This document shows, one piece after another, positions 1 to 64,000 of a stretch of 64,000 bases of DNA. The DNA comes from an uncultured Fibrobacteria bacterium. Its GTDB lineage: Bacteria; Fibrobacterota; Fibrobacteria; UBA11236. How positions within the stretch are numbered: the first letter of the stretch is position 1; each line of letters starts with the position of its first letter. The stretch lies in assembly GCA_963716395.1 (NCBI GenBank), contig OY970309.1, forward strand, positions 448,001 through 512,000. The letters are read 5' to 3'. The notes under the pieces were generated by a model, which searched no databases, had not been told where the DNA came from, and saw only the letters and a program-made list of their open reading frames with translations. The translations under genes and the position numbers were made by a program.

Positions 1-55
1 GGAGATCCAGTCTTTTGTTACCGCCAAGGGCGTCATTGAATCAAGGGCGGATTGA
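1..55 (+). CDS. 3' end of an upstream gene, possibly an acyl carrier protein (partial)
   Basis: Frame 2 reads EIQSFVTAKGVIESRAD then TGA (53-55), 3 nt before the next ATG. The ACP guess rests on helix-like character and FkbH context only. Confidence 0.3.
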   Translation, partial: EIQSFVTAKGVIESRAD

Positions 56-58
56 CGC

Positions 59-1240
59 ATGGAGATTTTATCCAAAACTCTAAAACCGCAGGATATCAAA
101 ATTGGACTAAAACATCGGTTTGGCGTGTTAATTACGGAAAAAGATATACGTGAATTTGCCGACATGTCCGGCGATTTAAATCCATTGCATACGGATGATG
201 AATTCAACAAATCCCTTGGAAATAAAACGATTGTCGCACATGGAGCCATTCAACAAATGTTCATTAGCCGTATGGCGGGAATGTATCTTCCCGGGACTTA
301 TTGTGTGATAAAAAAAATTGAGACGGACTATTTATCACCAATCTTCCCGCCAAGCTCTTTAGTCATTGAGTCTGAAGTTATCAAATGGGAATTCGATAAA
401 TATGATGGCGAACTAAGCGTTAAAGTGAAATTCGAAGACACTAATCACCTAGTTTCTGCATCGAGAGTTCGCTTTTCACTTACTTATCCTGCGCCTAATG
501 AAACGGACAAGGCCTATGAAAGTGAAAATTCAAAGGTCGCACCCTTAGCTTCCAATGACACATCTAAGCCAAGAATTTTATTGATCGGCGGAAGCGGAGG
601 CATTGGAAGGAAATTAGCGGAAAGCCTATCCGCTTTTCAAATAGTTTGCGCCAGTAGGAGTGATACCGCGGATCTTCAATATGACCCCGAAACGGACTCC
701 AAAGAAAGACTAGTTTCGTATAGTAAAGAAAACCGTGTATACGGAATTGTGCATCTTGCTTCAAAGCTGCCAGTGAAGGCCTCGCCCTCATCGCTTGATA
801 TTATAGACATGTGCCAAAATTTGATGGTTCATTTGAACCCTTTAAGAGATCTTTGTGCAGCTAAAAAAAATGGCGATCTACCATCCCTTGCCAGGATCGT
901 TTCCTTTGGTTCGTCGTGGAGTAGAGAGCACTTTTTTGAATACGGTTTCGAGTCATACGGTTATGTTAAGCTTATTTGTAAAAAGTTCGTTCAGGATTTG
1001 TCCAGAGAAATGGCAATGACCGATAAATTTACCATCAATATGATTTCGCCTTCAGAGGTACCGGTAGGAATGAATGCATCGATGAATGAAAGATCCTTAT
1101 TTCTCCTCGGCGCAAAATTGCCAACAGGAAAAACCACAACCATGCATGAAGTGAGTAATGTGCTTGAGTTTCTGCTCGCGGAAAAATCCGAGTCAATCAA
1201 GGGGCAAGAAATTCTAATCGTTGGAGCCAAGGTAAAGTAA
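59..1240 (+). CDS. MaoC-family dehydratase fused to an SDR oxidoreductase
   Basis: N-term FADMSGDLNPLHTD...VAHG (MaoC hydratase motif); C-term IGGSGGIG Rossmann motif, YGYVK (YxxxK) and IKGQEILIVG ending. Confidence 0.85.
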   Translation: MEILSKTLKPQDIKIGLKHRFGVLITEKDIREFADMSGDLNPLHTDDEFNKSLGNKTIVAHGAIQQMFISRMAGMYLPGTYCVIKKIETDYLSPIFPPSSLVIESEVIKWEFDKYDGELSVKVKFEDTNHLVSASRVRFSLTYPAPNETDKAYESENSKVAPLASNDTSKPRILLIGGSGGIGRKLAESLSAFQIVCASRSDTADLQYDPETDSKERLVSYSKENRVYGIVHLASKLPVKASPSSLDIIDMCQNLMVHLNPLRDLCAAKKNGDLPSLARIVSFGSSWSREHFFEYGFESYGYVKLICKKFVQDLSREMAMTDKFTINMISPSEVPVGMNASMNERSLFLLGAKLPTGKTTTMHEVSNVLEFLLAEKSESIKGQEILIVGAKVK

Positions 1241-2920
1241 ATGAAGCTTACTGAGGCTCTCGGCGTGATCCGTAATTTACCTAATTCTAAAATTCATTCG
1301 CACAAAACAATTAATCTGTTGTCTGACCAGCAATTGACTCAATTCAAGCTGGTCTTGCGGGCAAAAAATATTTTGAACGGCGTTGAAGTTGAATTTATCG
1401 ATGAAGCATACGGCAGGTTGATCGGTAAATGTTATGCTTCGGAAAAATCGGATGTTAACATCATTGTAGTGGATAGTTATTCGCTCGGTTTATCGTTGTT
1501 GGTAAGAGGCGGGTGGAAACTTAAAAACGATAAGAAGATAGAACAGGAGATGGCGACCTACCTGACAGCTATTAAATCGTTTTGCGGTGTACAAAAAACC
1601 CCAACTATCATAGTGCCTATTTTTATTCGGGCCGACGTCCTGAATATTCTTGAACGTTCTCAATTCACCTCAAATCAAATTCGTTGGCTCAATTTTTTAA
1701 TGGAACTCAGCACAATAAAGGAATTCGAATACACTTATGTGCTGAACGGTAGCGAGGTGTCCGTGGACGAGATGCGTTTTCTCGAAACAGGTGAATTTTT
1801 AACCGGAGAGAGCCTAAGCTTAATCGTAGAGAAAATTTCGCCCAATTTGGACTGGATCTTTCTCCATCGCTTTCCGAATGAATGTGGCAAGGAAATTAAG
1901 CTGCTGATAACGGATCTTGACAACACTTTTTGGTCTGGGATCATAGGTGACGACGGAAAAGAGAATCTTTTTTTTCAAGAAACGCATAAAGGCAAAAGGC
2001 ACTGGGTGTTTCAGAAGTTCTTGAACTATTTGCATCATAACGGGATCGTTATTGCAGCTTGCTCAAAAAACGATCCCGGTGTGATTGAAGATGCATTCAA
2101 CTCACTCTCTTTCGTTTTCCCATCCAACCACTTCTCATTGGTCAAGGCAAATTGGCTTCCCAAATCGATCAACGTCTCGGACATATGCAAGGATCTGAAT
2201 ATTTTACATGATAATGTGCTTTTTATTGATGATAACGAGCTTGAATTGGCTGAGGTCAAACTTAAGCTTGAATCAATACAAACACTCAAATTTCCGGACA
2301 AAAAGGAAAACTTTGACGATTTTTTGCAAAAACTGTCGTCGTGGTTTACCCGAATAAAGCCGATGATATCCGTGCAAGAAAGAATGGATAGTTATCAAGC
2401 GATGCAAGACTTCACTCGGGAAAAAAACGCCTCGCAAAATAATGATGAAAAGTTTATGGCTTATTTGGACTCCCTCCAAATGGAAATTGACGTCGCCAAA
2501 GTAAGCGTCAATACGAAAGAACGATGTTTTGAATTGATTAACAAAACAAATCAGTTTAATTTGAACGGCAAAAGATATACGGAACAGGATCTGGAGGAAC
2601 TTAAGGTCTATATGTATTCTGTTTCTCTTAAAGATCGCGTAACCGATCACGGGATCATTGCTGTTGTGGTTATCCAGAACGGAATATGTGAGCAATTCGT
2701 GCTTTCTTGCCGCGTATTTTCACGTTTTATAGAACATGCAATTGTGGGTCTATTTCAAGATGAAATTAAAAAAATCAGGCTGATTAAGACAGAGAAGAAT
2801 ACCTATGCGCTTGATTTTATTACGAAGTGTTGCAGTGTGGAACCGAATTCGGAAATTGAAATTTATCCAGTATCAATAAAGCCAAATCCGTGTTTCCCAG
2901 GAAAAATAAAATTGTCTTAA
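1241..2920 (+). CDS. FkbH-like HAD-IIIC protein (glyceryl transferase/phosphatase)
   Basis: DLDNTFWSG, CSKND, KANWLPKS, FIDDN, KTNQFN and LSCRV are FkbH-family motifs; ATG directly follows the previous stop. Confidence 0.9.
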   Translation: MKLTEALGVIRNLPNSKIHSHKTINLLSDQQLTQFKLVLRAKNILNGVEVEFIDEAYGRLIGKCYASEKSDVNIIVVDSYSLGLSLLVRGGWKLKNDKKIEQEMATYLTAIKSFCGVQKTPTIIVPIFIRADVLNILERSQFTSNQIRWLNFLMELSTIKEFEYTYVLNGSEVSVDEMRFLETGEFLTGESLSLIVEKISPNLDWIFLHRFPNECGKEIKLLITDLDNTFWSGIIGDDGKENLFFQETHKGKRHWVFQKFLNYLHHNGIVIAACSKNDPGVIEDAFNSLSFVFPSNHFSLVKANWLPKSINVSDICKDLNILHDNVLFIDDNELELAEVKLKLESIQTLKFPDKKENFDDFLQKLSSWFTRIKPMISVQERMDSYQAMQDFTREKNASQNNDEKFMAYLDSLQMEIDVAKVSVNTKERCFELINKTNQFNLNGKRYTEQDLEELKVYMYSVSLKDRVTDHGIIAVVVIQNGICEQFVLSCRVFSRFIEHAIVGLFQDEIKKIRLIKTEKNTYALDFITKCCSVEPNSEIEIYPVSIKPNPCFPGKIKLS

Positions 2921-3022
2921 TGTTTTGAAAGAAATGGTTAGTTGTTGGTATTTGGGATCGGCGACGCTACTCCAGGAGGAGGGGGCGAACTTGGCTGTAA
3001 ATTCACATTGGGTTGGGATGGT

Positions 3023-4714
3023 ATGGGCCGGCTGACCATACAACTCAAATACATTCTCTCTCTACTCCGCTTTGGCTTTCAGGAAAAGCCCGTGTTGTGG
3101 CTGTCAATGGTATTGACCTTTGTGACTTCCGGATTGGATATACTCAGCATTAGCATGTTGTATCCGCTGTCTCAGGCAGCGCAACACCTCCCTCTGAACA
3201 AGAATGGTTTTTATGTCCGACACTTCGGCGAAAAGCTGCTCTCCATCAAATTCCTGCTACTGACCTTCCTATTCCTTTTAGCCTTGCGCATTACTTCCAA
3301 CCTGATTAACCAAGGCATTAGCGTCCGCGCGGGAAAATCCCTACACGCCATCGTCAGCTCCAGAATTTTCGGCAGGGTAATTTCCGACATTCCTTTGTCG
3401 CGATTGAACTCCGAGGGCATTGGTTATTTCAGCAGTTTGGCCGGTGACGAATCCTTCCGTGCCAGTGTCACTATCATCAATTTATCGCAGTTCTTCAATC
3501 TCTTCTGCATCACGGTGACCTATTACGTAGCCATCGCCGTATTTTCCATAAAGGCTTTTGTTTTCATCACCTTATTCTTGCTCGTATGTTTTCTCTTTAT
3601 GCTCACCGTGTTTAAAAGGATCCATAAACTCGGTGTCAAACAGGCGGAGTTGTCCCGTATCGGTAACCACGCTTTTGTTGACTCGGTCAACAACATCAAA
3701 TCTATCCGCTGCTTTAATGGGGAAAAGCTGGTGCTGAACAATTACAGCCGAATAGTCTTTGAATATGTCGGTGTTCTCTTCCAGGCCGATTTTTTCCAAG
3801 TATTTCTGCGTTTGGTTCCGGTGATTCTTCTACTTATTTTCGTAGCAGTGTATATCCAAATCAACGTAGCGCGCAATCAGGTATTAGACATCGCTTACCT
3901 GATTGCCCTGTTCGGCTTCTTTTCACGTCTTTTTCCTTCACTGGGCTTGTGCCTTAACACAGCCCTCAAGCTTATCAGTGACTCAAAGTCGGGGAAAGAC
4001 GTCGCATCTTTTCTCAAGGTCGAGCCATCGCCGTCCCCAAATTTGGCTCGAACTCAGGGGATCGAGATTCGCGACATTACTTTCGACAATGTGACTTTTG
4101 GATACGACAGGCAGAAGAGGGTGCTGGATAGGTTCACCTACCATTTCTCGGCAGGTCGCTCATATGTTATAATCGGTCCTTCTGGTGCGGGAAAATCGAC
4201 CCTTTTGGATCTTCTGCTGAAGTTTTATCAGGCTGATTCTGGCCGGATCGCGGTGAACGGCCGACCCCTCGACGAATTCAGCGACTCGGACATCCGTAAG
4301 CGTATCATCCTGATAGAACAGCGCGTGACAATTTTCACGGAATCGGTCCTAATGAACATTACCTTGGGTGCCGAAGCTTCCTTGGAGCAAGTACGGAAGG
4401 CCTGCAAGTTGGCCAAGATCGATACATTCATTGAGAGCCTGCCGAAGAAATACGATTCTACCATCCAATACATGGGTGCCAATCTGTCCGGCGGGCAGCG
4501 ACAACGCATCGCACTTGCGCGAGCCATTCTACGCGATCCGGATGTGCTGGTATTGGATGAAAGTCTAAGTGCGCTCGACGTGGGAACCAAAGAATCCATC
4601 TTTGCTGACTTGATGGAGCTTTTCAAGAACAAGATTTTGATTAGCGTTTCACATGATCCTTGGATTATAAATAAGTCCGATTTCGTCCTAGACTTTGGGA
4701 ATTTGAAAACGTAA
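3023..4714 (+). CDS. ABC transporter permease/ATPase (MsbA/PglK-like glycan flippase)
   Basis: About 6 TM segments, Walker A GPSGAGKST, LSGGQ signature, Walker B LVLDE; start set at ATG 3023 (track gives TTG 2942). Confidence 0.85.
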   Translation: MGRLTIQLKYILSLLRFGFQEKPVLWLSMVLTFVTSGLDILSISMLYPLSQAAQHLPLNKNGFYVRHFGEKLLSIKFLLLTFLFLLALRITSNLINQGISVRAGKSLHAIVSSRIFGRVISDIPLSRLNSEGIGYFSSLAGDESFRASVTIINLSQFFNLFCITVTYYVAIAVFSIKAFVFITLFLLVCFLFMLTVFKRIHKLGVKQAELSRIGNHAFVDSVNNIKSIRCFNGEKLVLNNYSRIVFEYVGVLFQADFFQVFLRLVPVILLLIFVAVYIQINVARNQVLDIAYLIALFGFFSRLFPSLGLCLNTALKLISDSKSGKDVASFLKVEPSPSPNLARTQGIEIRDITFDNVTFGYDRQKRVLDRFTYHFSAGRSYVIIGPSGAGKSTLLDLLLKFYQADSGRIAVNGRPLDEFSDSDIRKRIILIEQRVTIFTESVLMNITLGAEASLEQVRKACKLAKIDTFIESLPKKYDSTIQYMGANLSGGQRQRIALARAILRDPDVLVLDESLSALDVGTKESIFADLMELFKNKILISVSHDPWIINKSDFVLDFGNLKT

Positions 4715-4718
4715 CATG

Positions 4719-4747
4719 GCTGAGGGGTTGGGCTATATACCCTCAGT
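4719..4747. terminator. Hairpin between convergent genes
   Basis: CTGAGGG...CCCTCAG inverted repeat between the stops at 4714 and 4780. Confidence 0.35.
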
Positions 4748-4779
4748 GTTAAGTGGCTTCGCTGGTTCTTTGGAAAAAT

Positions 4780-5832
4780 TCAGGCTGATTGAAATTTTGA
4801 ATAAACACGAGGGAATTTCTCACGCGCTATGGCAAGTTCGGTAACCGTATTTGCGGGTATAATTCCTTGTTCAAATTTGGCCCCGAAAAGGCTATCGCAA
4901 AACTCCATTTGAAATATCAGTCTATCTCCATTTTCGACCTGCTTGCCTTTGTGAAGCCCTCGGGTGTCCTCGGCAATAATTGTCCCACGCGGCGCGGAGA
5001 ATTCGATGAAATCTCGCTTATTTGGGAAATGAGCAGCTACCTCCTCATCCGTGAGTCGCTGGTACCCTTTTCGTAAAAGCGTGCTTGGAATACCACCGGT
5101 GCGATGGGATTTCGCAATAAAGCAATGCGGGCCGCTTTCAGTAGTAACATCGGTGATATAGAAAAAAAACTTCAGCCATTTGATGCGATCCATATCGAAG
5201 TGGTATAACTGTGCTGCGTCATCATCCGGCTCATCCCCATATTTGGTGTGCCACCAGAATGCCACAATATCCAAAATTGGCTTGCAATTCAAATAAGCTT
5301 GCGCAACTGAGATTAGAGATGTGTCGGCAACTAAGCTCTGGATTTCCGAGCATTCCAAGCTTACGTCTTCCGCATAATCGTAACGCACCCCTTTTGGATT
5401 CTCCCTATCGTATTTGGCAGTTGATGCCCCTACACCTTTTTTGAGATTAGTGGTGCAACTACGAATTTTAGCTGGATGTTCCAATGAGAACTCTAACATA
5501 CGCTGGCAAACATTGTCTGGAAGCTTTTGCTCAAAGACATAGTAGCCATTTGTGCGAATATCACTCACAATACTTTTGATTTTCTGCGGTTCCAATTTTC
5601 CTAACACACCACTGGCATCGCTAATTGGATAAGGCTTGTTCCCCAGTATCGCAATTCGGTGAGCAAAATCATTGGATTTACCTCGGGTGAGACAGAATAA
5701 GGCGACCATGCTTTGATATGCATTCGGAGGGTTTTTTTTAGAGAGGAGGTGGATGAAGTAGCCATATGCCATTCGAATTGCGAGCACAGGGCCGCGCAGA
5801 TATTTCTTTGTCAATTCTTTGAACAAGCTCAT
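4780..5832 (-). CDS. Phytanoyl-CoA dioxygenase (PhyH)-like 2OG-Fe(II) oxygenase
   Basis: AQLYHFD (HxD), KFFFYITDV, GPHCFIAKSH, GTIIAEDTRGLHKG (distal His) and following Arg. Confidence 0.8.
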   Translation of the reverse strand: MSLFKELTKKYLRGPVLAIRMAYGYFIHLLSKKNPPNAYQSMVALFCLTRGKSNDFAHRIAILGNKPYPISDASGVLGKLEPQKIKSIVSDIRTNGYYVFEQKLPDNVCQRMLEFSLEHPAKIRSCTTNLKKGVGASTAKYDRENPKGVRYDYAEDVSLECSEIQSLVADTSLISVAQAYLNCKPILDIVAFWWHTKYGDEPDDDAAQLYHFDMDRIKWLKFFFYITDVTTESGPHCFIAKSHRTGGIPSTLLRKGYQRLTDEEVAAHFPNKRDFIEFSAPRGTIIAEDTRGLHKGKQVENGDRLIFQMEFCDSLFGAKFEQGIIPANTVTELAIAREKFPRVYSKFQSA

Positions 5833-5883
5833 AGATATTTCATAAGGGTTTGGATTCGTTTGCTTCGAAGTTAGTGGGATGAA

Positions 5884-6423
5884 TTATTTTCCTATTAGGT
5901 GTTCTTTGGAAAGCAAGGAAAGAATCCTGGAATCCCAGAACCGGCCGTCATAGAAGTAGTTCTCACGGAGCAGGCCATCTTGGTGAAAACCAAATTTGTC
6001 GTATAGCGCCTTTTTCCTGGAATCAAATTCGTATATCTCCGTCCAGATCTTGTTCAAGCAGAGCTCCTTGAATCCGTAGTCGAAAAGTAATCGACAGCTC
6101 TCCTCGGCATAGCCCTGATCGTCGATATAGGCCTCTTTCCACCCAATATACAGGGAGAGATCGGCATGCCGATGGACCCAGTTTATATAAACAAAGCCAC
6201 AGCATCCGAGCAATACATTGTCTTCCAGCCTGCGGATTGAAAACATCATGGTGGCGGGATCTTTCATGACCTTTTCGTTAAACCACGCCTCTTGGTGAGT
6301 CATGTTCAATTCGCGATATTCGCGGAAGTGCTTGCGAAAATCCGGATGGTTGCGCCAATCCCGGAGTTGCCCGAGATCGCCCTTTTCGACGGCGGCCAAT
6401 CCAATCAGTTTCCCCTTTAGCAT
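5884..6423 (-). CDS. GNAT N-acetyltransferase (PseH/RimJ-like)
   Basis: LRDWRN...INWVHRHADLSLYIG...LNKIWTEIYEF...YDKFGF..DGLLR; ATG 6423 just after the neuB stop, with AGAGG upstream. Confidence 0.85.
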   Translation of the reverse strand: MLKGKLIGLAAVEKGDLGQLRDWRNHPDFRKHFREYRELNMTHQEAWFNEKVMKDPATMMFSIRRLEDNVLLGCCGFVYINWVHRHADLSLYIGWKEAYIDDQGYAEESCRLLFDYGFKELCLNKIWTEIYEFDSRKKALYDKFGFHQDGLLRENYFYDGRFWDSRILSLLSKEHLIGK

Positions 6424-6424
6424 T

Positions 6425-7492
6425 TTAGACATCCTCTTTTCTGATGTAATCATCCGCATGGACGGTTCTTTTCAGGATTTTGCCGACCAGTTTCTTTGAC
6501 TCATAGGGAGCCATCCCGTCCCGGTTTCTCGGCCGCAGCGGAATAAGATCCTCTTCTCTCAACGCATGCCCCGCGGGCAAATCCTTCGTGAACCATAAAG
6601 ACCTTCTTTGTACGACCGCGGTATCGGTTTCATTGGCTTCGATGCGTTTAATTCCATCACCCAAAGCCAGAAAGACTTCATTGGCGCAGGCGACCATGTC
6701 TTTCCAGCTTTGCGGGTTCATCGCGAATTTATGATCGGGCCCTTGGCGAGTGTTGTCGTCCGTGAAATGTTTTTCGAAAACCCTGGCTCCCAGGGCAACC
6801 GCTCCGGCGACGGTGGCGTGTCCGTAGGTATGATCCGAAAGGCCCAGAACTAGACTCGGGTATAGTTCGCGGTACGTTTTCAATACGTTCAAGTTGATGT
6901 ACCGGAAATTATCCCTGCTTGCGGTGTAGTTGGTATTGCATTGCATCAATACCACATCCTTTGTTCGCTGCAACAGGACGTCCAACGCCATTTTGACTTC
7001 ATACAACGTCGATGCTCCGGTCGCGATCAAGACGGGCTTCCCTTTCCCCGCGATGTGGTCGATGATCGCATGCCAGGTCACGTCTCCCGATCCGATTTTA
7101 TAAACGTTCACAAAGGAGTCTATGTGATTGACCGACTCGAAATCATAAGGGCTCGAAAAGTATTCGATTCCCACCTCGTCGCATTTTTCCCTCAACTTCG
7201 CCGTCCACTCGTAGGAAACACTGGCGTCTTCGTACACCTCGAAAACGGATTTCTTCCACTCCGCCTGGTGTGAGGATTTGCCGCGCAGAGAATCGAATCC
7301 AGCCTTGCTCACGATTTTGGCGGCCTTAAAGTTTTGAAATTTGGCTGCGTCGGAGCCCGCTTCTTTGGCCAACTCGATCAATTTGTAAGCGCGGTCCAAG
7401 CTGCCGTCGTGATTGGCGGCGATATCGGCGACGAAATACAAGGGGCCGTCATCGCCGATGACCGTATTTCCGATTTTAATTTTGTGTGTCAT
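6425..7492 (-). CDS. Nonulosonate synthase (NeuB/PseI family)
   Basis: ADIAANHDG, AAKFQ, KIGSGD, GLSDHT, EKHFT, GPDH and C-terminal SAF domain; start at MTHKIKIG. Confidence 0.92.
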   Translation of the reverse strand: MTHKIKIGNTVIGDDGPLYFVADIAANHDGSLDRAYKLIELAKEAGSDAAKFQNFKAAKIVSKAGFDSLRGKSSHQAEWKKSVFEVYEDASVSYEWTAKLREKCDEVGIEYFSSPYDFESVNHIDSFVNVYKIGSGDVTWHAIIDHIAGKGKPVLIATGASTLYEVKMALDVLLQRTKDVVLMQCNTNYTASRDNFRYINLNVLKTYRELYPSLVLGLSDHTYGHATVAGAVALGARVFEKHFTDDNTRQGPDHKFAMNPQSWKDMVACANEVFLALGDGIKRIEANETDTAVVQRRSLWFTKDLPAGHALREEDLIPLRPRNRDGMAPYESKKLVGKILKRTVHADDYIRKEDV

Positions 7493-8369
7493 TGAAGTCC
7501 CTAAATTTTTCGGCCAGAAGTTCAATCGTATCGCTGGTTGATGGAAGTTTTCGATGCGAAATCGCTTGGTAAAGGGAGGAGTCCAAAGTTTGGTCTTTTG
7601 ATCTCCCTTCCCGGCCCGCAAAATCGTCTATACTTGATTTTTTTATCAACCGGGCGTCCAGCCCGACTTTTTCACAGAGTTTCAGACCGAATTCGAATTT
7701 GGAAACAGGCTCCCTGCCGGTCAAATGAATGATCCCGTTTAAGTTATTGCGCATGACCCATTGGATTTCATCCGCGAAGTGCCAAATGGATATGGGGGTG
7801 AAAATTGCGTCCTGAAATAGAGAAATGGATTCTTGCTTTTGAAGGGATTTGATCAACCATTCGGCAAAACTTTGCCTGCCCTTATTGATGTTTCTCCCGA
7901 CTAAGGTGGTTCGGATCGCACAGTGCGTTCCGCCCGCTTCGGTTATATGCCGTTCCCCAAGCACTTTGGACCCCCCATACACATTCGCAGGGCCAACGGG
8001 ATCCTGCTCGGTTTTCATGCTTCTTCCATCCGGGAATACGGCATCGGACGAGATATAGATTATTCTGGATCCATGTCCGGACGTGAGGAATTTTTTGACC
8101 GACTCGCCGTTCACGGCCAGCGCTTTGGCGGGCTGCTGCTCGCAGAGGTTCACATTGGTGATGGCGGCGCAATGCAGGACGACATCGGGGCGGGCCCACT
8201 TTAGCAAGGCATCATAGGCTTCGTTCTGCAAATCGAACTTCAAATAATTCGTCGCAGGATTATCCGGGAAATCGCTGGAGCCGGTGGCGTACACATCCAT
8301 GGTCTTCTGGTAGAGATTCGCCAAGGTGGCTCCCAACATTCCCGACGCGCCGGTAATCAATATCCTCAT
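7476..8369 (-). CDS. RmlD-like NDP-4-keto-sugar reductase (extended SDR)
   Basis: MRILITGASGMLG, HCAAITNVNLCE, YISSDAVF, YGGSK. Confidence 0.85.
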   Translation of the reverse strand: MRILITGASGMLGATLANLYQKTMDVYATGSSDFPDNPATNYLKFDLQNEAYDALLKWARPDVVLHCAAITNVNLCEQQPAKALAVNGESVKKFLTSGHGSRIIYISSDAVFPDGRSMKTEQDPVGPANVYGGSKVLGERHITEAGGTHCAIRTTLVGRNINKGRQSFAEWLIKSLQKQESISLFQDAIFTPISIWHFADEIQWVMRNNLNGIIHLTGREPVSKFEFGLKLCEKVGLDARLIKKSSIDDFAGREGRSKDQTLDSSLYQAISHRKLPSTSDTIELLAEKFRDFNDTQN

Positions 8370-8401
8370 ACGGAACGCCACCTGAATCCGATGCCGACAG
8401 A

Positions 8402-9115
8402 CTAATTCGCCGGTCGCGTTTTGACAGCGGATCCAAACATCGAGTATTTCAATTCGCAAAGCCGCCAGTCTTCTTCGCTGTCCACGTCCTGAACCCTGGT
8501 TTCAGGAAGCACCATGGTTCCGGAATTATCTGTAAAGAGCCGTTTTTTCGCAAGCGCTTTGGAAACATGCAACCAATAGAATTGTCCGCAATCATGATAT
8601 GCCGGCGGCAAATCCTGCGAGCGGGCTGGATAGTTTTCCGGCCAAATCATGGTGGCCCTATCCCCGGAACGCTGCAAGGCCCTTTGGATGGGGTAGGAAA
8701 ACCGCACCACGGGGAACACCGTGTCGTATCCGCCGCCCTGCAAAAGAGCCAAACCGCTTTTTAAATCGGATTGGCTGATAAGCGGCGCCGTAGGCAGAAT
8801 GCAGCAAGCCAATTCAAATTCCATTCCTGAATTCTTGTAGGCTTGGATAACTTCGGTGACAACCTCTATGAGACCGGCATGATCATTGGATGTTTCCGGG
8901 CTGCGTGGAAAGGGCACAGCAGCGCCGTAGCCAGATGCAACTCGTGAGATTTCGTCGTCATCAGTGGAGACCATAATCTCATCAAACAAGCCTGAGCCTA
9001 ATGCGGTCTCGATTGAATAAGCGAGAATTGGTTTGCCGCAGAAAGAGCGAATATTCTTGCGGGGAATACGTTTACTTCCCCCCCGGGCCGGAATGATGGC
9101 TAATCGTTTACTCAT
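8402..9115 (-). CDS. pseF: Pseudaminic acid cytidylyltransferase
   Basis: IIPARGGSKRIPRKNI, VSTDD, YPIQRAL, RSQDL..AYHDCGQFYW, QDVD...DW. Confidence 0.9.
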   Translation of the reverse strand: MSKRLAIIPARGGSKRIPRKNIRSFCGKPILAYSIETALGSGLFDEIMVSTDDDEISRVASGYGAAVPFPRSPETSNDHAGLIEVVTEVIQAYKNSGMEFELACCILPTAPLISQSDLKSGLALLQGGGYDTVFPVVRFSYPIQRALQRSGDRATMIWPENYPARSQDLPPAYHDCGQFYWLHVSKALAKKRLFTDNSGTMVLPETRVQDVDSEEDWRLCELKYSMFGSAVKTRPAN

Positions 9116-9205
9116 TTATCTGGAGCGGAGGGATGTAGAAAATAATCGGGGCGCACTTTCTGCTTCCCTTTGATTGCGGCGGAATGAATATGCTGTATCG
9201 CCCCA

Positions 9206-10204
9206 TCAAATCTGCCCGATTTTTCCCTTGTTGGCCTCAATCCACGAATGTAGTTGCGGGATGCTCATCCAAACATTATTGTTGTCCGAGGTATAACTGA
9301 AGCCGGACTCAACCAGCTTACCGTCCTTGATGCGTTTAAAATCCTTACTCCATCCGTGGATGGAGGGCAGAATCTTGAAGTGCTCGGGGTATTCGTAGGT
9401 GTAGAAAGAATCTTCGGGACCAATCATCTGTTCGTGCAGTTTTTCACCGGGGCGTATCCCCACAATTTCTTGTTTGGCCGAAGACGAAACGGCTGTGGCG
9501 ATATCGACCACCTTCATGGATGGAATCTTTTTCACGTAAATCTCGCCGCCCTCCATATCCGAAAATGCATGCCATACCAATTCCACACCTTGCTCCAAAG
9601 AAATCATAAATCGGGTCATTCTTGCGTCCGTTACCGGTAATACACCGTTTTCTTTAATCGACAAAAAGAACGGGATCACCGACCCTCGTGATCCCATAAC
9701 ATTTCCATAACGCACCACCCCGAAACGGGTATTGTGAGAGCCGGCATAGGAATTACCTGCAACAAAAAGTTTATCCGAGGCAAGTTTAGTTGCCCCATAC
9801 AAATTGATTGGGCTGGAAGCCTTGTCGGTACTCAGAGCCACAACACGTTTAACACCTTTATCAATGCAAGCATCGATCAAATTCATGGCACCATTAACAT
9901 TCGTCTTGACACACTCAAAAGGATTGTATTCGGCGGTGGGAACTATCTTCGTAGCTGCGGCATGAACAACAAAATCGACCCCGTCAAGAGCTCGATACAA
10001 ACGATCTTTGTCCCGAACATCTCCAATAAAGAACCTCACCCTCGAATCGCCTGAAAACTTCTTGGCCATTTCCCATTGCTTCATTTCGTCACGCGAGTAT
10101 ATGATAATTTTTTCAGGGTTGTACTTGGACAAGGTTAACGGAACAAAGGTATTCCCAAATGAGCCCGTTCCCCCAGTAATCAATATTTTAGAGTTAGAAA
10201 GCAT
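9206..10204 (-). CDS. pseB: UDP-GlcNAc 4,6-dehydratase (inverting)
   Basis: ITGGTGSFG, SRDEMKQW, HAAATKIVPTAEYNP, LSTDKA, YGATK, RYGNVMGSRGSV, GIRPGEKLHE. Confidence 0.92.
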   Translation of the reverse strand: MLSNSKILITGGTGSFGNTFVPLTLSKYNPEKIIIYSRDEMKQWEMAKKFSGDSRVRFFIGDVRDKDRLYRALDGVDFVVHAAATKIVPTAEYNPFECVKTNVNGAMNLIDACIDKGVKRVVALSTDKASSPINLYGATKLASDKLFVAGNSYAGSHNTRFGVVRYGNVMGSRGSVIPFFLSIKENGVLPVTDARMTRFMISLEQGVELVWHAFSDMEGGEIYVKKIPSMKVVDIATAVSSSAKQEIVGIRPGEKLHEQMIGPEDSFYTYEYPEHFKILPSIHGWSKDFKRIKDGKLVESGFSYTSDNNNVWMSIPQLHSWIEANKGKIGQI

Positions 10205-10458
10205 GACTACCCACATGGAATCGTGTGGTATTAAATCTTAACATACTGTACGACTATTTTTAATGTTGAACTAGGGAAAGAATTCTTTATGGCATCGAAG
10301 AAAGCAGCCGATATTTTGGTTCCAAAGAAGCCATCTCTTATATTTTTAACGGGCTTTTTTCCAATCTTTACCATACTATGTCATCCGGTTCTGTATCGTC
10401 AATTCAAAGTAGTTATTCGTATGCTTAAAATCTATTGAATTGACCTGATCCTCTCGAT

Positions 10459-10743
10459 TTGGTAGGCGTATCAGGAAGACATTATCTGAGAAAGGATTTC
10501 GAGTGGAAACGACGCAGAAAGGGAAACCGGCCCCTGGCAAAGGCGGAGGGAAAATGTACGGTAGGGGCGGCGCAAAGGTTAATTGATCGCGCCGGAAGAA
10601 GAGAGCTGGTGGACGCCTTTTTTGTTTTTGTCCGCTACGGTTGTTACGAATGGGGCTCCGTGGCAAAGAAGCTTTCAGAAGCACCTCCACAAAATGAGAA
10701 GTTTACTTACTTCCTCGATTTTGCTAAAATAGCAGCTAAATAA
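10459..10743 (+). pseudogene. Degenerate IS5-family transposase N-terminal remnant
   Basis: RRELVDAFFVFVRYGCYEW...PPQNEKFTYF resembles the IS5 N-terminal pattern RE(I/V)VNAIFYVLRTGCQW...PP..TVY.YF; no DDE domain follows. Confidence 0.4.
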
Positions 10744-10807
10744 CATGGGAATGCTTTTTATTACTTTTTTCTAAGTTGTTATTATTTGCTCTTGCTGAAA
10801 AATTGGT

Positions 10808-11695
10808 ATGCTCCCGAATCTAATCGTTATCGGTGCGCAAAAGTCCGCATCTACATTTATTCAGGATTGCTTGGCTGAGCACCCCGATGTATATATGCTT
10901 AACGGTGAAACTCCGGCCTTTGAATCTCCGGACTACGAAGCGGGGGCACTCAATGCTTTGGAAAAAGCTTTTGAAGGCAAATCTCAGGCCGTTCTGGCTA
11001 TAAAAAGGCCCTGCTACGTTGGGAAAAACGAAGTCCCGCAAAGAATCTTTGAACATCTTCCCCACGCCAAACTCCTGGCGATATTACGCGACCCCGTAGA
11101 CCGAGCCGTGTCGGCCTACTATCATAACATCAAATACGGATTTATTCCGAATATCGATATTGAAATCGGGATGCGCAAGATTCTTCTTGGAGAATACCAA
11201 AAAAAATATCCCAGATCATCCGAAATCATTGAATTCGGTTTTTATTATAAACATCTTAATCATTATCGACATTTTTTTGAGCGAAATCAGCTTTGCATAC
11301 TTTTCCACAAAGACATATTAGGTGATAGATTGGGCAACGTTAGAAAGGTTTATGAATACTTAGGAATCGATAGCCAGTTCATCCCCTCCGCCCTTAAAAC
11401 CCATCCGAATGATGCGGTTTATCAACCGGCACGCCTTGCGTTTTTACGACTCCAAAACCCGATTTTATACCGATACAGCGCCGATAGAATGCGGTTATTT
11501 TCCAAGCGACATAACCCATTGGGCAAAATGCTTGGGAAAGCGATTTCATCTTTTGATCGACGAATTTTGTCGAATTTGTTAGGAAATCAGAGACCCGAAA
11601 TTAGTCAATCGCTTAAATTAGAATTATACAGCGTATATAATGAAGACATTAGCAACCTCGAAAAATTAATCAACAGGAAATTATTTTGGTGTTAA
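10808..11695 (+). CDS. Sulfotransferase (PAPS-dependent)
   Basis: PNLIVIGAQKSAST (5'-PSB) and ILRDPVDRAVSAY (3'-PB). Confidence 0.9.
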   Translation: MLPNLIVIGAQKSASTFIQDCLAEHPDVYMLNGETPAFESPDYEAGALNALEKAFEGKSQAVLAIKRPCYVGKNEVPQRIFEHLPHAKLLAILRDPVDRAVSAYYHNIKYGFIPNIDIEIGMRKILLGEYQKKYPRSSEIIEFGFYYKHLNHYRHFFERNQLCILFHKDILGDRLGNVRKVYEYLGIDSQFIPSALKTHPNDAVYQPARLAFLRLQNPILYRYSADRMRLFSKRHNPLGKMLGKAISSFDRRILSNLLGNQRPEISQSLKLELYSVYNEDISNLEKLINRKLFWC

Positions 11696-11772
11696 AACTC
11701 ATACTCTAACGAAAGTAAACCGAAGTATTGTAACATATTAATTACAGTTTTAGTCGAGTTTAGACTTAGTAT

Positions 11773-14094
11773 TTATCCCTTCTTAATCGCCTGAATACTC
11801 AATATCAACGCCACCACGATGCCCACCGTCCCCAGAATCGCATTGATCCCCGCAAACCAATCAATCTGCTTCGGCTCGGGTCCCTGCGGCACATAAATTA
11901 CGCTGCCCGCATCGGGTTTGCGGTTGAAAATCCCCTCGGTCGAAGTTTCGCCATTTGCATATTGCACTACCACGCGATCTTTTTCGCTGCGCCGGGTAAA
12001 GCCGCCGGCCTTATCGATGTAATACCCGACCGAGGCCCCTTCTCTGTACAAAACGCTGGTTTCAAAACCCACTTCGCCGATCACTTTCACGGTATTCGAA
12101 CGCTCGGGAATGAACAGGCTGTCACCGCCCATCAAGGTGATGTTCTGTTTGCTGTCGCGATGCCGAACGGCTTCTTCCACGTCGATGCCGACGCGGCCCA
12201 CGCTGTCTTTATGCCGGAAAAACCGCGCGCCTTCCACATAGGCGTCGGGCTTGAATCCACCCGCGCGTTCGATGACGCTGGCCAATTTCTCGTCGGGATG
12301 CAACAAAGCATAATCTCCGGGATGCAAAAAGAGCCCGTTCAGCGTCACGACTTCTTTGCGGTACCAGCGAGGATCCACGGGAATCTGAACCACGTCGTAA
12401 GGCTGCAATTCGATGTTTTCCGGACTTTTATCCAACCCTGGCTGCATGGAAACGTCGATTTGTTTCACCCGGCGCTCGTGGGAGTCACCGCGGAACACCA
12501 GGGCTTTTCCGGCTTCGTGTTCCGGTAAAAATCCGCCGGCTTCCATCACCAGATCTTTGACCGTCATTCCCTGGCGGAATTCGAATTTGCCCGGGTGAAA
12601 GACGGCGCCGGCGATTTGCACGCTGTCGGGCAAATACATGTCTTTGACGCTGTAGAGGATGACTTCGTCTTTGGGTTTTAAAACGATGGAATCCGGGCTG
12701 GTTTTATCGGCTGAGTAGGCGAAAAGTTCGCTGGAGCCGTCGGGATGAAAGCGCACCACGTGGATACGGCCGAGAAAGGCGTCTTCGCGCAGGCCGCCGG
12801 CTTTTTGAATCAACACTTGAACCGAGGTGATATCATCGGATTCATAGGTGCCCGGGTATTTAACCGGCCCGGAAATGGTGTAAAAGTCATGCGTTGGTTC
12901 GGTGGATTTGTCGACCAACAATTTGTCGCCGTCATGCAATTCGAATTCGGCCTTGCCCGACAAAAAATCTTGCGGCGGCGGCAGATTTATATAGTCGACG
13001 CGACCGTCGGGAAAAATACGCTGCAAGGTCATGGTTTGTCGGGCCGCCGTGGGATTGAGTCCCCCGGCATAGGCCAACAAATCCTTGATGCCTTCGCCTT
13101 TTTTCATTTCATAGGTGGCCGGGCGGCCCACGTCACCCGCGATATCGACCAGCAATTGGGCGCGCCCCACAAAAATGACGTCGCCGTCTTGCAAGACATC
13201 GGGCTTGGGAATTTCGCCGCGCATCAGGTAATCATAGAGATCCAACTTGTATTGTTTGCCACTGCGATTCAGAATGATGTTACGCACCGTGCCGATGTCG
13301 GTCGGGCCTTGGGCGTAATACATCACCGACAAAACGCTGGTGTGCCCGGTGAAGACATACCCCCCCGGCACCTTGACGTCGCCCAATACGAAAATCTTTT
13401 TGGGGCCGGGCTGCCCCACGGTCAAACTGATGTTCATGGTGCCGCGCTTGATGCCGGAGTAAATGCGCGACAACCTTTCCCGCAATTCTTTTTCGGCTTG
13501 ATCCACGGTCATTCCTGAGATGGGAACAATCCCCACCCCTTCCAGAAAAACGGCGCCCTGAGAGTCCAAGACCAGGTTGTATTCTTTTTCTTTGTCGCCC
13601 CACATGAAAAGCGTAACGGCATCTCCGGGCCCGAGTACGTAATCGCGACCCACCGCACCGACGGCATTGGCGAAGGCGCTGCGATTCACCGATTGGAAAA
13701 TCCGTTGTTCGTATCGCTTGGGTGGGGGTTTATGCACCAAACGACGACGCCCGGTAGAGTCTACGATCAAGGTATCGGTGTCGTTGGCCAAACCAAAAGT
13801 CGAGGTGTCGGATTGCTGCGGGCCTGATAACAATGAATCCAACATCAAATTTTGGGTTCGGGCCGCCGGAGAAAAAGAGTTGGCGGTACCCTGGGCTTTG
13901 GCCGCTTGACGGGCTTGCAGCACTGAATCTACGACGGTTGGGCTCATCCCCGAAAGATCCGCGCCCGACATCGACTGCGCTTGCATTTGCTGGGCCTGTG
14001 CCACCTTGTCTTCCAGGCTTTGGCCCCAGGCCGGGTGTAAACAAAACCAGGCTGCGGCGACGGGTCCGAAAACCTTGGCAAATGCCCTTGACAT
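11773..14094 (-). CDS. Polysaccharide export protein with multiple SLBB domains (Wza/KpsD-like)
   Basis: Signal peptide, YVLGPGD polysaccharide-export domain, repeated GxVxxPG / AGG SLBB units, C-terminal helix. Confidence 0.88.
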   Translation of the reverse strand: MSRAFAKVFGPVAAAWFCLHPAWGQSLEDKVAQAQQMQAQSMSGADLSGMSPTVVDSVLQARQAAKAQGTANSFSPAARTQNLMLDSLLSGPQQSDTSTFGLANDTDTLIVDSTGRRRLVHKPPPKRYEQRIFQSVNRSAFANAVGAVGRDYVLGPGDAVTLFMWGDKEKEYNLVLDSQGAVFLEGVGIVPISGMTVDQAEKELRERLSRIYSGIKRGTMNISLTVGQPGPKKIFVLGDVKVPGGYVFTGHTSVLSVMYYAQGPTDIGTVRNIILNRSGKQYKLDLYDYLMRGEIPKPDVLQDGDVIFVGRAQLLVDIAGDVGRPATYEMKKGEGIKDLLAYAGGLNPTAARQTMTLQRIFPDGRVDYINLPPPQDFLSGKAEFELHDGDKLLVDKSTEPTHDFYTISGPVKYPGTYESDDITSVQVLIQKAGGLREDAFLGRIHVVRFHPDGSSELFAYSADKTSPDSIVLKPKDEVILYSVKDMYLPDSVQIAGAVFHPGKFEFRQGMTVKDLVMEAGGFLPEHEAGKALVFRGDSHERRVKQIDVSMQPGLDKSPENIELQPYDVVQIPVDPRWYRKEVVTLNGLFLHPGDYALLHPDEKLASVIERAGGFKPDAYVEGARFFRHKDSVGRVGIDVEEAVRHRDSKQNITLMGGDSLFIPERSNTVKVIGEVGFETSVLYREGASVGYYIDKAGGFTRRSEKDRVVVQYANGETSTEGIFNRKPDAGSVIYVPQGPEPKQIDWFAGINAILGTVGIVVALILSIQAIKKG

Positions 14095-14172
14095 CGGCGG
14101 AATAATAGGAAAAACGCAGAATTTTACCCAATTTTTTCCGCCCTTAGGTCTTGGCGGCTAATTTTCCGAACG

Positions 14173-17031
14173 ATGAATGAGGTCGCGGCGGCTTTGACCC
14201 AAAAGCTCGAAGGCGAAGTCAAATTCGACGCCTTCACCCGTAAAATCTACAGCGTCGACGCCTCCCTGTATCAAATCGATCCGCTGGGGGTGGTGCTCCC
14301 CAAAACCAAGCAGGATTTGTTTGCCACCGTGCGCTTGGCCAAGGAGTTCGGCGTGGCCATCATTCCCCGCGGAGCCGCGACCGGGATCACGGGCGGTTGC
14401 CTGGGTGCGGGCATTGTGGTCGACACCTCCAAATATTTAAACCGCATTCTCGACATCAATTATGAAGAAGGCTTCGCCATTTGCGAACCCGGCGTCATCC
14501 AGGATCAACTGAACCGCGCGTTGGCGCCCGCGGGCTTTTGCCTGGGCCCCGACACCTCGACCGGCGATCGCGCCACTATGGGCGGCATGGTGGGCAACAA
14601 CGCCACGGGCGCGCATTCGCTGCGTTACGGCAAAATGGTCGACAACGTGCTCGGCCTGGAAATGGCCCTGGCCCAAGACGAAGTGCTGGAATGCGGCGAA
14701 CTGTCGCCTGAAGCCTGGGAACAAAAAGCGAAGCGCCCGGATGGCGAAGGCCGGATTTACCGCGCCGTGGATCGGATTGTAAAAGTCAACGCGAACGAAA
14801 TCGAAAAGCGTTTTCCCAAAATCCAACGGCGCGTATCGGGTTTCAACCTCGACGAGTTCATCCGGCCCGGCTCCCGGAATTTATCCAAGCTGATCGTGGG
14901 TTCCGAAGGTGCGCTGGGCCTGGTGAGCGAAATCAAGGTGCGCATCGCTCCCAAGCCACGGCATGTGGGTTTGGTGGCCGTGCTCTGCGCCGACCTCATC
15001 GACGGGCTGCGCGGTGTGCCGGCCCTGCTGAAATCGCTTCCGTTTTCTCTGGAGCTCATCGACGCACATATCATCGCCCTAGCCCGCCAGGCGCCGAGTA
15101 TGCGCGGCAAGTTGGGTTGGCTTGAAGGCAACCCCGGCGTGCTGCTGGTGGCCGAATTCGACGGCCGCACCGAATCGGAATTGGCGGGAAAACTGGATGG
15201 CTTCGAAACCTTGGTGCGCCGGGAACATCTGGGTTACGCCACCTTGCGGGTTACGGACCCGGCCGAGCAAAAAAAAGTGTGGGACTTGCGCAAGGCCGGG
15301 CTCGGACTATTGCTGTCGCGCCGTACCCCCGAACGCGCCGTGGCTTTTCTCGAAGACACGGCCGTGGGACCGGAGCGGTTGGCCGATTTCATGCGCGAGT
15401 TCCGCGATCTCATTGGCCGTCACGGCAAAGAGGCCGGATTTTACGGACATGCGGGCGTGGGCTGCCTGCACGTGCGGCCCATGATCGATCTGAAGAAAGC
15501 GTCGGATCGCCGCCTTATGGCGGCCATGATGGAAGAAGTCGCCGACCTGTTGCAACGCTACGGCGGCGCCTTGAGCGGCGAACACGGCGACGGATTGACG
15601 CGCTCATGGCTGAACGAACGCATGTTCGGCTCGCAATTGTACCAGGCCTTCACCGACATCAAGCGCGCCTTTGACCCCGAAGGGCGGATGAATCCCGGCA
15701 AGGTGATCGCCAACCAAGGTCCGTTGGAAAATCTGCGCCGACAACCGGAAATTCCGGCCTTTTCGCCCGCCACCCAATTCCGCTGGGAGCGCGAAGGCGG
15801 CTTTCCCTTCGCAGTGGAAATGTGCAACGGCAACAGCGCCTGCCGCAAACCGGTGGAGGGCTTGATGTGTCCGTCGTTTCAGGCTTACGGCGACGAACGC
15901 CATTCGACCCGCGCGCGCGCGCAAAGCCTGCAAGCCGTGTTGAGCGGGAACTTACCGGCCGGGCAATTCACCGGCCGCGAATTGTACGACGTGCTGGATC
16001 TTTGCCTGGAATGCAAGGGTTGCAAAACCGAATGCCCTTCGCAAGTCGATATGGCCAAAATGAAGTCAGAATTCTTGTACCACTATCAGGAAAAGAACGG
16101 CTACCCGTTACGCTCGCGCTTGTTCGCCCATCTCGACACCTTGAGCCGCGGGGGATCCCTGACCGCGCCTTTTTCCAATTGGGTGGCATCTTCGCTTCCC
16201 CTGCGCTGGGCGTTGGGCCGCATCGGCATCACACCGCAGCGAACCTTGCCCGCCTATGCGCGCCGGCGGTTTTCTTCCCGGCCGCCGCAAGCCGCCGGGT
16301 CCGGGGCGCTCGGAACCGTGGTGCTGTTCAATGACACCTATATGGAGCACCATGTCCCGCAATTGGGTTGGGATGCCGTGGTCGTGCTGGAGGGCTTGGG
16401 CTACCGCGTCATCGTGCCGCCGCGCGCCTGCTGCGGAAGGCCCGCCATTTCCAAGGGCTTTCTCACCTTGGCCAAACATAAGGCGCGAGCGGTCATAACG
16501 CACCTTCATCCCTGGGCGCGGCAGGGAATTCCCATTGTGGGAATCGAGCCCAGTTGCATTCTGACCCTTAAAGACGACTATCCCGATTTGGTTCCGGGCG
16601 CCGATACCGATGCCGTGGCTGCGCACTGTCAGACCCTCGAGGCTTTTCTGCGCGACGGCCTGCGCGCCGGTAAATTCCAGTTGCCGGCTTCGTCCACGCC
16701 ACGCGCCTTGCGCGTGCACAGCCATTGCTATCAAAAGGCCCTGGGTGAAGCCGGCTGCGCCACCGAAGTGCTGAATGCCGTGCCCGGCTTTGCAGCTGCA
16801 GAAATCGATTCGGGCTGCTGCGGCATGGCCGGTTCTTTCGGCTATGAAAGCGAGCATTTTGAATTTTCGCGGCAAGTGGGGGAAACACGCCTGTTTCCCG
16901 CCTTGCGCGCCGGGTCGGCCGATACCGTGGCGGCGGGGTTTTCGTGCCGGGCGCAAATCGCAGGCGCAGGTTTCCACGCGCGCCATCTGGTTGAATTCCT
17001 GGCCGAAGTGATGCGCGGGGCGAAAGGTTAG
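14173..17031 (+). CDS. FAD-binding and Fe-S-binding oxidoreductase (YdiJ/GlcDF-like)
   Basis: YSVDASLY, PRGAAT, GSEG, HAGVGCLH, GEHGDG, CNGNSAC, CLECKGC..ECP and CCG domains. Confidence 0.9.
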   Translation: MNEVAAALTQKLEGEVKFDAFTRKIYSVDASLYQIDPLGVVLPKTKQDLFATVRLAKEFGVAIIPRGAATGITGGCLGAGIVVDTSKYLNRILDINYEEGFAICEPGVIQDQLNRALAPAGFCLGPDTSTGDRATMGGMVGNNATGAHSLRYGKMVDNVLGLEMALAQDEVLECGELSPEAWEQKAKRPDGEGRIYRAVDRIVKVNANEIEKRFPKIQRRVSGFNLDEFIRPGSRNLSKLIVGSEGALGLVSEIKVRIAPKPRHVGLVAVLCADLIDGLRGVPALLKSLPFSLELIDAHIIALARQAPSMRGKLGWLEGNPGVLLVAEFDGRTESELAGKLDGFETLVRREHLGYATLRVTDPAEQKKVWDLRKAGLGLLLSRRTPERAVAFLEDTAVGPERLADFMREFRDLIGRHGKEAGFYGHAGVGCLHVRPMIDLKKASDRRLMAAMMEEVADLLQRYGGALSGEHGDGLTRSWLNERMFGSQLYQAFTDIKRAFDPEGRMNPGKVIANQGPLENLRRQPEIPAFSPATQFRWEREGGFPFAVEMCNGNSACRKPVEGLMCPSFQAYGDERHSTRARAQSLQAVLSGNLPAGQFTGRELYDVLDLCLECKGCKTECPSQVDMAKMKSEFLYHYQEKNGYPLRSRLFAHLDTLSRGGSLTAPFSNWVASSLPLRWALGRIGITPQRTLPAYARRRFSSRPPQAAGSGALGTVVLFNDTYMEHHVPQLGWDAVVVLEGLGYRVIVPPRACCGRPAISKGFLTLAKHKARAVITHLHPWARQGIPIVGIEPSCILTLKDDYPDLVPGADTDAVAAHCQTLEAFLRDGLRAGKFQLPASSTPRALRVHSHCYQKALGEAGCATEVLNAVPGFAAAEIDSGCCGMAGSFGYESEHFEFSRQVGETRLFPALRAGSADTVAAGFSCRAQIAGAGFHARHLVEFLAEVMRGAKG

Positions 17032-17051
17032 GACTTTTGCGCAAGTCCTTT
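17030..17051 (+). terminator. Stem-loop terminator candidate
   Basis: AGGACTT-TTGCGC-AAGTCCT followed by TT, at the gene stop. Confidence 0.45.
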
Positions 17052-17064
17052 GAGCCCCGCGGGC

Positions 17065-17206
17065 GGTTCGACCGGTTCGACAGGCTCAGCGGCCGAGGAG
17101 GTTCGGCTTGTGTCCTTCGACCGGTGCAAGAGGCTCACCGGCCGCGGGGGTCGGGACTTGAGTGGCGATAGCCGCGGTTTCAGCGAAGGGTGAGCCTGTC
17201 GAAGCC
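17065..17206. repeat. REP-like palindromic cluster (TTCGACAGGCTCA / TGAGCCTGTCGAA type), copy 1
   Basis: GGTTCGACAGGCTCAGC at 17074 and GGTGAGCCTGTCGAAGCC at 17189; 17065-17144 matches 20014-20093 in inverted orientation. Confidence 0.8.
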
Positions 17207-17240
17207 TTCGCGGGAGAACCCAACGTCATAAGAAGGAGCT

Positions 17241-18176
17241 TTAAAGTCGTACGCCCCCGGAAAGAAAATCGGCGTAAGCCAAACGCACGCCTTCTTCGAG
17301 CGAAATCTTGGAGCGCCAACCCAGGGCATGCAGTTTGGACACGTCCAATAATTTTCGCGGGGTGCCGTCGGGCTTGGAGTGGTCGAACACCAAGTCGCCC
17401 GGGAACCCCACCGCTTTTTTGACCATCTCGGCCAAGGCGCGAATGGTGACCTCTTGCCCGCTGCCCACGTTCACGGTGGCGTCGTCGTTGTACTCGTTCA
17501 TCAGATAAACGCAGGCGTCGGCCAAATCATCGACGTACAGAAACTCGCGTTTGGGCGAACCCGTGCCCCATACCGTGAAGCTCTGCTGCTGGTTGACCTT
17601 GGCTTCATGCACCTTGCGGATCAAGGCGGGCAGCACGTGGGCGTTCATGAGATCGTAATTGTCATTGGGACCATAAAGATTGGTGGGCATGCACGAGATG
17701 AAACGCGTGTGGTACTGCCGGTTATAGGCCTGGCACATGCGGATGCCCGCGATTTTCGCCAAGGCATAGGGCTCATTGGTGGGCTCCAGCGGCCCGGTCA
17801 AAAGACACTCCTCGGTCATGGGCTGCGGCGCCATTTTCGGATAAATGCACGAACTGCCCAGGAATAAAAGCTTCTTCACGTGGAAGGCATAGGCCGAGTG
17901 GATGATATTGGTTTGAATGCACAGATTGCTGTAGATGAAATCCGCCGGATAGGTGTTGTTGGCATAAATTCCGCCCACCTTGGCCGCAGCCAAGAACACG
18001 TATTGGGGCCTTTCTTTCTGGAAGAAATCGAAAACCGCCTGCTGATGGGTGAGATCCAATTCCTGCGAAGAATGCCCTAGGATTTGGGTGAAGCCGTTTT
18101 CTTTCAACTTGCGCACGATGGCCGATCCGACCATGCCGTAAAGTCCGGCCACATAGATTTTCGCGGATTTTTCCAT
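17241..18176 (-). CDS. fcl: GDP-L-fucose synthase
   Basis: [62 protein letters not shown]. Confidence 0.95.
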
Positions 18177-18217
18177 GCCTCACCTTTATGTTGAATATTA
18201 AGCTCTACAAAAATATC

Positions 18218-19903
18218 TCATTTCTCCTCCGCCGGCGGCGAGGCTGAAGCGAAGGTCCACGAAACCCCCAGTTCGGCTTGCGCATAGTAGTCCTCTTCGC
18301 GCGGCACGCGCGCCGGATAAAGCACCGTTTGCCATTCCAGGCCCGCATGCAAGGCGATGCCGTGCGGCAACCGGCGGTTGCCTTCCAAAATCGCGCGCCA
18401 CGCTTCGGTCTGATTCGCGGAAGTGTTGGCCGTACCGGCGTAAAGATCCACGTAGGGCGTTTGCAGATTCGAGCCGTCCTGGGTCAGGTATTCCAGCCGC
18501 AACACGGCATCGCCCTGCGCGCTCATCAGGCGGGCGGCATAGCGGTAGTCGAGACAGCCGCCGCCGCGCGCATAGCCCAGGGGGTAATCGATCACGTATT
18601 TGTCTACGAAGGGATTGGCGCCCGAGTCTTGGTTGTTGCTGGTGAGCACGGTGCGCGCATACAAAGTATTGTACGGCTGCTGAATGTGGTACACCAGCGG
18701 ATCGGTTTGGATCAGGTGAAAAGTCTGAAGTACGACGAAGTCGCGGCGCGACCAGGCATGCTCAAGACCGACCATCAACCCGGACACGTTTTTCGCCTCG
18801 GGTTCGGTGGGCGCGTAATGCACTCCGCAGGAAAGAAACTCTCCCAACACCGCGAATCCATAGGGCAGCCGCAGCTTGGCGTCGGCTGACACGGCGGTGT
18901 TGTCGTAACCGTCTTTGAATTGGTTGTGATACACGGCGAACGGATCGAAGTCGCGGAAATCGGGGACCTTGCCGCCGATGATGCACAGTTCGGTGAGCCC
19001 GACCGACCAGGGGCCCCAGGGTAATTCCAGGCGATGGGCGATCAGGGTTTTGATGCGGTCGTCGTAGACGATGAGATGCGCGTTCGGTTCGTCGATTCCG
19101 GGGTAATTCACTTGTTGCCATTCTTCCGATCCCACGGGGTAATTCGTGTTGGAGGTGTCTCCGCCGGGGTAACCTTGCAGCCACGGGTTCAGGCTGGAGA
19201 CGAGCAGATGGTAGCGAAGCTTGGCCATTTTCAAGGAGAACAGCGCCCCATCATGATAAGGTACTTCGCGGCTCAGGGCCAAACCGTATTCGGGCGACGG
19301 CGACCAATGCACCTGAAACTGTCCCACGGTGAAGGCGCCCCAACGGTTTTCGGCATGGAAGTATCCCAGCATGGGTTGGTTGAGATCGACCTCTTTGGCG
19401 GAGTAGGGAATGTTCTCCCCCAGCGGGTCCTGGTCCCAGGCGGAAATGTCGCGGCGCAAACCCCCTTCGAAAAAAAGATGCGCCCACGGGGAAAAATCGT
19501 AGTGGAACTGAAAATCCAGCAGCGGGGGCAATTGGTTCCACGCCTCGCCTTGCTCGGCCGGAACGATTTCGGCAATCCACCCGGTGGAGTCGCCGGGAAA
19601 CGGCGTGGCGAAAGGGCGCGTGCGCCCCAAGGGATAGGCCCCGACGTTCACGGTCATGCGGAAATGCGGCGTGGCTTCGGCCCGGTCGCAGAGAGCCTGC
19701 GCCACCGAGGTATCTGTGCCGTTCTGCGTACTGTCGTCTCCGCATACCGCCCGCACCGTCATGGGCCAAGCGGTGGCCGGATCGCCGCCGGCAATCCAAC
19801 GGGCTTCTTCGATCAAGGCCAAATCCGAATCTGGAAAAACCAAAGCGGCTTCATTGTCGATCGCATGCGCCACGGCAACGGCGGCGAAGAAAAAAATCAG
19901 CAC
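18218..19903 (-). CDS. Exported beta-rich protein, Wzi-like capsule assembly OM protein (start uncertain)
   Basis: Signal-like VLIFFFAAVAVAHA; IAHRLE..WSVGLTELCI resembles the Wzi HRLE segment; the longer ORF to 20155 runs through a repeat, so GTG 19903 was chosen. Confidence 0.5.
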   Translation of the reverse strand: MLIFFFAAVAVAHAIDNEAALVFPDSDLALIEEARWIAGGDPATAWPMTVRAVCGDDSTQNGTDTSVAQALCDRAEATPHFRMTVNVGAYPLGRTRPFATPFPGDSTGWIAEIVPAEQGEAWNQLPPLLDFQFHYDFSPWAHLFFEGGLRRDISAWDQDPLGENIPYSAKEVDLNQPMLGYFHAENRWGAFTVGQFQVHWSPSPEYGLALSREVPYHDGALFSLKMAKLRYHLLVSSLNPWLQGYPGGDTSNTNYPVGSEEWQQVNYPGIDEPNAHLIVYDDRIKTLIAHRLELPWGPWSVGLTELCIIGGKVPDFRDFDPFAVYHNQFKDGYDNTAVSADAKLRLPYGFAVLGEFLSCGVHYAPTEPEAKNVSGLMVGLEHAWSRRDFVVLQTFHLIQTDPLVYHIQQPYNTLYARTVLTSNNQDSGANPFVDKYVIDYPLGYARGGGCLDYRYAARLMSAQGDAVLRLEYLTQDGSNLQTPYVDLYAGTANTSANQTEAWRAILEGNRRLPHGIALHAGLEWQTVLYPARVPREEDYYAQAELGVSWTFASASPPAEEK

Positions 19904-19971
19904 GCGCGAGAGCGAATGCGCAATCCAACTCGAATGCCGCTCCGTCTGCGTCAGACAGAGCGACGAGCTTG

Positions 19972-20100
19972 ACTGGTTCGACTGGTTCGACAGGCTCACC
20001 AGCCGAACCTCCTCGGCCGCTGAGCCTCTGGCACTGGTCGAAACGCGCAAGCCAAACCTCTGCGGCCGGTGAGCCTGCCGAATCGGTCGAACCGGCCGAA
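19972..20100. repeat. REP-like palindromic cluster, copy 2
   Basis: ACTGGTTCG tandem, TTCGACAGGCTCACC, TGAGCCTGCCGAA; 67/80 identity by hand to the reverse complement of 17065-17144. Confidence 0.8.
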
Positions 20101-20203
20101 TCGATGTCCCCATACGTAATGCCGTGAAGTTCGCACCGGCCGCCTCCGACATCAAAGTGTTTCGGTAATCACATGCGTGATTATCGCCAAGACGCCGTTC
20201 ATT

Positions 20204-20527
20204 TCACAGCTTGGGATTGTTTTTGTGCCGCTCCGCGTCGCGCGCGGTTTTCTTGGCTAGGTTCTTCTCCAAAGCCTGGGTCAAATCCACTCCGGTTTGA
20301 TTGGCCAGACAGAGGAGCACGAAGAGCACGTCGGCCATCTCGTCGCCGAGCTCGCGCCCCTCATCCGACTTTTTGAAGCTCTGATCGCCGTAGCTGCGGG
20401 CCAGTAAGCGCGCCAGCTCGCCCACTTCTTCGACCAGCACGGCCAGATTGGTCAACTCGGAAAAGTAACGCACGCCGTAGGTGCGAATCCAGGCGTCGAC
20501 GCGCTGCTGCGCTTCTTCGAGCGTCAT
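20204..20527 (-). CDS. MazG-like nucleotide pyrophosphohydrolase (YpjD-like)
   Basis: YFSELTNLAVLVEEVGELAR...GDQSFK...DEMADVLF...ANQTGVDL. Confidence 0.9.
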   Translation of the reverse strand: MTLEEAQQRVDAWIRTYGVRYFSELTNLAVLVEEVGELARLLARSYGDQSFKKSDEGRELGDEMADVLFVLLCLANQTGVDLTQALEKNLAKKTARDAERHKNNPKL

Positions 20528-20555
20528 GGGTTAAAAGCTACTTTCCCCATCCTGC

Positions 20556-21413
20556 ATGTTCCGCCGCGACATCCTCAGTTGGTGGCTGCGCCCGGCCTTT
20601 CTGCGGCCTTGGGGTCGGCGACGCGACGTGTTGTTCGCCGGACCCTGGGCGGGCGAATTCGGCTGGGAGTTGATGAGCTGGCAGGGCTTTGTGCGCAAGC
20701 TATCGCGCGCCTACCGCCGCACCGAAGTCTGCTGCCCCGAAGGCCATGAAGCGCTGTACGCCGACTTCGCGCATGCCGTTCACCCGCATCGTTTGCGCGG
20801 CGTGGCCGAATGCAATGCCCTGCACGCAATTCAAAACCCCGAAGAGTTGGCCCGCATCGCCGCGCTGGTTCCGCCGGATTGCGATCACCTGAGGCCTTTG
20901 GGTTATCAACCTTTCGCGCGGCAGGAAATCATCCGCTTCGGCCGCCGCGCCGCCCCACCGTCCATCGATGTGCTGTTTCACGCCCGGGGCCGTGCTTTCG
21001 GCGCGGATCGCAACTGGAGCGCGGCGAATTGGGAAACCTTGCTGCCACGCTTGCAGAGCAAAGGTTATCGCCTGGGCGCGTTGGGATTGCGAAATGCCAC
21101 CTTGTCGCCCGGCGGGGCCTGGAGCGATTTTCGCGATCGGCCCCTTTCCGAAACCCTGGACCTCATCGCTTCGGCGCGCCTGGTCATCGGCCCGTCGTCG
21201 GGCCCCATGCACCTGGCCAGCCTGTGCGGCACGCCGCACGTGGTGTGGACCGATCGCGGGCGATATGCCCGCGGCCATACCAACCGCGACAAATACGAAT
21301 GGTGGTGGAATCCGCTGCGCACCCGGGTTGCAGTGCTGGACGAACAAGGGTTTCAACCTTCACCCGTTGCGGTGGAAACGGCGGTGCTGTCGCTGCTGGA
21401 GAATCCGTTTTGA
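20556..21413 (+). CDS. Glycosyltransferase family 9-like protein
   Basis: RNWSAANW, LSETLDLIASARLVIGPSSGPMHLASLCGTPHVV (GT9 C-terminal motif). Confidence 0.6.
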   Translation: MFRRDILSWWLRPAFLRPWGRRRDVLFAGPWAGEFGWELMSWQGFVRKLSRAYRRTEVCCPEGHEALYADFAHAVHPHRLRGVAECNALHAIQNPEELARIAALVPPDCDHLRPLGYQPFARQEIIRFGRRAAPPSIDVLFHARGRAFGADRNWSAANWETLLPRLQSKGYRLGALGLRNATLSPGGAWSDFRDRPLSETLDLIASARLVIGPSSGPMHLASLCGTPHVVWTDRGRYARGHTNRDKYEWWWNPLRTRVAVLDEQGFQPSPVAVETAVLSLLENPF

Positions 21414-21528
21414 TGCACCCGCTTCCATCGGGTTACGGCTTTTCGGGTTTGCCAGTCCAACGTCGCTTGGGGGATGGGGAGGGATTAGTTTTATTGTCAT
21501 TCCTTGATTTGAAGCGGAAAGCGGTTAC

Positions 21529-22143
21529 ATGGAGATGCTGTTGGTGCAAGGGAGTGAACCGGCAAGGCTTACGCCTGGGCAAAAGCCGGTGAAACGCGTT
21601 AAATCTCGGCGACACGGATTGTTGCTGTGGGATTTCGTGATCGTGCGCCGCTGGCATCGGGTGCAATGGCCCCAAGGGTTGCATCGGATTTTGACCTTTT
21701 TCGTACGCGCCGGAGACGGCTGGGTATGGGCTTTGGTGGCTCTGGCGCTTTATTTCGCCTTGCCGTGGTTGCGTTTCAAAACCATCGCAGGACAGGCTTT
21801 GCTGGCCGTGGCCATCAGCCTGCCGGTTTACTGGGCCATGAAGTTGGGATTGCGCCGCACCCGGCCGTACCACTCGGTGAAATGGATTGCGCCGCGGGTG
21901 CCGCCGCTCGACAAATATTCTTTTCCCTCGGGCCATACCATGAACAATTTGGCCGTGGCCATGACCTTGGCCATGTACCTGCATTTTTTATGGCCTCTGG
22001 CCGTGGCCATTCCCGTGGCTTTGGGAATTCTGCGGGTTTTTTACGGCGTACACTTTCTGACCGACATCGCCGGTGGGGCCTTGCTGGGAGCGGCAAGCGC
22101 CCTGAGCGCTTCCTGGTTGTTTCCCCATCTCTTCCATGGTTGA
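21529..22143 (+). CDS. PAP2-family phosphatase
   Basis: KLGLRRTRP, SFPSGH and RVFYGVHFLTD motifs plus TM helices. Confidence 0.9.
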   Translation: MEMLLVQGSEPARLTPGQKPVKRVKSRRHGLLLWDFVIVRRWHRVQWPQGLHRILTFFVRAGDGWVWALVALALYFALPWLRFKTIAGQALLAVAISLPVYWAMKLGLRRTRPYHSVKWIAPRVPPLDKYSFPSGHTMNNLAVAMTLAMYLHFLWPLAVAIPVALGILRVFYGVHFLTDIAGGALLGAASALSASWLFPHLFHG

Positions 22144-22196
22144 TTCCCATCGTCGCGCGACGAGAAGCCGGGACTTTCCAGCGCCTTTGTTTTAAA

Positions 22197-23738
22197 ATGC
22201 CGAAGAAGCCGGGTTCTTCTGCGGCGGAAGGACGGGTTCCGGGTTTGCAAAATGGTTTAAAATGCGGCATCGAGACTTCCGCATGCCTGTGCCTGCTGGT
22301 GGCGTTGTGCCTGTTGCCGACACGCGTGGAAGGCAAAACGGTCGCGCCGGCGGGCGCGGTTACGCCGTCGGTGGCGGACTCTTCCCTTGGCCACGATTCC
22401 ACGAAAACCCGTTCCGATTCGGTGAGCGCGGGCGTGCGTATTTACGACTACATCGCCTACCCCACTTTGCAGGCGCTGACCTGGCCGATTGAAACCCTGC
22501 TGGTGCCCGTGACCCAGATTTTGATTTATCCCAGCAAAGAACCCATCCGGTATTTTCTGAACGAAAACGTGATCGATCGCATGCATGATCTCATCAGTTT
22601 CGGAAGCCGCGATCAAATGATGATTTATCCCACCTTGGATTTGGCGCCGGGAACCACGTCGCGCACCGGGCTCACCTTTCGCGACCTCTCCCTTTTCGGA
22701 AGAAGTACCGATCAACTGGCCCTCTACACCTTATTGTACGTAAACGGGGACACCAGGATCCGCACCTACGTGACGGCCGACAGCCTGGCCGGCACCCCCA
22801 TGCAGGGGAAAATAGCCTTCGGGCTCACCCACATGAAAAACGCCTCCTTCGATCAGCCGGGCACCAACACTTTTTTCTATTACTCCGACACTTCGGAACA
22901 TTATCAATTTCAACTGCAATACCCGTTGGCCTTCGGCTTCAAGGCGCAGGGCATTTTCTTTCTCGACCATTATCGGTTCGGCCAAGCGCCGCCCAACTCC
23001 TATGGGTTCGACGGCGATTTTTTTCTCAATCCGGCAACCGGCAAGCTCGATTCGACTTATCGGGGCTTGAATCAAACCTTCTGGGACCGCGTCTATAGCA
23101 TCGGCCTCGTGCGCGACACGCGTAATAACGAGAATATCACCTTGGCGGGCAGCAATCTGAGCGTGAATTGGAACTATCACGATGTCGGATTGGGCCACGC
23201 CTTCCACGACTGGACGGGCGAATACGCCAAGTATTTCAAATTGGGCAGCGAACGCTATGAGATTACCTCGGAAGAAGAGAAGAAAATGGGGCCGATGTCT
23301 CTGAAGCGAATGTTGCAGCAATTGGAATCCCGAAAATTGCGGACCGAAATTTTTTCACGCAAGGTAGTGGCCTTTCATCTGTATGCGGCGCAAAGCTTTG
23401 AAATACCCGGACAAAGCATGCCGTTCTACGGCTTGCAAACCTTGGGGAATGACACGCCGTTGCGCGGTTACCAGGGCAGCCGCTTTCGGAATTACGCCGT
23501 GGCGGCCGCCAGCGGCGAATACCGCTTTCCCGTGCTGCGGTTGATGGACGGAACGCTTTTCGACGAATACGGGGTCAGCGGCCGCTCCTGGTCCGACATC
23601 GATTACCTGAACTTCAAGAACTCCTGGGGATTCGGCATTCGTGTGCGGCGGCCCGACATATTCCTGTTTCGGGCCCAGGTCGGGATTCACGGCGTTTCGG
23701 GTATGGTGTTCAACATGTCGGTCGACGCCCCCTATTGA
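22197..23738 (+). CDS. Omp85/BamA-TamA-like outer-membrane barrel protein
   Basis: Signal peptide, LG...LRGY..SRF, EYRFP, SWGFGIR and terminal aromatic Y; no POTRA repeats apparent; start uncertain. Confidence 0.7.
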   Translation: MPKKPGSSAAEGRVPGLQNGLKCGIETSACLCLLVALCLLPTRVEGKTVAPAGAVTPSVADSSLGHDSTKTRSDSVSAGVRIYDYIAYPTLQALTWPIETLLVPVTQILIYPSKEPIRYFLNENVIDRMHDLISFGSRDQMMIYPTLDLAPGTTSRTGLTFRDLSLFGRSTDQLALYTLLYVNGDTRIRTYVTADSLAGTPMQGKIAFGLTHMKNASFDQPGTNTFFYYSDTSEHYQFQLQYPLAFGFKAQGIFFLDHYRFGQAPPNSYGFDGDFFLNPATGKLDSTYRGLNQTFWDRVYSIGLVRDTRNNENITLAGSNLSVNWNYHDVGLGHAFHDWTGEYAKYFKLGSERYEITSEEEKKMGPMSLKRMLQQLESRKLRTEIFSRKVVAFHLYAAQSFEIPGQSMPFYGLQTLGNDTPLRGYQGSRFRNYAVAAASGEYRFPVLRLMDGTLFDEYGVSGRSWSDIDYLNFKNSWGFGIRVRRPDIFLFRAQVGIHGVSGMVFNMSVDAPY

Positions 23739-23803
23739 AATTCGTGCCGGATAAAAAGTGAGCGCCCCAAGCGCGTCGAGGGAAATTGCCCCGTGTAGGG
23801 AAC

Positions 23804-23835
23804 AAAAAAAAACCCCGCCGATGGCGGGGTTTTTT
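23804..23835. terminator. Bidirectional intrinsic terminator
   Basis: A-tract, CCCCGCC-GAT-GGCGGGG, T-tract between convergent genes. Confidence 0.9.
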
Positions 23836-23855
23836 GATATGAATTCAGAAATGTT

Positions 23856-24668
23856 TTAGTTGGTCAGAGCCTGCAGGTAACCGTCATACTTCTCCCGCAG
23901 CACTTCCTTGTTCTTGTTGCGGCGAATGCGACGTAAGGCCTGATCGCGCAATTGACGCACGCGCTCATGCGAGATGTTGAGTGTCTCCCCCACTTCGCGC
24001 AGCGTTTGCGGCGCCTCGTGGTTGATGCCGAACAATCCCTTGATCACCTGCGCTTCGCGTTCCGGAAGTTCGGAAAGCAGGTCTTTGGCCAAATGCTCCA
24101 CGGCCTGGATTTCGGCTTCGGATTCGGGATTCACCGCCCGATCATCCGCCAACACCTCCTGGTAGGTGGTCTTGGTGTCGGTCTTGAGCGGCGCGTCGAA
24201 ACTGATGCCGGCTTCGCCCAGTTGGATCAACTCGCGAATGTCGTCGGAAAGCTCCTTGCCCTTGGATTTTTCCTTGAGCGCCTTGCGCACGCGCAAATGC
24301 TGGTTCGCCGGCAGTCGGATCAAGGATCCCTGCTCGTTGATGGCGCGCGTGATGTAGGCCTTGATCCACCACACGGCGTAAGAGATGAACTTCAGGCCGC
24401 GCGAATGATCGAAGCTTTCGATGGCCCGAATCAAACCCATGGCGCCTTCGCTGACCAGATCCGGAAGCGGAATGGGGCAACCCCGGTATTGCAGGGCCAC
24501 CTTGAGCACAAACCGCATGTTCGCCGAAACCAATTTTTCGCGCGCGGCCCGATTGCCTTCGCGGCACAGCTGAAACAGCATGTGCTCATCCTTCCGGTCG
24601 ATCGGGCTGGTTTTACGGATGTCTTCAAGGTACCGTTTCAGGGTTTCATCGGTGGTATCGAAGGTCAT
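23856..24668 (-). CDS. RNA polymerase sigma-70 factor (RpoD/RpoS-like, no region 1.1)
   Basis: YLEDI, LVSANMRFV, DLVSEG..GLIRA, KFISYAVWWI, TLREVG...SHERVRQ. Confidence 0.93.
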   Translation of the reverse strand: MTFDTTDETLKRYLEDIRKTSPIDRKDEHMLFQLCREGNRAAREKLVSANMRFVLKVALQYRGCPIPLPDLVSEGAMGLIRAIESFDHSRGLKFISYAVWWIKAYITRAINEQGSLIRLPANQHLRVRKALKEKSKGKELSDDIRELIQLGEAGISFDAPLKTDTKTTYQEVLADDRAVNPESEAEIQAVEHLAKDLLSELPEREAQVIKGLFGINHEAPQTLREVGETLNISHERVRQLRDQALRRIRRNKNKEVLREKYDGYLQALTN

Positions 24669-25014
24669 TGAGGTTTCCTTCTTTGGTTAAGTGGACCTGC
24701 TTTAATCGAACAGCAAGGGATATACCATTGCAATACGAGTAAAGTCGGGAAAATATAGCCAATTCCGGCTTCAAATTCAAGTTAAAAGTCATCGAAAATG
24801 ACTTCGCTTTAAAATACAGACATAAAAAATGACGCATTGTTAATAGAGTAGTGAAAACCATTAATAACCCCATAAATAGACCGATTTCTTCATGTTTTTG
24901 AGTGCCACAAAATATGTCGCCCCAGCAAACACCGAAATTTTCACGCCTCCCTCATCTCAAATTTCTGAAATCCAAGTTAAAGTCTGCACTTCCATTCTTT
25001 TAGACGGAACTAAC

Positions 25015-25035
25015 TTCGATTCGGTTCAAATCGAA
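25015..25035. promoter_or_regulatory. Inverted repeat, possible operator upstream of cstA
   Basis: TTCGATT-N7-AATCGAA about 40 nt before the cstA start, in an AT-rich divergent intergenic region. Confidence 0.3.
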
Positions 25036-25072
25036 CTGCATTTTTAATTCAGCCCTAAGGAGCAAGAAAAAT

Positions 25073-27328
25073 TTGCCACGCATGATGCAGGGATTAATCT
25101 GGAGCGCCATTTCCGTGGCCGGAGCTTTGGGCTACGCCATGATTTCGTTTTACCGACGCGAACCCGTCAACGCGGTTTGGCTGTTGATCGCGGCGGCCTG
25201 CACCTATGCCGTCGCCTATCGCTTCTACTCCAAATGGCTGGCGGCCAAGGTGCTGGCCCTCAACGATCTGCGTGCCACGCCCTGCCGCGTGCACGAAGAC
25301 GGCAAAGACTTCGTGCGCACCCATCCGTGGATCGTGTTCGGCCATCACTTCGCGGCCATCAGCGGGCCCGGCCCCCTGGTCGGCCCGGTGCTGGCGGCCC
25401 AGTTCGGGTATTTGCCCGGAGCCTTGTGGCTGCTGATCGGTGTGGTGTTGGGCGGCGCCGTGCAGGACTTTCTCATTCTCTTCTGCTCCCTGCGCCGCGA
25501 TGGCAAATCGCTGGGTGAAATGGTACGGGAAGAAATCGGCACCACGGCGGGCCTCATCGCCTTGGCCGCGGTGCTGGGCATCATCGTCATTCTCATCGCC
25601 GTGCTGGCACTGGTGGTCGACAAGGCCCTGGCCGGAAGCCCCTGGGGCACCTTCACTTTGGCGGCCACCATTCCCATTGCCTTGTGCATGGGGATCTATT
25701 TACGGTATATCCGCCCGGGAAAAGTTTTGGAAGTCACCTGTTTCGGCGTGGCGGCCTTGCTGCTGGCCGTTTGGGGCGGCAAGTGGGCCTATGACGCTTC
25801 GGCCGTGGCGGCACTGTTCAACCTCAACGGCCGCACGTTGGCCTGGTGCCTGATCGGATATGGGTTGGCGGCCTCGGCCCTGCCGGTGTGGCTGCTGCTG
25901 GCTCCGCGCGATTACCTCTCGGCTTTTCTCAAGCTCGGCACCATCGCCTTACTGGCCCTGGGCATCGTCTGGGTGCTGCCGCCTCTGCGCATGCCCGCCT
26001 TGAGCCGCTTCATCGACGGTACCGGCCCGGTCTTCGCCGGCAACATTTTTCCCTTTTGCTTTATCACCATCGCCTGCGGCGCCATCAGCGGATTTCATTC
26101 TCTGATCGCCTCGGGCACGACCCCCAAATTGATCGCGCGCGAATCGCATGCGCGATCCGTGGGCTACGGCAGCATGTTGCTCGAATCGGCCGTGGCCGTC
26201 ATGGCCTTGATCGCCGCCGCCTCTTTGGAACCCGGCGTGTACTTCGCGGTCAACAGTCCGGCCGCGGCGGTGGGAGCAACCTCCGTCGCCGCAGCGCATA
26301 CCATCTCCGCCTGGGGCTTTCCGGTGACCGCCGCATCCATGGCCCAACTCGCACAGGCCGTGGGCGAACCCACTTTGTTCGGCCGCGCCGGCGGCGCGCC
26401 CACCCTGGCCTTGGGCATGGCGCATATCTTCTCCGGCGTGCTGGGCGGCCAGACCTGGATGGGGCTTTGGTATCACTTCGCCCTCATGTTCGAGGCCCTG
26501 TTTATTCTCACCACGGTCGACGCGGGCACGCGCGTGGGCCGTTTCATCCTGCAGGCGTTTCTCGGACACTTTCACCCGGCCTGGGGCAATACGCGTTCGC
26601 GTCCGGCTAATCTGGCCGCCAGCGCCTTGCTGGTGGCTGCTTGGGGATACTTTCTCTACCAGGGCGTGGTCGATCCGCAAGGCGGCATCAACAGCCTGTG
26701 GCCGTTGTTCGGCATCGCGAATCAATTGCTGGCCTTGATCGCCCTGTGCCTGGCCACCACGGTGCTCCTGAAAATGGGACGCCGGCGGCGGATGTGGATC
26801 ACCGCCCTTCCCCTGCTTTGGCTAGGGGCGGTCACCTTCACCGCGGGCCTGGAGAAAATTTTCTCCGCCAATCCCAAAATCGGATTTCTCTCCGGCGCCA
26901 AGGCCCTCGCGGCGCGATTGGCGGAAGGCGCGCTTCCCGCCGCCCAAGCGGCGGCCTTGGGCCGCGCCGCCTTCAACCTCAAACTGGACGCGGTGGTGGC
27001 CGCCGTGTTTTTGCTTTTGGTCGCGGCCATCTTGGCGGCTTCACTACGGCGCTGGTGGGAGCTGCTGCGCGGCGGTCAACCCGATTTGCGCGAAAGCGCG
27101 CCGGTGTGGCTGACGCCCGAGCAATTGCGGGAGAGCCCCGCGGCGGGAATGCTGCGCCCGGCCGGCGCCGTGGCCGGAATGCTGTTGGCTTTGCTGCGGC
27201 AAGGCGGAATGCCCCCGCCTCCTCAACCCCTTCCGGATCAAGGCGTGCAACTTACGACGGCTGCGGAACTCGGCGCGGCCTGGGCACGCCAGGAAGAAGA
27301 GCGCCTGCAAAAGCCGCGCTGTTGCTGA
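25073..27328 (+). CDS. cstA: Carbon starvation protein A family transporter with RCC-ending tail
   Basis: FGHHFAAISGPGPLVGP, APRDYLS, ITIACGAISGFH, GRAGGAPTLA, LWPLFGIANQLL; AAGGAG RBS before TTG. Confidence 0.93.
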   Translation: MPRMMQGLIWSAISVAGALGYAMISFYRREPVNAVWLLIAAACTYAVAYRFYSKWLAAKVLALNDLRATPCRVHEDGKDFVRTHPWIVFGHHFAAISGPGPLVGPVLAAQFGYLPGALWLLIGVVLGGAVQDFLILFCSLRRDGKSLGEMVREEIGTTAGLIALAAVLGIIVILIAVLALVVDKALAGSPWGTFTLAATIPIALCMGIYLRYIRPGKVLEVTCFGVAALLLAVWGGKWAYDASAVAALFNLNGRTLAWCLIGYGLAASALPVWLLLAPRDYLSAFLKLGTIALLALGIVWVLPPLRMPALSRFIDGTGPVFAGNIFPFCFITIACGAISGFHSLIASGTTPKLIARESHARSVGYGSMLLESAVAVMALIAAASLEPGVYFAVNSPAAAVGATSVAAAHTISAWGFPVTAASMAQLAQAVGEPTLFGRAGGAPTLALGMAHIFSGVLGGQTWMGLWYHFALMFEALFILTTVDAGTRVGRFILQAFLGHFHPAWGNTRSRPANLAASALLVAAWGYFLYQGVVDPQGGINSLWPLFGIANQLLALIALCLATTVLLKMGRRRRMWITALPLLWLGAVTFTAGLEKIFSANPKIGFLSGAKALAARLAEGALPAAQAAALGRAAFNLKLDAVVAAVFLLLVAAILAASLRRWWELLRGGQPDLRESAPVWLTPEQLRESPAAGMLRPAGAVAGMLLALLRQGGMPPPPQPLPDQGVQLTTAAELGAAWARQEEERLQKPRCC

Positions 27329-27355
27329 AGAGAAACGCGCCGTCGAGCCGGGTCT

Positions 27356-28081
27356 TTAAACCCGCACGATGGCCAGCATTTCTTTGACGGCGCGTTCGAA
27401 GCCCACCAGCAGGGCCCGGCCGATGACGGAATGGCCGATGTTCAATTCCCACACGCCGGTGATCTCGGCCACGTAGCGCGCATTGCGGTAATTCAATCCG
27501 TGGCCCATATTGACTTCCAGCCCGCTTTTGAGCGCGAACTGGGTCATGCTTTGCAGCTTGCTTAATTCCTCTTCCCAGGTGTTGCCGCCGCCGAAGTCAT
27601 ACGAACCGGCGAAGGCCCCGGTATGAAACTCGACGAAGCGCGCGCCGGTGCGCAGCGCCGCCTTGATCTGATGCAGTTCGGGATCGATGAACAGCGAAGT
27701 GGTGACTTCGTGCTTGCGCAGCGAACCCACGATTTTGCCGATCTCTTCGACGCGGCCGGCCACGTCGAGGCCGCCTTCGGTGGTCAACTCTTCGCGGCGT
27801 TCCGGCACCAAGGTGGCCATGTCGGGCAATACATCCATGGCGAATTGCAGCATTTCGGGCGTGGGCGCCATTTCGAGGTTGAGATGCGTGGTCACGGTTT
27901 GCCGCAGCAGACGCACGTCGCGTTCCTGGATATGGCGCCGATCTTCGCGCAAATGCACGGTGATGCCGTCGGCTCCCGCCAATTCGCATAGCACCGCGGC
28001 GGCCACGGGATCGGGTTCGCGCACCTTGCGCGCTTCGCGCAGGGTGGCTACGTGATCAATATTCACACCGAGTTTGGGCAT
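27356..28081 (-). CDS. pdxJ: Pyridoxine 5'-phosphate synthase
   Basis: [38 protein letters not shown]. Confidence 0.97.
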
Positions 28082-28138
28082 GCCTGTCCTCCGTGGGGAA
28101 TCGATGCCGCAGCATCGCGGAAAAATCTAGAACCGAAA

Positions 28139-29326
28139 TCACCGGACCACCCGGGCCGGCTTCAGGGCGGGAGTGCGCAGCGAATCCAGCACGGTCCATT
28201 CCAAGCCCAGGGCGTCGAAGCGGTCTTCGTATTTGAGCCGCACCCGCTCCAAAGCTTCGGCGAGACCCGGCGTATAGGACAAGGCCCAAATACCGTCGCC
28301 GGTTTTCTGGGCCAACCCGCAGCGGCGCGCCAACTCCTCGTCGAAGGCGTCGTCACCTTCGGGAGCGGCCACCCGCGCCGCATAGACCATGGCACCCGTG
28401 GGCAGCGACAGGGGCCCGGCCAAACTGCGCGGCGAAGCCGTCAGGTCGAGAAACACGAGATGCCGGTGCGCCGTATATTCCAACAGGCTCAGCATCAAGG
28501 GACGGTTTTCAATCGCGCGATCGCCTAGGCGCGTGGCGAATCCCCGGCTTCGCGGAGAGGCCCGCATTTTGGCATCGAGCACCCGATTCACTTCGGACCG
28601 GGAATAATGGATGTACAGCGCGCCCGGACCGGGTTTGACATAGGGGTAGGCCGAAGGCTCCATGGGCAATCGCGTCAGCAATTCCTTGTCCTCGGGCAGG
28701 GGCGTCCACACCCGCGGCGAAACGCCGGAAGATTCGGCGTTCACCACCAGGGTCAGCGGAAAAGGGCACGCCAACAAACGGCGGGCCGCATCGGCAGAAA
28801 CCGTATCCAGCCCCATTACCACCACGGCCAGGCGCACCGCGCCGCGCAAGGCGGGAGTTGCCAAGGCCGCGCGCAAGGTGAGCACGGGCCCCGAAGCCGC
28901 CTGCAGATGGTATTCGACGCGGCGGCCCGGCGGATCCAGTTCGCGGCCGTCGCGCACCCGGATTCCCGCCTGCCCGCACAAGGTTTCCAGGTCATAGGCG
29001 TATTCATGAATGGGCTTACCGCGCGGCAGCAGGGCTTCGAGGTAACCGGAATGTTTCACCAGATGGGTCGGATCGAGTCCGTACAGGGCGAACCAGGGGC
29101 GCAGCAGCGCGTCGGCAAAGGGGGCGTAGGCGCTTTCGCGGTACAGCCACGGATCGCGCTTGCGCCAGTCGCCGCGGCCCGCGGTATCGGGCGTCCGGTT
29201 CAAGCTGGCATCTTCCCCGGCGGCCACGGATCGGTGGCGCGGAAAGAAACGGCCTGCCAACAGACCTGCACCGATCAGGGCCGAAGTGATGACGAGAAAA
29301 ATTCCGAAGCGCCGGAACCAAAGCAT
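28139..29326 (-). CDS. Divergent polysaccharide deacetylase family protein (YibQ-like)
   Basis: N-terminal TM anchor; LAVVV, PFPLT, LPMEP, PGPGAL, FLD motifs; several usual Asp/His residues look replaced. Confidence 0.7.
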   Translation of the reverse strand: MLWFRRFGIFLVITSALIGAGLLAGRFFPRHRSVAAGEDASLNRTPDTAGRGDWRKRDPWLYRESAYAPFADALLRPWFALYGLDPTHLVKHSGYLEALLPRGKPIHEYAYDLETLCGQAGIRVRDGRELDPPGRRVEYHLQAASGPVLTLRAALATPALRGAVRLAVVVMGLDTVSADAARRLLACPFPLTLVVNAESSGVSPRVWTPLPEDKELLTRLPMEPSAYPYVKPGPGALYIHYSRSEVNRVLDAKMRASPRSRGFATRLGDRAIENRPLMLSLLEYTAHRHLVFLDLTASPRSLAGPLSLPTGAMVYAARVAAPEGDDAFDEELARRCGLAQKTGDGIWALSYTPGLAEALERVRLKYEDRFDALGLEWTVLDSLRTPALKPARVVR

Positions 29327-29372
29327 GCGGAGCCTGGAAAGTAGCAACTCGCCGGCTTTTACCTTTTGACGC

Positions 29373-30341
29373 ATGGGCATTCGGGCCGTACTTGGCGGAC
29401 CCACGGCGGCGGGCAAAACCGCTTTGGCCGTGCGTTGGGCCGCCGCGCGCAAATGGGAAATCATCGCGGCCGATTCGCGCCAGATCTACCGCGGCTTTGC
29501 CGTGGGAACCGGCGCACCGACACCGGCGGAAATGGGCGGGGTCAAGCATCACCTCGTGGGCTCGGCCGATCCGCGCGCGGCTTTTTCGCCCAAGCGCTAC
29601 CGCGAGGCGGTGGAGGAATTGTTGCGCGCGCAACCCGGGCAGAATTTTCTCGTGGTCGGCGGAAGCGGATTGTATCTGAAAGAGCTGCTTTACCCGGCCG
29701 CCGCGGATCGGGGCGAAACTCCCGAGGCCATCCGCCGCGAAGCCGCGGCCGCTGTGGAAAGCCGCGGACTGGCAGCCGTGCATGCGGAGTTGACGCGCCG
29801 CGATCCGGAAGGCATGCGTCGCGTGCACGTGCGCGATCGCTACCGGCTGCAGAAACGCCTGGAAAATTGGTTAATCACCGGGAGATCCTACGAAGAATTT
29901 CGTTCGGGGTCACGGCGCGATCCCCGCTTCGCCGACACGCCCTTGCTGTGGCTTTTGCCGCCGCGCGCCTGGCTGCATCAGCGCATCGCCGCCCGCATCC
30001 ACAGCATGGCGGCGACGGGATGGCTGAAAGAAGTGCGTGCCTTGCTGCGGGTCTACGACCCCGAAGTCACGCCCGCCTTCAATGCCGTGGGCTATCGCGA
30101 AATGGCGGCGGTGGCGCAAGGCCGCGCCGACCTGGAGTCGACCTTGCAGGCCATCTTGGTAAAGACGCGTCAATACGCCCGCCGGCAAATCACTTTTTTC
30201 AAAAATCAATTTCCCGATGCCGTCGCCTTTGATCCCGAGGTTTTATCGGCGGACCTGGAAGCGGCCGAATGGGATTTTGATCGCATACAGGCGAATCCGG
30301 CCGGGACGCATTTGATTGACAAAGGGGTAAGCGGAGCCTAG
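29373..30341 (+). CDS. miaA: tRNA dimethylallyltransferase
   Basis: GPTAAGKT, DSRQIYR, HHL, VGGSGLY, AVGYRE, TRQYARRQ. Confidence 0.95.
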   Translation: MGIRAVLGGPTAAGKTALAVRWAAARKWEIIAADSRQIYRGFAVGTGAPTPAEMGGVKHHLVGSADPRAAFSPKRYREAVEELLRAQPGQNFLVVGGSGLYLKELLYPAAADRGETPEAIRREAAAAVESRGLAAVHAELTRRDPEGMRRVHVRDRYRLQKRLENWLITGRSYEEFRSGSRRDPRFADTPLLWLLPPRAWLHQRIAARIHSMAATGWLKEVRALLRVYDPEVTPAFNAVGYREMAAVAQGRADLESTLQAILVKTRQYARRQITFFKNQFPDAVAFDPEVLSADLEAAEWDFDRIQANPAGTHLIDKGVSGA

Positions 30342-30344
30342 ATT
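30316..30344 (+). promoter_or_regulatory. Sigma-70 promoter for tRNA-Ile
   Basis: TTGACA (30316-21), 17 bp, TAGATT (30339-44); the -10 overlaps the miaA TAG stop. Confidence 0.75.
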
Positions 30345-30395
30345 CAGTGCCCTGTTTCCAGGCTTTCCGGCGGCGGAAAACCGGCAAAACCCCTT

Positions 30396-30472
30396 GGGTC
30401 TGTAGCTCAGTTGGTTAGAGCATCGCTCTGATAAGGCGGGGGTCGGAAGTTCAAGTCTTCCCAGGCCCACCA
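30396..30472 (+). tRNA. tRNA-Ile(GAT)
   Basis: Acceptor GGGTCTG/CAGGCCC, D arm GCTCAGTTGGTTAGAGC, anticodon loop CTGATAA, T arm GGAAGTTCAAGTCTTCC, encoded CCA. Confidence 0.97.
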
Positions 30473-30477
30473 TCTTC

Positions 30478-30520
30478 TTCACTTTTGTTTTTCACTTTTG
30501 TTTTTCGCTTTCTTTTGCGT
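30478..30520 (+). repeat. Short T-rich tandem repeat after the tRNA
   Basis: TTCACTTTTGTTT twice plus a degenerate third copy. Confidence 0.55.
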
Positions 30521-30601
30521 TCGGGCCAGCTTTGCGGCGTATTGCCTCATCGTCTCACCCTATCCTGAATCCGCCTCTTGTTTGAGCTTATCGTGAGGCG
30601 T

Positions 30602-32374
30602 TCAGAGCAGCGATTGGATGAAAGTATGGGCTCCGACGCGAAACATGTAAATACCCACGGGAGTGCCCGGCGGTAACGCATAAGCGCCCACTCCCAAGGC
30701 CTGCAACGCATGTGATTGCCCCTGGATATTCCACATGGTGGCTCCGCTTCCCCAATCGACGGGAACGAACAGAGTGTGGTTGCGCAGAACCGGCTCGGCC
30801 AGGTGGAGCTGCCCGGATTGCCGGACCGAATTGACGATGTTTTGGCTGTCGACCACGGCCAGCGTCCGGTAATTTTTAATCCATTCACCAAGCACTTTCA
30901 AAGCCGCGGTATCGGGTATATAGGTGGCGAATGGGGGCATTTGCTCGCCCGTCCAGTTGTACAAATTGTAAGACCCGTCGGCGGGCGTCATGAAGGAATT
31001 GATATCAACCTGGTGCTGGTTCAAAAGATCGAACCACGCCTGGGAACCCCAGGGCTGGGAAAAAATCCAAGACCGCTGTTGCACGGCCGCGGAGTCGCCT
31101 TGAAACAGACTGTCTTTTAAAACGTTGGCTACGGCCGCGGAATCGGTCCAAGCCGAATTGCGGGACCATTGCCGGTAGAGAATTTCAGAACGGGACGGAA
31201 ATCCCGGATAGATCAAAACTTCACTGGTGTCCGCACCGACCGGGAGAGCCATGTCGTAGGTTTGCCCGGAGTCGGTGTCGATCCCCCATTGGGCCAAGGC
31301 CATGCGGTAATAATTCCGCCCCTGCGGGAGCTGATACGGCCACGTCGTATCGGAAGCCGCGTCGGATAACCCGACGGGAAGAACGTGGTGCATTCCCAGT
31401 TCCATTTGCGGTTTCAGGTTGTAGTAGTCATAAATCAGGTAAACCTGGGCTTCAGCCCCGACGGCGTCGCCGCGATGGCCATGGCATCCCGAGCAATTGG
31501 CCCCCAGATAGGAGCGCGCCATGGTGTCGATGGTTTTAAAACGGTCGAGCGGACTCAAATCGCCGGCGATGGGCTGATAGACGCTTTTATAACACCGGGC
31601 CAAAACGAGCGAATCCGGCGGAGTTCCGGAAAACACACCGCGGTTAAAGAGATCGAGGACCTGGTTGAGATTGGCGGTCAAGCTCGAAGGACGCTTCAAT
31701 TGCGCGGGATAAAACCCCAGCACCGAGCGCGCATAATACGGCGCGGTATCCGAAAAGCCGAGGTTGGTGTAACCGATACGATGGCAGATAAAGCATTCCT
31801 GCTGCGAGGGAAAGTGCCATTTCTTATAGGTCTGCCGGTTTTGCGACGTGGTGTATTGAAAAACCGTGTCGAATCCGTTTTGAATCGAGACGAGATTGGC
31901 GTCGGATTGATCGGCGTTCCACCGGTAGGAAATTCCGTACCAATTTTTGTGGTTGATGGTGGTGTCGTTCTTTTTGATGAAAAAGCGGGTCTCCCAATAA
32001 ACGCGCGAAACGCCGGGCGTGGAGTCGCCTTGAATCTTGTCGAGTTTGAAGGTTTTCATGAATACCGTGCTGTCGGGATAGTCGAAAAAATCCGTGGTGT
32101 CGTTGTACGGGATATGTTTTCCCGGCGGCAGGATCACCCAACGACTTTTCGCGGCCTCGTCGGACCACAGCGGCACGTTGACTTCGTAATACTTGGCTGC
32201 GGTGTCGACGACCTTGGTCACGGTATTGTTATAGGCTCCGGTCTGCGACAATAGCTTGGGCACGGCGGCGGTGTCGGTGGGATCGAAATAATGGAACGGC
32301 AGACCCAAACACAAAGCCGGGAGCAACAAAATCACCGCCTCCAAGCGCAGCGTCGTTTTGGCGATCAAAGGCAT
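30602..32374 (-). CDS. Secreted dihaem c-type protein (SO2930/HNE_0200-like) with C-terminal sorting-like domain
   Basis: LLSQTG, Y..NVPLWSD.A.KSRW, KTF, ETR, SYRWNADQSDA, CFICH, ARSYL.ANCSGCH, QMPP; tail WNIQGQ..LPPGTPVGIYMFRV. Confidence 0.7.
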   Translation of the reverse strand: MPLIAKTTLRLEAVILLLPALCLGLPFHYFDPTDTAAVPKLLSQTGAYNNTVTKVVDTAAKYYEVNVPLWSDEAAKSRWVILPPGKHIPYNDTTDFFDYPDSTVFMKTFKLDKIQGDSTPGVSRVYWETRFFIKKNDTTINHKNWYGISYRWNADQSDANLVSIQNGFDTVFQYTTSQNRQTYKKWHFPSQQECFICHRIGYTNLGFSDTAPYYARSVLGFYPAQLKRPSSLTANLNQVLDLFNRGVFSGTPPDSLVLARCYKSVYQPIAGDLSPLDRFKTIDTMARSYLGANCSGCHGHRGDAVGAEAQVYLIYDYYNLKPQMELGMHHVLPVGLSDAASDTTWPYQLPQGRNYYRMALAQWGIDTDSGQTYDMALPVGADTSEVLIYPGFPSRSEILYRQWSRNSAWTDSAAVANVLKDSLFQGDSAAVQQRSWIFSQPWGSQAWFDLLNQHQVDINSFMTPADGSYNLYNWTGEQMPPFATYIPDTAALKVLGEWIKNYRTLAVVDSQNIVNSVRQSGQLHLAEPVLRNHTLFVPVDWGSGATMWNIQGQSHALQALGVGAYALPPGTPVGIYMFRVGAHTFIQSLL

Positions 32375-32380
32375 GCATCC

Positions 32381-33625
32381 TTATGGTAACGCGATGACCC
32401 GGCTTTGCCGGGCATTTTCATCTTTGATGTTCAACAGATAGATTCCCGCCGGCACGCCGAATCCGGAAAAGTCCAGCGCGTAGTCCCCGGATTCCCGAAA
32501 CGCATCCAGCAACCGGCGCTGCAAGCGCCCATCGAGTCCGAACAAGGCCGCCGTGACATGCGCCGGTTTGGCCAGGGAATAATGGAAAATTTCATGCGTG
32601 ATTGAAAATGACGCCGAAGCCGGCCCGCTCGGTTGTAACACCGGAACGGTTCCCCCCGCGATTCTCAAGATGGTATCGGAGTCGCCGACAATCAATCCCG
32701 TGCGCGCATCGAGCAACGACATCGCGCGCAGAGTATGCGTGGTAAGACCCGGTTGCAAAACCCAATGCAAACCGCCGTCGAGGGTTTTCAGGATGACACC
32801 CGAATCTCCCGCGGCCCAGCCGGCACTCGTGCCCTGGAAGCAGATCGCATGCAAATCGGCGGCCGTGCCGGTAACCTGCGGAACCCAGTCGGTTCCGCCA
32901 TCGGTGGTGTACAGGATGAGACCCGAATCCCCCGCAACCCAACCCGTATCCCAATTTCCAAAGCTGACGGAATTCAAGGTAGGCGTAACTCCGACCGCCA
33001 ACGAATTCCAATTGGTTCCGCCGTCGGTGGTTTTGAGAATGAGTCCGGCCGGCGCCTGGAAATGCCCCAAATCAATGGCGATATAGCGAGTTCCCACCGC
33101 GTAACCCGTGTCGGCGTCGGTGAACTGGAGGCCATACACAACGTAACCGCTGTCGCAGCAGTTGACCTGGCTGGGCGCACCCCAATCGGCGCCCCCGTCG
33201 GTGCTTTTCAGCATGGCGTTGTTTCCCGCGATGAAACCCGTATCGGCGTTCCCAAAAAATACCGCGTAGTTAAAATCCGAGCCGGCGGGTGACACCGCCG
33301 TCCACGTGGCGCCGCCATTCGTGGTTTTATACACCGGATCCCAGCCTACCGCCCAGCCCGTATCCGCATTGATGAAATACAATCCGTTGACCGAATGCTG
33401 CGCGTCGATGGTTTGGAAAGACCAGGTCAGGCCGCCGTTTTCCGACTTGAGCATATCGGTACCGGCGGAAGGGCCGTTCACGCCGGTGCCGCCTCCGATA
33501 TAGCCGGTATTGCTGTCCACCAAAAAAACCGAAAGATGATATTGGGCGCAGACCGGGATCGCCAGTAGAATTCCCACCCGCAGGGCTGTTCCCCACCGGG
33601 CGCCGATGGACTTGGTGGACGGCAT
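32381..33625 (-). CDS. YCF48/BNR (Asp-box) beta-propeller protein with C-terminal sorting-like domain
   Basis: Six (S/T)xDGGxxW-type repeats alternating with F...DTG(W/F/Y); tail LFGLDGR...PAGIYLLNI. Confidence 0.8.
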   Translation of the reverse strand: MPSTKSIGARWGTALRVGILLAIPVCAQYHLSVFLVDSNTGYIGGGTGVNGPSAGTDMLKSENGGLTWSFQTIDAQHSVNGLYFINADTGWAVGWDPVYKTTNGGATWTAVSPAGSDFNYAVFFGNADTGFIAGNNAMLKSTDGGADWGAPSQVNCCDSGYVVYGLQFTDADTGYAVGTRYIAIDLGHFQAPAGLILKTTDGGTNWNSLAVGVTPTLNSVSFGNWDTGWVAGDSGLILYTTDGGTDWVPQVTGTAADLHAICFQGTSAGWAAGDSGVILKTLDGGLHWVLQPGLTTHTLRAMSLLDARTGLIVGDSDTILRIAGGTVPVLQPSGPASASFSITHEIFHYSLAKPAHVTAALFGLDGRLQRRLLDAFRESGDYALDFSGFGVPAGIYLLNIKDENARQSRVIALP

Positions 33626-33857
33626 GATCAACCCCCAAAAACAGGCGCCGGGGCGACGCCCATAAGGTATTCGCCGCTGCCCGCAACAAATTTAACGCCA
33701 CCATCCCCGTTCCGCTCAGCGCCGCAGGTAGGGACCGCTTTCACGGCGCATTCCCGGGTTGTTAACTTCCGGAAAATTACGCCGGCGCGCCGTATTTATT
33801 GAACCTTGGGGTGAATTGACGCGCAGCAAACCGAGCCGTCTTTGATTGCGGGGGAGC

Positions 33858-34772
33858 ATGCCCGAATATCCCGATCTTACGATTTACGTCGAAGCGCTGG
33901 CTGAAAGGGTGGTCGGAGAGGTTCTGCAATCCGTGCGCTTGCAGAATCCATTTTTGCTGCGTACCGTATCGCCGGCCTTGGACGACTTGCGCGGTCTCAA
34001 GGTCGAGAAAGTCTCTCGCCGCGGCAAACGCCTTGTCTTGGCTTTTAAACACGATCTGTTTTTGCTGCTGCATTTGATGATCGCCGGACGGCTGCATTGG
34101 AAAAGTCCGAACGCCGCCATCCCCAAATCCAACGGCCTGCTGGCGCTGGACTTTCCCTCGGGAACCTTGCTCCTCACCGAAAGCGGCAGCAAGCGACGCG
34201 CCTCGTTGCACGTGGTGCAGGGCCGAACCCAAATCGAGTCGCAATTTCCGGTCGGCCTCGAAGTGATGCAAGCCTCGCCCGCTCAATTCGCGTCGGTACT
34301 GCGCCGCGAAAACCACACGCTCAAACGGGCGCTCACCGATCCTCATTTGTTCAGTGGCCTCGGCAACGCTTACTCCGATGAGATTCTGCATCGGGCCCGG
34401 CTTTCGCCCGTGCTCTTGACCGGCAAAATAACCGACGAGCAAATCGGTCGTTTATTTCCGGCCACGCGCGCCGTGCTGAAAGAGTGGACGGACCGATTGC
34501 GCCGGGAAACGGCCGGCCGATTTCCGGAAAAGGTCACGGCCTTCCATGCCGAAATGGCCGTGCATGGCCGCTTCGGAATGACTTGCCCGGTTTGCGGTAC
34601 GCCGATACAGCGCATTCGCCGGGCCGAAAACGAGATCAATTATTGCCCCGCCTGCCAAACCGGCGGCCGCCTGTTGGCCGACCGCGCCCTATCCGCTTTG
34701 CTTAAAAAGGATTGGCCGCGAAGTTTAGAAGAAATGGACGCGCTGAAAGCGCGGGTACAGGCCCAAACCTGA
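33858..34772 (+). CDS. Fpg/Nei family DNA glycosylase
   Basis: MPEYPD, RRGK, HLMIAG, GLGNAYSDE (H2TH), CPVC...CPACQ zinc finger. Confidence 0.92.
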   Translation: MPEYPDLTIYVEALAERVVGEVLQSVRLQNPFLLRTVSPALDDLRGLKVEKVSRRGKRLVLAFKHDLFLLLHLMIAGRLHWKSPNAAIPKSNGLLALDFPSGTLLLTESGSKRRASLHVVQGRTQIESQFPVGLEVMQASPAQFASVLRRENHTLKRALTDPHLFSGLGNAYSDEILHRARLSPVLLTGKITDEQIGRLFPATRAVLKEWTDRLRRETAGRFPEKVTAFHAEMAVHGRFGMTCPVCGTPIQRIRRAENEINYCPACQTGGRLLADRALSALLKKDWPRSLEEMDALKARVQAQT

Positions 34773-34858
34773 AGGGCATGGGCCATGGCTGGCGTGGAAA
34801 GGTCGCCGAACGCATCACCCATCTGCTGTCGGGCGGATGGTAATCCGCCTAATCCGTC

Positions 34859-35596
34859 TCAACGCGGAGCGTTCATGCGATTGAAAATCTGATCCAATTG
34901 CTCGCGGGTGGCGCGGCCGGTCTCGGCCGCAAATCCGTAGGCCGCTTCGAGGCTTCCGGCTTGTAACTGCGCCCAGACCGCGTTTGCAAATTCGTCGCGC
35001 GACACACCGTGGGTGTGCAATCCCGCGCCGCCCAAATCGGTGTCGACCGCGGGTGGAAGAATTTCGATCACCTCCACCGAGGTGCCCGCCAACTGGCGGC
35101 GTAAAGAAAGCGTGAACGAATGCAAAGCGGCTTTGGTGGAGCAATACACGGGCACGTTGACCAACGGCACAAAAGCCAATCCCGACGTAACGTTGACGAC
35201 GGCCGCCGCGCTCCGCTTCAGAAGATGGGGCAAGAGCAAAACCGACAGATGCAGGGGAGCGTCGAGGTTGATGGCCAACTCTTCGCGCATCTTCGGCCAT
35301 GGAGGCTGGGCCGCCAATTGCAGCCGCTGCTGAACGCCGGCATTGTTGACGAGCACATTGAGATCCGGAAATTTCTCCACCGCCCAGGCGGCCAGAGCTT
35401 CGCGCCCGGCCTCCGAAGCCAGATCGCAGACGCGGGTGTGCAGGGCCGGGTGCTGGGCTTTGGCTTCGTCCAGCTTGTTTTCGCGGCGCCCGCAAATGAT
35501 GACGGTATTGTTCGCGGCCAAGAAGCGCTCGGCCAGCGTCAGGCCGATACCCGAAGCACCTCCGGTGATAAGTACGGTGTTGGATTCGAGTTTCAT
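34859..35596 (-). CDS. SDR oxidoreductase (DltE-like)
   Basis: TGGASGIG, NNAG, NVTSGLAF, YCSTK; GGAGAG RBS. Confidence 0.9.
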   Translation of the reverse strand: MKLESNTVLITGGASGIGLTLAERFLAANNTVIICGRRENKLDEAKAQHPALHTRVCDLASEAGREALAAWAVEKFPDLNVLVNNAGVQQRLQLAAQPPWPKMREELAINLDAPLHLSVLLLPHLLKRSAAAVVNVTSGLAFVPLVNVPVYCSTKAALHSFTLSLRRQLAGTSVEVIEILPPAVDTDLGGAGLHTHGVSRDEFANAVWAQLQAGSLEAAYGFAAETGRATREQLDQIFNRMNAPR

Positions 35597-35705
35597 GGCG
35601 GATTCTCTCCAATTGATGATAAGCATGAGATCTACAAGGATTCGCGCAGGCGGGCTTTCGTTCCAGGATGCACTCCGTTCGGCTCAGTGCAAACGGTGGA
35701 CGGGA

Positions 35706-36089
35706 TCATTCCTCCGCGGGCGCGTCTCCGATCAGCATTGCCTTCACATGATGCAAGAGGGCTTGGCGTTTGAAGGGTTTGAGTATGAATCCCATTTTGG
35801 GATCGTCCAGTTCCCGGCGAAGAAGATTGTCGTCGGTGAAAGCCGACATATAAAGCACTTTGATTTTCGGCCGCATGCGGCGGACGACATGGGCCAGATC
35901 ATACCCGTCTTGGCCGCTTTGCATGCGGATATCGGTCAATAACAAGTCAATGCTATCTGGGTTTATCTCGGCCAACTCCAACGCCTCTTCGGCGCAATGG
36001 GCGCGCAGAACGTGGTAACCGGCAGCCTGCAGGATGATCTCGATCAACCGTAGGATGTCTTCTTCGTCGTCAACGACCAGAATCGTCAT
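35706..36089 (-). CDS. Single-domain response regulator
   Basis: ILVVDD, LLLTD, YMS, LKPF. Confidence 0.9.
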   Translation of the reverse strand: MTILVVDDEEDILRLIEIILQAAGYHVLRAHCAEEALELAEINPDSIDLLLTDIRMQSGQDGYDLAHVVRRMRPKIKVLYMSAFTDDNLLRRELDDPKMGFILKPFKRQALLHHVKAMLIGDAPAEE

Positions 36090-36116
36090 ACGCGCCCATC
36101 CCGGGTCGGTCCGCCC

Positions 36117-37940
<1,824 letters not shown>

Positions 37941-37955
37941 AGCGGACCGTCCGCC

Positions 37956-40900
37956 TCAGCGATGCACCCACACGCGCAGCATCGAGAGCAGTTGCTCAGT
38001 GTTCACCGGTTTGGAGATGTAATCCGAGGCGCCGGCCTCGATGCACTTTTCGCGATCCCCTTTCATGGCTTTGGCGGTGAGGGCGATGATGGGCACGGCC
38101 CGGTATTTCGCCATGTGGCGGATCGTGCGCATGGTGTCGTAGCCGTCCATTTCAGGCATCATGATGTCCATGAGCATGACGTCGACGGCCTGCATGCCCC
38201 CCAGCATTTCAATAGCGTCTTTGCCGTTTTCGGTCGACACCACCTCCATGCCCTGGCGTTCCAGCAGGCTGGTCATGGAAAAGATGTTGCGCACATCGTC
38301 GTCGACCACCAGCACCTTTTTTCCCGCCAACGGCGCGTTCGACCGCCGCAATTCTTCCAGCATCTTGCGCTTATGTTCGGGCAATTCGCTTTGAGCCCGG
38401 TGCAGAAACAGCGCGGTTTCATCCAGCAGGCGTTCGGGCGAACGGGCGTCTTTGATGATCACCGACTGCGCCACCTCGCGCAATTGCCGCTCCTGTTCCC
38501 GGGTCAAATCCCGGCCGGTGTAAACCACGATGGGTACGGAGTGCAGCGACACATCGTTTTTGATCGCGTCGAGCAGCGCAAACCCGTCCATGTCCGGCAA
38601 ACCGATGTCGAGAACCACGCAATGAAAGGGCTGCGCGCGCAACCGTTCCAACGCATCCTGTCCGGTGCCCACGGCGACGGCATTGACGTCGGGACCGCTG
38701 ACGAGTTCAAGAATGCTGCGGCGCTGAACATCGTTGTCTTCGACCACCAGCAGGTTGCGCGAAGTGCGGCTCAAAAATTCCTGAATACGGTCGAAGGCCG
38801 TCTCCAGGCCTTGTTTCGACAGCGGCTTGGTCACGAACGACAGCGCGCCCAAACGCAGGCCGCGATCGCGCTCTTTGTCTTCGTCTTCCATGGAAATGAT
38901 GTGCACGGGAATATGGCGCGTGGCCGCATCATCTTTCAGGCGTTCCAGCACCGTCCACCCTTCGACGTCGGGCAGATGGATGTCGAGGGTGATGGCCGTG
39001 GGCCGGTATTCGCGCGCCAGGGCCAGCACGGCGTTGCCGCGCGGTACGACCACACCCTTGAACTCGCGCTCGTGCGCCATGTCGAGCAGGAGTTCGGCGA
39101 AATGGGGATCGTCTTCCACGATCATCATGACCGGCTGGCCGCCCCGGATGGAATCACGGTCGTCCAAAACTCCGGGGTCGCTTTCGGGACGGGCTTCGAA
39201 AAGCGACTCGACCGGAGACGGGATGGGCGGCAAGGCCAGGGCCGACTCGTCCAAAAACGGCATGCCGGATCGGCGGGTTCCCAGGTCGGCCTCCGCCACG
39301 GCGTTTTCGGGTTTTTTCGCGTCCGCGCTTGGCTCCAACGGAAGGTAAAGCGTGAAGGTGCTTCCCTTTTCGGGCGCGCTGCGCAGGCCGATTTCGCCGC
39401 CCAGCAGGCGGGCGATCTCGCGGCTGATGGAAAGGCCAAGGCCCGTGCCGCCATACTTGCGGCTGGTGGTGCCGTCGGCCTGCTGAAAAGCCTCGAAGAT
39501 CAGGCGTTGCTTTTCCGGCGGGATGCCGATGCCGGTGTCACTCACCGAAAAAGCCACCACGTGCGCGGCCAGATTCAGACTCGAACCCGAACTCCACCCG
39601 GTGTGGGCCATTTGAATGCGCAACTCCACACTGCCACGATCGGTAAACTTGAAGGCGTTGGACAGCAGATTTTTCAAGACCTGCTGCAGTCGTTTGACGT
39701 CGGTGTGCACGTAACGCGGAAGTTCCTCTTCGAGGACGACGCGGAATTCGAGACTCTTGCTTTCGGCCATGTGGCGGAAGGTGCGCTCGACGTAATTCTT
39801 GAGCTCGGCGAAGGGCTCATCGCTGGGCTCCAGGGTGACCGTGCCCGATTCGATCTTGGAAAGATCGAGAATATCGTTGATGAGATTCAACAGGTCGCTG
39901 CCCGCGGAGTGGATGGTTTGGGCGAACTGCACCTGCTTGGGGTGCAGATTGCCGTCGACGTTTTCACCCAACTGCTGCGCCAAAATAAGCAAGCTGTTGA
40001 GGGGCGTTCGCAGCTCATGCGACATGTTGGCGAGAAACTCCGATTTGTACTTCGAGGTCAACGCGAGCTGGGTGGCTTTCTCTTCCAGAGCCCTCTTGGC
40101 CTGCTCGACCTCGCGGTTCTTGCGTTCGACTTCGGCGTTCTGCTCGGCCAGCAGCTTGGCTTTTTCTTCCAGCTTTTCGTTGGTTTGTTCCAATTCTTCC
40201 TGACGGATTTGCAGTTCCTGGGCCAGCGACTGCGATTGCTTGAGCAAGCCTTCGGTGCGCATGTTGGCTTTGATGGTGTTGAGCACGATGCCGATGGATT
40301 CGGTGAGTTGTTCGAGAAAAGTGAGATGCGTGGCGCTGAAGCGCTCGAACGAGGCCAGTTCCATTACGCCTTTGACCTGGCCTTCGAAAATGACCGGAAG
40401 CACAATAATCGAAAACGGGGGCGCCTCGCCGAGGCCGGAGTTGACGGCGATATAATCCGAAGGAACATGGGTGAGAAGAATCCGCTCCTTGCCGACGGCG
40501 CATTGACCCACCAGGCCCTCCCCCATTTTGAATTCGGCCGTGACCGAGTTCCGGGAGTTGTAGGCGTAGCTGGCCATCAATTTGAGAATGGGCTCTTCTT
40601 CGTTGTTCTCCACCAGATAAAACACGCCGTGCTGCGCCCCGACCACCGGCGCCAGTTCGGCCAGAATGCGTTTCGTGACGGTGAGCAAATCCTTTTGCCC
40701 TTGCAGCATTTGCGTGAACTTGGCCAGATTGGTTTTCAGCCAATCCTGCTCGCTGTTCTTCTGCGTGGTTTCGCGCAGGTTCCGGATCATCTGGTTGATG
40801 TTGTCCTTGAGCGCTTCGACTTCGCCCTGGGCGCCGACCTGGATGGATCGGGTCAAATCGCCCTTGGTCACGGCGGTGGCCACCTCGGCGATGGCGCGCA

Positions 40901-43190
40901 CCTGGGTGGTCAGGTTGGCGGCCAACTGGTTCACGTTGTCGGTTAGCGCCTTCCAGGTGCCGGAAGCGCCCGGCACGCTGGCCTGGCCGCCCAGCTTGCC
41001 TTCGACGCCGACTTCGCGCGCCACCGTGGTGACCTGATCCGCGAAAATATCGAGCGTGTCGATCATGCCGTTGATCGTGTCGGCCAGGGCCGCGATTTCG
41101 CCCTTGGCCTCGAAAGCCAGTTTCTGCTTCAAATGCCCCTTGGCCACCGAGGTCACGACCTTGGCGATGCCGCGCACCTGATTGGTCAAATTGCCCGCCA
41201 TGAAGTTCACGCTGTCGGTGAGTTCCTTCCAGATTCCACCCACCCCGCCCACCTGGGCCTGGCCGCCGAGATTGCCCTCGGACCCGACTTCGCGCGCCAC
41301 GCGCGTCACCTCCGACGCAAACGAATTCAGTTGGTCGACCATGGTGTTGATGGTGTTTTTCAATTCCAGGATTTCGCCTTTGACATCGACGGTGATCTTC
41401 TTCGACAAATCGCCGTTGGCCACGGCCGTGGTGACCTGGGCGATGTTGCGCACCTGTCCGGTGAGGTTGCTGGCCATGAAATTCACGTTGTCGGTCAAAT
41501 CCTTCCAGGTGCCGGCCACTCCCTGCACATAGGCTTGGCCGCCCAGCTTGCCTTCGGTGCCCACCTCGCGCGCCACGCGCGTCACTTCGGAGGCAAAAGC
41601 GCGCAACTGATCGACCATGGTATTGATGGTGTCTTTGAGCTGCAAAAATTCGCCGCGCACGTCGACGGTGATCTTCTTCGACAAATCGCCGTTGGCCACC
41701 GAGATGGTGACTTCGGCGATGTTGCGCACCTGCGCCGTCAAATTGCTGGCCATGGAATTCACGTTGTCGGTCAAGTCCTTCCAGGTGCCCGACACGCCTT
41801 TCACCTGCGCCTGGCCGCCCAGCTTGCCGTCCGTCCCCACTTCCCGCGCCACGCGCGTTACCTCCGATGCGAACGAATTCAACTGATCCACCATGATGTT
41901 GATGGTGTCTTTGAGCCCGAGGATTTCCCCTTTCACGTCCACCGTGATCTTCTTCGACAGATCGCCGTTGGCGATGGCGGTGGATACTTCGGCGATATTG
42001 CGCACCTGCGCCGTCAGGTTGCTGGCCATGAGGTTCACGTTGTTGGTGAGAACCTTCCAAATGCCCGCCACGCCTTCCACCTCGGCCTGGCCGCCCAGCT
42101 TGCCGTCCGTCCCCACTTCCCGCGCCACGCGCGTCACCTCCGACGCAAACGAATTCAACTGATCCACCATGATGTTGATGGTGTCTTTCAACTCGAGAAT
42201 TTCACCTTTGGCTTCGGCCGTGATCTTTTTGGACAAATTACCGTTGGCCACGGCCGTAGTCACTTCGGCGATGTTGCGCACCTGCGCCGTCAGGTTACCC
42301 GCCATGGAATTCACGTTGTCGGTCAAATCTTTCCAGGTGCCGGCCACCCCCTTCACTTGCGCTTGGCCGCCCAGCTTGCCATCCGTGCCCACTTCCCGCG
42401 CCACACGCGTCACTTCCGACGCAAACGAATTCAACTGATCAACGGTGGCATTGATGGTGGTTTTCAATTCCAGAATTTCGCCCTTGGCCTCCACCGTGAT
42501 CTTCTTGGACAAATCGCCCTTGGCAATGGCCGTGGCCACCTCGGCGATGTTGCGCACCTGCCCGGTGAGATTGCTGGCCATGAGGTTCACATTGTCGGTG
42601 AGATCCTTCCACGTGCCCGATACGCCGCTCACTTCGGCCTGGCCACCCAGCTTGCCTTCGGACCCCACTTCCCGCGCGACACGCGTCACCTCGGACGCAA
42701 ACGAACTTAAGCGGTGCACCATGGTGTTGACGGTTTTGGCGGTGCGCAGGAATTCGCCGCGCAGGGGCTGGCCTTCGGATTCGAGGTTGACCGTCTGCGA
42801 AAGGTCGCCGTTCGAAACCGCGCCGATGACGCGCGACATTTCCCGGGTGGGCCAGACGAGATCGTCTATCAGATTGTTGAGTGAGTCGACGCTGGACGAC
42901 CAGGCCCCCTCCACCGGCCCCAAAGCGATACGCTGGTGGATTTTTCCCTCTTTGCCCACGGCCCGCAGAACCTTTTCCAGTTCCCCCGCCAGGCGGCGGT
43001 TCATGTCGAGCACTTCGTTGAAGGCGTCGGCGATTTTGCCGTCGATGCCCGTCCACCCTTCCCGCAAGCGCGCGTTGAAATCACCTTGGCGGAACGACTC
43101 CAACGCCGCCAGCAGTTTGCTTTTGTCGAGGCCGGCCTGTCCATTTTGGGTGAAAGGTTCCATGGGAAGGGGCAGGGTTTTATGCGGCAT
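37956..43190 (-). CDS. Poly-HAMP hybrid histidine kinase (HAMPn-GAF-HisKA-HATPase-3xREC; OsaA/group III-like)
   Basis: 92-aa HAMP repeats, [35 protein letters not shown], three receiver domains; no TM helix. Confidence 0.95.
40850..43000 (-). repeat. 276-bp coding tandem repeat (poly-HAMP)
   Basis: Seven conserved (R/T)VAREVG..G.LGGQA units plus one degenerate unit; antisense ORF starts at 41617/41893/42169/42445 show the 276-nt period. Confidence 0.9.
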
Positions 43191-43222
43191 GAAATGATCT
43201 CCTGGAGTGGAACGGATGGGTA

Positions 43223-43639
43223 TCAGTCTGAGGCGCCGGCTTTTTCCTGCGGCGCCGTAGGCAAGATTTCGCGCAGCTTTTGCAACAACAGGGAAGGGGC
43301 AAAGGGTTTTTGCAGAAACTCCACCTTCGCGGCCACGATGTCTTTGACCACCTCTTCGTCGTTGGTATAACCGGACATGAAAATGATTTTGAGATCGGGG
43401 TACAACCGGAGCAGGTGTTGCGCCAATTGGCTTCCATTCATTTTCGGCATGACCAAATCGGTAAGCACCAAATCCGGCATTTTGCCGGCGCCCACGGCGG
43501 CCAGAGCCGATTCCCCGTTGGCGGCTTCCAGCACCCGGTAACCCGCATATTGCAGAACCTCGCGCAGCATGGTGCGGAGAATGCTTTCGTCTTCCACCAC
43601 CAGAATCGTTTCCCGGCTGGGGGTTTTCTCCGAAGTCAT
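43223..43639 (-). CDS. Single-domain response regulator
   Basis: ETILVVED, LTDLVMP, FMSGY, LQKPF. Confidence 0.9.
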   Translation of the reverse strand: MTSEKTPSRETILVVEDESILRTMLREVLQYAGYRVLEAANGESALAAVGAGKMPDLVLTDLVMPKMNGSQLAQHLLRLYPDLKIIFMSGYTNDEEVVKDIVAAKVEFLQKPFAPSLLLQKLREILPTAPQEKAGASD

Positions 43640-43652
43640 GGGCTGGGCCTTC

Positions 43653-43868
43653 TTATCGAGGTGAGGGTTCCGCCAGGGCGCGGGCCATCTGTGCAAACCC
43701 GCGCCCCCACGCCTGGATGTCATCAACGGGCGTACTGGAAACTTCGGCCAAATTCTGTGGGCCCTCTTGGCGACGAAACCACCTCAAAATGAAAGGGCGG
43801 CCTGGGATCTCCCCATCCGAATATCCGCGCGGACGGGTGCCGGCGGCAGCTTGTTCGGCGAATGTCAT
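43653..43868 (-). CDS. Small ORF resembling the C-terminal (PAC) half of a PAS domain
   Basis: GAAGGGGG RBS before ATG 43868; RWFRRQEG..AEVSSTPV...GFAQMAR parallels WVRKDG...PL...GFAQVTR in the upstream PAS protein. Confidence 0.5.
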   Translation of the reverse strand: MTFAEQAAAGTRPRGYSDGEIPGRPFILRWFRRQEGPQNLAEVSSTPVDDIQAWGRGFAQMARALAEPSPR

Positions 43869-43900
43869 GAATCCCCCTTCCGATTCGTTTCGCGTTAAAT

Positions 43901-44863
43901 TCAAGGACGTCCGGTCAGCACGCCCGCGATTTCCGCCGCCTTCTTGTTGACGTAGATGACCGTGTCACCACGTGTGATTACAATCACTGCTTCTTTCAAT
44001 TTGCGAGGCGCCAAATCCCAATTCTCCCGGATCAAGCCGGAACCGGCTGCGCCCTTCTCCCCGGACTCCCGTATAGCCAGGACGAATCCGTTCACCGTTC
44101 CCTGCAAACTGTAAACGGGTGACAAAGCGGATTCGACAAAGACGCGTACTCCGTCATTACGCAGCCACCATTCCCGTTGGCGGGAACACCCCTCCTCCTT
44201 GGCTTGGTTCAACCAGGCAGAAGGTTTGCCGAGTCTTAAATCTTCTTCGGTAAAAAAATGGCTGAGGGGCCGCCCGATGATTTCATCGGATCGATAACCC
44301 GTCATCCGCTGCGCGGTCGCATTCCAGTTGGAAACGCGCGCTTCGGCGTCCAACGAGAATACTGCGGAGTCCGGCACGGAATCGATCAGAAATTGATATT
44401 GCTGTTCGACCTGCCAAAGGCATTCGGTGGAACGCTCCAGCGCCTCCTGCGTCCTCCGGGCCAGAGTCAAGTCGCGGGTCACCTGGGCAAAACCGGTCAC
44501 GCTTCCCGCGCCGTCCGCCATCAAGGGAAGAATGTGGACCTTGGCCCAAAACCGGGTTCCGTCTTTGCGTACCCACCATTCCTCGTCTTCGGCGCGGCCT
44601 TCGCTCAAGACTTGCGCCAGGAGCCGCCGGGCTTTGCCGGTTTCGCGGCTTTCTCTGGTGTGGAACTTGTCGAAAGGCTGATTCAGAATTTCATCGGAAC
44701 TGTAGCCGTACATGCTTTCGGCTTCTGCGTTCCAACCGACCACATGGCCATCAAGGTCGAGCATGCAAACCGAACCGTCCATTAAGGCTGCCGCCATGCG
44801 TTGGAAAAACTCGGCGGTTTGGGCCGACGCATTTCCAAGTTCTTGGGTGGCTACGTTCAGCAT
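43901..44863 (-). CDS. PAS-domain-only protein (two PAS plus truncated third PAS)
   Basis: Two WN..A..M.GY..DEI / R(K/N)DG PAS-PAC units; ends EAVIVI...VIYVNKKAAEIAG and then stops. Confidence 0.8.
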   Translation of the reverse strand: MLNVATQELGNASAQTAEFFQRMAAALMDGSVCMLDLDGHVVGWNAEAESMYGYSSDEILNQPFDKFHTRESRETGKARRLLAQVLSEGRAEDEEWWVRKDGTRFWAKVHILPLMADGAGSVTGFAQVTRDLTLARRTQEALERSTECLWQVEQQYQFLIDSVPDSAVFSLDAEARVSNWNATAQRMTGYRSDEIIGRPLSHFFTEEDLRLGKPSAWLNQAKEEGCSRQREWWLRNDGVRVFVESALSPVYSLQGTVNGFVLAIRESGEKGAAGSGLIRENWDLAPRKLKEAVIVITRGDTVIYVNKKAAEIAGVLTGRP

Positions 44864-44897
44864 GGCCTTAATAGTTTTACAAAGATTTTACCTCAAG

Positions 44898-44927
44898 ATT
44901 ATGATCTAATTTTCCGTAAAGCGTCAA
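44898..44927 (-). promoter_or_regulatory. Sigma-70-like promoter for the signalling cluster
   Basis: Minus strand TTGACG, 18 bp, CATAAT, about 35 nt before ATG 44863. Confidence 0.5.
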
Positions 44928-45304
44928 GTCAACAATATTTTGCGGTTATTTCACTGAAATATGAAGCGAAATTGTCATTAAGGCATTGCCAACGCGTGCC
45001 AACCAACCTAAACCGTCGGCATCCGTCTGCACAAAAATCCGTCTTTGAATGGCGAAAATCGATTCCCGGCAGTTCTACGCTTGACCATTTTCGATGGCCC
45101 AAAACATAGGTCCGGAGTGCACGCCATTTTTCCAAGTTGAAAATGACGCTCTAACTCACGATTGTCCTAGGGGTGGTCGAGGCATTAACCTTCGCCCGCT
45201 AAATCTGGGTCGATATTGCTGGGAAAGATTTCCAATGAATTTTATGCCTTGCCACAAAAGGCAAAGCGGAGAAATTGGTGTCGGGCGGGTTTTTAAAATT
45301 GCAT

Positions 45305-45334
45305 AAAAAAGGCATCGGATTACCGATGCCTTTT
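45305..45334 (-). terminator. Intrinsic terminator of the barrel-ThuA operon
   Basis: AAAAAA-GGCATCGG-ATTA-CCGATGCC-TTTT. Confidence 0.9.
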
Positions 45335-45360
45335 CACTCCGCTTTGGCTGGAAACCTTTT

Positions 45361-46575
45361 TTAGAGCATTACCCGCTGGGTATAAGTCTTCTTGGCGGAT
45401 TTAACTTGAACAATGTAGAGGGACGGACCTTTGAGATTGGAGAAGTAATAGTCTTTATCTCCGCTTCCCATACCGCGCGCAACGTTCTCGCCCGAAAGCG
45501 TGTATACGTTTACTTCGTTTCTTCCCGCTCCGTCAACATGAACATAGAGGACACCATTCTTGTTCTGCGCTTGTAGAATTCCTCCTACGCTGGCGTCCGA
45601 GGAACGGACGGATACGGGTTGGTCGACGTACAATCCCGCGGCCCATTTGAGTGACTGCCAAAGCCAGCCTTTGGTCATCAGAGTATGCGAAGTATCGGAA
45701 AATACCGTGTCGCCCTGCTGCTTGGCCCCTTGGCCAACGGTTTCGGGAGCGTGATTCGAACTCGTACCATCCCAGGCGCCGGTTTCATGGCCCCGGGCGA
45801 AATAGATGAAACGCCCTTGGGGTCCGCCAGTTGAATCGGGAGGCAAATGATAGGCCCACATCACCGGATGCCCAACGCCCATTGCAGACCCGGATGGAAC
45901 CTGATAAGTGGTTTCATCGATCGTCATCAGCACATCGGCAATGGGGCGGGGATCCGGGCTGACGGAATACCATTCATCGGGATAGGTGAAATGGGTGTTA
46001 TGAGGAAAAATGGACCGGATGGAATCATACTCGGGTTTCATCGACCGCACCACTCCACTGGTTTTCAAAGTGTCCCATTGAACCTGGGCATTTGGATCGG
46101 AGCCCCAGTTGGAATGCTGCGTGAAAATTGCTCCGCTGAGAACTGAATCCCGCAACCAAGGCCAAGTATTGTTGTGATCCAATAATCCATGAATTCCTAC
46201 GCAACCGCCCCCGGCTTTCAAATAGCGCTGAAAAGCGTGTTGAGCTCCGGTATCGCCAACCGCACCAGCTCCGCCCACGCGGGTGCCGCCGTTGAAAACG
46301 ACCACATCATAAGTCTTGAGGCTGTCATCCGTAAAAACCTTATCGATATCCGCCTGGGTGGCGGGAATGGTGCATTTGAACCCGTACTTGGGTCCCAGAT
46401 AAGTATTATAATAGTTGGAGGTATAATTAATTTGATCGGTATGAACGAACCCGCCTGATCCGCATTCGTTGATGACCAATACTTTTTTCAACTGATACGT
46501 TTTGGCGTACCCGCTACCCAACGCCATGGCTACAAGGCCGGCACCAAGAAATGATTTGTTTATCAAGTTATACAT
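45361..46575 (-). CDS. Secreted ThuA-domain protein with C-terminal sorting-like domain
   Basis: Signal peptide; GFVH, YDVVVF, AFQRYLKAGGGCVGIH, DEWY, DETTY, HPVMW, GRFIYFARGH; tail VYTLSGENV...LYIVQVKS; GGAGAGG RBS. Confidence 0.85.
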   Translation of the reverse strand: MYNLINKSFLGAGLVAMALGSGYAKTYQLKKVLVINECGSGGFVHTDQINYTSNYYNTYLGPKYGFKCTIPATQADIDKVFTDDSLKTYDVVVFNGGTRVGGAGAVGDTGAQHAFQRYLKAGGGCVGIHGLLDHNNTWPWLRDSVLSGAIFTQHSNWGSDPNAQVQWDTLKTSGVVRSMKPEYDSIRSIFPHNTHFTYPDEWYSVSPDPRPIADVLMTIDETTYQVPSGSAMGVGHPVMWAYHLPPDSTGGPQGRFIYFARGHETGAWDGTSSNHAPETVGQGAKQQGDTVFSDTSHTLMTKGWLWQSLKWAAGLYVDQPVSVRSSDASVGGILQAQNKNGVLYVHVDGAGRNEVNVYTLSGENVARGMGSGDKDYYFSNLKGPSLYIVQVKSAKKTYTQRVML

Positions 46576-46669
46576 GGTATTCCCTCTCCCGAAACCCCTA
46601 TTTAGAGATATGAGTGATCTTTTTTTGTCCTTCCGTACCAACCGGCATTCACCCACTTAACCTATCGCA

Positions 46670-48007
46670 TTAAATCCCAAACTGCAAGCGGAAAAGGTAA
46701 TACCACTGGCTGGGACGTTGCGTTATCGAAAGCCTGGTCAGAACGTTGTTCTGATCGATACCGCGCGTCCAATCGCTGGCCGCTTGCGCGAAAATCGACA
46801 CCCCTTTAACAATTGTCTTTTCCGCGTAAACAGCCCATTTATTGTCCTGAGCCTTAATTGCTTCCGTAGGATTGCTGCCGGATTGGTAGTCCGAGAGGCT
46901 GATGTCCCAATAGGGCGCATCGTTATCGTTTATCTGGCCAGTGCTATTTAAAAAACCCCACTTTCGGTACTCGTATTCAACTGAAAGCACATCGAAAAAA
47001 TTAAATGTGGGCAGATTAAACCCAACCATCAAGGGCACACGCTGCATCAGGCTGTTGTAATACAAGGGGTAATTTTTAATTCCCAAGATCGCGGCCTCGC
47101 CGTATAACTTCAAACCATCATGGCCAATCCACGGGTTGTCCAAGAGCGCTCCAAAATTAAGAGAAGCATGCGCCATGAGTTTTACACCCTGAAACGTAAA
47201 GCGATTTCCCGAATCTATAGGAGCATTCGCAAAGTCGATGACCGAATCTCCCTGAATCAGATATTCTCTTCCCTTTAATACGCTGGGCTTGAAAGAAATC
47301 AAGTGGGCAAATTCAGCGCCAGTCCCTAAATCAAAAAAATCAGACGGCTTATAATCCAAAACAAGACTGGGACTCAAATCATGATTTGGCTCAATGTCGC
47401 GCTCGATAAAAACGTTAAAATCCGTGCTTAATTTTCCGTCCAAAAAGCTCCCGTTGACCCGCAAACCAGAGGCCATATACAGTGCACTGTTCATGAGGCT
47501 CCAGCCAGCCGTTCCGGTCACTTCATAACCCGGATACGTTCCGTCGCGAAGCAAGAACTCCCCCAAATCCTTGGCGTCGGAATTGTATTTGTAAGGAAAG
47601 TATCCGAACTGGAAAGTCCAAGACGGATTGTTTACATCCCCGAGCTTATAGATTCCCTGCGCCTGACCCACGCCGGGGCCGAAACGCAGGCTGCGGGAAG
47701 TTGCGTTATTGGGATTCTCGGGGAAAGAGTAATAGAACAGCCCTCCCACCCCAATTTTGATGGCCAGTCGCTCGGCCACCGTGGTGGTTTGATTTAAATA
47801 AACGGCGGTTCGCTGAAGGACGGCCCCATCCGGACTAATGTCGTTTGCCGGATCCGCAATTCCTCCTTTGACGACCTGCCCAATATCGATGTATGACCCG
47901 ATCTCCAAAGGAGAACGATCCACCTGGACATCGGCAAACGAACCGAGGGGCAAGGCGCAAATCCATACCGCTGCAAAAACCGCTTTCATGATTGTTTGTT
48001 TTTTCAT
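46670..48007 (-). CDS. Putative OM beta-barrel, paralog A
   Basis: Signal peptide; GYFPYKYNSDAKDLGEFLLR..YPG, YGEAAILGIKNYP, RVPLMVGFNLPT, ends WYYLFRLQFGI. Confidence 0.75.
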   Translation of the reverse strand: MKKQTIMKAVFAAVWICALPLGSFADVQVDRSPLEIGSYIDIGQVVKGGIADPANDISPDGAVLQRTAVYLNQTTTVAERLAIKIGVGGLFYYSFPENPNNATSRSLRFGPGVGQAQGIYKLGDVNNPSWTFQFGYFPYKYNSDAKDLGEFLLRDGTYPGYEVTGTAGWSLMNSALYMASGLRVNGSFLDGKLSTDFNVFIERDIEPNHDLSPSLVLDYKPSDFFDLGTGAEFAHLISFKPSVLKGREYLIQGDSVIDFANAPIDSGNRFTFQGVKLMAHASLNFGALLDNPWIGHDGLKLYGEAAILGIKNYPLYYNSLMQRVPLMVGFNLPTFNFFDVLSVEYEYRKWGFLNSTGQINDNDAPYWDISLSDYQSGSNPTEAIKAQDNKWAVYAEKTIVKGVSIFAQAASDWTRGIDQNNVLTRLSITQRPSQWYYLFRLQFGI

Positions 48008-48025
48008 AGTCAGTCCCGTCTTGGA

Positions 48026-49441
48026 TCAGATGCCCAAATCCAACCGCACGAGGTAATACCAATCGCTGGGCGTATTAATAATGGGCTCAGGCAAGGGAAC
48101 GAGAACGCCCGGGCCCACATTGGCGTCATACCCGCGCAGATAATCGCTGGCCGCCTGCGCATACAAGGTTAAACCGGGTACCAAGGTTCGCTTCAGATAA
48201 ATCGACCACTTAAAAGCCCGGTGCGATAAAGAATTCTTATCATACGGGGCAATTACGGACCCATCGTTGGGGTTTACACCTCCGTATAAGAGGTCGTGGT
48301 AACTCTCGCCCACAGGTTGGATGCCGGGAATGGGAACGGCGTCCTTCCAGTAGGACCAAAATATGCTGTAGGGAAAGGCGGGTTTGAGATACTCAACCTC
48401 AAGAGAAAGCTTGTCCAACAGTTTGAACGTGGGAAAATTAAAGCCCACCATGACGGGCATGCGATTGCGAATATTACTGTAATAATAGGGGTAATCCTTT
48501 ATTCCCAAAATCGCCGCTTCGGAGTAAAGCTTCAAATCATCCGGGCCGAGCAGGTCGGATTGTAAAAGGGATTGAAAGTTGATTGAAATTCGGGCCATCA
48601 CCTTGGTAGCCCGAAAGGTGTAATTCGAGTAACCCGTGTCATTTATATTTGTAACAACGGTATCGTCTGCATAACGATTCATGGGCTGGGTCGTGACTTC
48701 TCCCGTGGCCGTGGAATAGACCGGTGTAAGCTGCGGTCCGGTGGGGGTCGTGCTGCTGGGCTTAAATGAAATCAGATGCGCGAAAGCCACACCCCCGCCC
48801 AATTCGATTACGGAATTAGGCTTGTAAGAAAAGACATAAGCCGGGGTGATGTCTCCCGTCGGCTCAATACCGCGCTCCGTATAAGCCACAAGACGATGGG
48901 TAATCGGACCGGTATGCAGTTCGAGTTCCGCGCCTTCCAACTGCATCTCGGTGGAATTGATCTCGCTCAGCCCTCCCGTAACCATGATGGTGGGATAAGC
49001 CTCATCACGCAACAGGTACTCTCCCAGATTCGTTGCGTCCGGGTTGTACTTGAACGGAATGATGCCGAATTGAAAGCGACCGATTGGATCATCCACGTCG
49101 CCTAATTTGACGGACCCCAAAGCTTCGGAAACGGTGGTGCCGAATTTGATGGTTCTTTGATATTGAAGGCCGATGGAATTGGGAATGGTGTAAAAAAATA
49201 CCCCTCCCAATCCGATGGCAAAATCGAGCCGATCGCCAACCTTAACCTCTTGGGACAGGGAGAGAGCGGTTGTCTGAAGCATTTCACCGTTACTTACCTG
49301 GGGATAATTGGTATGAATGATTTGGCCCGCATCAAAAGTGACATCTGTCTGCAATGGTTTCCGCACAACATCGGTTTGCGCCAAAGAAAAAACCGTAAGT
49401 GGTACGGCCATGATCAGAAATCGCCCGATGCGATAACTCAT
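48026..49441 (-). CDS. Putative OM beta-barrel, paralog B
   Basis: Signal peptide; PFKYNPDATNLGEYLLR..YP, YSEAAILGIKDYP, RMPVMVGFNFPT, ends WYYLVRLDLGI. Confidence 0.75.
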   Translation of the reverse strand: MSYRIGRFLIMAVPLTVFSLAQTDVVRKPLQTDVTFDAGQIIHTNYPQVSNGEMLQTTALSLSQEVKVGDRLDFAIGLGGVFFYTIPNSIGLQYQRTIKFGTTVSEALGSVKLGDVDDPIGRFQFGIIPFKYNPDATNLGEYLLRDEAYPTIMVTGGLSEINSTEMQLEGAELELHTGPITHRLVAYTERGIEPTGDITPAYVFSYKPNSVIELGGGVAFAHLISFKPSSTTPTGPQLTPVYSTATGEVTTQPMNRYADDTVVTNINDTGYSNYTFRATKVMARISINFQSLLQSDLLGPDDLKLYSEAAILGIKDYPYYYSNIRNRMPVMVGFNFPTFKLLDKLSLEVEYLKPAFPYSIFWSYWKDAVPIPGIQPVGESYHDLLYGGVNPNDGSVIAPYDKNSLSHRAFKWSIYLKRTLVPGLTLYAQAASDYLRGYDANVGPGVLVPLPEPIINTPSDWYYLVRLDLGI

Positions 49442-49573
49442 AAAGCTTCCAACCTTATTTTTCAGAACAAACCATTAGCGGACAACACTTGATAGCCCGC
49501 CCCGCTTGCTAGAACAAAAATTTCCGGAAAGTACCAAGATTTTTCTTTTGGTTGTGTTTGTAGATGGAATCAA

Positions 49574-49601
49574 AATGTAAGCCTCGTTTTGAGATTTTCA
49601 A
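49574..49601 (-). promoter_or_regulatory. Possible sigma-70 promoter for the leftward barrel operon
   Basis: Minus strand TTGAAA, 16 bp, TACATT. Confidence 0.3.
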
Positions 49602-50242
49602 GTGCTATTTCAAAATTCCGGAGTATCCGCCGATTTTCATCGATTTCTCCTTGATCGCATAGAACCGATTTCGAATGTGCCGCTTTCGTTGTTACCCATG
49701 CTGGGTTTGTGCCGCAAAGCGGGTAGGTGACCATGCAATCCGGCATTCCGTCTTCGCATCACAAATGGTACAACGATGCGCTTAAAAGCCCGAAGTGCAT
49801 GAGAAAATCCGGCCCAAGGGGAAAATTCGGCGCCTGTAAATTGTCCTGTGGAGGGAGCTGCCGGAAAAGAAGGGTTTGTCTACCCAGATTGCGGGAACAC
49901 GCTCGATTCGATCTCCCGGTTCTTTCTAGATGGGGCGAATTCGAAATATTCTCGTCGCGACCATGCGGGAGAAGGAGAACAGCCCCCTGGGTGAAAGGGA
50001 CCTTCATTTCGAATTGCGAATTAGAGTTTGATTTTGGAGAAAGGGATGAAGTCTCGCCGCAGAAATTGTAACGAGCCTCCATGGAAGCTCAAGCTGAGAA
50101 TTCGGAATTTGAAAAGGGCTTCGATTTCCCCGGCTACACTCTGGCTTTGAATATAAATTTAGGAAACCTCGGTAAAAATTCGTCGTTTTTAGGCGAGCGG
50201 GGCTACTCTGTTTCGTTTAGAGTTTTCAAAAAAGGGGAGAGC

Positions 50243-51520
50243 GTGGAAAATCGGAGTCGAGCGCATAAATTTACGGTGAGCTTACTGGTATTGGGTTCGG
50301 TGGCGGCTTGGGCGCAAGCGCCTTACACCCCTCCGGCATCGGGGGATCTTTCCTGTAACACAGACACTTCCGCCATCAATCAGGCGGATACCCTCGTCAC
50401 CTCTCCGGAAATCAGCGGAACGTATACGGGTTTCGACAAAGTTTTTGACGGGATGTCTTTTAAGGGGTGGTGGCAAAACTGCCATACGGGCCACTCTTCC
50501 TCGGATCCGACGCATGGGGCAATTTGGCGCATCGCGCCGGATCAGCATGCGATTTATTCCACGCAACGCTCCAGCGGTGGCAACGAAGTCGGCGGAATTT
50601 TGGAGACGCATAAAAAGCAGACCAGCTACGAAATAATTTTCGACATCTGGCCTTCCTACGGAGATGACGGCGGTTTGTTCAATCGGGTCACCCTCGATGG
50701 GCAATGCTTTCAAACGGTTTTGGATTATATCGACGGCGGCTCCTACGGCGGTACGTGGGGAGAAGGCGGATATTTAAGCCGGGATCTTCGTCAGTTCATG
50801 TTTAACGGCAGCGACAGCGTTTTGACGATTCCAGGCAATGGCGGCGCCAACTGGACGACTTATACGCAAAGCATGAACCCGACCTCCTTTGGCTGTTCCG
50901 CCGGCGGTTGCACCCAAGCGGATTGGAGAAAACTCTGGGACTTATACGGTTGGAATACTACCCGAATCAAATTTTGGGGAGGACTGACGGCCGCCCAACC
51001 CATGGTGCATATGCAATCATGGTTCTTGACCAAAACCACTCCGCGTCAATGGGTTCCCCTTTGGACGGATTCCCTGACCTTGACGACCTCGCAAATGGCC
51101 CAGTGGCCGACAAACCCGCTCGGCTTCCAGGTTCATGGAGGCGGGCGTTTCGGCGGCGCCAACGGAAACTGGTACAAGAACATTTATCTGCGCCAACTCG
51201 ATCCCGCCACCGGCAACCCATTAACCGGACCGGTCACGCCCAGTACGGATCACAATCCCGGCCAGGATCCACCCGTCGCCATCATGAATCCTGCGGGCTC
51301 GCCCCGATTTCAGATTCACAGCGCCCCGGACGGATTGATCGGCACTTTGAATCTCGATTATAAAATTCGGGTCAGCGACCTGAGCGGCCGCGTATTGGAA
51401 AGGTTTTCCGGACATCCCGGCAGCTTCCACTACGTTTTCGGCGCCAAGACCCGGGGGCTTCTCTTCGTAGAAGTGCAAACCGAACGGGGTACCGAACTCT
51501 TTCGGATCAGCCGGATGTAA
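50243..51520 (+). CDS. Secreted DUF1080 (3-keto-disaccharide hydrolase-like) protein with C-terminal sorting-like domain
   Basis: GGGGAG RBS plus GTG; signal peptide; FDGMSFKGW, GGILET, WNTTRI, LGFQVHGG, WYKNIYLRQL; Pro/Thr linker; tail VSDLSGRVL...GLLFVEV. Confidence 0.8.
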   Translation: MENRSRAHKFTVSLLVLGSVAAWAQAPYTPPASGDLSCNTDTSAINQADTLVTSPEISGTYTGFDKVFDGMSFKGWWQNCHTGHSSSDPTHGAIWRIAPDQHAIYSTQRSSGGNEVGGILETHKKQTSYEIIFDIWPSYGDDGGLFNRVTLDGQCFQTVLDYIDGGSYGGTWGEGGYLSRDLRQFMFNGSDSVLTIPGNGGANWTTYTQSMNPTSFGCSAGGCTQADWRKLWDLYGWNTTRIKFWGGLTAAQPMVHMQSWFLTKTTPRQWVPLWTDSLTLTTSQMAQWPTNPLGFQVHGGGRFGGANGNWYKNIYLRQLDPATGNPLTGPVTPSTDHNPGQDPPVAIMNPAGSPRFQIHSAPDGLIGTLNLDYKIRVSDLSGRVLERFSGHPGSFHYVFGAKTRGLLFVEVQTERGTELFRISRM

Positions 51521-51707
51521 TCCGCTGATTTTTTTGCCCGGTGAAAGAAGATCATTCTTTCACCATTTTCAATTTCGTCCGGTTTCTTGAATAATGACGA
51601 TTGGGATACACACGGGGAAATGATGCTTTGGATTTCAAAAACCCTTTGTTAAATTCGGCACACTTCATGGAGACATTTCGGGCTTGCCTGGCAAAGGCCG
51701 ATTCTTG

Positions 51708-53114
51708 ATGCGAGCGGCTTTCCTGCTTTTGATACTCGGTTTCGCTCCGGCGCTGGCGGGTGAGGTTCCTTCCTTGCAATTCCATGGTCAGGGCTGGATG
51801 CAGGTGGGCCGCGTCATGCATGTCTCCGATTCCCTGCAAAGCAACAATTCCATTATCGACCTGGACAAGGCTTGGCTGCAAAGCGTCGGCGCGCAAGTCA
51901 CCGCAAGTTCGGAGATCAGCGACCATTTCGACGCCGCTTTCGGCCTGGGCGTTTACCAGGTCAATCACTCCCTGGCGACCAACGGGGGAAGCCAACCTCT
52001 GTTCCTGGCCGTTCCCATCTTCGAGAGTTTTATCACCGAAGCGAGGCTGACTTATTTTCTCGGAGAGAAGGAAAACCCGGGCCTGAGCGTTTCGCTCGGC
52101 AGTTTTCCCTTCATCTATAATCCCGACGTCAAGGATTTGGGTCTGTACCTGTTGCGGGGACCCGTGTATCCCGGCCTGCTCATGGGCGGGTTTCAGGATT
52201 TCAGCGCCGATTCCACCAAAAGCAATATCCTGGGCGCCCGAATTCACCAGGCGATCGGTGATGTGTTTTCCCAGGATCTCATCCTCATGAACGAGAGAGA
52301 TTTGCCGCCGACCTTCGATTGGAGTCTGGCTTACGTGGCGAGCCTGCAGCCGATGCCGGGCTTGGAATTGGGGGCCGGGGTGAATTTTTATCGGCTCATC
52401 CCGTACAAATCGAAATTGGAGACACCCGGTTATTTGGTGCAGGACGGCCTTAAAAGCGTCACCGACAAATACCCCTTATTGGATTCGGCCGGAAATCCGG
52501 TGGTGGATGCCAGCGGCAATGTCGTGCTCGACACCGCGCGTTTCGTTTATCTCACGCACCAGGGCATCAAGCTGATGGCACGCGGAAGCGTGGACTTCAA
52601 GACTTTGCTCGGACTGGGTTCCCCGGCGGCGGATGATTTCAAGTTTTACACCGAAGCGGCCATTCTCGGCTTAAAAAACTACGGCGAGACGTATAATGAC
52701 ATTTGGCAGCGCATCCCGGTCATGGCGGGTGTGAACTTTCCGACATTCGGGGTGCTGGATTATCTGTCCCTGGAAGTGGAGTGGTATGGCTCTCCCTATC
52801 CGGACGATATCGCCAATCTTGGCTACTACAACGACGTGGCGGATTGGACCTTGCGCAATTTATCGCGTCCCATTCCTTCGCCGGCGCCGGTGGCGGGCCC
52901 CTACGCGGATTCGACCCGGGATAATTGGAAATGGGCGCTTTATCTGCAGAAGGATGTCCGCCATCATCTCCGCTTCATCGCTCAAATCGCCGACGATCAT
53001 TATCGGCCGCCGCATATGGCGACCGGTTTGATTACGACCACCGGCGGCACGGCCCAAGCGTTCACGACGCTTAAGGACTGGTACTTCATGTTTCGCCTAG
53101 GGTATTTCTTTTGA
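51708..53114 (+). CDS. Putative OM beta-barrel, paralog C
   Basis: MRAAFLLLILGFAPALA signal; GSFPFIYNPDVKDLGLYLLRGPVYPG, LELGAGVNFY, RIPVMAGVNFPT, DNWKW, ends RLGYFF. Confidence 0.78.
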   Translation: MRAAFLLLILGFAPALAGEVPSLQFHGQGWMQVGRVMHVSDSLQSNNSIIDLDKAWLQSVGAQVTASSEISDHFDAAFGLGVYQVNHSLATNGGSQPLFLAVPIFESFITEARLTYFLGEKENPGLSVSLGSFPFIYNPDVKDLGLYLLRGPVYPGLLMGGFQDFSADSTKSNILGARIHQAIGDVFSQDLILMNERDLPPTFDWSLAYVASLQPMPGLELGAGVNFYRLIPYKSKLETPGYLVQDGLKSVTDKYPLLDSAGNPVVDASGNVVLDTARFVYLTHQGIKLMARGSVDFKTLLGLGSPAADDFKFYTEAAILGLKNYGETYNDIWQRIPVMAGVNFPTFGVLDYLSLEVEWYGSPYPDDIANLGYYNDVADWTLRNLSRPIPSPAPVAGPYADSTRDNWKWALYLQKDVRHHLRFIAQIADDHYRPPHMATGLITTTGGTAQAFTTLKDWYFMFRLGYFF

Positions 53115-54454
53115 ACCGGGCTCGCCGCGGCATGTCGCGGGGTATGCGCATCGCAGGCCTGACCGGGATGGCCTCCGCCCTCTTGTTGGGTATGAATAGC
53201 CGCGCCGATGACTTGCAATTGGATTTTCACGGGGCGGGTTGGACCCAGTTCGGACGCATCGAACATAGTTTCACGCCTCCGAGCCTGGCTTCGAACAATT
53301 ACAACAGCAATTGGATCGAGTACGCCGGCGGACTGATTTCGGCCACGGCAAAAATCGACTCGAACTGGGAAGGCGCCATGGGCCTGGGAGCCCTCCAGGT
53401 GCATCTAGCCCGCGGCAGCATCAACAACGCCAATATCTGGTACCCTTTTCTGGTTCCTTTCGTCGCGGAAGCCAGAATCACCTATTCGCATGACCTGTTC
53501 TCCGCGAATGATCAATTACGGCTTACGGCCGGCACCTTTCCCTACACCTACAATCCCGACGTAAAGAATCTCGGCTTCTATCTCTTGCGGGGATATGTGT
53601 ATCCGGGGATTTTGCAATCCGGTTTTGAAATTCCCTTCAATATCACCGGCGGCATGGCGCGTTACCAATCCGGAGATTTTCGCAACGATTTGATTTTGAA
53701 ATCGGAAACGGATGATTACCCCCTGTACGATTTTTCCTTGGCGGACGTCATCAATTACCAGGTTGCACCGGGACTCGAACTGGGCGCCGGAGTGAATTTT
53801 TACCGCCTGATTCCGCAGAACTCCAAGGTGACCTCGCCTCCCACGAATTGCCTGACCGGGGACCTGGGCCCCTACGCCGAATTGGGGCAGGCCGATCCTT
53901 GCGGCATCATCGACACCGTGAACGGGGTCAAAGATACGGTGGGCGGCTCTTTGGCCGGTACGAAATTGATGGGCCGCTTTCACCTGGATCCCAAGGCATG
54001 GTTCGAGAATGCCGACGGAGGGCCCTGGGGCAAAAACGATTGGGTGATCTACGGCGAAGCCGCCATCATCGGTCTCAAGGATTACCCCAAGGTGTATAAC
54101 AATATCCTCCGCCGCATTCCGGTGATGGTGGGATTCGACTTTCCCACCTGGGACCTGCTGGATTATTTCTCGCTGGAAGTCGAATACTACGCCGATAAAA
54201 ATTCCAGCGACGAGATTACCGCCGAGAACGGCTCGTGGGTGCCGGCGGTTCACCCCGGTTACAACTATGCGCGCGATGATTGGAAATGGTCCTTCAATTT
54301 GGCCAAGGTTTTCTTGGGGCATGTGAAGCTCTCGGCGCAAGTGGCGGACGATCATACGCGTTTGGGCGGCTACCACGACGCGGCGACCGGAGTCGAGGTA
54401 TTCAGCACACCGACGGACTGGTATTGGATGGGAAAACTCGCCTTTTTCTTTTAG
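53111..54454 (+). CDS. Putative OM beta-barrel, paralog D
   Basis: GTFPYTYNPDVKNLGFYLLRGYVYPG, LELGAGVNFY, RIPVMVGFDFPT, DDWKW, ends KLAFFF; start uncertain. Confidence 0.78.
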   Translation: MNRARRGMSRGMRIAGLTGMASALLLGMNSRADDLQLDFHGAGWTQFGRIEHSFTPPSLASNNYNSNWIEYAGGLISATAKIDSNWEGAMGLGALQVHLARGSINNANIWYPFLVPFVAEARITYSHDLFSANDQLRLTAGTFPYTYNPDVKNLGFYLLRGYVYPGILQSGFEIPFNITGGMARYQSGDFRNDLILKSETDDYPLYDFSLADVINYQVAPGLELGAGVNFYRLIPQNSKVTSPPTNCLTGDLGPYAELGQADPCGIIDTVNGVKDTVGGSLAGTKLMGRFHLDPKAWFENADGGPWGKNDWVIYGEAAIIGLKDYPKVYNNILRRIPVMVGFDFPTWDLLDYFSLEVEYYADKNSSDEITAENGSWVPAVHPGYNYARDDWKWSFNLAKVFLGHVKLSAQVADDHTRLGGYHDAATGVEVFSTPTDWYWMGKLAFFF

Positions 54455-54472
54455 GAAATCCAAGGAAGATTC

Positions 54473-55834
54473 ATGGACTTTTTCGGCTCGTACCATCGGA
54501 TTATCGCCAAGGCGGGATGGATCCTGGTCACAGCCTCCGCATTTGCTTGCGCGGCCGGGGAAGGCGTTCTAACCTATGGCGGCGCGGGCTGGATTCAGGC
54601 CGGCAGTGTTTTTCACAGCTCCGACACCAGCGGCGGCAAAGACTTCAACGGACTCGGCCTTTATTCTTCGGGGGCGCAGCTTTCTCTGGACTACAAACAT
54701 GCGGAGGATTTGGAAGTCGCCGTGGGATTGGGTGTTCTCACCAACAATTATCTGAACGGAGGATTGGGCAACGGGGGTTACGCGCCGCCCAACATGACGC
54801 CTTACGTATCGGCAGCCAGTTTAACCTATACCTTCTTGGACAAGGAAAGTTCCAAGTTGTTCGTGCGCGGAGGCCTCTTCCCCTTCGATTATAATCCCGA
54901 AGTCCGGAATCTGGGGTTGTTCCTTCTGCGCGGACCCGTGTATCCCGGTTTTATCATCGACGGTTTCGAAAACAAGTATGTCGAGCCCATCGCCAACATG
55001 CTGGGGTTGCAACTCCATCATGAAATCGGGAATTTTCAGGAGGATTTCATTCTCAGTAGCGAAACCGAAGTCTACCCGTTTTTCGACCTTTCGCCGGCCT
55101 ACATCGCGGGGTATCAATTCGGGAAAGCTTTGCATGTGGGGGCCGGGGTCAATTTTTATCACCTGATTCCGATTGACGACTCGCTGACGTCGGATCCGAA
55201 ATGGTTTTTTCTCGACACCCTTAACGGTCATCCCGACACGACTTTTCTTTCCTTCGCGGGCGTGAAACTGATGGCGAATGCCTCGTTCGATCCCAAGGTG
55301 TTTTTTGACGACATCGGAAACTTGGGACCGGAAGACCTGATTGTATATGGGGAAATCGGGTTGAACGGGATCCATAACAGCCTCGCCTATCAAAAACTTT
55401 ACGGGGACACCTGGCATCGCATGCCGATGATGCTGGGCTTCAATTTGCCCGTCTTTCATTTCCTGGATCATCTGGCCCTGGAAGTGGAGTGGTATGGCGC
55501 ACCCTTTGTGGACGACATGAAGGGTTTCAACCACACCGCGGGAAACCACGAGTCCCCGGCACCCTTGGATCCGAATACTCCCAATTACCCCCAACCCAAC
55601 ACTCCGCTGAACCGCGCCGTCTATACGAACGCTACGCGGGATAACTGGAAATGGTCGTTGCAGGGTGAAAAGGTGCTGCTGAACCATATCAAAATCACCT
55701 TTCAACTGGCGAACGATCATTATCGTCCCGGAATCTATACCGGTGACAGCGATAATTCCCCTCCGGGTTCGGAAGCCATTACCATCACCCCCAACGATTT
55801 GTATGGGATGTTGCAGTTGTCATACTTTTTTTAA
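54473..55834 (+). CDS. Putative OM beta-barrel, paralog E
   Basis: GLFPFDYNPEVRNLGLFLLRGPVYPG, GAGVNFY, RMPMMLGFNLP, DNWKW, ends QLSYFF. Confidence 0.78.
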   Translation: MDFFGSYHRIIAKAGWILVTASAFACAAGEGVLTYGGAGWIQAGSVFHSSDTSGGKDFNGLGLYSSGAQLSLDYKHAEDLEVAVGLGVLTNNYLNGGLGNGGYAPPNMTPYVSAASLTYTFLDKESSKLFVRGGLFPFDYNPEVRNLGLFLLRGPVYPGFIIDGFENKYVEPIANMLGLQLHHEIGNFQEDFILSSETEVYPFFDLSPAYIAGYQFGKALHVGAGVNFYHLIPIDDSLTSDPKWFFLDTLNGHPDTTFLSFAGVKLMANASFDPKVFFDDIGNLGPEDLIVYGEIGLNGIHNSLAYQKLYGDTWHRMPMMLGFNLPVFHFLDHLALEVEWYGAPFVDDMKGFNHTAGNHESPAPLDPNTPNYPQPNTPLNRAVYTNATRDNWKWSLQGEKVLLNHIKITFQLANDHYRPGIYTGDSDNSPPGSEAITITPNDLYGMLQLSYFF

Positions 55835-56039
55835 ACCGGGAAGGTGCCTTCCCCCCTTTGACGATGAAGTACGGCTGGTTCGCAGCGTGGAGCGGCGCTT
55901 CAAACGGTGGGATGTTCGCATTCGCCCACCCCTCCTCATCGCCTCATCCAATCCAGGCTTATTCCCGGGCTGCGGCCGTCGGCTTGCAAAACCCGGCGTG
56001 AAAATTCTCTTTTAAGGTTATCTCTAAACTTCAGCTTTC

Positions 56040-56163
56040 GGAGCCGGGCCCGAACCTGTCGATCTCGTTTCCGGTCCGCTTGCGGAGGAGGGCCGAATCG
56101 TGAGACGGATCGCAGGCAGAGTCGTAACCGGAAAGCGGTGAGGATAGGTACCCTTAAGGCTGC
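56040..56163 (+). ncRNA. Candidate structured RNA / 5' leader upstream of holB (unassigned)
   Basis: CCTGtCGATCtCGTTTC (56055) pairs with GAGACGGATCGCAGG (to 56116); inner CGGTCC/GGGCCG; side hairpin ACCG-GAAAG-CGGT; closing AGCC/GGCT. Confidence 0.35.
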
Positions 56164-56183
56164 GCATTGTCTCCCCTCAACCC

Positions 56184-57368
56184 ATGAACCTCCAATTCTT
56201 CCGCACCTTGGGACAACGCGATACGCGCAACCTGCTGGCCCAGGCCTTGACGCAAAAACGCTTTCCCCATGCCCTGCTCCTGCACGGCGAACCCGGATTG
56301 GGTCAGCAGGCCCTTCTGCTCGATTTGGCCCAAATTTTGGCCTGCGCAGCGGAGGATCTGCGCCCTTGCCGGAATTGCGCGGCCTGCCGGGCCTTTGAAC
56401 GCGGAGCCCATGAAGGCACGCATTATCTCCTGCCCCTGGAGAAAAAAGACAAGGGCGGTGACGGCGAATTGGAGGCCGCGCAAGTGGAGGAAATGGCGGA
56501 ACAAATCCTTGCCTTGCACGCCCAGCCCTACGGATTCGGCCGTCCGGAAAAAGCCTGGGTATCGGTGGCGCAGGTGCGCGAAACCGTGGGACGCCTGGCC
56601 TTTGCCGAAAATCGCAGCCGCGCGCGCACCGTGATCATTCCCTTTCTCGAAGCGCTGCAGGCCGAAGCCGCCAATGCCTTGCTGAAAACCCTGGAAGAGC
56701 CGCCTGCGGAGGTGTACTTTCTCATCGCCAGCGAACACCGCGCGGCTCTGCTGCCCACTTTGCTTTCCCGTTGCCTGCATCTGGCGCTGGCGCCGCTCCC
56801 GCCCGCCGATTTCAGCGCCGCCGCCGCCGCGTTGGCCGAGTCGGGCCGACCCCTGCCCGCGCGGCTTCTGCCCTTTGCCGAAGGTGCGCCGGGGGCCTTG
56901 CTCGATTTGCGGGAAGACGGCGAGGAATTGCTGGAAGAGTCCGCCCGCTTTCTCTCTGCGGCCGCCGCGGACGACTGGCGGGTTTTCGCGGAATACGTCG
57001 ACCAAGGCCTGCCCGCGCAGGGCGCGGCCGCCGCGTCCCGGCTGCTGGCTTTTCTGCTGCGCGTCGCCCGGCTGGGACAAAAACTGCGCGCCGCCGTTGC
57101 CGAACCGAAACGGGAGCAGAACGCCCCGCCGGAGACGGGTTTTACCGCGCGGGCCTTGGAGCACTTCGGCTGGGATACGTCTCTTGTGAGTTACCTTGGG
57201 CCCTGGGAAGAGATCGAAGACTTTCCCGCCTTCGTCGGGTTCTTGGAAGCCGCCTTCCGGGCGATACGTCAATATTGCCGCCCGCAAAACGCCTTAATCG
57301 GGTTGTATTTCGAATACCAACTCAAAACCCGTTCCCGATCCGCCGCCGGCGGAGTGGCGGCGGCATGA
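56184..57368 (+). CDS. holB: DNA polymerase III subunit delta'
   Basis: PHALLLHGEPGLG, C..C..C..C zinc site, AANALLKTLEEPP, LLPTLLSRC. Confidence 0.85.
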   Translation: MNLQFFRTLGQRDTRNLLAQALTQKRFPHALLLHGEPGLGQQALLLDLAQILACAAEDLRPCRNCAACRAFERGAHEGTHYLLPLEKKDKGGDGELEAAQVEEMAEQILALHAQPYGFGRPEKAWVSVAQVRETVGRLAFAENRSRARTVIIPFLEALQAEAANALLKTLEEPPAEVYFLIASEHRAALLPTLLSRCLHLALAPLPPADFSAAAAALAESGRPLPARLLPFAEGAPGALLDLREDGEELLEESARFLSAAAADDWRVFAEYVDQGLPAQGAAAASRLLAFLLRVARLGQKLRAAVAEPKREQNAPPETGFTARALEHFGWDTSLVSYLGPWEEIEDFPAFVGFLEAAFRAIRQYCRPQNALIGLYFEYQLKTRSRSAAGGVAAA

Positions 57369-59101
57369 GTCCGCCTCGGCAGACCGGCCCGCTGCCGCTG
57401 GGCATGCCGCGGATCATTCCTCCTGTCACCGCCGATCCAAAGGCGCGTTTGGAATTGGCGCGCGCCATCAACGGCCCCGCCTTCATCGCCGACCTGCTGC
57501 TGCAGCGCGGCATCCGCGACCAAGAATCGGCCCGCGAGTTTTTTCTTCCCGAACCGCCGCCGGCCTCGCCGGTGCAGGCTTTGCTGGGGCTCGATCGCGC
57601 GGTGGATTTGCTCACCGGGGCCCGCACACGCGGGGAGCGCGTCGCGGTGCACGGAGATTACGACGTCGACGGCGTCACGGGTACGGCCCTACTCTACCAG
57701 GGGCTATGCGGCCTGGGTTTTGACGCGCTGTGGCTGCTGCCCAACCGCTTCGACGGCGGTTACGGCCTTTCGCGCCGCACGCTCGACACCCTGAGCGCGC
57801 AGGGGGCGCAGTGGGTGATTTCGGTCGATACCGGCGTCGCCGCCGGCGAAGAAATCGGGTATGCGAAGAGCTTGGGGTTGCGCGTCATCGTCACCGATCA
57901 TCATCAAGCCCCGCCCGACCTTCCGCCCGCCGAAGTGATACTCAACCCCAACCAGCCCGGCTGCTCCTACCCCAACAAGGGTCTGTCGGGTTGCGGCGTC
58001 GCCTACCGGCTGTTGGAAGCGCTGACCATAACATTGAAAGGACCGGATCATACGCGTTATCTCGATCTGGTGGCGCTCGGCAGCCTGGCCGACAACGTGC
58101 CCGTGACCGGCGAGAATCGCGCGCTGCTGCGCGCCGGACTGCGGCGCATGGCCACCGCCTCCGGCGGCGGCGTGGGGCTGCGGGTGCTGCTGGAACGGGC
58201 GGGCGCCGATCCGGCCGCGCTCACCAGCACCGATCTGCTGTTCAAGGTCACGCCGCTGCTCAACGCCATGGGCCGGATGGGCAGCCCCGAAGTGAGCCTG
58301 CGTCTCTTTCTGGCGCAAACCACGGCCGAAGCCCATGCCTGCGTCGACAAGATGGAAGCCGAAAACCAGAAGCGCCGCAAACTCGATCAGGCCATCACGG
58401 CCGAGGCCGTGGCGCAGATCGAAGGCGATGCGTCTCTGCGCGACGCGCCTTGCCTGGTGGTGGCCTCGGAGGCCTGGCATGAAGGCGTGATCGGCATCGT
58501 GGCGGCCCGCCTAGTCGACCGCTTTCGCCGCCCCGCCTTTGTGCTGGCCATCGACGGCGCGGGTATTGCCAAAGCCAGCGGACGCACCGTGCCGGGATTC
58601 CACCTGCATCAGGCGTTGACGGGATGCGCCGAACTCTTCGAGAAATGGGGCGGGCACGAATTCGCCTGCGGTTTTTCCCTGCGCGCCGACCGTATTCCCG
58701 CCTTCCGCGCCGCCATGCTGCGGCATGCGGCCGCGACGACGGGCACCGACCCCCGGCCCGCCGAAGTGACCCCGGCGGTGGCCGTGGATTTGGAGGAAAT
58801 CAACGCCGACAACCTGCTGTGGTTGCGGCGTTTCGAACCGTTCGGGCCGAAAAACGAATCGCCCCTGTTCTATGCCGAAAACGTCGGCCTGCAGGGCGAG
58901 CCGCGCACGGTGGGCGACAAACACCTGAAATTCTCGGTGCGCTGCGGAGGTCGCTCGCTCGAAGCCATCGCCTTCAATCTGGGCCATCTGGTGGATTGGC
59001 TGCGCGACCGCGACGGGTTGGCGCGCCTGGCGTTTTACCCGGAATGGAACACCTTCCGCGGCGCGCGCCGCATTCAATTGCGCGTGGCCGCGATGGAATG
59101 A
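57365..59101 (+). CDS. recJ: ssDNA-specific exonuclease RecJ
   Basis: GDYDVDG, PNRF..GYG, VDTG, TDHH, ADNVP, NAMGR, GVIGIVA, GGH, EPFG..N; ATGA overlap with holB. Confidence 0.95.
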   Translation: MSPPRQTGPLPLGMPRIIPPVTADPKARLELARAINGPAFIADLLLQRGIRDQESAREFFLPEPPPASPVQALLGLDRAVDLLTGARTRGERVAVHGDYDVDGVTGTALLYQGLCGLGFDALWLLPNRFDGGYGLSRRTLDTLSAQGAQWVISVDTGVAAGEEIGYAKSLGLRVIVTDHHQAPPDLPPAEVILNPNQPGCSYPNKGLSGCGVAYRLLEALTITLKGPDHTRYLDLVALGSLADNVPVTGENRALLRAGLRRMATASGGGVGLRVLLERAGADPAALTSTDLLFKVTPLLNAMGRMGSPEVSLRLFLAQTTAEAHACVDKMEAENQKRRKLDQAITAEAVAQIEGDASLRDAPCLVVASEAWHEGVIGIVAARLVDRFRRPAFVLAIDGAGIAKASGRTVPGFHLHQALTGCAELFEKWGGHEFACGFSLRADRIPAFRAAMLRHAAATTGTDPRPAEVTPAVAVDLEEINADNLLWLRRFEPFGPKNESPLFYAENVGLQGEPRTVGDKHLKFSVRCGGRSLEAIAFNLGHLVDWLRDRDGLARLAFYPEWNTFRGARRIQLRVAAME

Positions 59102-59156
59102 CCCGGCGGCACCGCCTCGTGGCTCACGGCGTCGCCCTTCCACCGCTTCCGACGGC

Positions 59157-60491
59157 ATGAGCGCTTTGGCGGGGCCGCGTAAGGCGGCCCATCTGGCTTT
59201 TTTCGCGCCCGCGTTTTTGCTTCCTTACACGACGCCGGGACTGGCGCTGACGGCGGCTCTTTTCCTGATTCCCCTCAATGCCTGGGGACTGCCGCGGCTG
59301 CTGCCGGTATTGTTCCCGCCCCATCGCGGCGGCGGCGGAAGGCTCGAAGCCGTGCATTACCCCATGGCGCTGGCCGCCTGCCTGCTGGCCGCGGCGCTGC
59401 GTCCTTCGTCCCCGCCGGGATTCCGCTGGTACCTGGTTCCGGCCGCCGCCTGGTACGCTCTGGCCGTGCTCGACGGCCTCTTGGGACCGGCCCACGCCCT
59501 CTTCGCCCAGGCCGGTCGGCTGCCCTGGAACCCGCACAAAACCTGGACCGGGTGGGCCGTCGGTAGCGTTACCGCCGCGTTACCTGCGGTGGCGCTGTGG
59601 CGCGCCTTTGTGTCGCCGGCGGAGTGGTGGCTGCCCGCCCTGGCCTGCGCCGTTTTGGGCCTGGTGGAATCGGTCTGGTTCCGGGTCGACGATAATTTCA
59701 CCGTGCCTTTCGCGGCCATGCTGGGGATGGTGCTGGTGCCGTCGACGCTGGCGCCTTCGGACTTTTGGCTCCGGTTGGCGGCCGACGGACCTTGGCTGCT
59801 CTTGCCGCTCGGAGGTGGAATTCTAGCCCTGGCCGGTCGCAAACTCACGGCCGGCGGCGCCGTTTGCGGCGGACTATGCTCCGTGCTTCTGATCACGGCG
59901 CAGCCGGGCCTCTTCGCCTTCGTGGCCCTATTGTTCGGTTTGGGGGTAGGAGCCACGCGGTTTCGATTGGCGACCAAACAGCGGCGGGGTCTGGCACAGG
60001 GCGATCACGGCCGGCGCGGGGCCGCCGAGGTATTCGGATCCATCGGAATGGCGACTTGGATGACGACGGGTTTTTTTGCCGGCGCGGGGGCGGTTTGGCC
60101 GGCGCGGGCCTGGCTGGTATGCGCCGCGCCTCTGGTAGCCAAAACCATGGACACGGTCTCTTCCGAAATCGGCAAAGCCCTGGGGGGCCCCACCATTCAG
60201 TTATGGCCGCCGCGTCGATGCGCACCCGGCACGGCCGGCGGCGTTTCCCCGGCCGGCATTTTCGCCGGGTTGATCGCAGCCGGAATCTGCGCGGCGCTGA
60301 TTCTGCCCCTGCATTGGGGCCATGCTCCGCAGTGGTGGACGCTGCTGGCCATCGCCTTCATCGCCAACGCGGTCGAGTCGGTATATGGATCGTGGGTGCG
60401 GCGGCGGGGTTGGGAAGACGGCGTGCACGCCAATCTCCTGTTGACTTTGACGGCCGCCGCTTTGGCTTATTTGACCTTCTTCGTCCTTTGA
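59157..60491 (+). CDS. Membrane protein: phytol/dolichol-kinase-like N-terminus plus DUF92
   Basis: RKAAH, LPWNPHKTWTG, DDNFTVP; then LTAGG, G.RGAAEV, DTVSSEIG, GTAGGVS. Confidence 0.75.
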   Translation: MSALAGPRKAAHLAFFAPAFLLPYTTPGLALTAALFLIPLNAWGLPRLLPVLFPPHRGGGGRLEAVHYPMALAACLLAAALRPSSPPGFRWYLVPAAAWYALAVLDGLLGPAHALFAQAGRLPWNPHKTWTGWAVGSVTAALPAVALWRAFVSPAEWWLPALACAVLGLVESVWFRVDDNFTVPFAAMLGMVLVPSTLAPSDFWLRLAADGPWLLLPLGGGILALAGRKLTAGGAVCGGLCSVLLITAQPGLFAFVALLFGLGVGATRFRLATKQRRGLAQGDHGRRGAAEVFGSIGMATWMTTGFFAGAGAVWPARAWLVCAAPLVAKTMDTVSSEIGKALGGPTIQLWPPRRCAPGTAGGVSPAGIFAGLIAAGICAALILPLHWGHAPQWWTLLAIAFIANAVESVYGSWVRRRGWEDGVHANLLLTLTAAALAYLTFFVL

Positions 60492-60559
60492 CCGCGGGGG
60501 TTTTGCCGGGTCAAGCTTGCAAGGTCAAAGGCAAGGTCGAAGCAAGGTTAAAGGAAGAG

Positions 60560-60745
60560 TCAGGTGAACCACTCTCCGCGGGACCACCAGGCGGCCCAGC
60601 CCACGGCATTGCAGAAGCCGTAAAACGAAGTCCACAACAAAAATCCCAATAAAGCGGTGGCGCCTTCGGCCATGGCCCAGGCGCAAGCAGCGGCCGCGCC
60701 AAGGCCGTAGAGAACCAACACTCCGATAAATTGCGGCAAGGTCAT
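60560..60745 (-). CDS. Small two-TM membrane protein (61 aa)
   Basis: GGAG RBS 6 nt before ATG; two hydrophobic segments; fills the gap between larger genes. Confidence 0.5.
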   Translation of the reverse strand: MTLPQFIGVLVLYGLGAAAACAWAMAEGATALLGFLLWTSFYGFCNAVGWAAWWSRGEWFT

Positions 60746-60965
60746 AAAATTCTCCGTTTAAAAAATTTCCCCTGAAACTAAGGAAAAAAATTAACCAACT
60801 TTTCCGCGCTCTATCGGATCGGATGTCGATTTGCAAAATTCGGCCCGCCAGGCGCCAGGGCCGCCTCGGAGCCGGCGCATTGCTCTATGGATGCTTGCAA
60901 GCGCCTTTCTCAGGTTTGGGATGAAGAAATCCGACCCTTTGCTACTCTTCCTTGAACCTTCCATC

Positions 60966-61748
60966 ATGAGCGCGCTCACCGAATCCTTCTCCGCCCGGCT
61001 CCGGGTATTCTACGAACACGAAGGGATTGCGGTGAGCCGGTTTTCCTGTCCGCAGCGCGCGGGCTGTGAACAGGCCGCGCGTCCGCATTTTTTGAGCCAC
61101 GGCGCCGAAGCCTTTTTGGGCGCGCAGTACGGCGAAAAGACCCGGGTGGTGGTCATCGTCCTGGACGCCGAGGGAAAATCGGAAGAAGCCCAGGGGCGCA
61201 ACCCCCGCTGGCACGGCGGCGAAGACGCCTTGCCCACCTACTTACAGGGAACCTTGCGCCTGCTTCGCAAGCTGCTGGCCAAGGACTTGGGCGACGCATC
61301 GCCTCTCCCCTACTTCGCCGTCATCCATGCCGCCAAATGCTCCTTTCGCGACGGCGGCGCCGAAGCCGTTCCCGACGCGCTCTACCATGCCTGCCGACCG
61401 TTCGCGAAGCTGGAACTCACTTTGCTCCAACCCGACATCATCGTGACCCAGGGCGAACCGGCCCAACGCATTCTCGACGAGGATTTTCCCGAACGCGAGA
61501 TCGACATCGCCGGATTGCTGGCGCCGGCCAACGCCATCGGACAGGTTCCGGTTTTCGATTGGCTGACCATGGACTGGCTCGCCACGGTGGCGGCGCGCTA
61601 TCTCACCTGCGTGCGCGTGGCCGGCCGCAACGTGTTCGCCTTGCACACACCGCGGCCGGGGGGCGAGATGTGGCGCATGTTCGAGCAACTGCACCTGCCC
61701 ATTTGCGCGTGGCTGCTGCGCGAATTGCTGGGCCGCAAATCCGCGTGA
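60966..61748 (+). CDS. Uracil-DNA glycosylase-superfamily-like protein
   Basis: C....GC, AAKCS, ACRPF..LEL.LLQPDIIVTQG; catalytic motifs look altered. Confidence 0.5.
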   Translation: MSALTESFSARLRVFYEHEGIAVSRFSCPQRAGCEQAARPHFLSHGAEAFLGAQYGEKTRVVVIVLDAEGKSEEAQGRNPRWHGGEDALPTYLQGTLRLLRKLLAKDLGDASPLPYFAVIHAAKCSFRDGGAEAVPDALYHACRPFAKLELTLLQPDIIVTQGEPAQRILDEDFPEREIDIAGLLAPANAIGQVPVFDWLTMDWLATVAARYLTCVRVAGRNVFALHTPRPGGEMWRMFEQLHLPICAWLLRELLGRKSA

Positions 61749-63085
61749 ACGCTTTTCCCCTGACCGCTGTCTTCGCCGCCGCGGGCGTGATCGCGGGCGT
61801 CGTGTTGGGTTGGATTCTGGCCCGGTGGCGCGCCCCGGCAGGCCGGGCGCTCGAAGAGGAATTGCGGCGCCGTCTGGCGGAACAAGAGTCGCGGCTGCAG
61901 GCCGCGGCCACGCGCGAAAATGAGCATGTGGCGCAAACCGCCGCCGCGCAGGCCGAGCGCGATGCGGCCAAGGCCCTGCTGGCCGATCAGAAGGCAGCGC
62001 AGGAAAAGGCCCTGACGGATTTGCGCGAGAGTTTCAAGGCCTTGAGCGCCGAGGCGCTGAACCAGAACGCGCCCGTGTTTCTGCGCCTGGCCAAGGAGTC
62101 GTTCGAGAGCCTGCGGGCCTCGGCCCAGGGCGATCTCACCCAGCGGCAAGAAGCCATCTCAGGATTGCTGAAACCGCTGGAAGAGCACCTTAAAACCTAC
62201 CAGCAGCGGTTGCAGCAAAGCGAGACCGCGCAGGCGACGGTGCTGGGCGAGGTCAAACAGAAGCTGGAGACGCTCACGGTGCGCAGCGAATCGCTGGCGC
62301 AGGAAACCGAACGGTTCCGCGCCGTGTTGCAATCGAACCAGGCGCGCGGACGCTGGGGCGAAGAAACCCTGCGCCGCGTGGTCGAGGCCGCGGGCATGAG
62401 CGCGCATTGCGATTTCGCCGAACAAGCCGCGGCCGGCGACGGCCAGCCCGACATGATCGTGCGTCTGCCCGGCGACCGGGTCATCGTGGTCGACGCCAAA
62501 ACGCCGGATCTGGATTTTCTCTCCGCCGCCGAATCGGCCGATCTGGAGAAGCGCAAGCGCCTGTTGGAAGAGCATGCCGCCAAGCTCAAGCAAACCATCA
62601 AGGCGCTGGCCGCGCGCAATTACCCCGCGCAATTTTCCAATGCGCTCGATCACGTGGTGCTATTCCTGCCCGCCGAGTCGCTGTTCAGCGCCGCCCTCGA
62701 AGGCGACCGCGACCTGATCGTCTGGGCCGCGAACCGGAAGATCATGCTGGCCACGCCTGCGTCGCTGATCGCCCTGCTGCGCGCCGTCAGCCTAAGCTGG
62801 GCGCAGCAACGGCAGTCGGAGAATGCCCGCGCCATCGCCGACGCAGCCCAAACCCTGTACGAACGGGTTACGGTGCTGATCGGGCATTTCTCCAAAATCG
62901 GCGACGGCCTGGCCAAGGCCGGCGCGGCCTTCAACCAGGCCGTGGCCAGCTATGAAACGCGCGTGCGCCCCAGCGGCGAGCGGCTGGCCGAATTGCGCGA
63001 GGCCGACGGCGGCCGGGCGCTGGATCCCGTGGAGCCCGTGGCGAATGCGCTGCGCATGCCCGCTCCCGGCGGACCCGAACAATAA
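61745..63085 (+). CDS. rmuC: DNA recombination protein RmuC
   Basis: TM plus coiled coil, RGRWGE..L, PDMIVRLP, VDAK, LFLPAE, ATP.SL; GTGA overlap. Confidence 0.93.
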   Translation: MNAFPLTAVFAAAGVIAGVVLGWILARWRAPAGRALEEELRRRLAEQESRLQAAATRENEHVAQTAAAQAERDAAKALLADQKAAQEKALTDLRESFKALSAEALNQNAPVFLRLAKESFESLRASAQGDLTQRQEAISGLLKPLEEHLKTYQQRLQQSETAQATVLGEVKQKLETLTVRSESLAQETERFRAVLQSNQARGRWGEETLRRVVEAAGMSAHCDFAEQAAAGDGQPDMIVRLPGDRVIVVDAKTPDLDFLSAAESADLEKRKRLLEEHAAKLKQTIKALAARNYPAQFSNALDHVVLFLPAESLFSAALEGDRDLIVWAANRKIMLATPASLIALLRAVSLSWAQQRQSENARAIADAAQTLYERVTVLIGHFSKIGDGLAKAGAAFNQAVASYETRVRPSGERLAELREADGGRALDPVEPVANALRMPAPGGPEQ

Positions 63086-63103
63086 TACCGTGATGATCAT
63101 CAC

Positions 63104-64000
63104 ATGCCGGCGCGTCTGCATTTCAGCAATTCCCTGGAGGCGTTGGCCGACCGCCTGATCGCCGGCTTGCACGGCGGCGATCCGCTCGACGCGCCCTGCA
63201 TCGCCACGCCTTCACCCACCTTGCGCGGCTGGCTGCAATGCCGGTGGGCCGAAAGCGCCGGTGCGGCCGCCAACCTGGATTTCCAAAACCTCGAACAGCT
63301 TTTGTGGCAACTCTTGGCGGAGCGCGATCGCTTCCGGCGCGACCCCGCGCGGCAGCCGGCGCAATTGCTCGACGCCGCCAACTTCCAGGGATTGCTGATG
63401 GCCGCGCTGCGCCGCGATCCGCCGGCGCCGCTGCGCGGCTATTTGACCCCGGCCGCCGCCGAGCCCTATGACGCGGCCCGGCGTCTATGCCAGCTCTCGG
63501 GCCGGCTGGCCAGCCTGTTCCGCGAATACGAATACAGCCGCGTGGGCGAGCACGGATTCCGCGCGCTGACGGCGGCCTGGCGGCGTGGCGAAGCCTGCTT
63601 CGAACCGTATTGGCAGGGCCGCCGGCCGGCCGCGTCCGGTATCGGCGCCGAAGCCGCCCGCGCCCTGGAGCAATGGCAGCGGGCGATTTACCAAAGCCTG
63701 TTCCGCGCCGGCGGGCTGCGCGATCGCTGGGGCGAAGCCTCGGGTCTGTACCGCTACACCTTGCCGCAATATGCCGAGATGGTGCTGCAGCAAGACCCGG
63801 GAAATGCCGCCGGCCCGCGGCGATGCCATTTGTTCGGCTTGTCACATATTTCTCCGTTTCACCGCGCCTTGATCCACCGCCTCGGCGAGGCGGCGGTGGA
63901 TCAAGGCGCGGTGAACGCGGTGGAATTCGAGATCTACGCGCTCAACCCCTGCGCCGAATTCTGGGAAGACGCGTTGACCCCCCGCGAAGAGCAGGCCCGG
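63104..64000 (+). CDS. recC: Exodeoxyribonuclease V gamma subunit (5' part, runs off window)
   Basis: MPARLHFSNSLEALAD...DPL...WLQ..A...GAAANLDF...LASLFREY...WQRAIY...HLFGLS...LNPCAEFW; absent from the ORF track because no stop is reached. Confidence 0.88.
   Translation, partial: MPARLHFSNSLEALADRLIAGLHGGDPLDAPCIATPSPTLRGWLQCRWAESAGAAANLDFQNLEQLLWQLLAERDRFRRDPARQPAQLLDAANFQGLLMAALRRDPPAPLRGYLTPAAAEPYDAARRLCQLSGRLASLFREYEYSRVGEHGFRALTAAWRRGEACFEPYWQGRRPAASGIGAEAARALEQWQRAIYQSLFRAGGLRDRWGEASGLYRYTLPQYAEMVLQQDPGNAAGPRRCHLFGLSHISPFHRALIHRLGEAAVDQGAVNAVEFEIYALNPCAEFWEDALTPREEQAR

Follow-up and report, generated by a model that had tools for sequence, protein, structure and literature searches.

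Predicted 16-stranded porins multiplied in sugar-utilisation loci of Fibrobacterota

Results

Five paralogous proteins encoded in one locus of an uncultured Fibrobacteria bacterium (contig OY970309.1) are predicted outer-membrane (OM) beta-barrels of the 16-stranded porin type. Sugar entry into the cell is their most likely function, and we consider it probable that they are substrate-specific glycan-uptake porins forming the OM channel of Fibrobacterota sugar-utilisation loci. The fold class, the size and range of the family, and its neighbourhood association were established by comparison of sequences, models and genomes. The locus lies in the window, the 64,000-nucleotide stretch that was analysed, and consists of two modules placed back to back: two barrels with ThuA, and a DUF1080-like protein with three barrels. 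An earlier note on this DNA had proposed a candidate new system. Because the predicted fold is that of classical porins with 16 strands, we see instead a family that is new but of a familiar type. It is an old theme that sugar porins lie within sugar operons; the sequence family and the gene arrangement are new here, whereas this category of system is already known.

Organization of the locus

Positions and strands of the open reading frames (ORFs) agree with the two divergent arms described earlier. On the minus strand, barrel B (48026–49441; 471 aa) and barrel A (46670–48007; 445 aa), both porin-like, occupy positions 1 and 2 of the ThuA-linked pair. The terminal gene of this leftward arm encodes ThuA (45361–46656), a secreted protein with a T9SS type A C-terminal sorting domain, whose true start is probably an internal Met near 46575. 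The arms are separated by an 801-nt intergenic region (49442–50242), presumably the site of promoters for both. This region has no Rfam match and only weak inverted repeats, and shuffled sequences contain promoter-like sites just as often.

The rightward arm, on the plus strand, opens with the secreted DUF1080-like protein. Its ORF spans 50081–51520, and the likely start is a GTG at 50243 with GGGGAG upstream, giving a gene of 50243–51520. Between this gene and barrel C lies a plus-strand hairpin (51540–51564; 10 pairs, then a T-rich run), detected by a consensus scan only that returned no more such sites in the region than in shuffles; it is possibly an attenuator setting the enzyme-to-porin ratio. 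The porin-like barrels C (51684–53114; 476 aa), D (53111–54454; 447 aa) and E (54473–55834; 453 aa) follow as positions 1, 2 and 3 of the DUF1080-linked triplet, and D starts either in a 4-nt overlap with the stop of C or at most ~30 nt from it. The locus was described earlier as free of SusC/D and TonB, and it indeed contains no SusC, SusD or TonB gene; SusD_RagB has no match in the whole genome, and all 7 genomic Plug-domain matches lie outside the locus.

Sequence and predicted fold of the barrels

The five paralogs (445–476 aa) can be aligned end to end, with 25–45% identity and 52 invariant columns. Barrel B is 45% identical to A, and the other three are 30, 25 and 27% identical to it. 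All shared motifs reported earlier fall among the invariant columns, with one small departure: YNS in A against YNP in the other four. The invariant residues include G135/P138/Y141/N142/L148/G149/L152/L153/R154/Y158/P159, G228/G230/F233/L236/I237, K276/M278, Y302/E304/G309, R323/P325/M327/G329/P333, D339/E344/E346, K390/W391 and Q408/A410/D412/R415. A family profile scores all five paralogs far beyond chance, at E-values of 1e-130 to 1e-175 (B 5.6e-157, C 7.7e-137, D 4.7e-136, E 2.6e-130). Judged by eye, all five N-termini resemble Sec signal peptides, as noted before. OM barrels usually end in an aromatic residue; A and B end in G-I, which is not aromatic.

Variation had been said to concentrate in a few loops, and the same pattern is seen in 45 family members: L1, L2, L5 and L7 carry 1.4–2.0 bits per column (L5 ranging over 33–80 aa and L7 over 31–99 aa), the strands and L3 2.2–3.3 bits. 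The most conserved long loop of the family, at 3.16 bits per column, is the one at the L3 position. Neither Pfam nor NCBIfam nor the PDB contains a sequence family that the barrels match. Among the 45 members, none has a PorP_SprF or any other Pfam match, even at E ≤ 10, and a search of the barrels for SLH or OmpA-type tethers was negative.

An AlphaFold (AF2) model of barrel A (pLDDT 85.1, pTM 0.84) has 16 long strands, with a 37-aa loop joining strands 5 and 6, and the conserved long loop of the family sits where porins have their L3 loop. In a Foldseek search the model matched OmpM1 best (E 1e-11), followed by OmpF and other porins; OmpU and Omp32 are also among the porin matches. VIA-align ranked OmpM1 (Z 19.1), DcaP (18.8), OprB (18.4) and the chitoporin VhChiP (18.3) at the top, Wzi (14.5), maltoporin (12.8), PelB (12.8), AlgE (12.4) and ScrY (12.1) lower, and FadL (9.2) and PorV chain 6h3i_F (9.1, rank 46) lower still. 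The nearest named clusters in a protein-language-model search, used as a lead only, were porins (score 0.93). The proteins had been called OM barrel-like, and both the model and its fold matches bear this out, with porins closest and clearly above Wzi, AlgE and PorV.

Range and duplication history of the family

Clustered at 50% identity, the family matches at E ≤ 1e-3 form 1012 clusters, 887 of which reach E ≤ 1e-10. Matches occur in 58 of 151 genomes sampled across Fibrobacterota, and the rate differs by taxonomic family within the phylum (0/56 in one; 11/11, 8/8 and 26/39 in three others). The window's own genome holds 13 intact and 2 broken copies over 7 loci. The barrels are known so far from Fibrobacterota only and are absent from Pfam; the suggested lineage-specific family stands at the scale of the phylum but not for this genome alone.

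The deepest split in a tree of 68 barrels (98/98 SH-aLRT) separates 27 rows (25 ThuA-linked, 2 without a match) from 41 (40 DUF1080-linked, 1 GH27-linked). Triplet copies cluster according to their place in the array: over 32 rows this takes 3 state changes, against a possible minimum of 2. Barrel A joins other position-2 copies (98–99 SH-aLRT) and barrel B other position-1 copies (95–99) of the ThuA-linked pair. Barrel C falls in a position-1 clade (95) whose 11 rows come from 4 other genomes and another locus of its own genome, D in a position-2 clade (100) and E in a position-3 clade (99). The tandem-duplication origin put forward earlier is supported, and the duplicated unit comprised the DUF1080 enzyme together with the three barrels. 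Since the triplet order is kept across genomes, C, D and E may be non-redundant and may form a hetero-oligomeric porin, a secondary suggestion drawn from gene order.

ThuA, the DUF1080-like protein and their predicted export

ThuA had been described as secreted; the protein matches PF06283 (105.9 bits, E 4.6e-30) and its residues 369–430 match the T9SS tail model TIGR04183 (26.1 bits, cut-off 23). A gene for SprA, the T9SS translocon, is present in the genome. The DUF1080 assignment is less direct. In the window copy PF06439 stays below its cut-off (17 bits versus 26.8, on a shortened frame only), but the protein is 39% identical over its full length (E 2e-100) to a genome paralog that scores 46.2 bits and precedes a sister triplet of barrels. 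Its model (pLDDT 75) best matches the DUF1080 structures BT3469, BDI_1869, AL2 hydratase and BT2157, followed by legume lectins and bacterial adhesin lectin domains. The predicted architecture is a ConA-like jelly-roll with a C-terminal beta-sandwich tail that reaches only 13.2 bits with TIGR04183.

ThuA and DUF1080 proteins have been described in 3-keto-glycoside routes of the periplasm (PMC8121099), and BT2157 is a solved DUF1080 protein acting as a 3-keto-disaccharide hydrolase (PMC8121099). Such routes require a dehydrogenase. Three further solved DUF1080 entries (8v31, 8tda, 9fbe) are, by their titles, hydratases/eliminases. The link to 3-keto-glycosides drawn earlier came from family names and is not supported here; the locus holds no dehydrogenase partner.

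Genes adjacent to the barrels

Each of the 7 barrel loci in the genome adjoins ThuA, DUF1080 or a GH27 alpha-galactosidase, with T9SS-tailed ThuA at 3 loci and DUF1080 at 4 modules. One locus reads LacI, GH27 alpha-galactosidase, barrel, galactokinase, SSF symporter. Barrels adjoin 3/5 ThuA loci and 3/12 PF06439 matches in this genome; the other 2/5 ThuA loci are tailed yet lack barrels, as do several tailed DUF1080 genes (e.g. at 2182 kb and 1678 kb). In five relatives from two families, DUF1080 (18) or ThuA (16) lies within 1.5 kb of 34 of the 41 barrel clusters, although these genomes are kin and the counts are not independent events. Matches above the Pfam cut-off underlie 31 of the 34, and 3 of the 7 remaining clusters lie at contig ends.

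No ThuA or DUF1080 match lies within 1.5 kb of any barrel in 8 distant genomes, so this tie appears specific to one order; the nearest ThuA in two of these genomes is 5.8 kb away. In tallies of the neighbour families there, each giving the top 25 by frequency out of 44 and 45, same-strand upstream neighbours (n = 32) include GH3 (7), GH116 (4), GH2 (3) and GH31, GH30, GH20 and GH38 (1 each), and downstream neighbours (n = 31) include MFS (3), GH116 (3), GH2 (3), GH27 (2) and GH29 (2). The T9SS tail is the commonest single NCBIfam model among these neighbours (10/63); the other 53/63 have no detected tail (E ≤ 0.01) and include GH3 and GH2 exo-glycosidases and MFS/SSF transporters. The association with carbohydrate enzymes thus extends across the genome and the phylum, which favours the oligosaccharide channel among the functions offered earlier.

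Discussion

In the following scheme we infer where the enzymes are located, what the substrate is and which way it is transported. T9SS would export both tail-bearing proteins, ThuA and the DUF1080-like protein. At the cell surface these would bind a glycoside or oligosaccharide, or process it, and the product would then enter by diffusion through the cognate porins. Their L3-like loop, which is conserved and rich in aromatic residues, may form the selectivity constriction. Periplasmic enzymes and inner-membrane transporters would act next.

The exported proteins might instead be surface glycan-binding proteins that feed the porin, an analogue of SusD/SusC built with a porin. This variant, which keeps the channels, is in our judgement unlikely. 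The lectin domains matched after the DUF1080 structures, the divergence of the window copy below the Pfam cut-off, the missing dehydrogenase to make a 3-keto substrate and the lack of SusD in the genome all fit it, but the solved DUF1080 proteins are enzymes (BT2157, PMC8121099; and, by their titles, 8v31, 8tda and 9fbe). Slightly more doubtful is the proposal that the barrels are cargo-specific T9SS partners that export, shuttle or anchor the neighbouring tailed ThuA and DUF1080 proteins at the surface. They would then resemble the PorV shuttle or the PorP/SprF-type barrels, whose genes adjoin those of some T9SS cargo proteins in Flavobacterium. Near-obligate adjacency to tailed enzymes in the window's order (34/41 clusters), barrel clades that follow the enzyme family, joint duplication of an enzyme with three barrels, the prominence of the tail among distant-lineage neighbours (10/63) and the presence of SprA speak for such a role. 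However, the fold scores Z 18–19 to porins against 9.1 for the PorV chain and 9.2 for FadL, PorP_SprF or other Pfam matches are found in 0/45 members (E ≤ 10), tailed ThuA (2/5 loci) and DUF1080 genes occur without barrels, 53/63 distant neighbours are tail-less (E ≤ 0.01), and barrels also sit by transporters and in a galactokinase operon. The anchor or shuttle option of the earlier note is hence the weaker one.

That the barrels are general diffusion porins or structural OM proteins, whose position among sugar genes is functionally meaningless, we regard as very improbable. OmpF, OmpU, Omp32 and the OM-tethering porin OmpM1 are indeed among the best fold matches, but the 13 intact copies in 7 loci each stand beside sugar-related genes, 34/41 clusters in relatives show the adjacency, distant-lineage neighbours are mostly glycosidases, and SLH or OmpA-type tethers were not found. 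We give least credence of all to surface-polysaccharide exporters or assembly factors resembling Wzi, AlgE or PelB: these proteins do appear among the fold matches (Z 14.5, 12.4 and 12.8), but clearly below the 16-stranded porins (Z 18–19), neither a glycosyltransferase nor a polymerase is among the neighbour families listed (in the distant genomes, the top 25 by frequency out of 44 and 45), and the neighbouring genes are catabolic.

Comparison with known systems

In overall fold the barrels most resemble OmpF/OmpC, Omp32 and Veillonella OmpM1 (8bym; Z 19.1, Foldseek E 1e-11), but they lack the SLH tether domain of OmpM1 and, being located in catabolic loci, are not housekeeping genes. Mixed OmpC/OmpF trimers reportedly exist in E. 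coli; in contrast to the ordered barrel triplet, these are facultative and have no ordered operon. OprB and ChiP are likewise encoded within sugar-catabolic loci. With Pseudomonas OprB (4gf4; Z 18.4) and Vibrio VhChiP (5mdo; Z 18.3), compared with barrel A over 262–281 aligned residues, the barrels share the predicted 16-stranded barrel and a long third loop. Identity is ~10%, there is no common Pfam family, and the barrels exceed both porins by ~100 residues, have large L5 and L7 loops, come in 13 intact copies per genome as ordered arrays of 2–3, and have T9SS-tailed ThuA and DUF1080 proteins as partners. LamB maltoporin and ScrY sucrose porin are also sugar channels in sugar operons, but they have 18 strands against 16 predicted, match much more weakly than 16-stranded porins (Z 12.8 and 12.1), and the LamB Pfam model has no match among 45 members. 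PorV has 14 strands. PorV and PorP/SprF are likewise OM barrels, functionally linked to tailed cargo and in some cases with neighbouring genes, but PorV ranks only 46th (Z 9.1) without a sequence match, and the barrels also adjoin transporters and proteins without a detected tail. Bacteroidota SusC/SusD likewise place an OM uptake part beside surface and periplasmic glycan-processing proteins, in sets multiplied per genome, one per substrate. The barrels have no Plug domain, 22-stranded TonB-dependent barrel or SusD; their transport would be passive diffusion, whereas that of SusC/SusD is TonB-energised.

Organization of the locus

The locus consists of seven long ORFs in two divergent arms. 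Barrel B (48026–49441), barrel A (46670–48007) and a ThuA-family gene (45361–46656) make up the leftward arm on the minus strand, and a DUF1080-like gene followed by barrels C (51684–53114), D (53111–54454) and E (54473–55834) makes up the rightward arm on the plus strand. The ORF of the DUF1080-like gene opens at 50081, but the likely gene spans 50243–51520 and starts at a GTG (50243) preceded by GGGGAG. Intergenic spacing in the arms runs from a 4-nt overlap to ~30 nt, varying with start choice, and a divergent intergenic region of 801 nt separates the arms. A repeat search of this region found two weak inverted repeats and nothing more. Promoter-like sites (10 versus 10.1 expected from shuffles) and terminator-like sites (19 versus 16.5) are not in excess, and the only Rfam match in 44800–56500 was a sub-threshold Phe_leader (26.4 bits versus 55), which was dismissed. 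A hairpin of 10 pairs with a T-rich tail lies at 51540–51564 (plus strand), between the DUF1080-like stop and barrel C. An attenuator role is possible; such sites are no more frequent in the region than in shuffles.

The flanks are unrelated to the locus: PAS, response-regulator and hybrid-kinase genes lie on the left, and genes for DNA polymerase III delta-prime, RecJ, DUF92, RmuC and a RecC-like protein on the right. The hybrid sensor kinase (1744 aa, 37956–43190, minus strand) carries 7–8 HAMP repeats, GAF, HisKA/HATPase and three receiver domains. After it come a single-domain response regulator (43223–43726) and then a double-PAS protein (43901–44863) immediately left of the ThuA arm. GC content is 41–50% in the first 12 kb of the window (1–12000) and 55–68% elsewhere.

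A barrel family with a predicted porin fold

Barrels A–E are 445–476 aa long, are 25–45% identical to A, have N-termini that look signal-peptide-like by eye, and have 52 invariant alignment columns in common. Every motif listed in the earlier note falls within these columns. None of the five matched a Pfam model at E ≤ 0.01 or an NCBIfam model at E ≤ 1, and none of the seven locus proteins matched a Pfam porin family (Porin_1, Porin_4, Porin_O_P, OprB, LamB, Porin_5 and others; E ≤ 0.01). When 45 family members were searched at E ≤ 10, none matched any porin model and only 8 chance-level families appeared; a sequence profile searched against PDB chains gave no match at E ≤ 10. By these comparisons the barrels are a family without a Pfam or NCBIfam model, lying outside existing sequence families.

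Barrels A and B end in GI, and C, D and E end in FF. Across the window's own genome, barrels of the ThuA clade end in G-I, G-M or G-L-F, and those of DUF1080 triplets mostly in Y-F-F, with one Y-S-L. The terminal beta-signal is usually read by the BAM machinery, and these differences in the C-termini indicate that the two subfamilies differ in that signal.

An AlphaFold2 model of barrel A, built on a 45-sequence alignment (mean pLDDT 85.1, pTM 0.84), bears out the earlier beta-barrel call: DSSP assigns 16 long strands (35–47 through 435–444) with alternating short and long connections, a predicted antiparallel barrel. Foldseek against PDB placed OmpM1 first (E 1.2e–11), then OmpF, OmpE36 and other general porins. 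The VIA search against representatives gave the highest scores to OmpM1 (Z 19.1), DcaP (18.8), OmpT (18.6) and Omp32 (18.5), followed by OprB (18.4), Omp-Pst1 (18.4) and chitoporin VhChiP (18.3), and its top 13 matches are all 16-stranded porins (Z 15.5–19.1). Conservation of the 45 sequences, mapped onto the model, is highest among long loops in the 37-aa loop between strands 5 and 6 (3.16 bits per column). This loop occupies the porin L3 position and contains the motif FPYKYNPD..LG.YLLR..YPG. The least conserved loops are L1, L2, L5 and L7 (1.4–2.0 bits), with lengths of 33–80 aa for L5 and 31–99 aa for L7 in the same set, in agreement with the claim that variation is concentrated in a few loops. 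Strong conservation at L3 combined with divergent outer loops is what is classically seen in porins.

The alternatives for these barrels fare worse on the same model. Transporters of the SusC/TonB-dependent type have an N-terminal Plug, a 22-stranded barrel and ~700–1100 aa, and the window barrels are too short for this; no Plug or TonB_dep_Rec match was found by Pfam in the locus proteins, and the SusC chain 5fq6_B scores only 8.6, so we reject this identity. The genome does encode Plug domains (7 matches, of which 6 pass the cut-off), all of them outside barrel loci, and SusD_RagB has no match in it. The statement that the locus lacks SusD and TonB holds. The T9SS shuttle of the PorV/FadL type has 14 strands, unlike the 16 of the model, and both FadL (Z 9.2) and the PorV chain 6h3i_F (9.1) score far below the leading porin. 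Export barrels such as Wzi (14.5) and AlgE (12.4) also rank under the 16-stranded porins; they are 18-stranded and reside in polysaccharide-synthesis loci, whereas the listed neighbours of the barrel family are catabolic, with no glycosyltransferase among the families shown (for distant lineages, the commonest 25 of 44 and 45). OccD2 (13.4) and maltoporin (12.8) fall in the same lower range. Since the porins outscore Wzi, AlgE, PorV and SusC, the predicted fold is that of the classical 16-stranded porin class. The earlier note had considered a match to a characterised family: the predicted fold is not that of PorV, Wzi or AlgE, and for known porins the fold agrees (Z up to 19.1) but the sequence does not, with no Pfam, NCBIfam or PDB profile match.

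ThuA and DUF1080-like proteins and their tails

The ThuA protein matches PF06283 at 105.9 bits (cut-off 33.4; profile positions 1–194 of 209), and its tail matches the T9SS type A model TIGR04183 at 26.1 bits (cut-off 23). The DUF1080-like gene reaches only 17.0 bits for PF06439 against a cut-off of 26.8, although profile positions 1–187 are spanned, and the full-length ORF gives no match. Its product is 39% identical over the full length (E 2e–100) to a paralog at 1410 kb in the same genome that scores 46.2 bits for PF06439, and the best matches of its model are DUF1080 structures (4jqt, 3u1x, 8v31, 3osd (BT2157), 8tda and 3hbk; E 1e–9 to 1e–6). It is a homolog of bona fide DUF1080 members with a predicted ConA-like fold. 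Of the reported ThuA and DUF1080 pair, then, the ThuA assignment is secure, and that of DUF1080 fails on the Pfam cut-off but is recovered from paralog identity and fold. The tail of the DUF1080-like protein stays under the TIGR04183 cut-off (13.2 bits); in the model, residues 356–424 form a C-terminal sandwich of 7 strands. The genome encodes the T9SS translocon SprA (94.7 bits), and 20 of the 50 tail matches listed exceed the cut-off.

According to PMC8121099, the DUF1080 protein BT2157 is a 3-keto-disaccharide hydrolase and ThuAB of rhizobia makes 3-keto-disaccharides; going by the PDB titles of 8v31, 8tda and 9fbe, DUF1080 members also include hydratases. The window locus contains no dehydrogenase.

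Barrel modules in the window's own genome

The 3.75-Mb genome (59.8% GC) is assembled as one contig. Its seven barrel loci contain 13 intact copies and the remains of two broken ones, split into five fragments, of which one has an in-frame TAA. Besides the window, a barrel–barrel–ThuA module with a T9SS tail is found at 636 kb, together with a xylose-isomerase-like TIM barrel and a tailed DUF7133 protein. DUF1080 precedes three barrels at 1411 kb and one barrel each at 1811 kb and 710 kb, the latter with an MFS sugar transporter close by. At 1149 kb the order is LacI, GH27 alpha-galactosidase, barrel, galactokinase and SSF symporter. At 3226 kb (3226342–3229469), two broken barrels precede a T9SS-tailed ThuA that scores weakly (30.9 bits), and the locus resembles a pair module in decay. 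From the pattern of neighbours, the window carries one module of each of two recurrent types.

The TIM barrel at 636 kb belongs to the same general class as the epimerase/lyase of Bacteroides 3-keto-glycoside operons. The DUF7133 protein beside this module (788 aa, 640959–643325) has a CHU_C-type T9SS tail. Putative regulators of the DUF4423 family adjoin two DUF1080–barrel modules (1407739–1408593 and 1808168–1809043); no DUF4423 gene is present at the window locus. The GC content of every barrel and enzyme gene in the modules is 47–59%, below the genome mean, a deviation that may point to accessory or acquired DNA, or to a compositional bias in genes for secreted and outer-membrane proteins.

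Genome-wide, barrels adjoin 3/5 ThuA loci and 3/12 PF06439 matches, a count in which the window's sub-threshold DUF1080-like copy is not included. Tail-like C-termini occur at all five ThuA loci (3 over the TIGR04183 cut-off and 2 under). The idea that every T9SS-tailed ThuA or DUF1080 gene comes with barrels was tested and rejected, as only three of the five tailed ThuA loci adjoin barrels. A tree of the 13 intact copies places C, D and E each beside its counterpart in the 1411-kb triplet, in the order first, second and third barrel (SH-aLRT 99 each). Together with the identity between the enzymes, this pairing indicates that the enzyme and its three barrels were duplicated as one unit. The ThuA proteins of the two pair modules have no detectable similarity by BLASTP (best E 0.44); hence, unlike the DUF1080 modules, the ThuA modules are old or diverse.

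Barrel neighbourhoods and range of the family

Matches to the barrels, PF06439 and PF06283 were compared by position in five genomes from the window's order (families f1 and f2). Among 41 barrel clusters, DUF1080 lies within 1.5 kb in 18, ThuA in 16, both in none and neither in 7, of which three are <500 nt from a contig end. The genomes are kin, so the cluster counts are not independent events, and 3 of the 34 adjacent cases rest on matches under the Pfam cut-off. Counted in reverse, 19/50 DUF1080 and 17/40 ThuA matches adjoin barrels. The common order is DUF1080 and then barrels, or barrels with ThuA last.

Eight genomes of five other families have 5–28 barrel matches each and 0–2 each of ThuA and DUF1080. 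No ThuA or DUF1080 was found within 1.5 kb of a barrel in these eight; the nearest ThuA is 5.8 kb away, in two genomes of one genus. We fetched 40 distant loci, and a greedy ORF caller found barrel ORFs in 38 (L069 and L084, with no barrel ORF, were dropped). These form 41 arrays: 35 single, 4 double and 2 triple. Counting the commonest 25 of 44 upstream and of 45 downstream families, same-strand upstream neighbours (n = 32) include GH3 (7), GH116 (4), GH2 (3), one each of GH31, GH30, GH20 and GH38, and one MGH1-like hydrolase; downstream neighbours (n = 31) include MFS (3), GH116 (3), GH2 (3), GH27 (2), GH29 (2) and GH59 (2). Typical periplasmic exo-glycosidases and inner-membrane sugar transporters are thus among the distant partners. 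The T9SS type A tail (E ≤ 0.01) is the commonest NCBIfam model, found in 10/63 distant neighbours and absent in 53/63. At four of the distant loci (within L054–L093; 4 of the 32 upstream neighbours), the upstream gene is an unexpected non-glycosidase partner, a CCP_MauG di-haem cytochrome c peroxidase fused or adjacent to a YNCE-type beta-propeller; these genes score as hydrazine-synthase-beta-like in NCBIfam (E 1.6e–36).

Because distant neighbours are mostly glycosidases and transporters, the family-wide partner is glycoside catabolism in general, and pairing with ThuA or DUF1080 is a specialisation of the window's order. The association with carbohydrate enzymes proposed in the earlier note is thus upheld in the window's own genome and in 34/41 relative clusters; beyond the order its ThuA/DUF1080 form gives way to glycosidases and sugar transporters.

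A word-indexed search returned 244 proteins at E ≤ 1e–3 among 8000 candidates scored. The source names of the 120 listed are all "hypothetical protein" except for one "opacity protein-like surface antigen"; the only organism names among them are Fibrobacteres MAGs, and none has a precomputed Pfam domain. An exhaustive profile search over clusters at 50% identity gave 1012 at E ≤ 1e–3, 887 at E ≤ 1e–10 and 670 at E ≤ 1e–30. A barrel match is present in 58/151 sampled genomes of the phylum, distributed unevenly by family (f3 0/56, f1 11/11, f7 8/8, f13 26/39). In a language-model atlas the commonest phylum of the nearest clusters is Fibrobacterota, and the nearest named clusters are porins (score 0.93), which serves as a lead only. 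In all, the family is sizeable, and the members known so far come from Fibrobacterota.

Gene order in barrel arrays

A tree of 68 barrels combined the 13 intact copies of the window's genome with 55 from 20 of the 41 relative clusters; the 20 were chosen as arrays, with single-copy clusters left out. The first split (98/98 SH-aLRT, midpoint root) separates 27 rows from 41. The smaller side holds 25 ThuA-linked barrels and 2 from an array without a match nearby, and the larger 40 DUF1080-linked barrels and the GH27-linked copy. Within the main DUF1080 clade (32 rows, support 100), barrels group by gene position and not by genome: position changes 3 times on the tree, against a minimum of 2, in a count that excludes the 6 rows of L096 and L103, a separate clade with unresolved positions. 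ThuA-linked pairs display positional orthology in three sub-lineages (support 95–100). Pairs and triplets also originated independently several times, for example in L104, L105 and L096/L103. The order has survived speciation and the duplication of whole modules, which argues that the triplet copies, here C, D and E, are not interchangeable.

Proposed function and comparison with known systems

A predicted porin-type fold with a conserved loop at the L3 position is joined by a strong, replicated link to sugar-catabolic genes, and we infer that the barrels serve as channels for the uptake of specific substrates. The tail-bearing ThuA and DUF1080-like proteins would be exported by the T9SS and would act on, or bind, a glycoside at the cell surface, and the product generated there would enter through the cognate porins. 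Lectin-like capture by these two proteins, instead of enzymatic action at the surface, is a live alternative for this step.

For the channels themselves, the fixed order of the triplet suggests a porin of mixed subunits, perhaps a heterotrimer. Such a porin would be encoded by three tightly packed paralogs whose order predates the divergence of two families and which are copied only as a whole module with DUF1080. A complex prediction of C (26–476) with D (33–447) from their own alignments gave 0.03 and 0.02 against a mark of 0.32 and, run without controls, is uninformative on hetero-oligomers. We consider it rather unlikely that C, D and E form an obligate heterotrimer onto which the T9SS-displayed DUF1080 protein docks or feeds as a passive counterpart of SusC/SusD, with the ThuA pairs as a second version. 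Searches of freely available full texts, main articles only, turned up neither the family nor a ThuA/DUF1080–porin module. They likewise turned up no operon-encoded heteromeric porin, only OmpC/OmpF mixed trimers, which are reportedly facultative. With their fixed order and joint duplication, the triplets are a case in which an operon-encoded porin of this kind could be tested.

How glycans cross the outer membrane has been worked out well in Bacteroidota (SusC/D) and for a handful of proteobacterial sugar porins, but not in Fibrobacterota, which are important polysaccharide degraders. In a genome without SusD, the barrel family is a candidate answer. The family comprises some 1000 clusters at 50% identity and is missing from Pfam and NCBIfam. 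It flags sugar-utilisation loci much as SusC/D flags PULs, so a search for it could locate such loci in metagenomes and help to set their limits. Pairing with barrels would also place the poorly understood secreted ThuA and DUF1080 families at the cell surface, beside an uptake channel. Overall, the locus is a new sequence family in a new arrangement of a known kind, rather than a categorically new system, its predicted fold being that of 16-stranded porins. It would operate much as sugar porins do in proteobacterial sugar operons, and follows the same logic as SusC/D but is not a TonB-dependent transporter.
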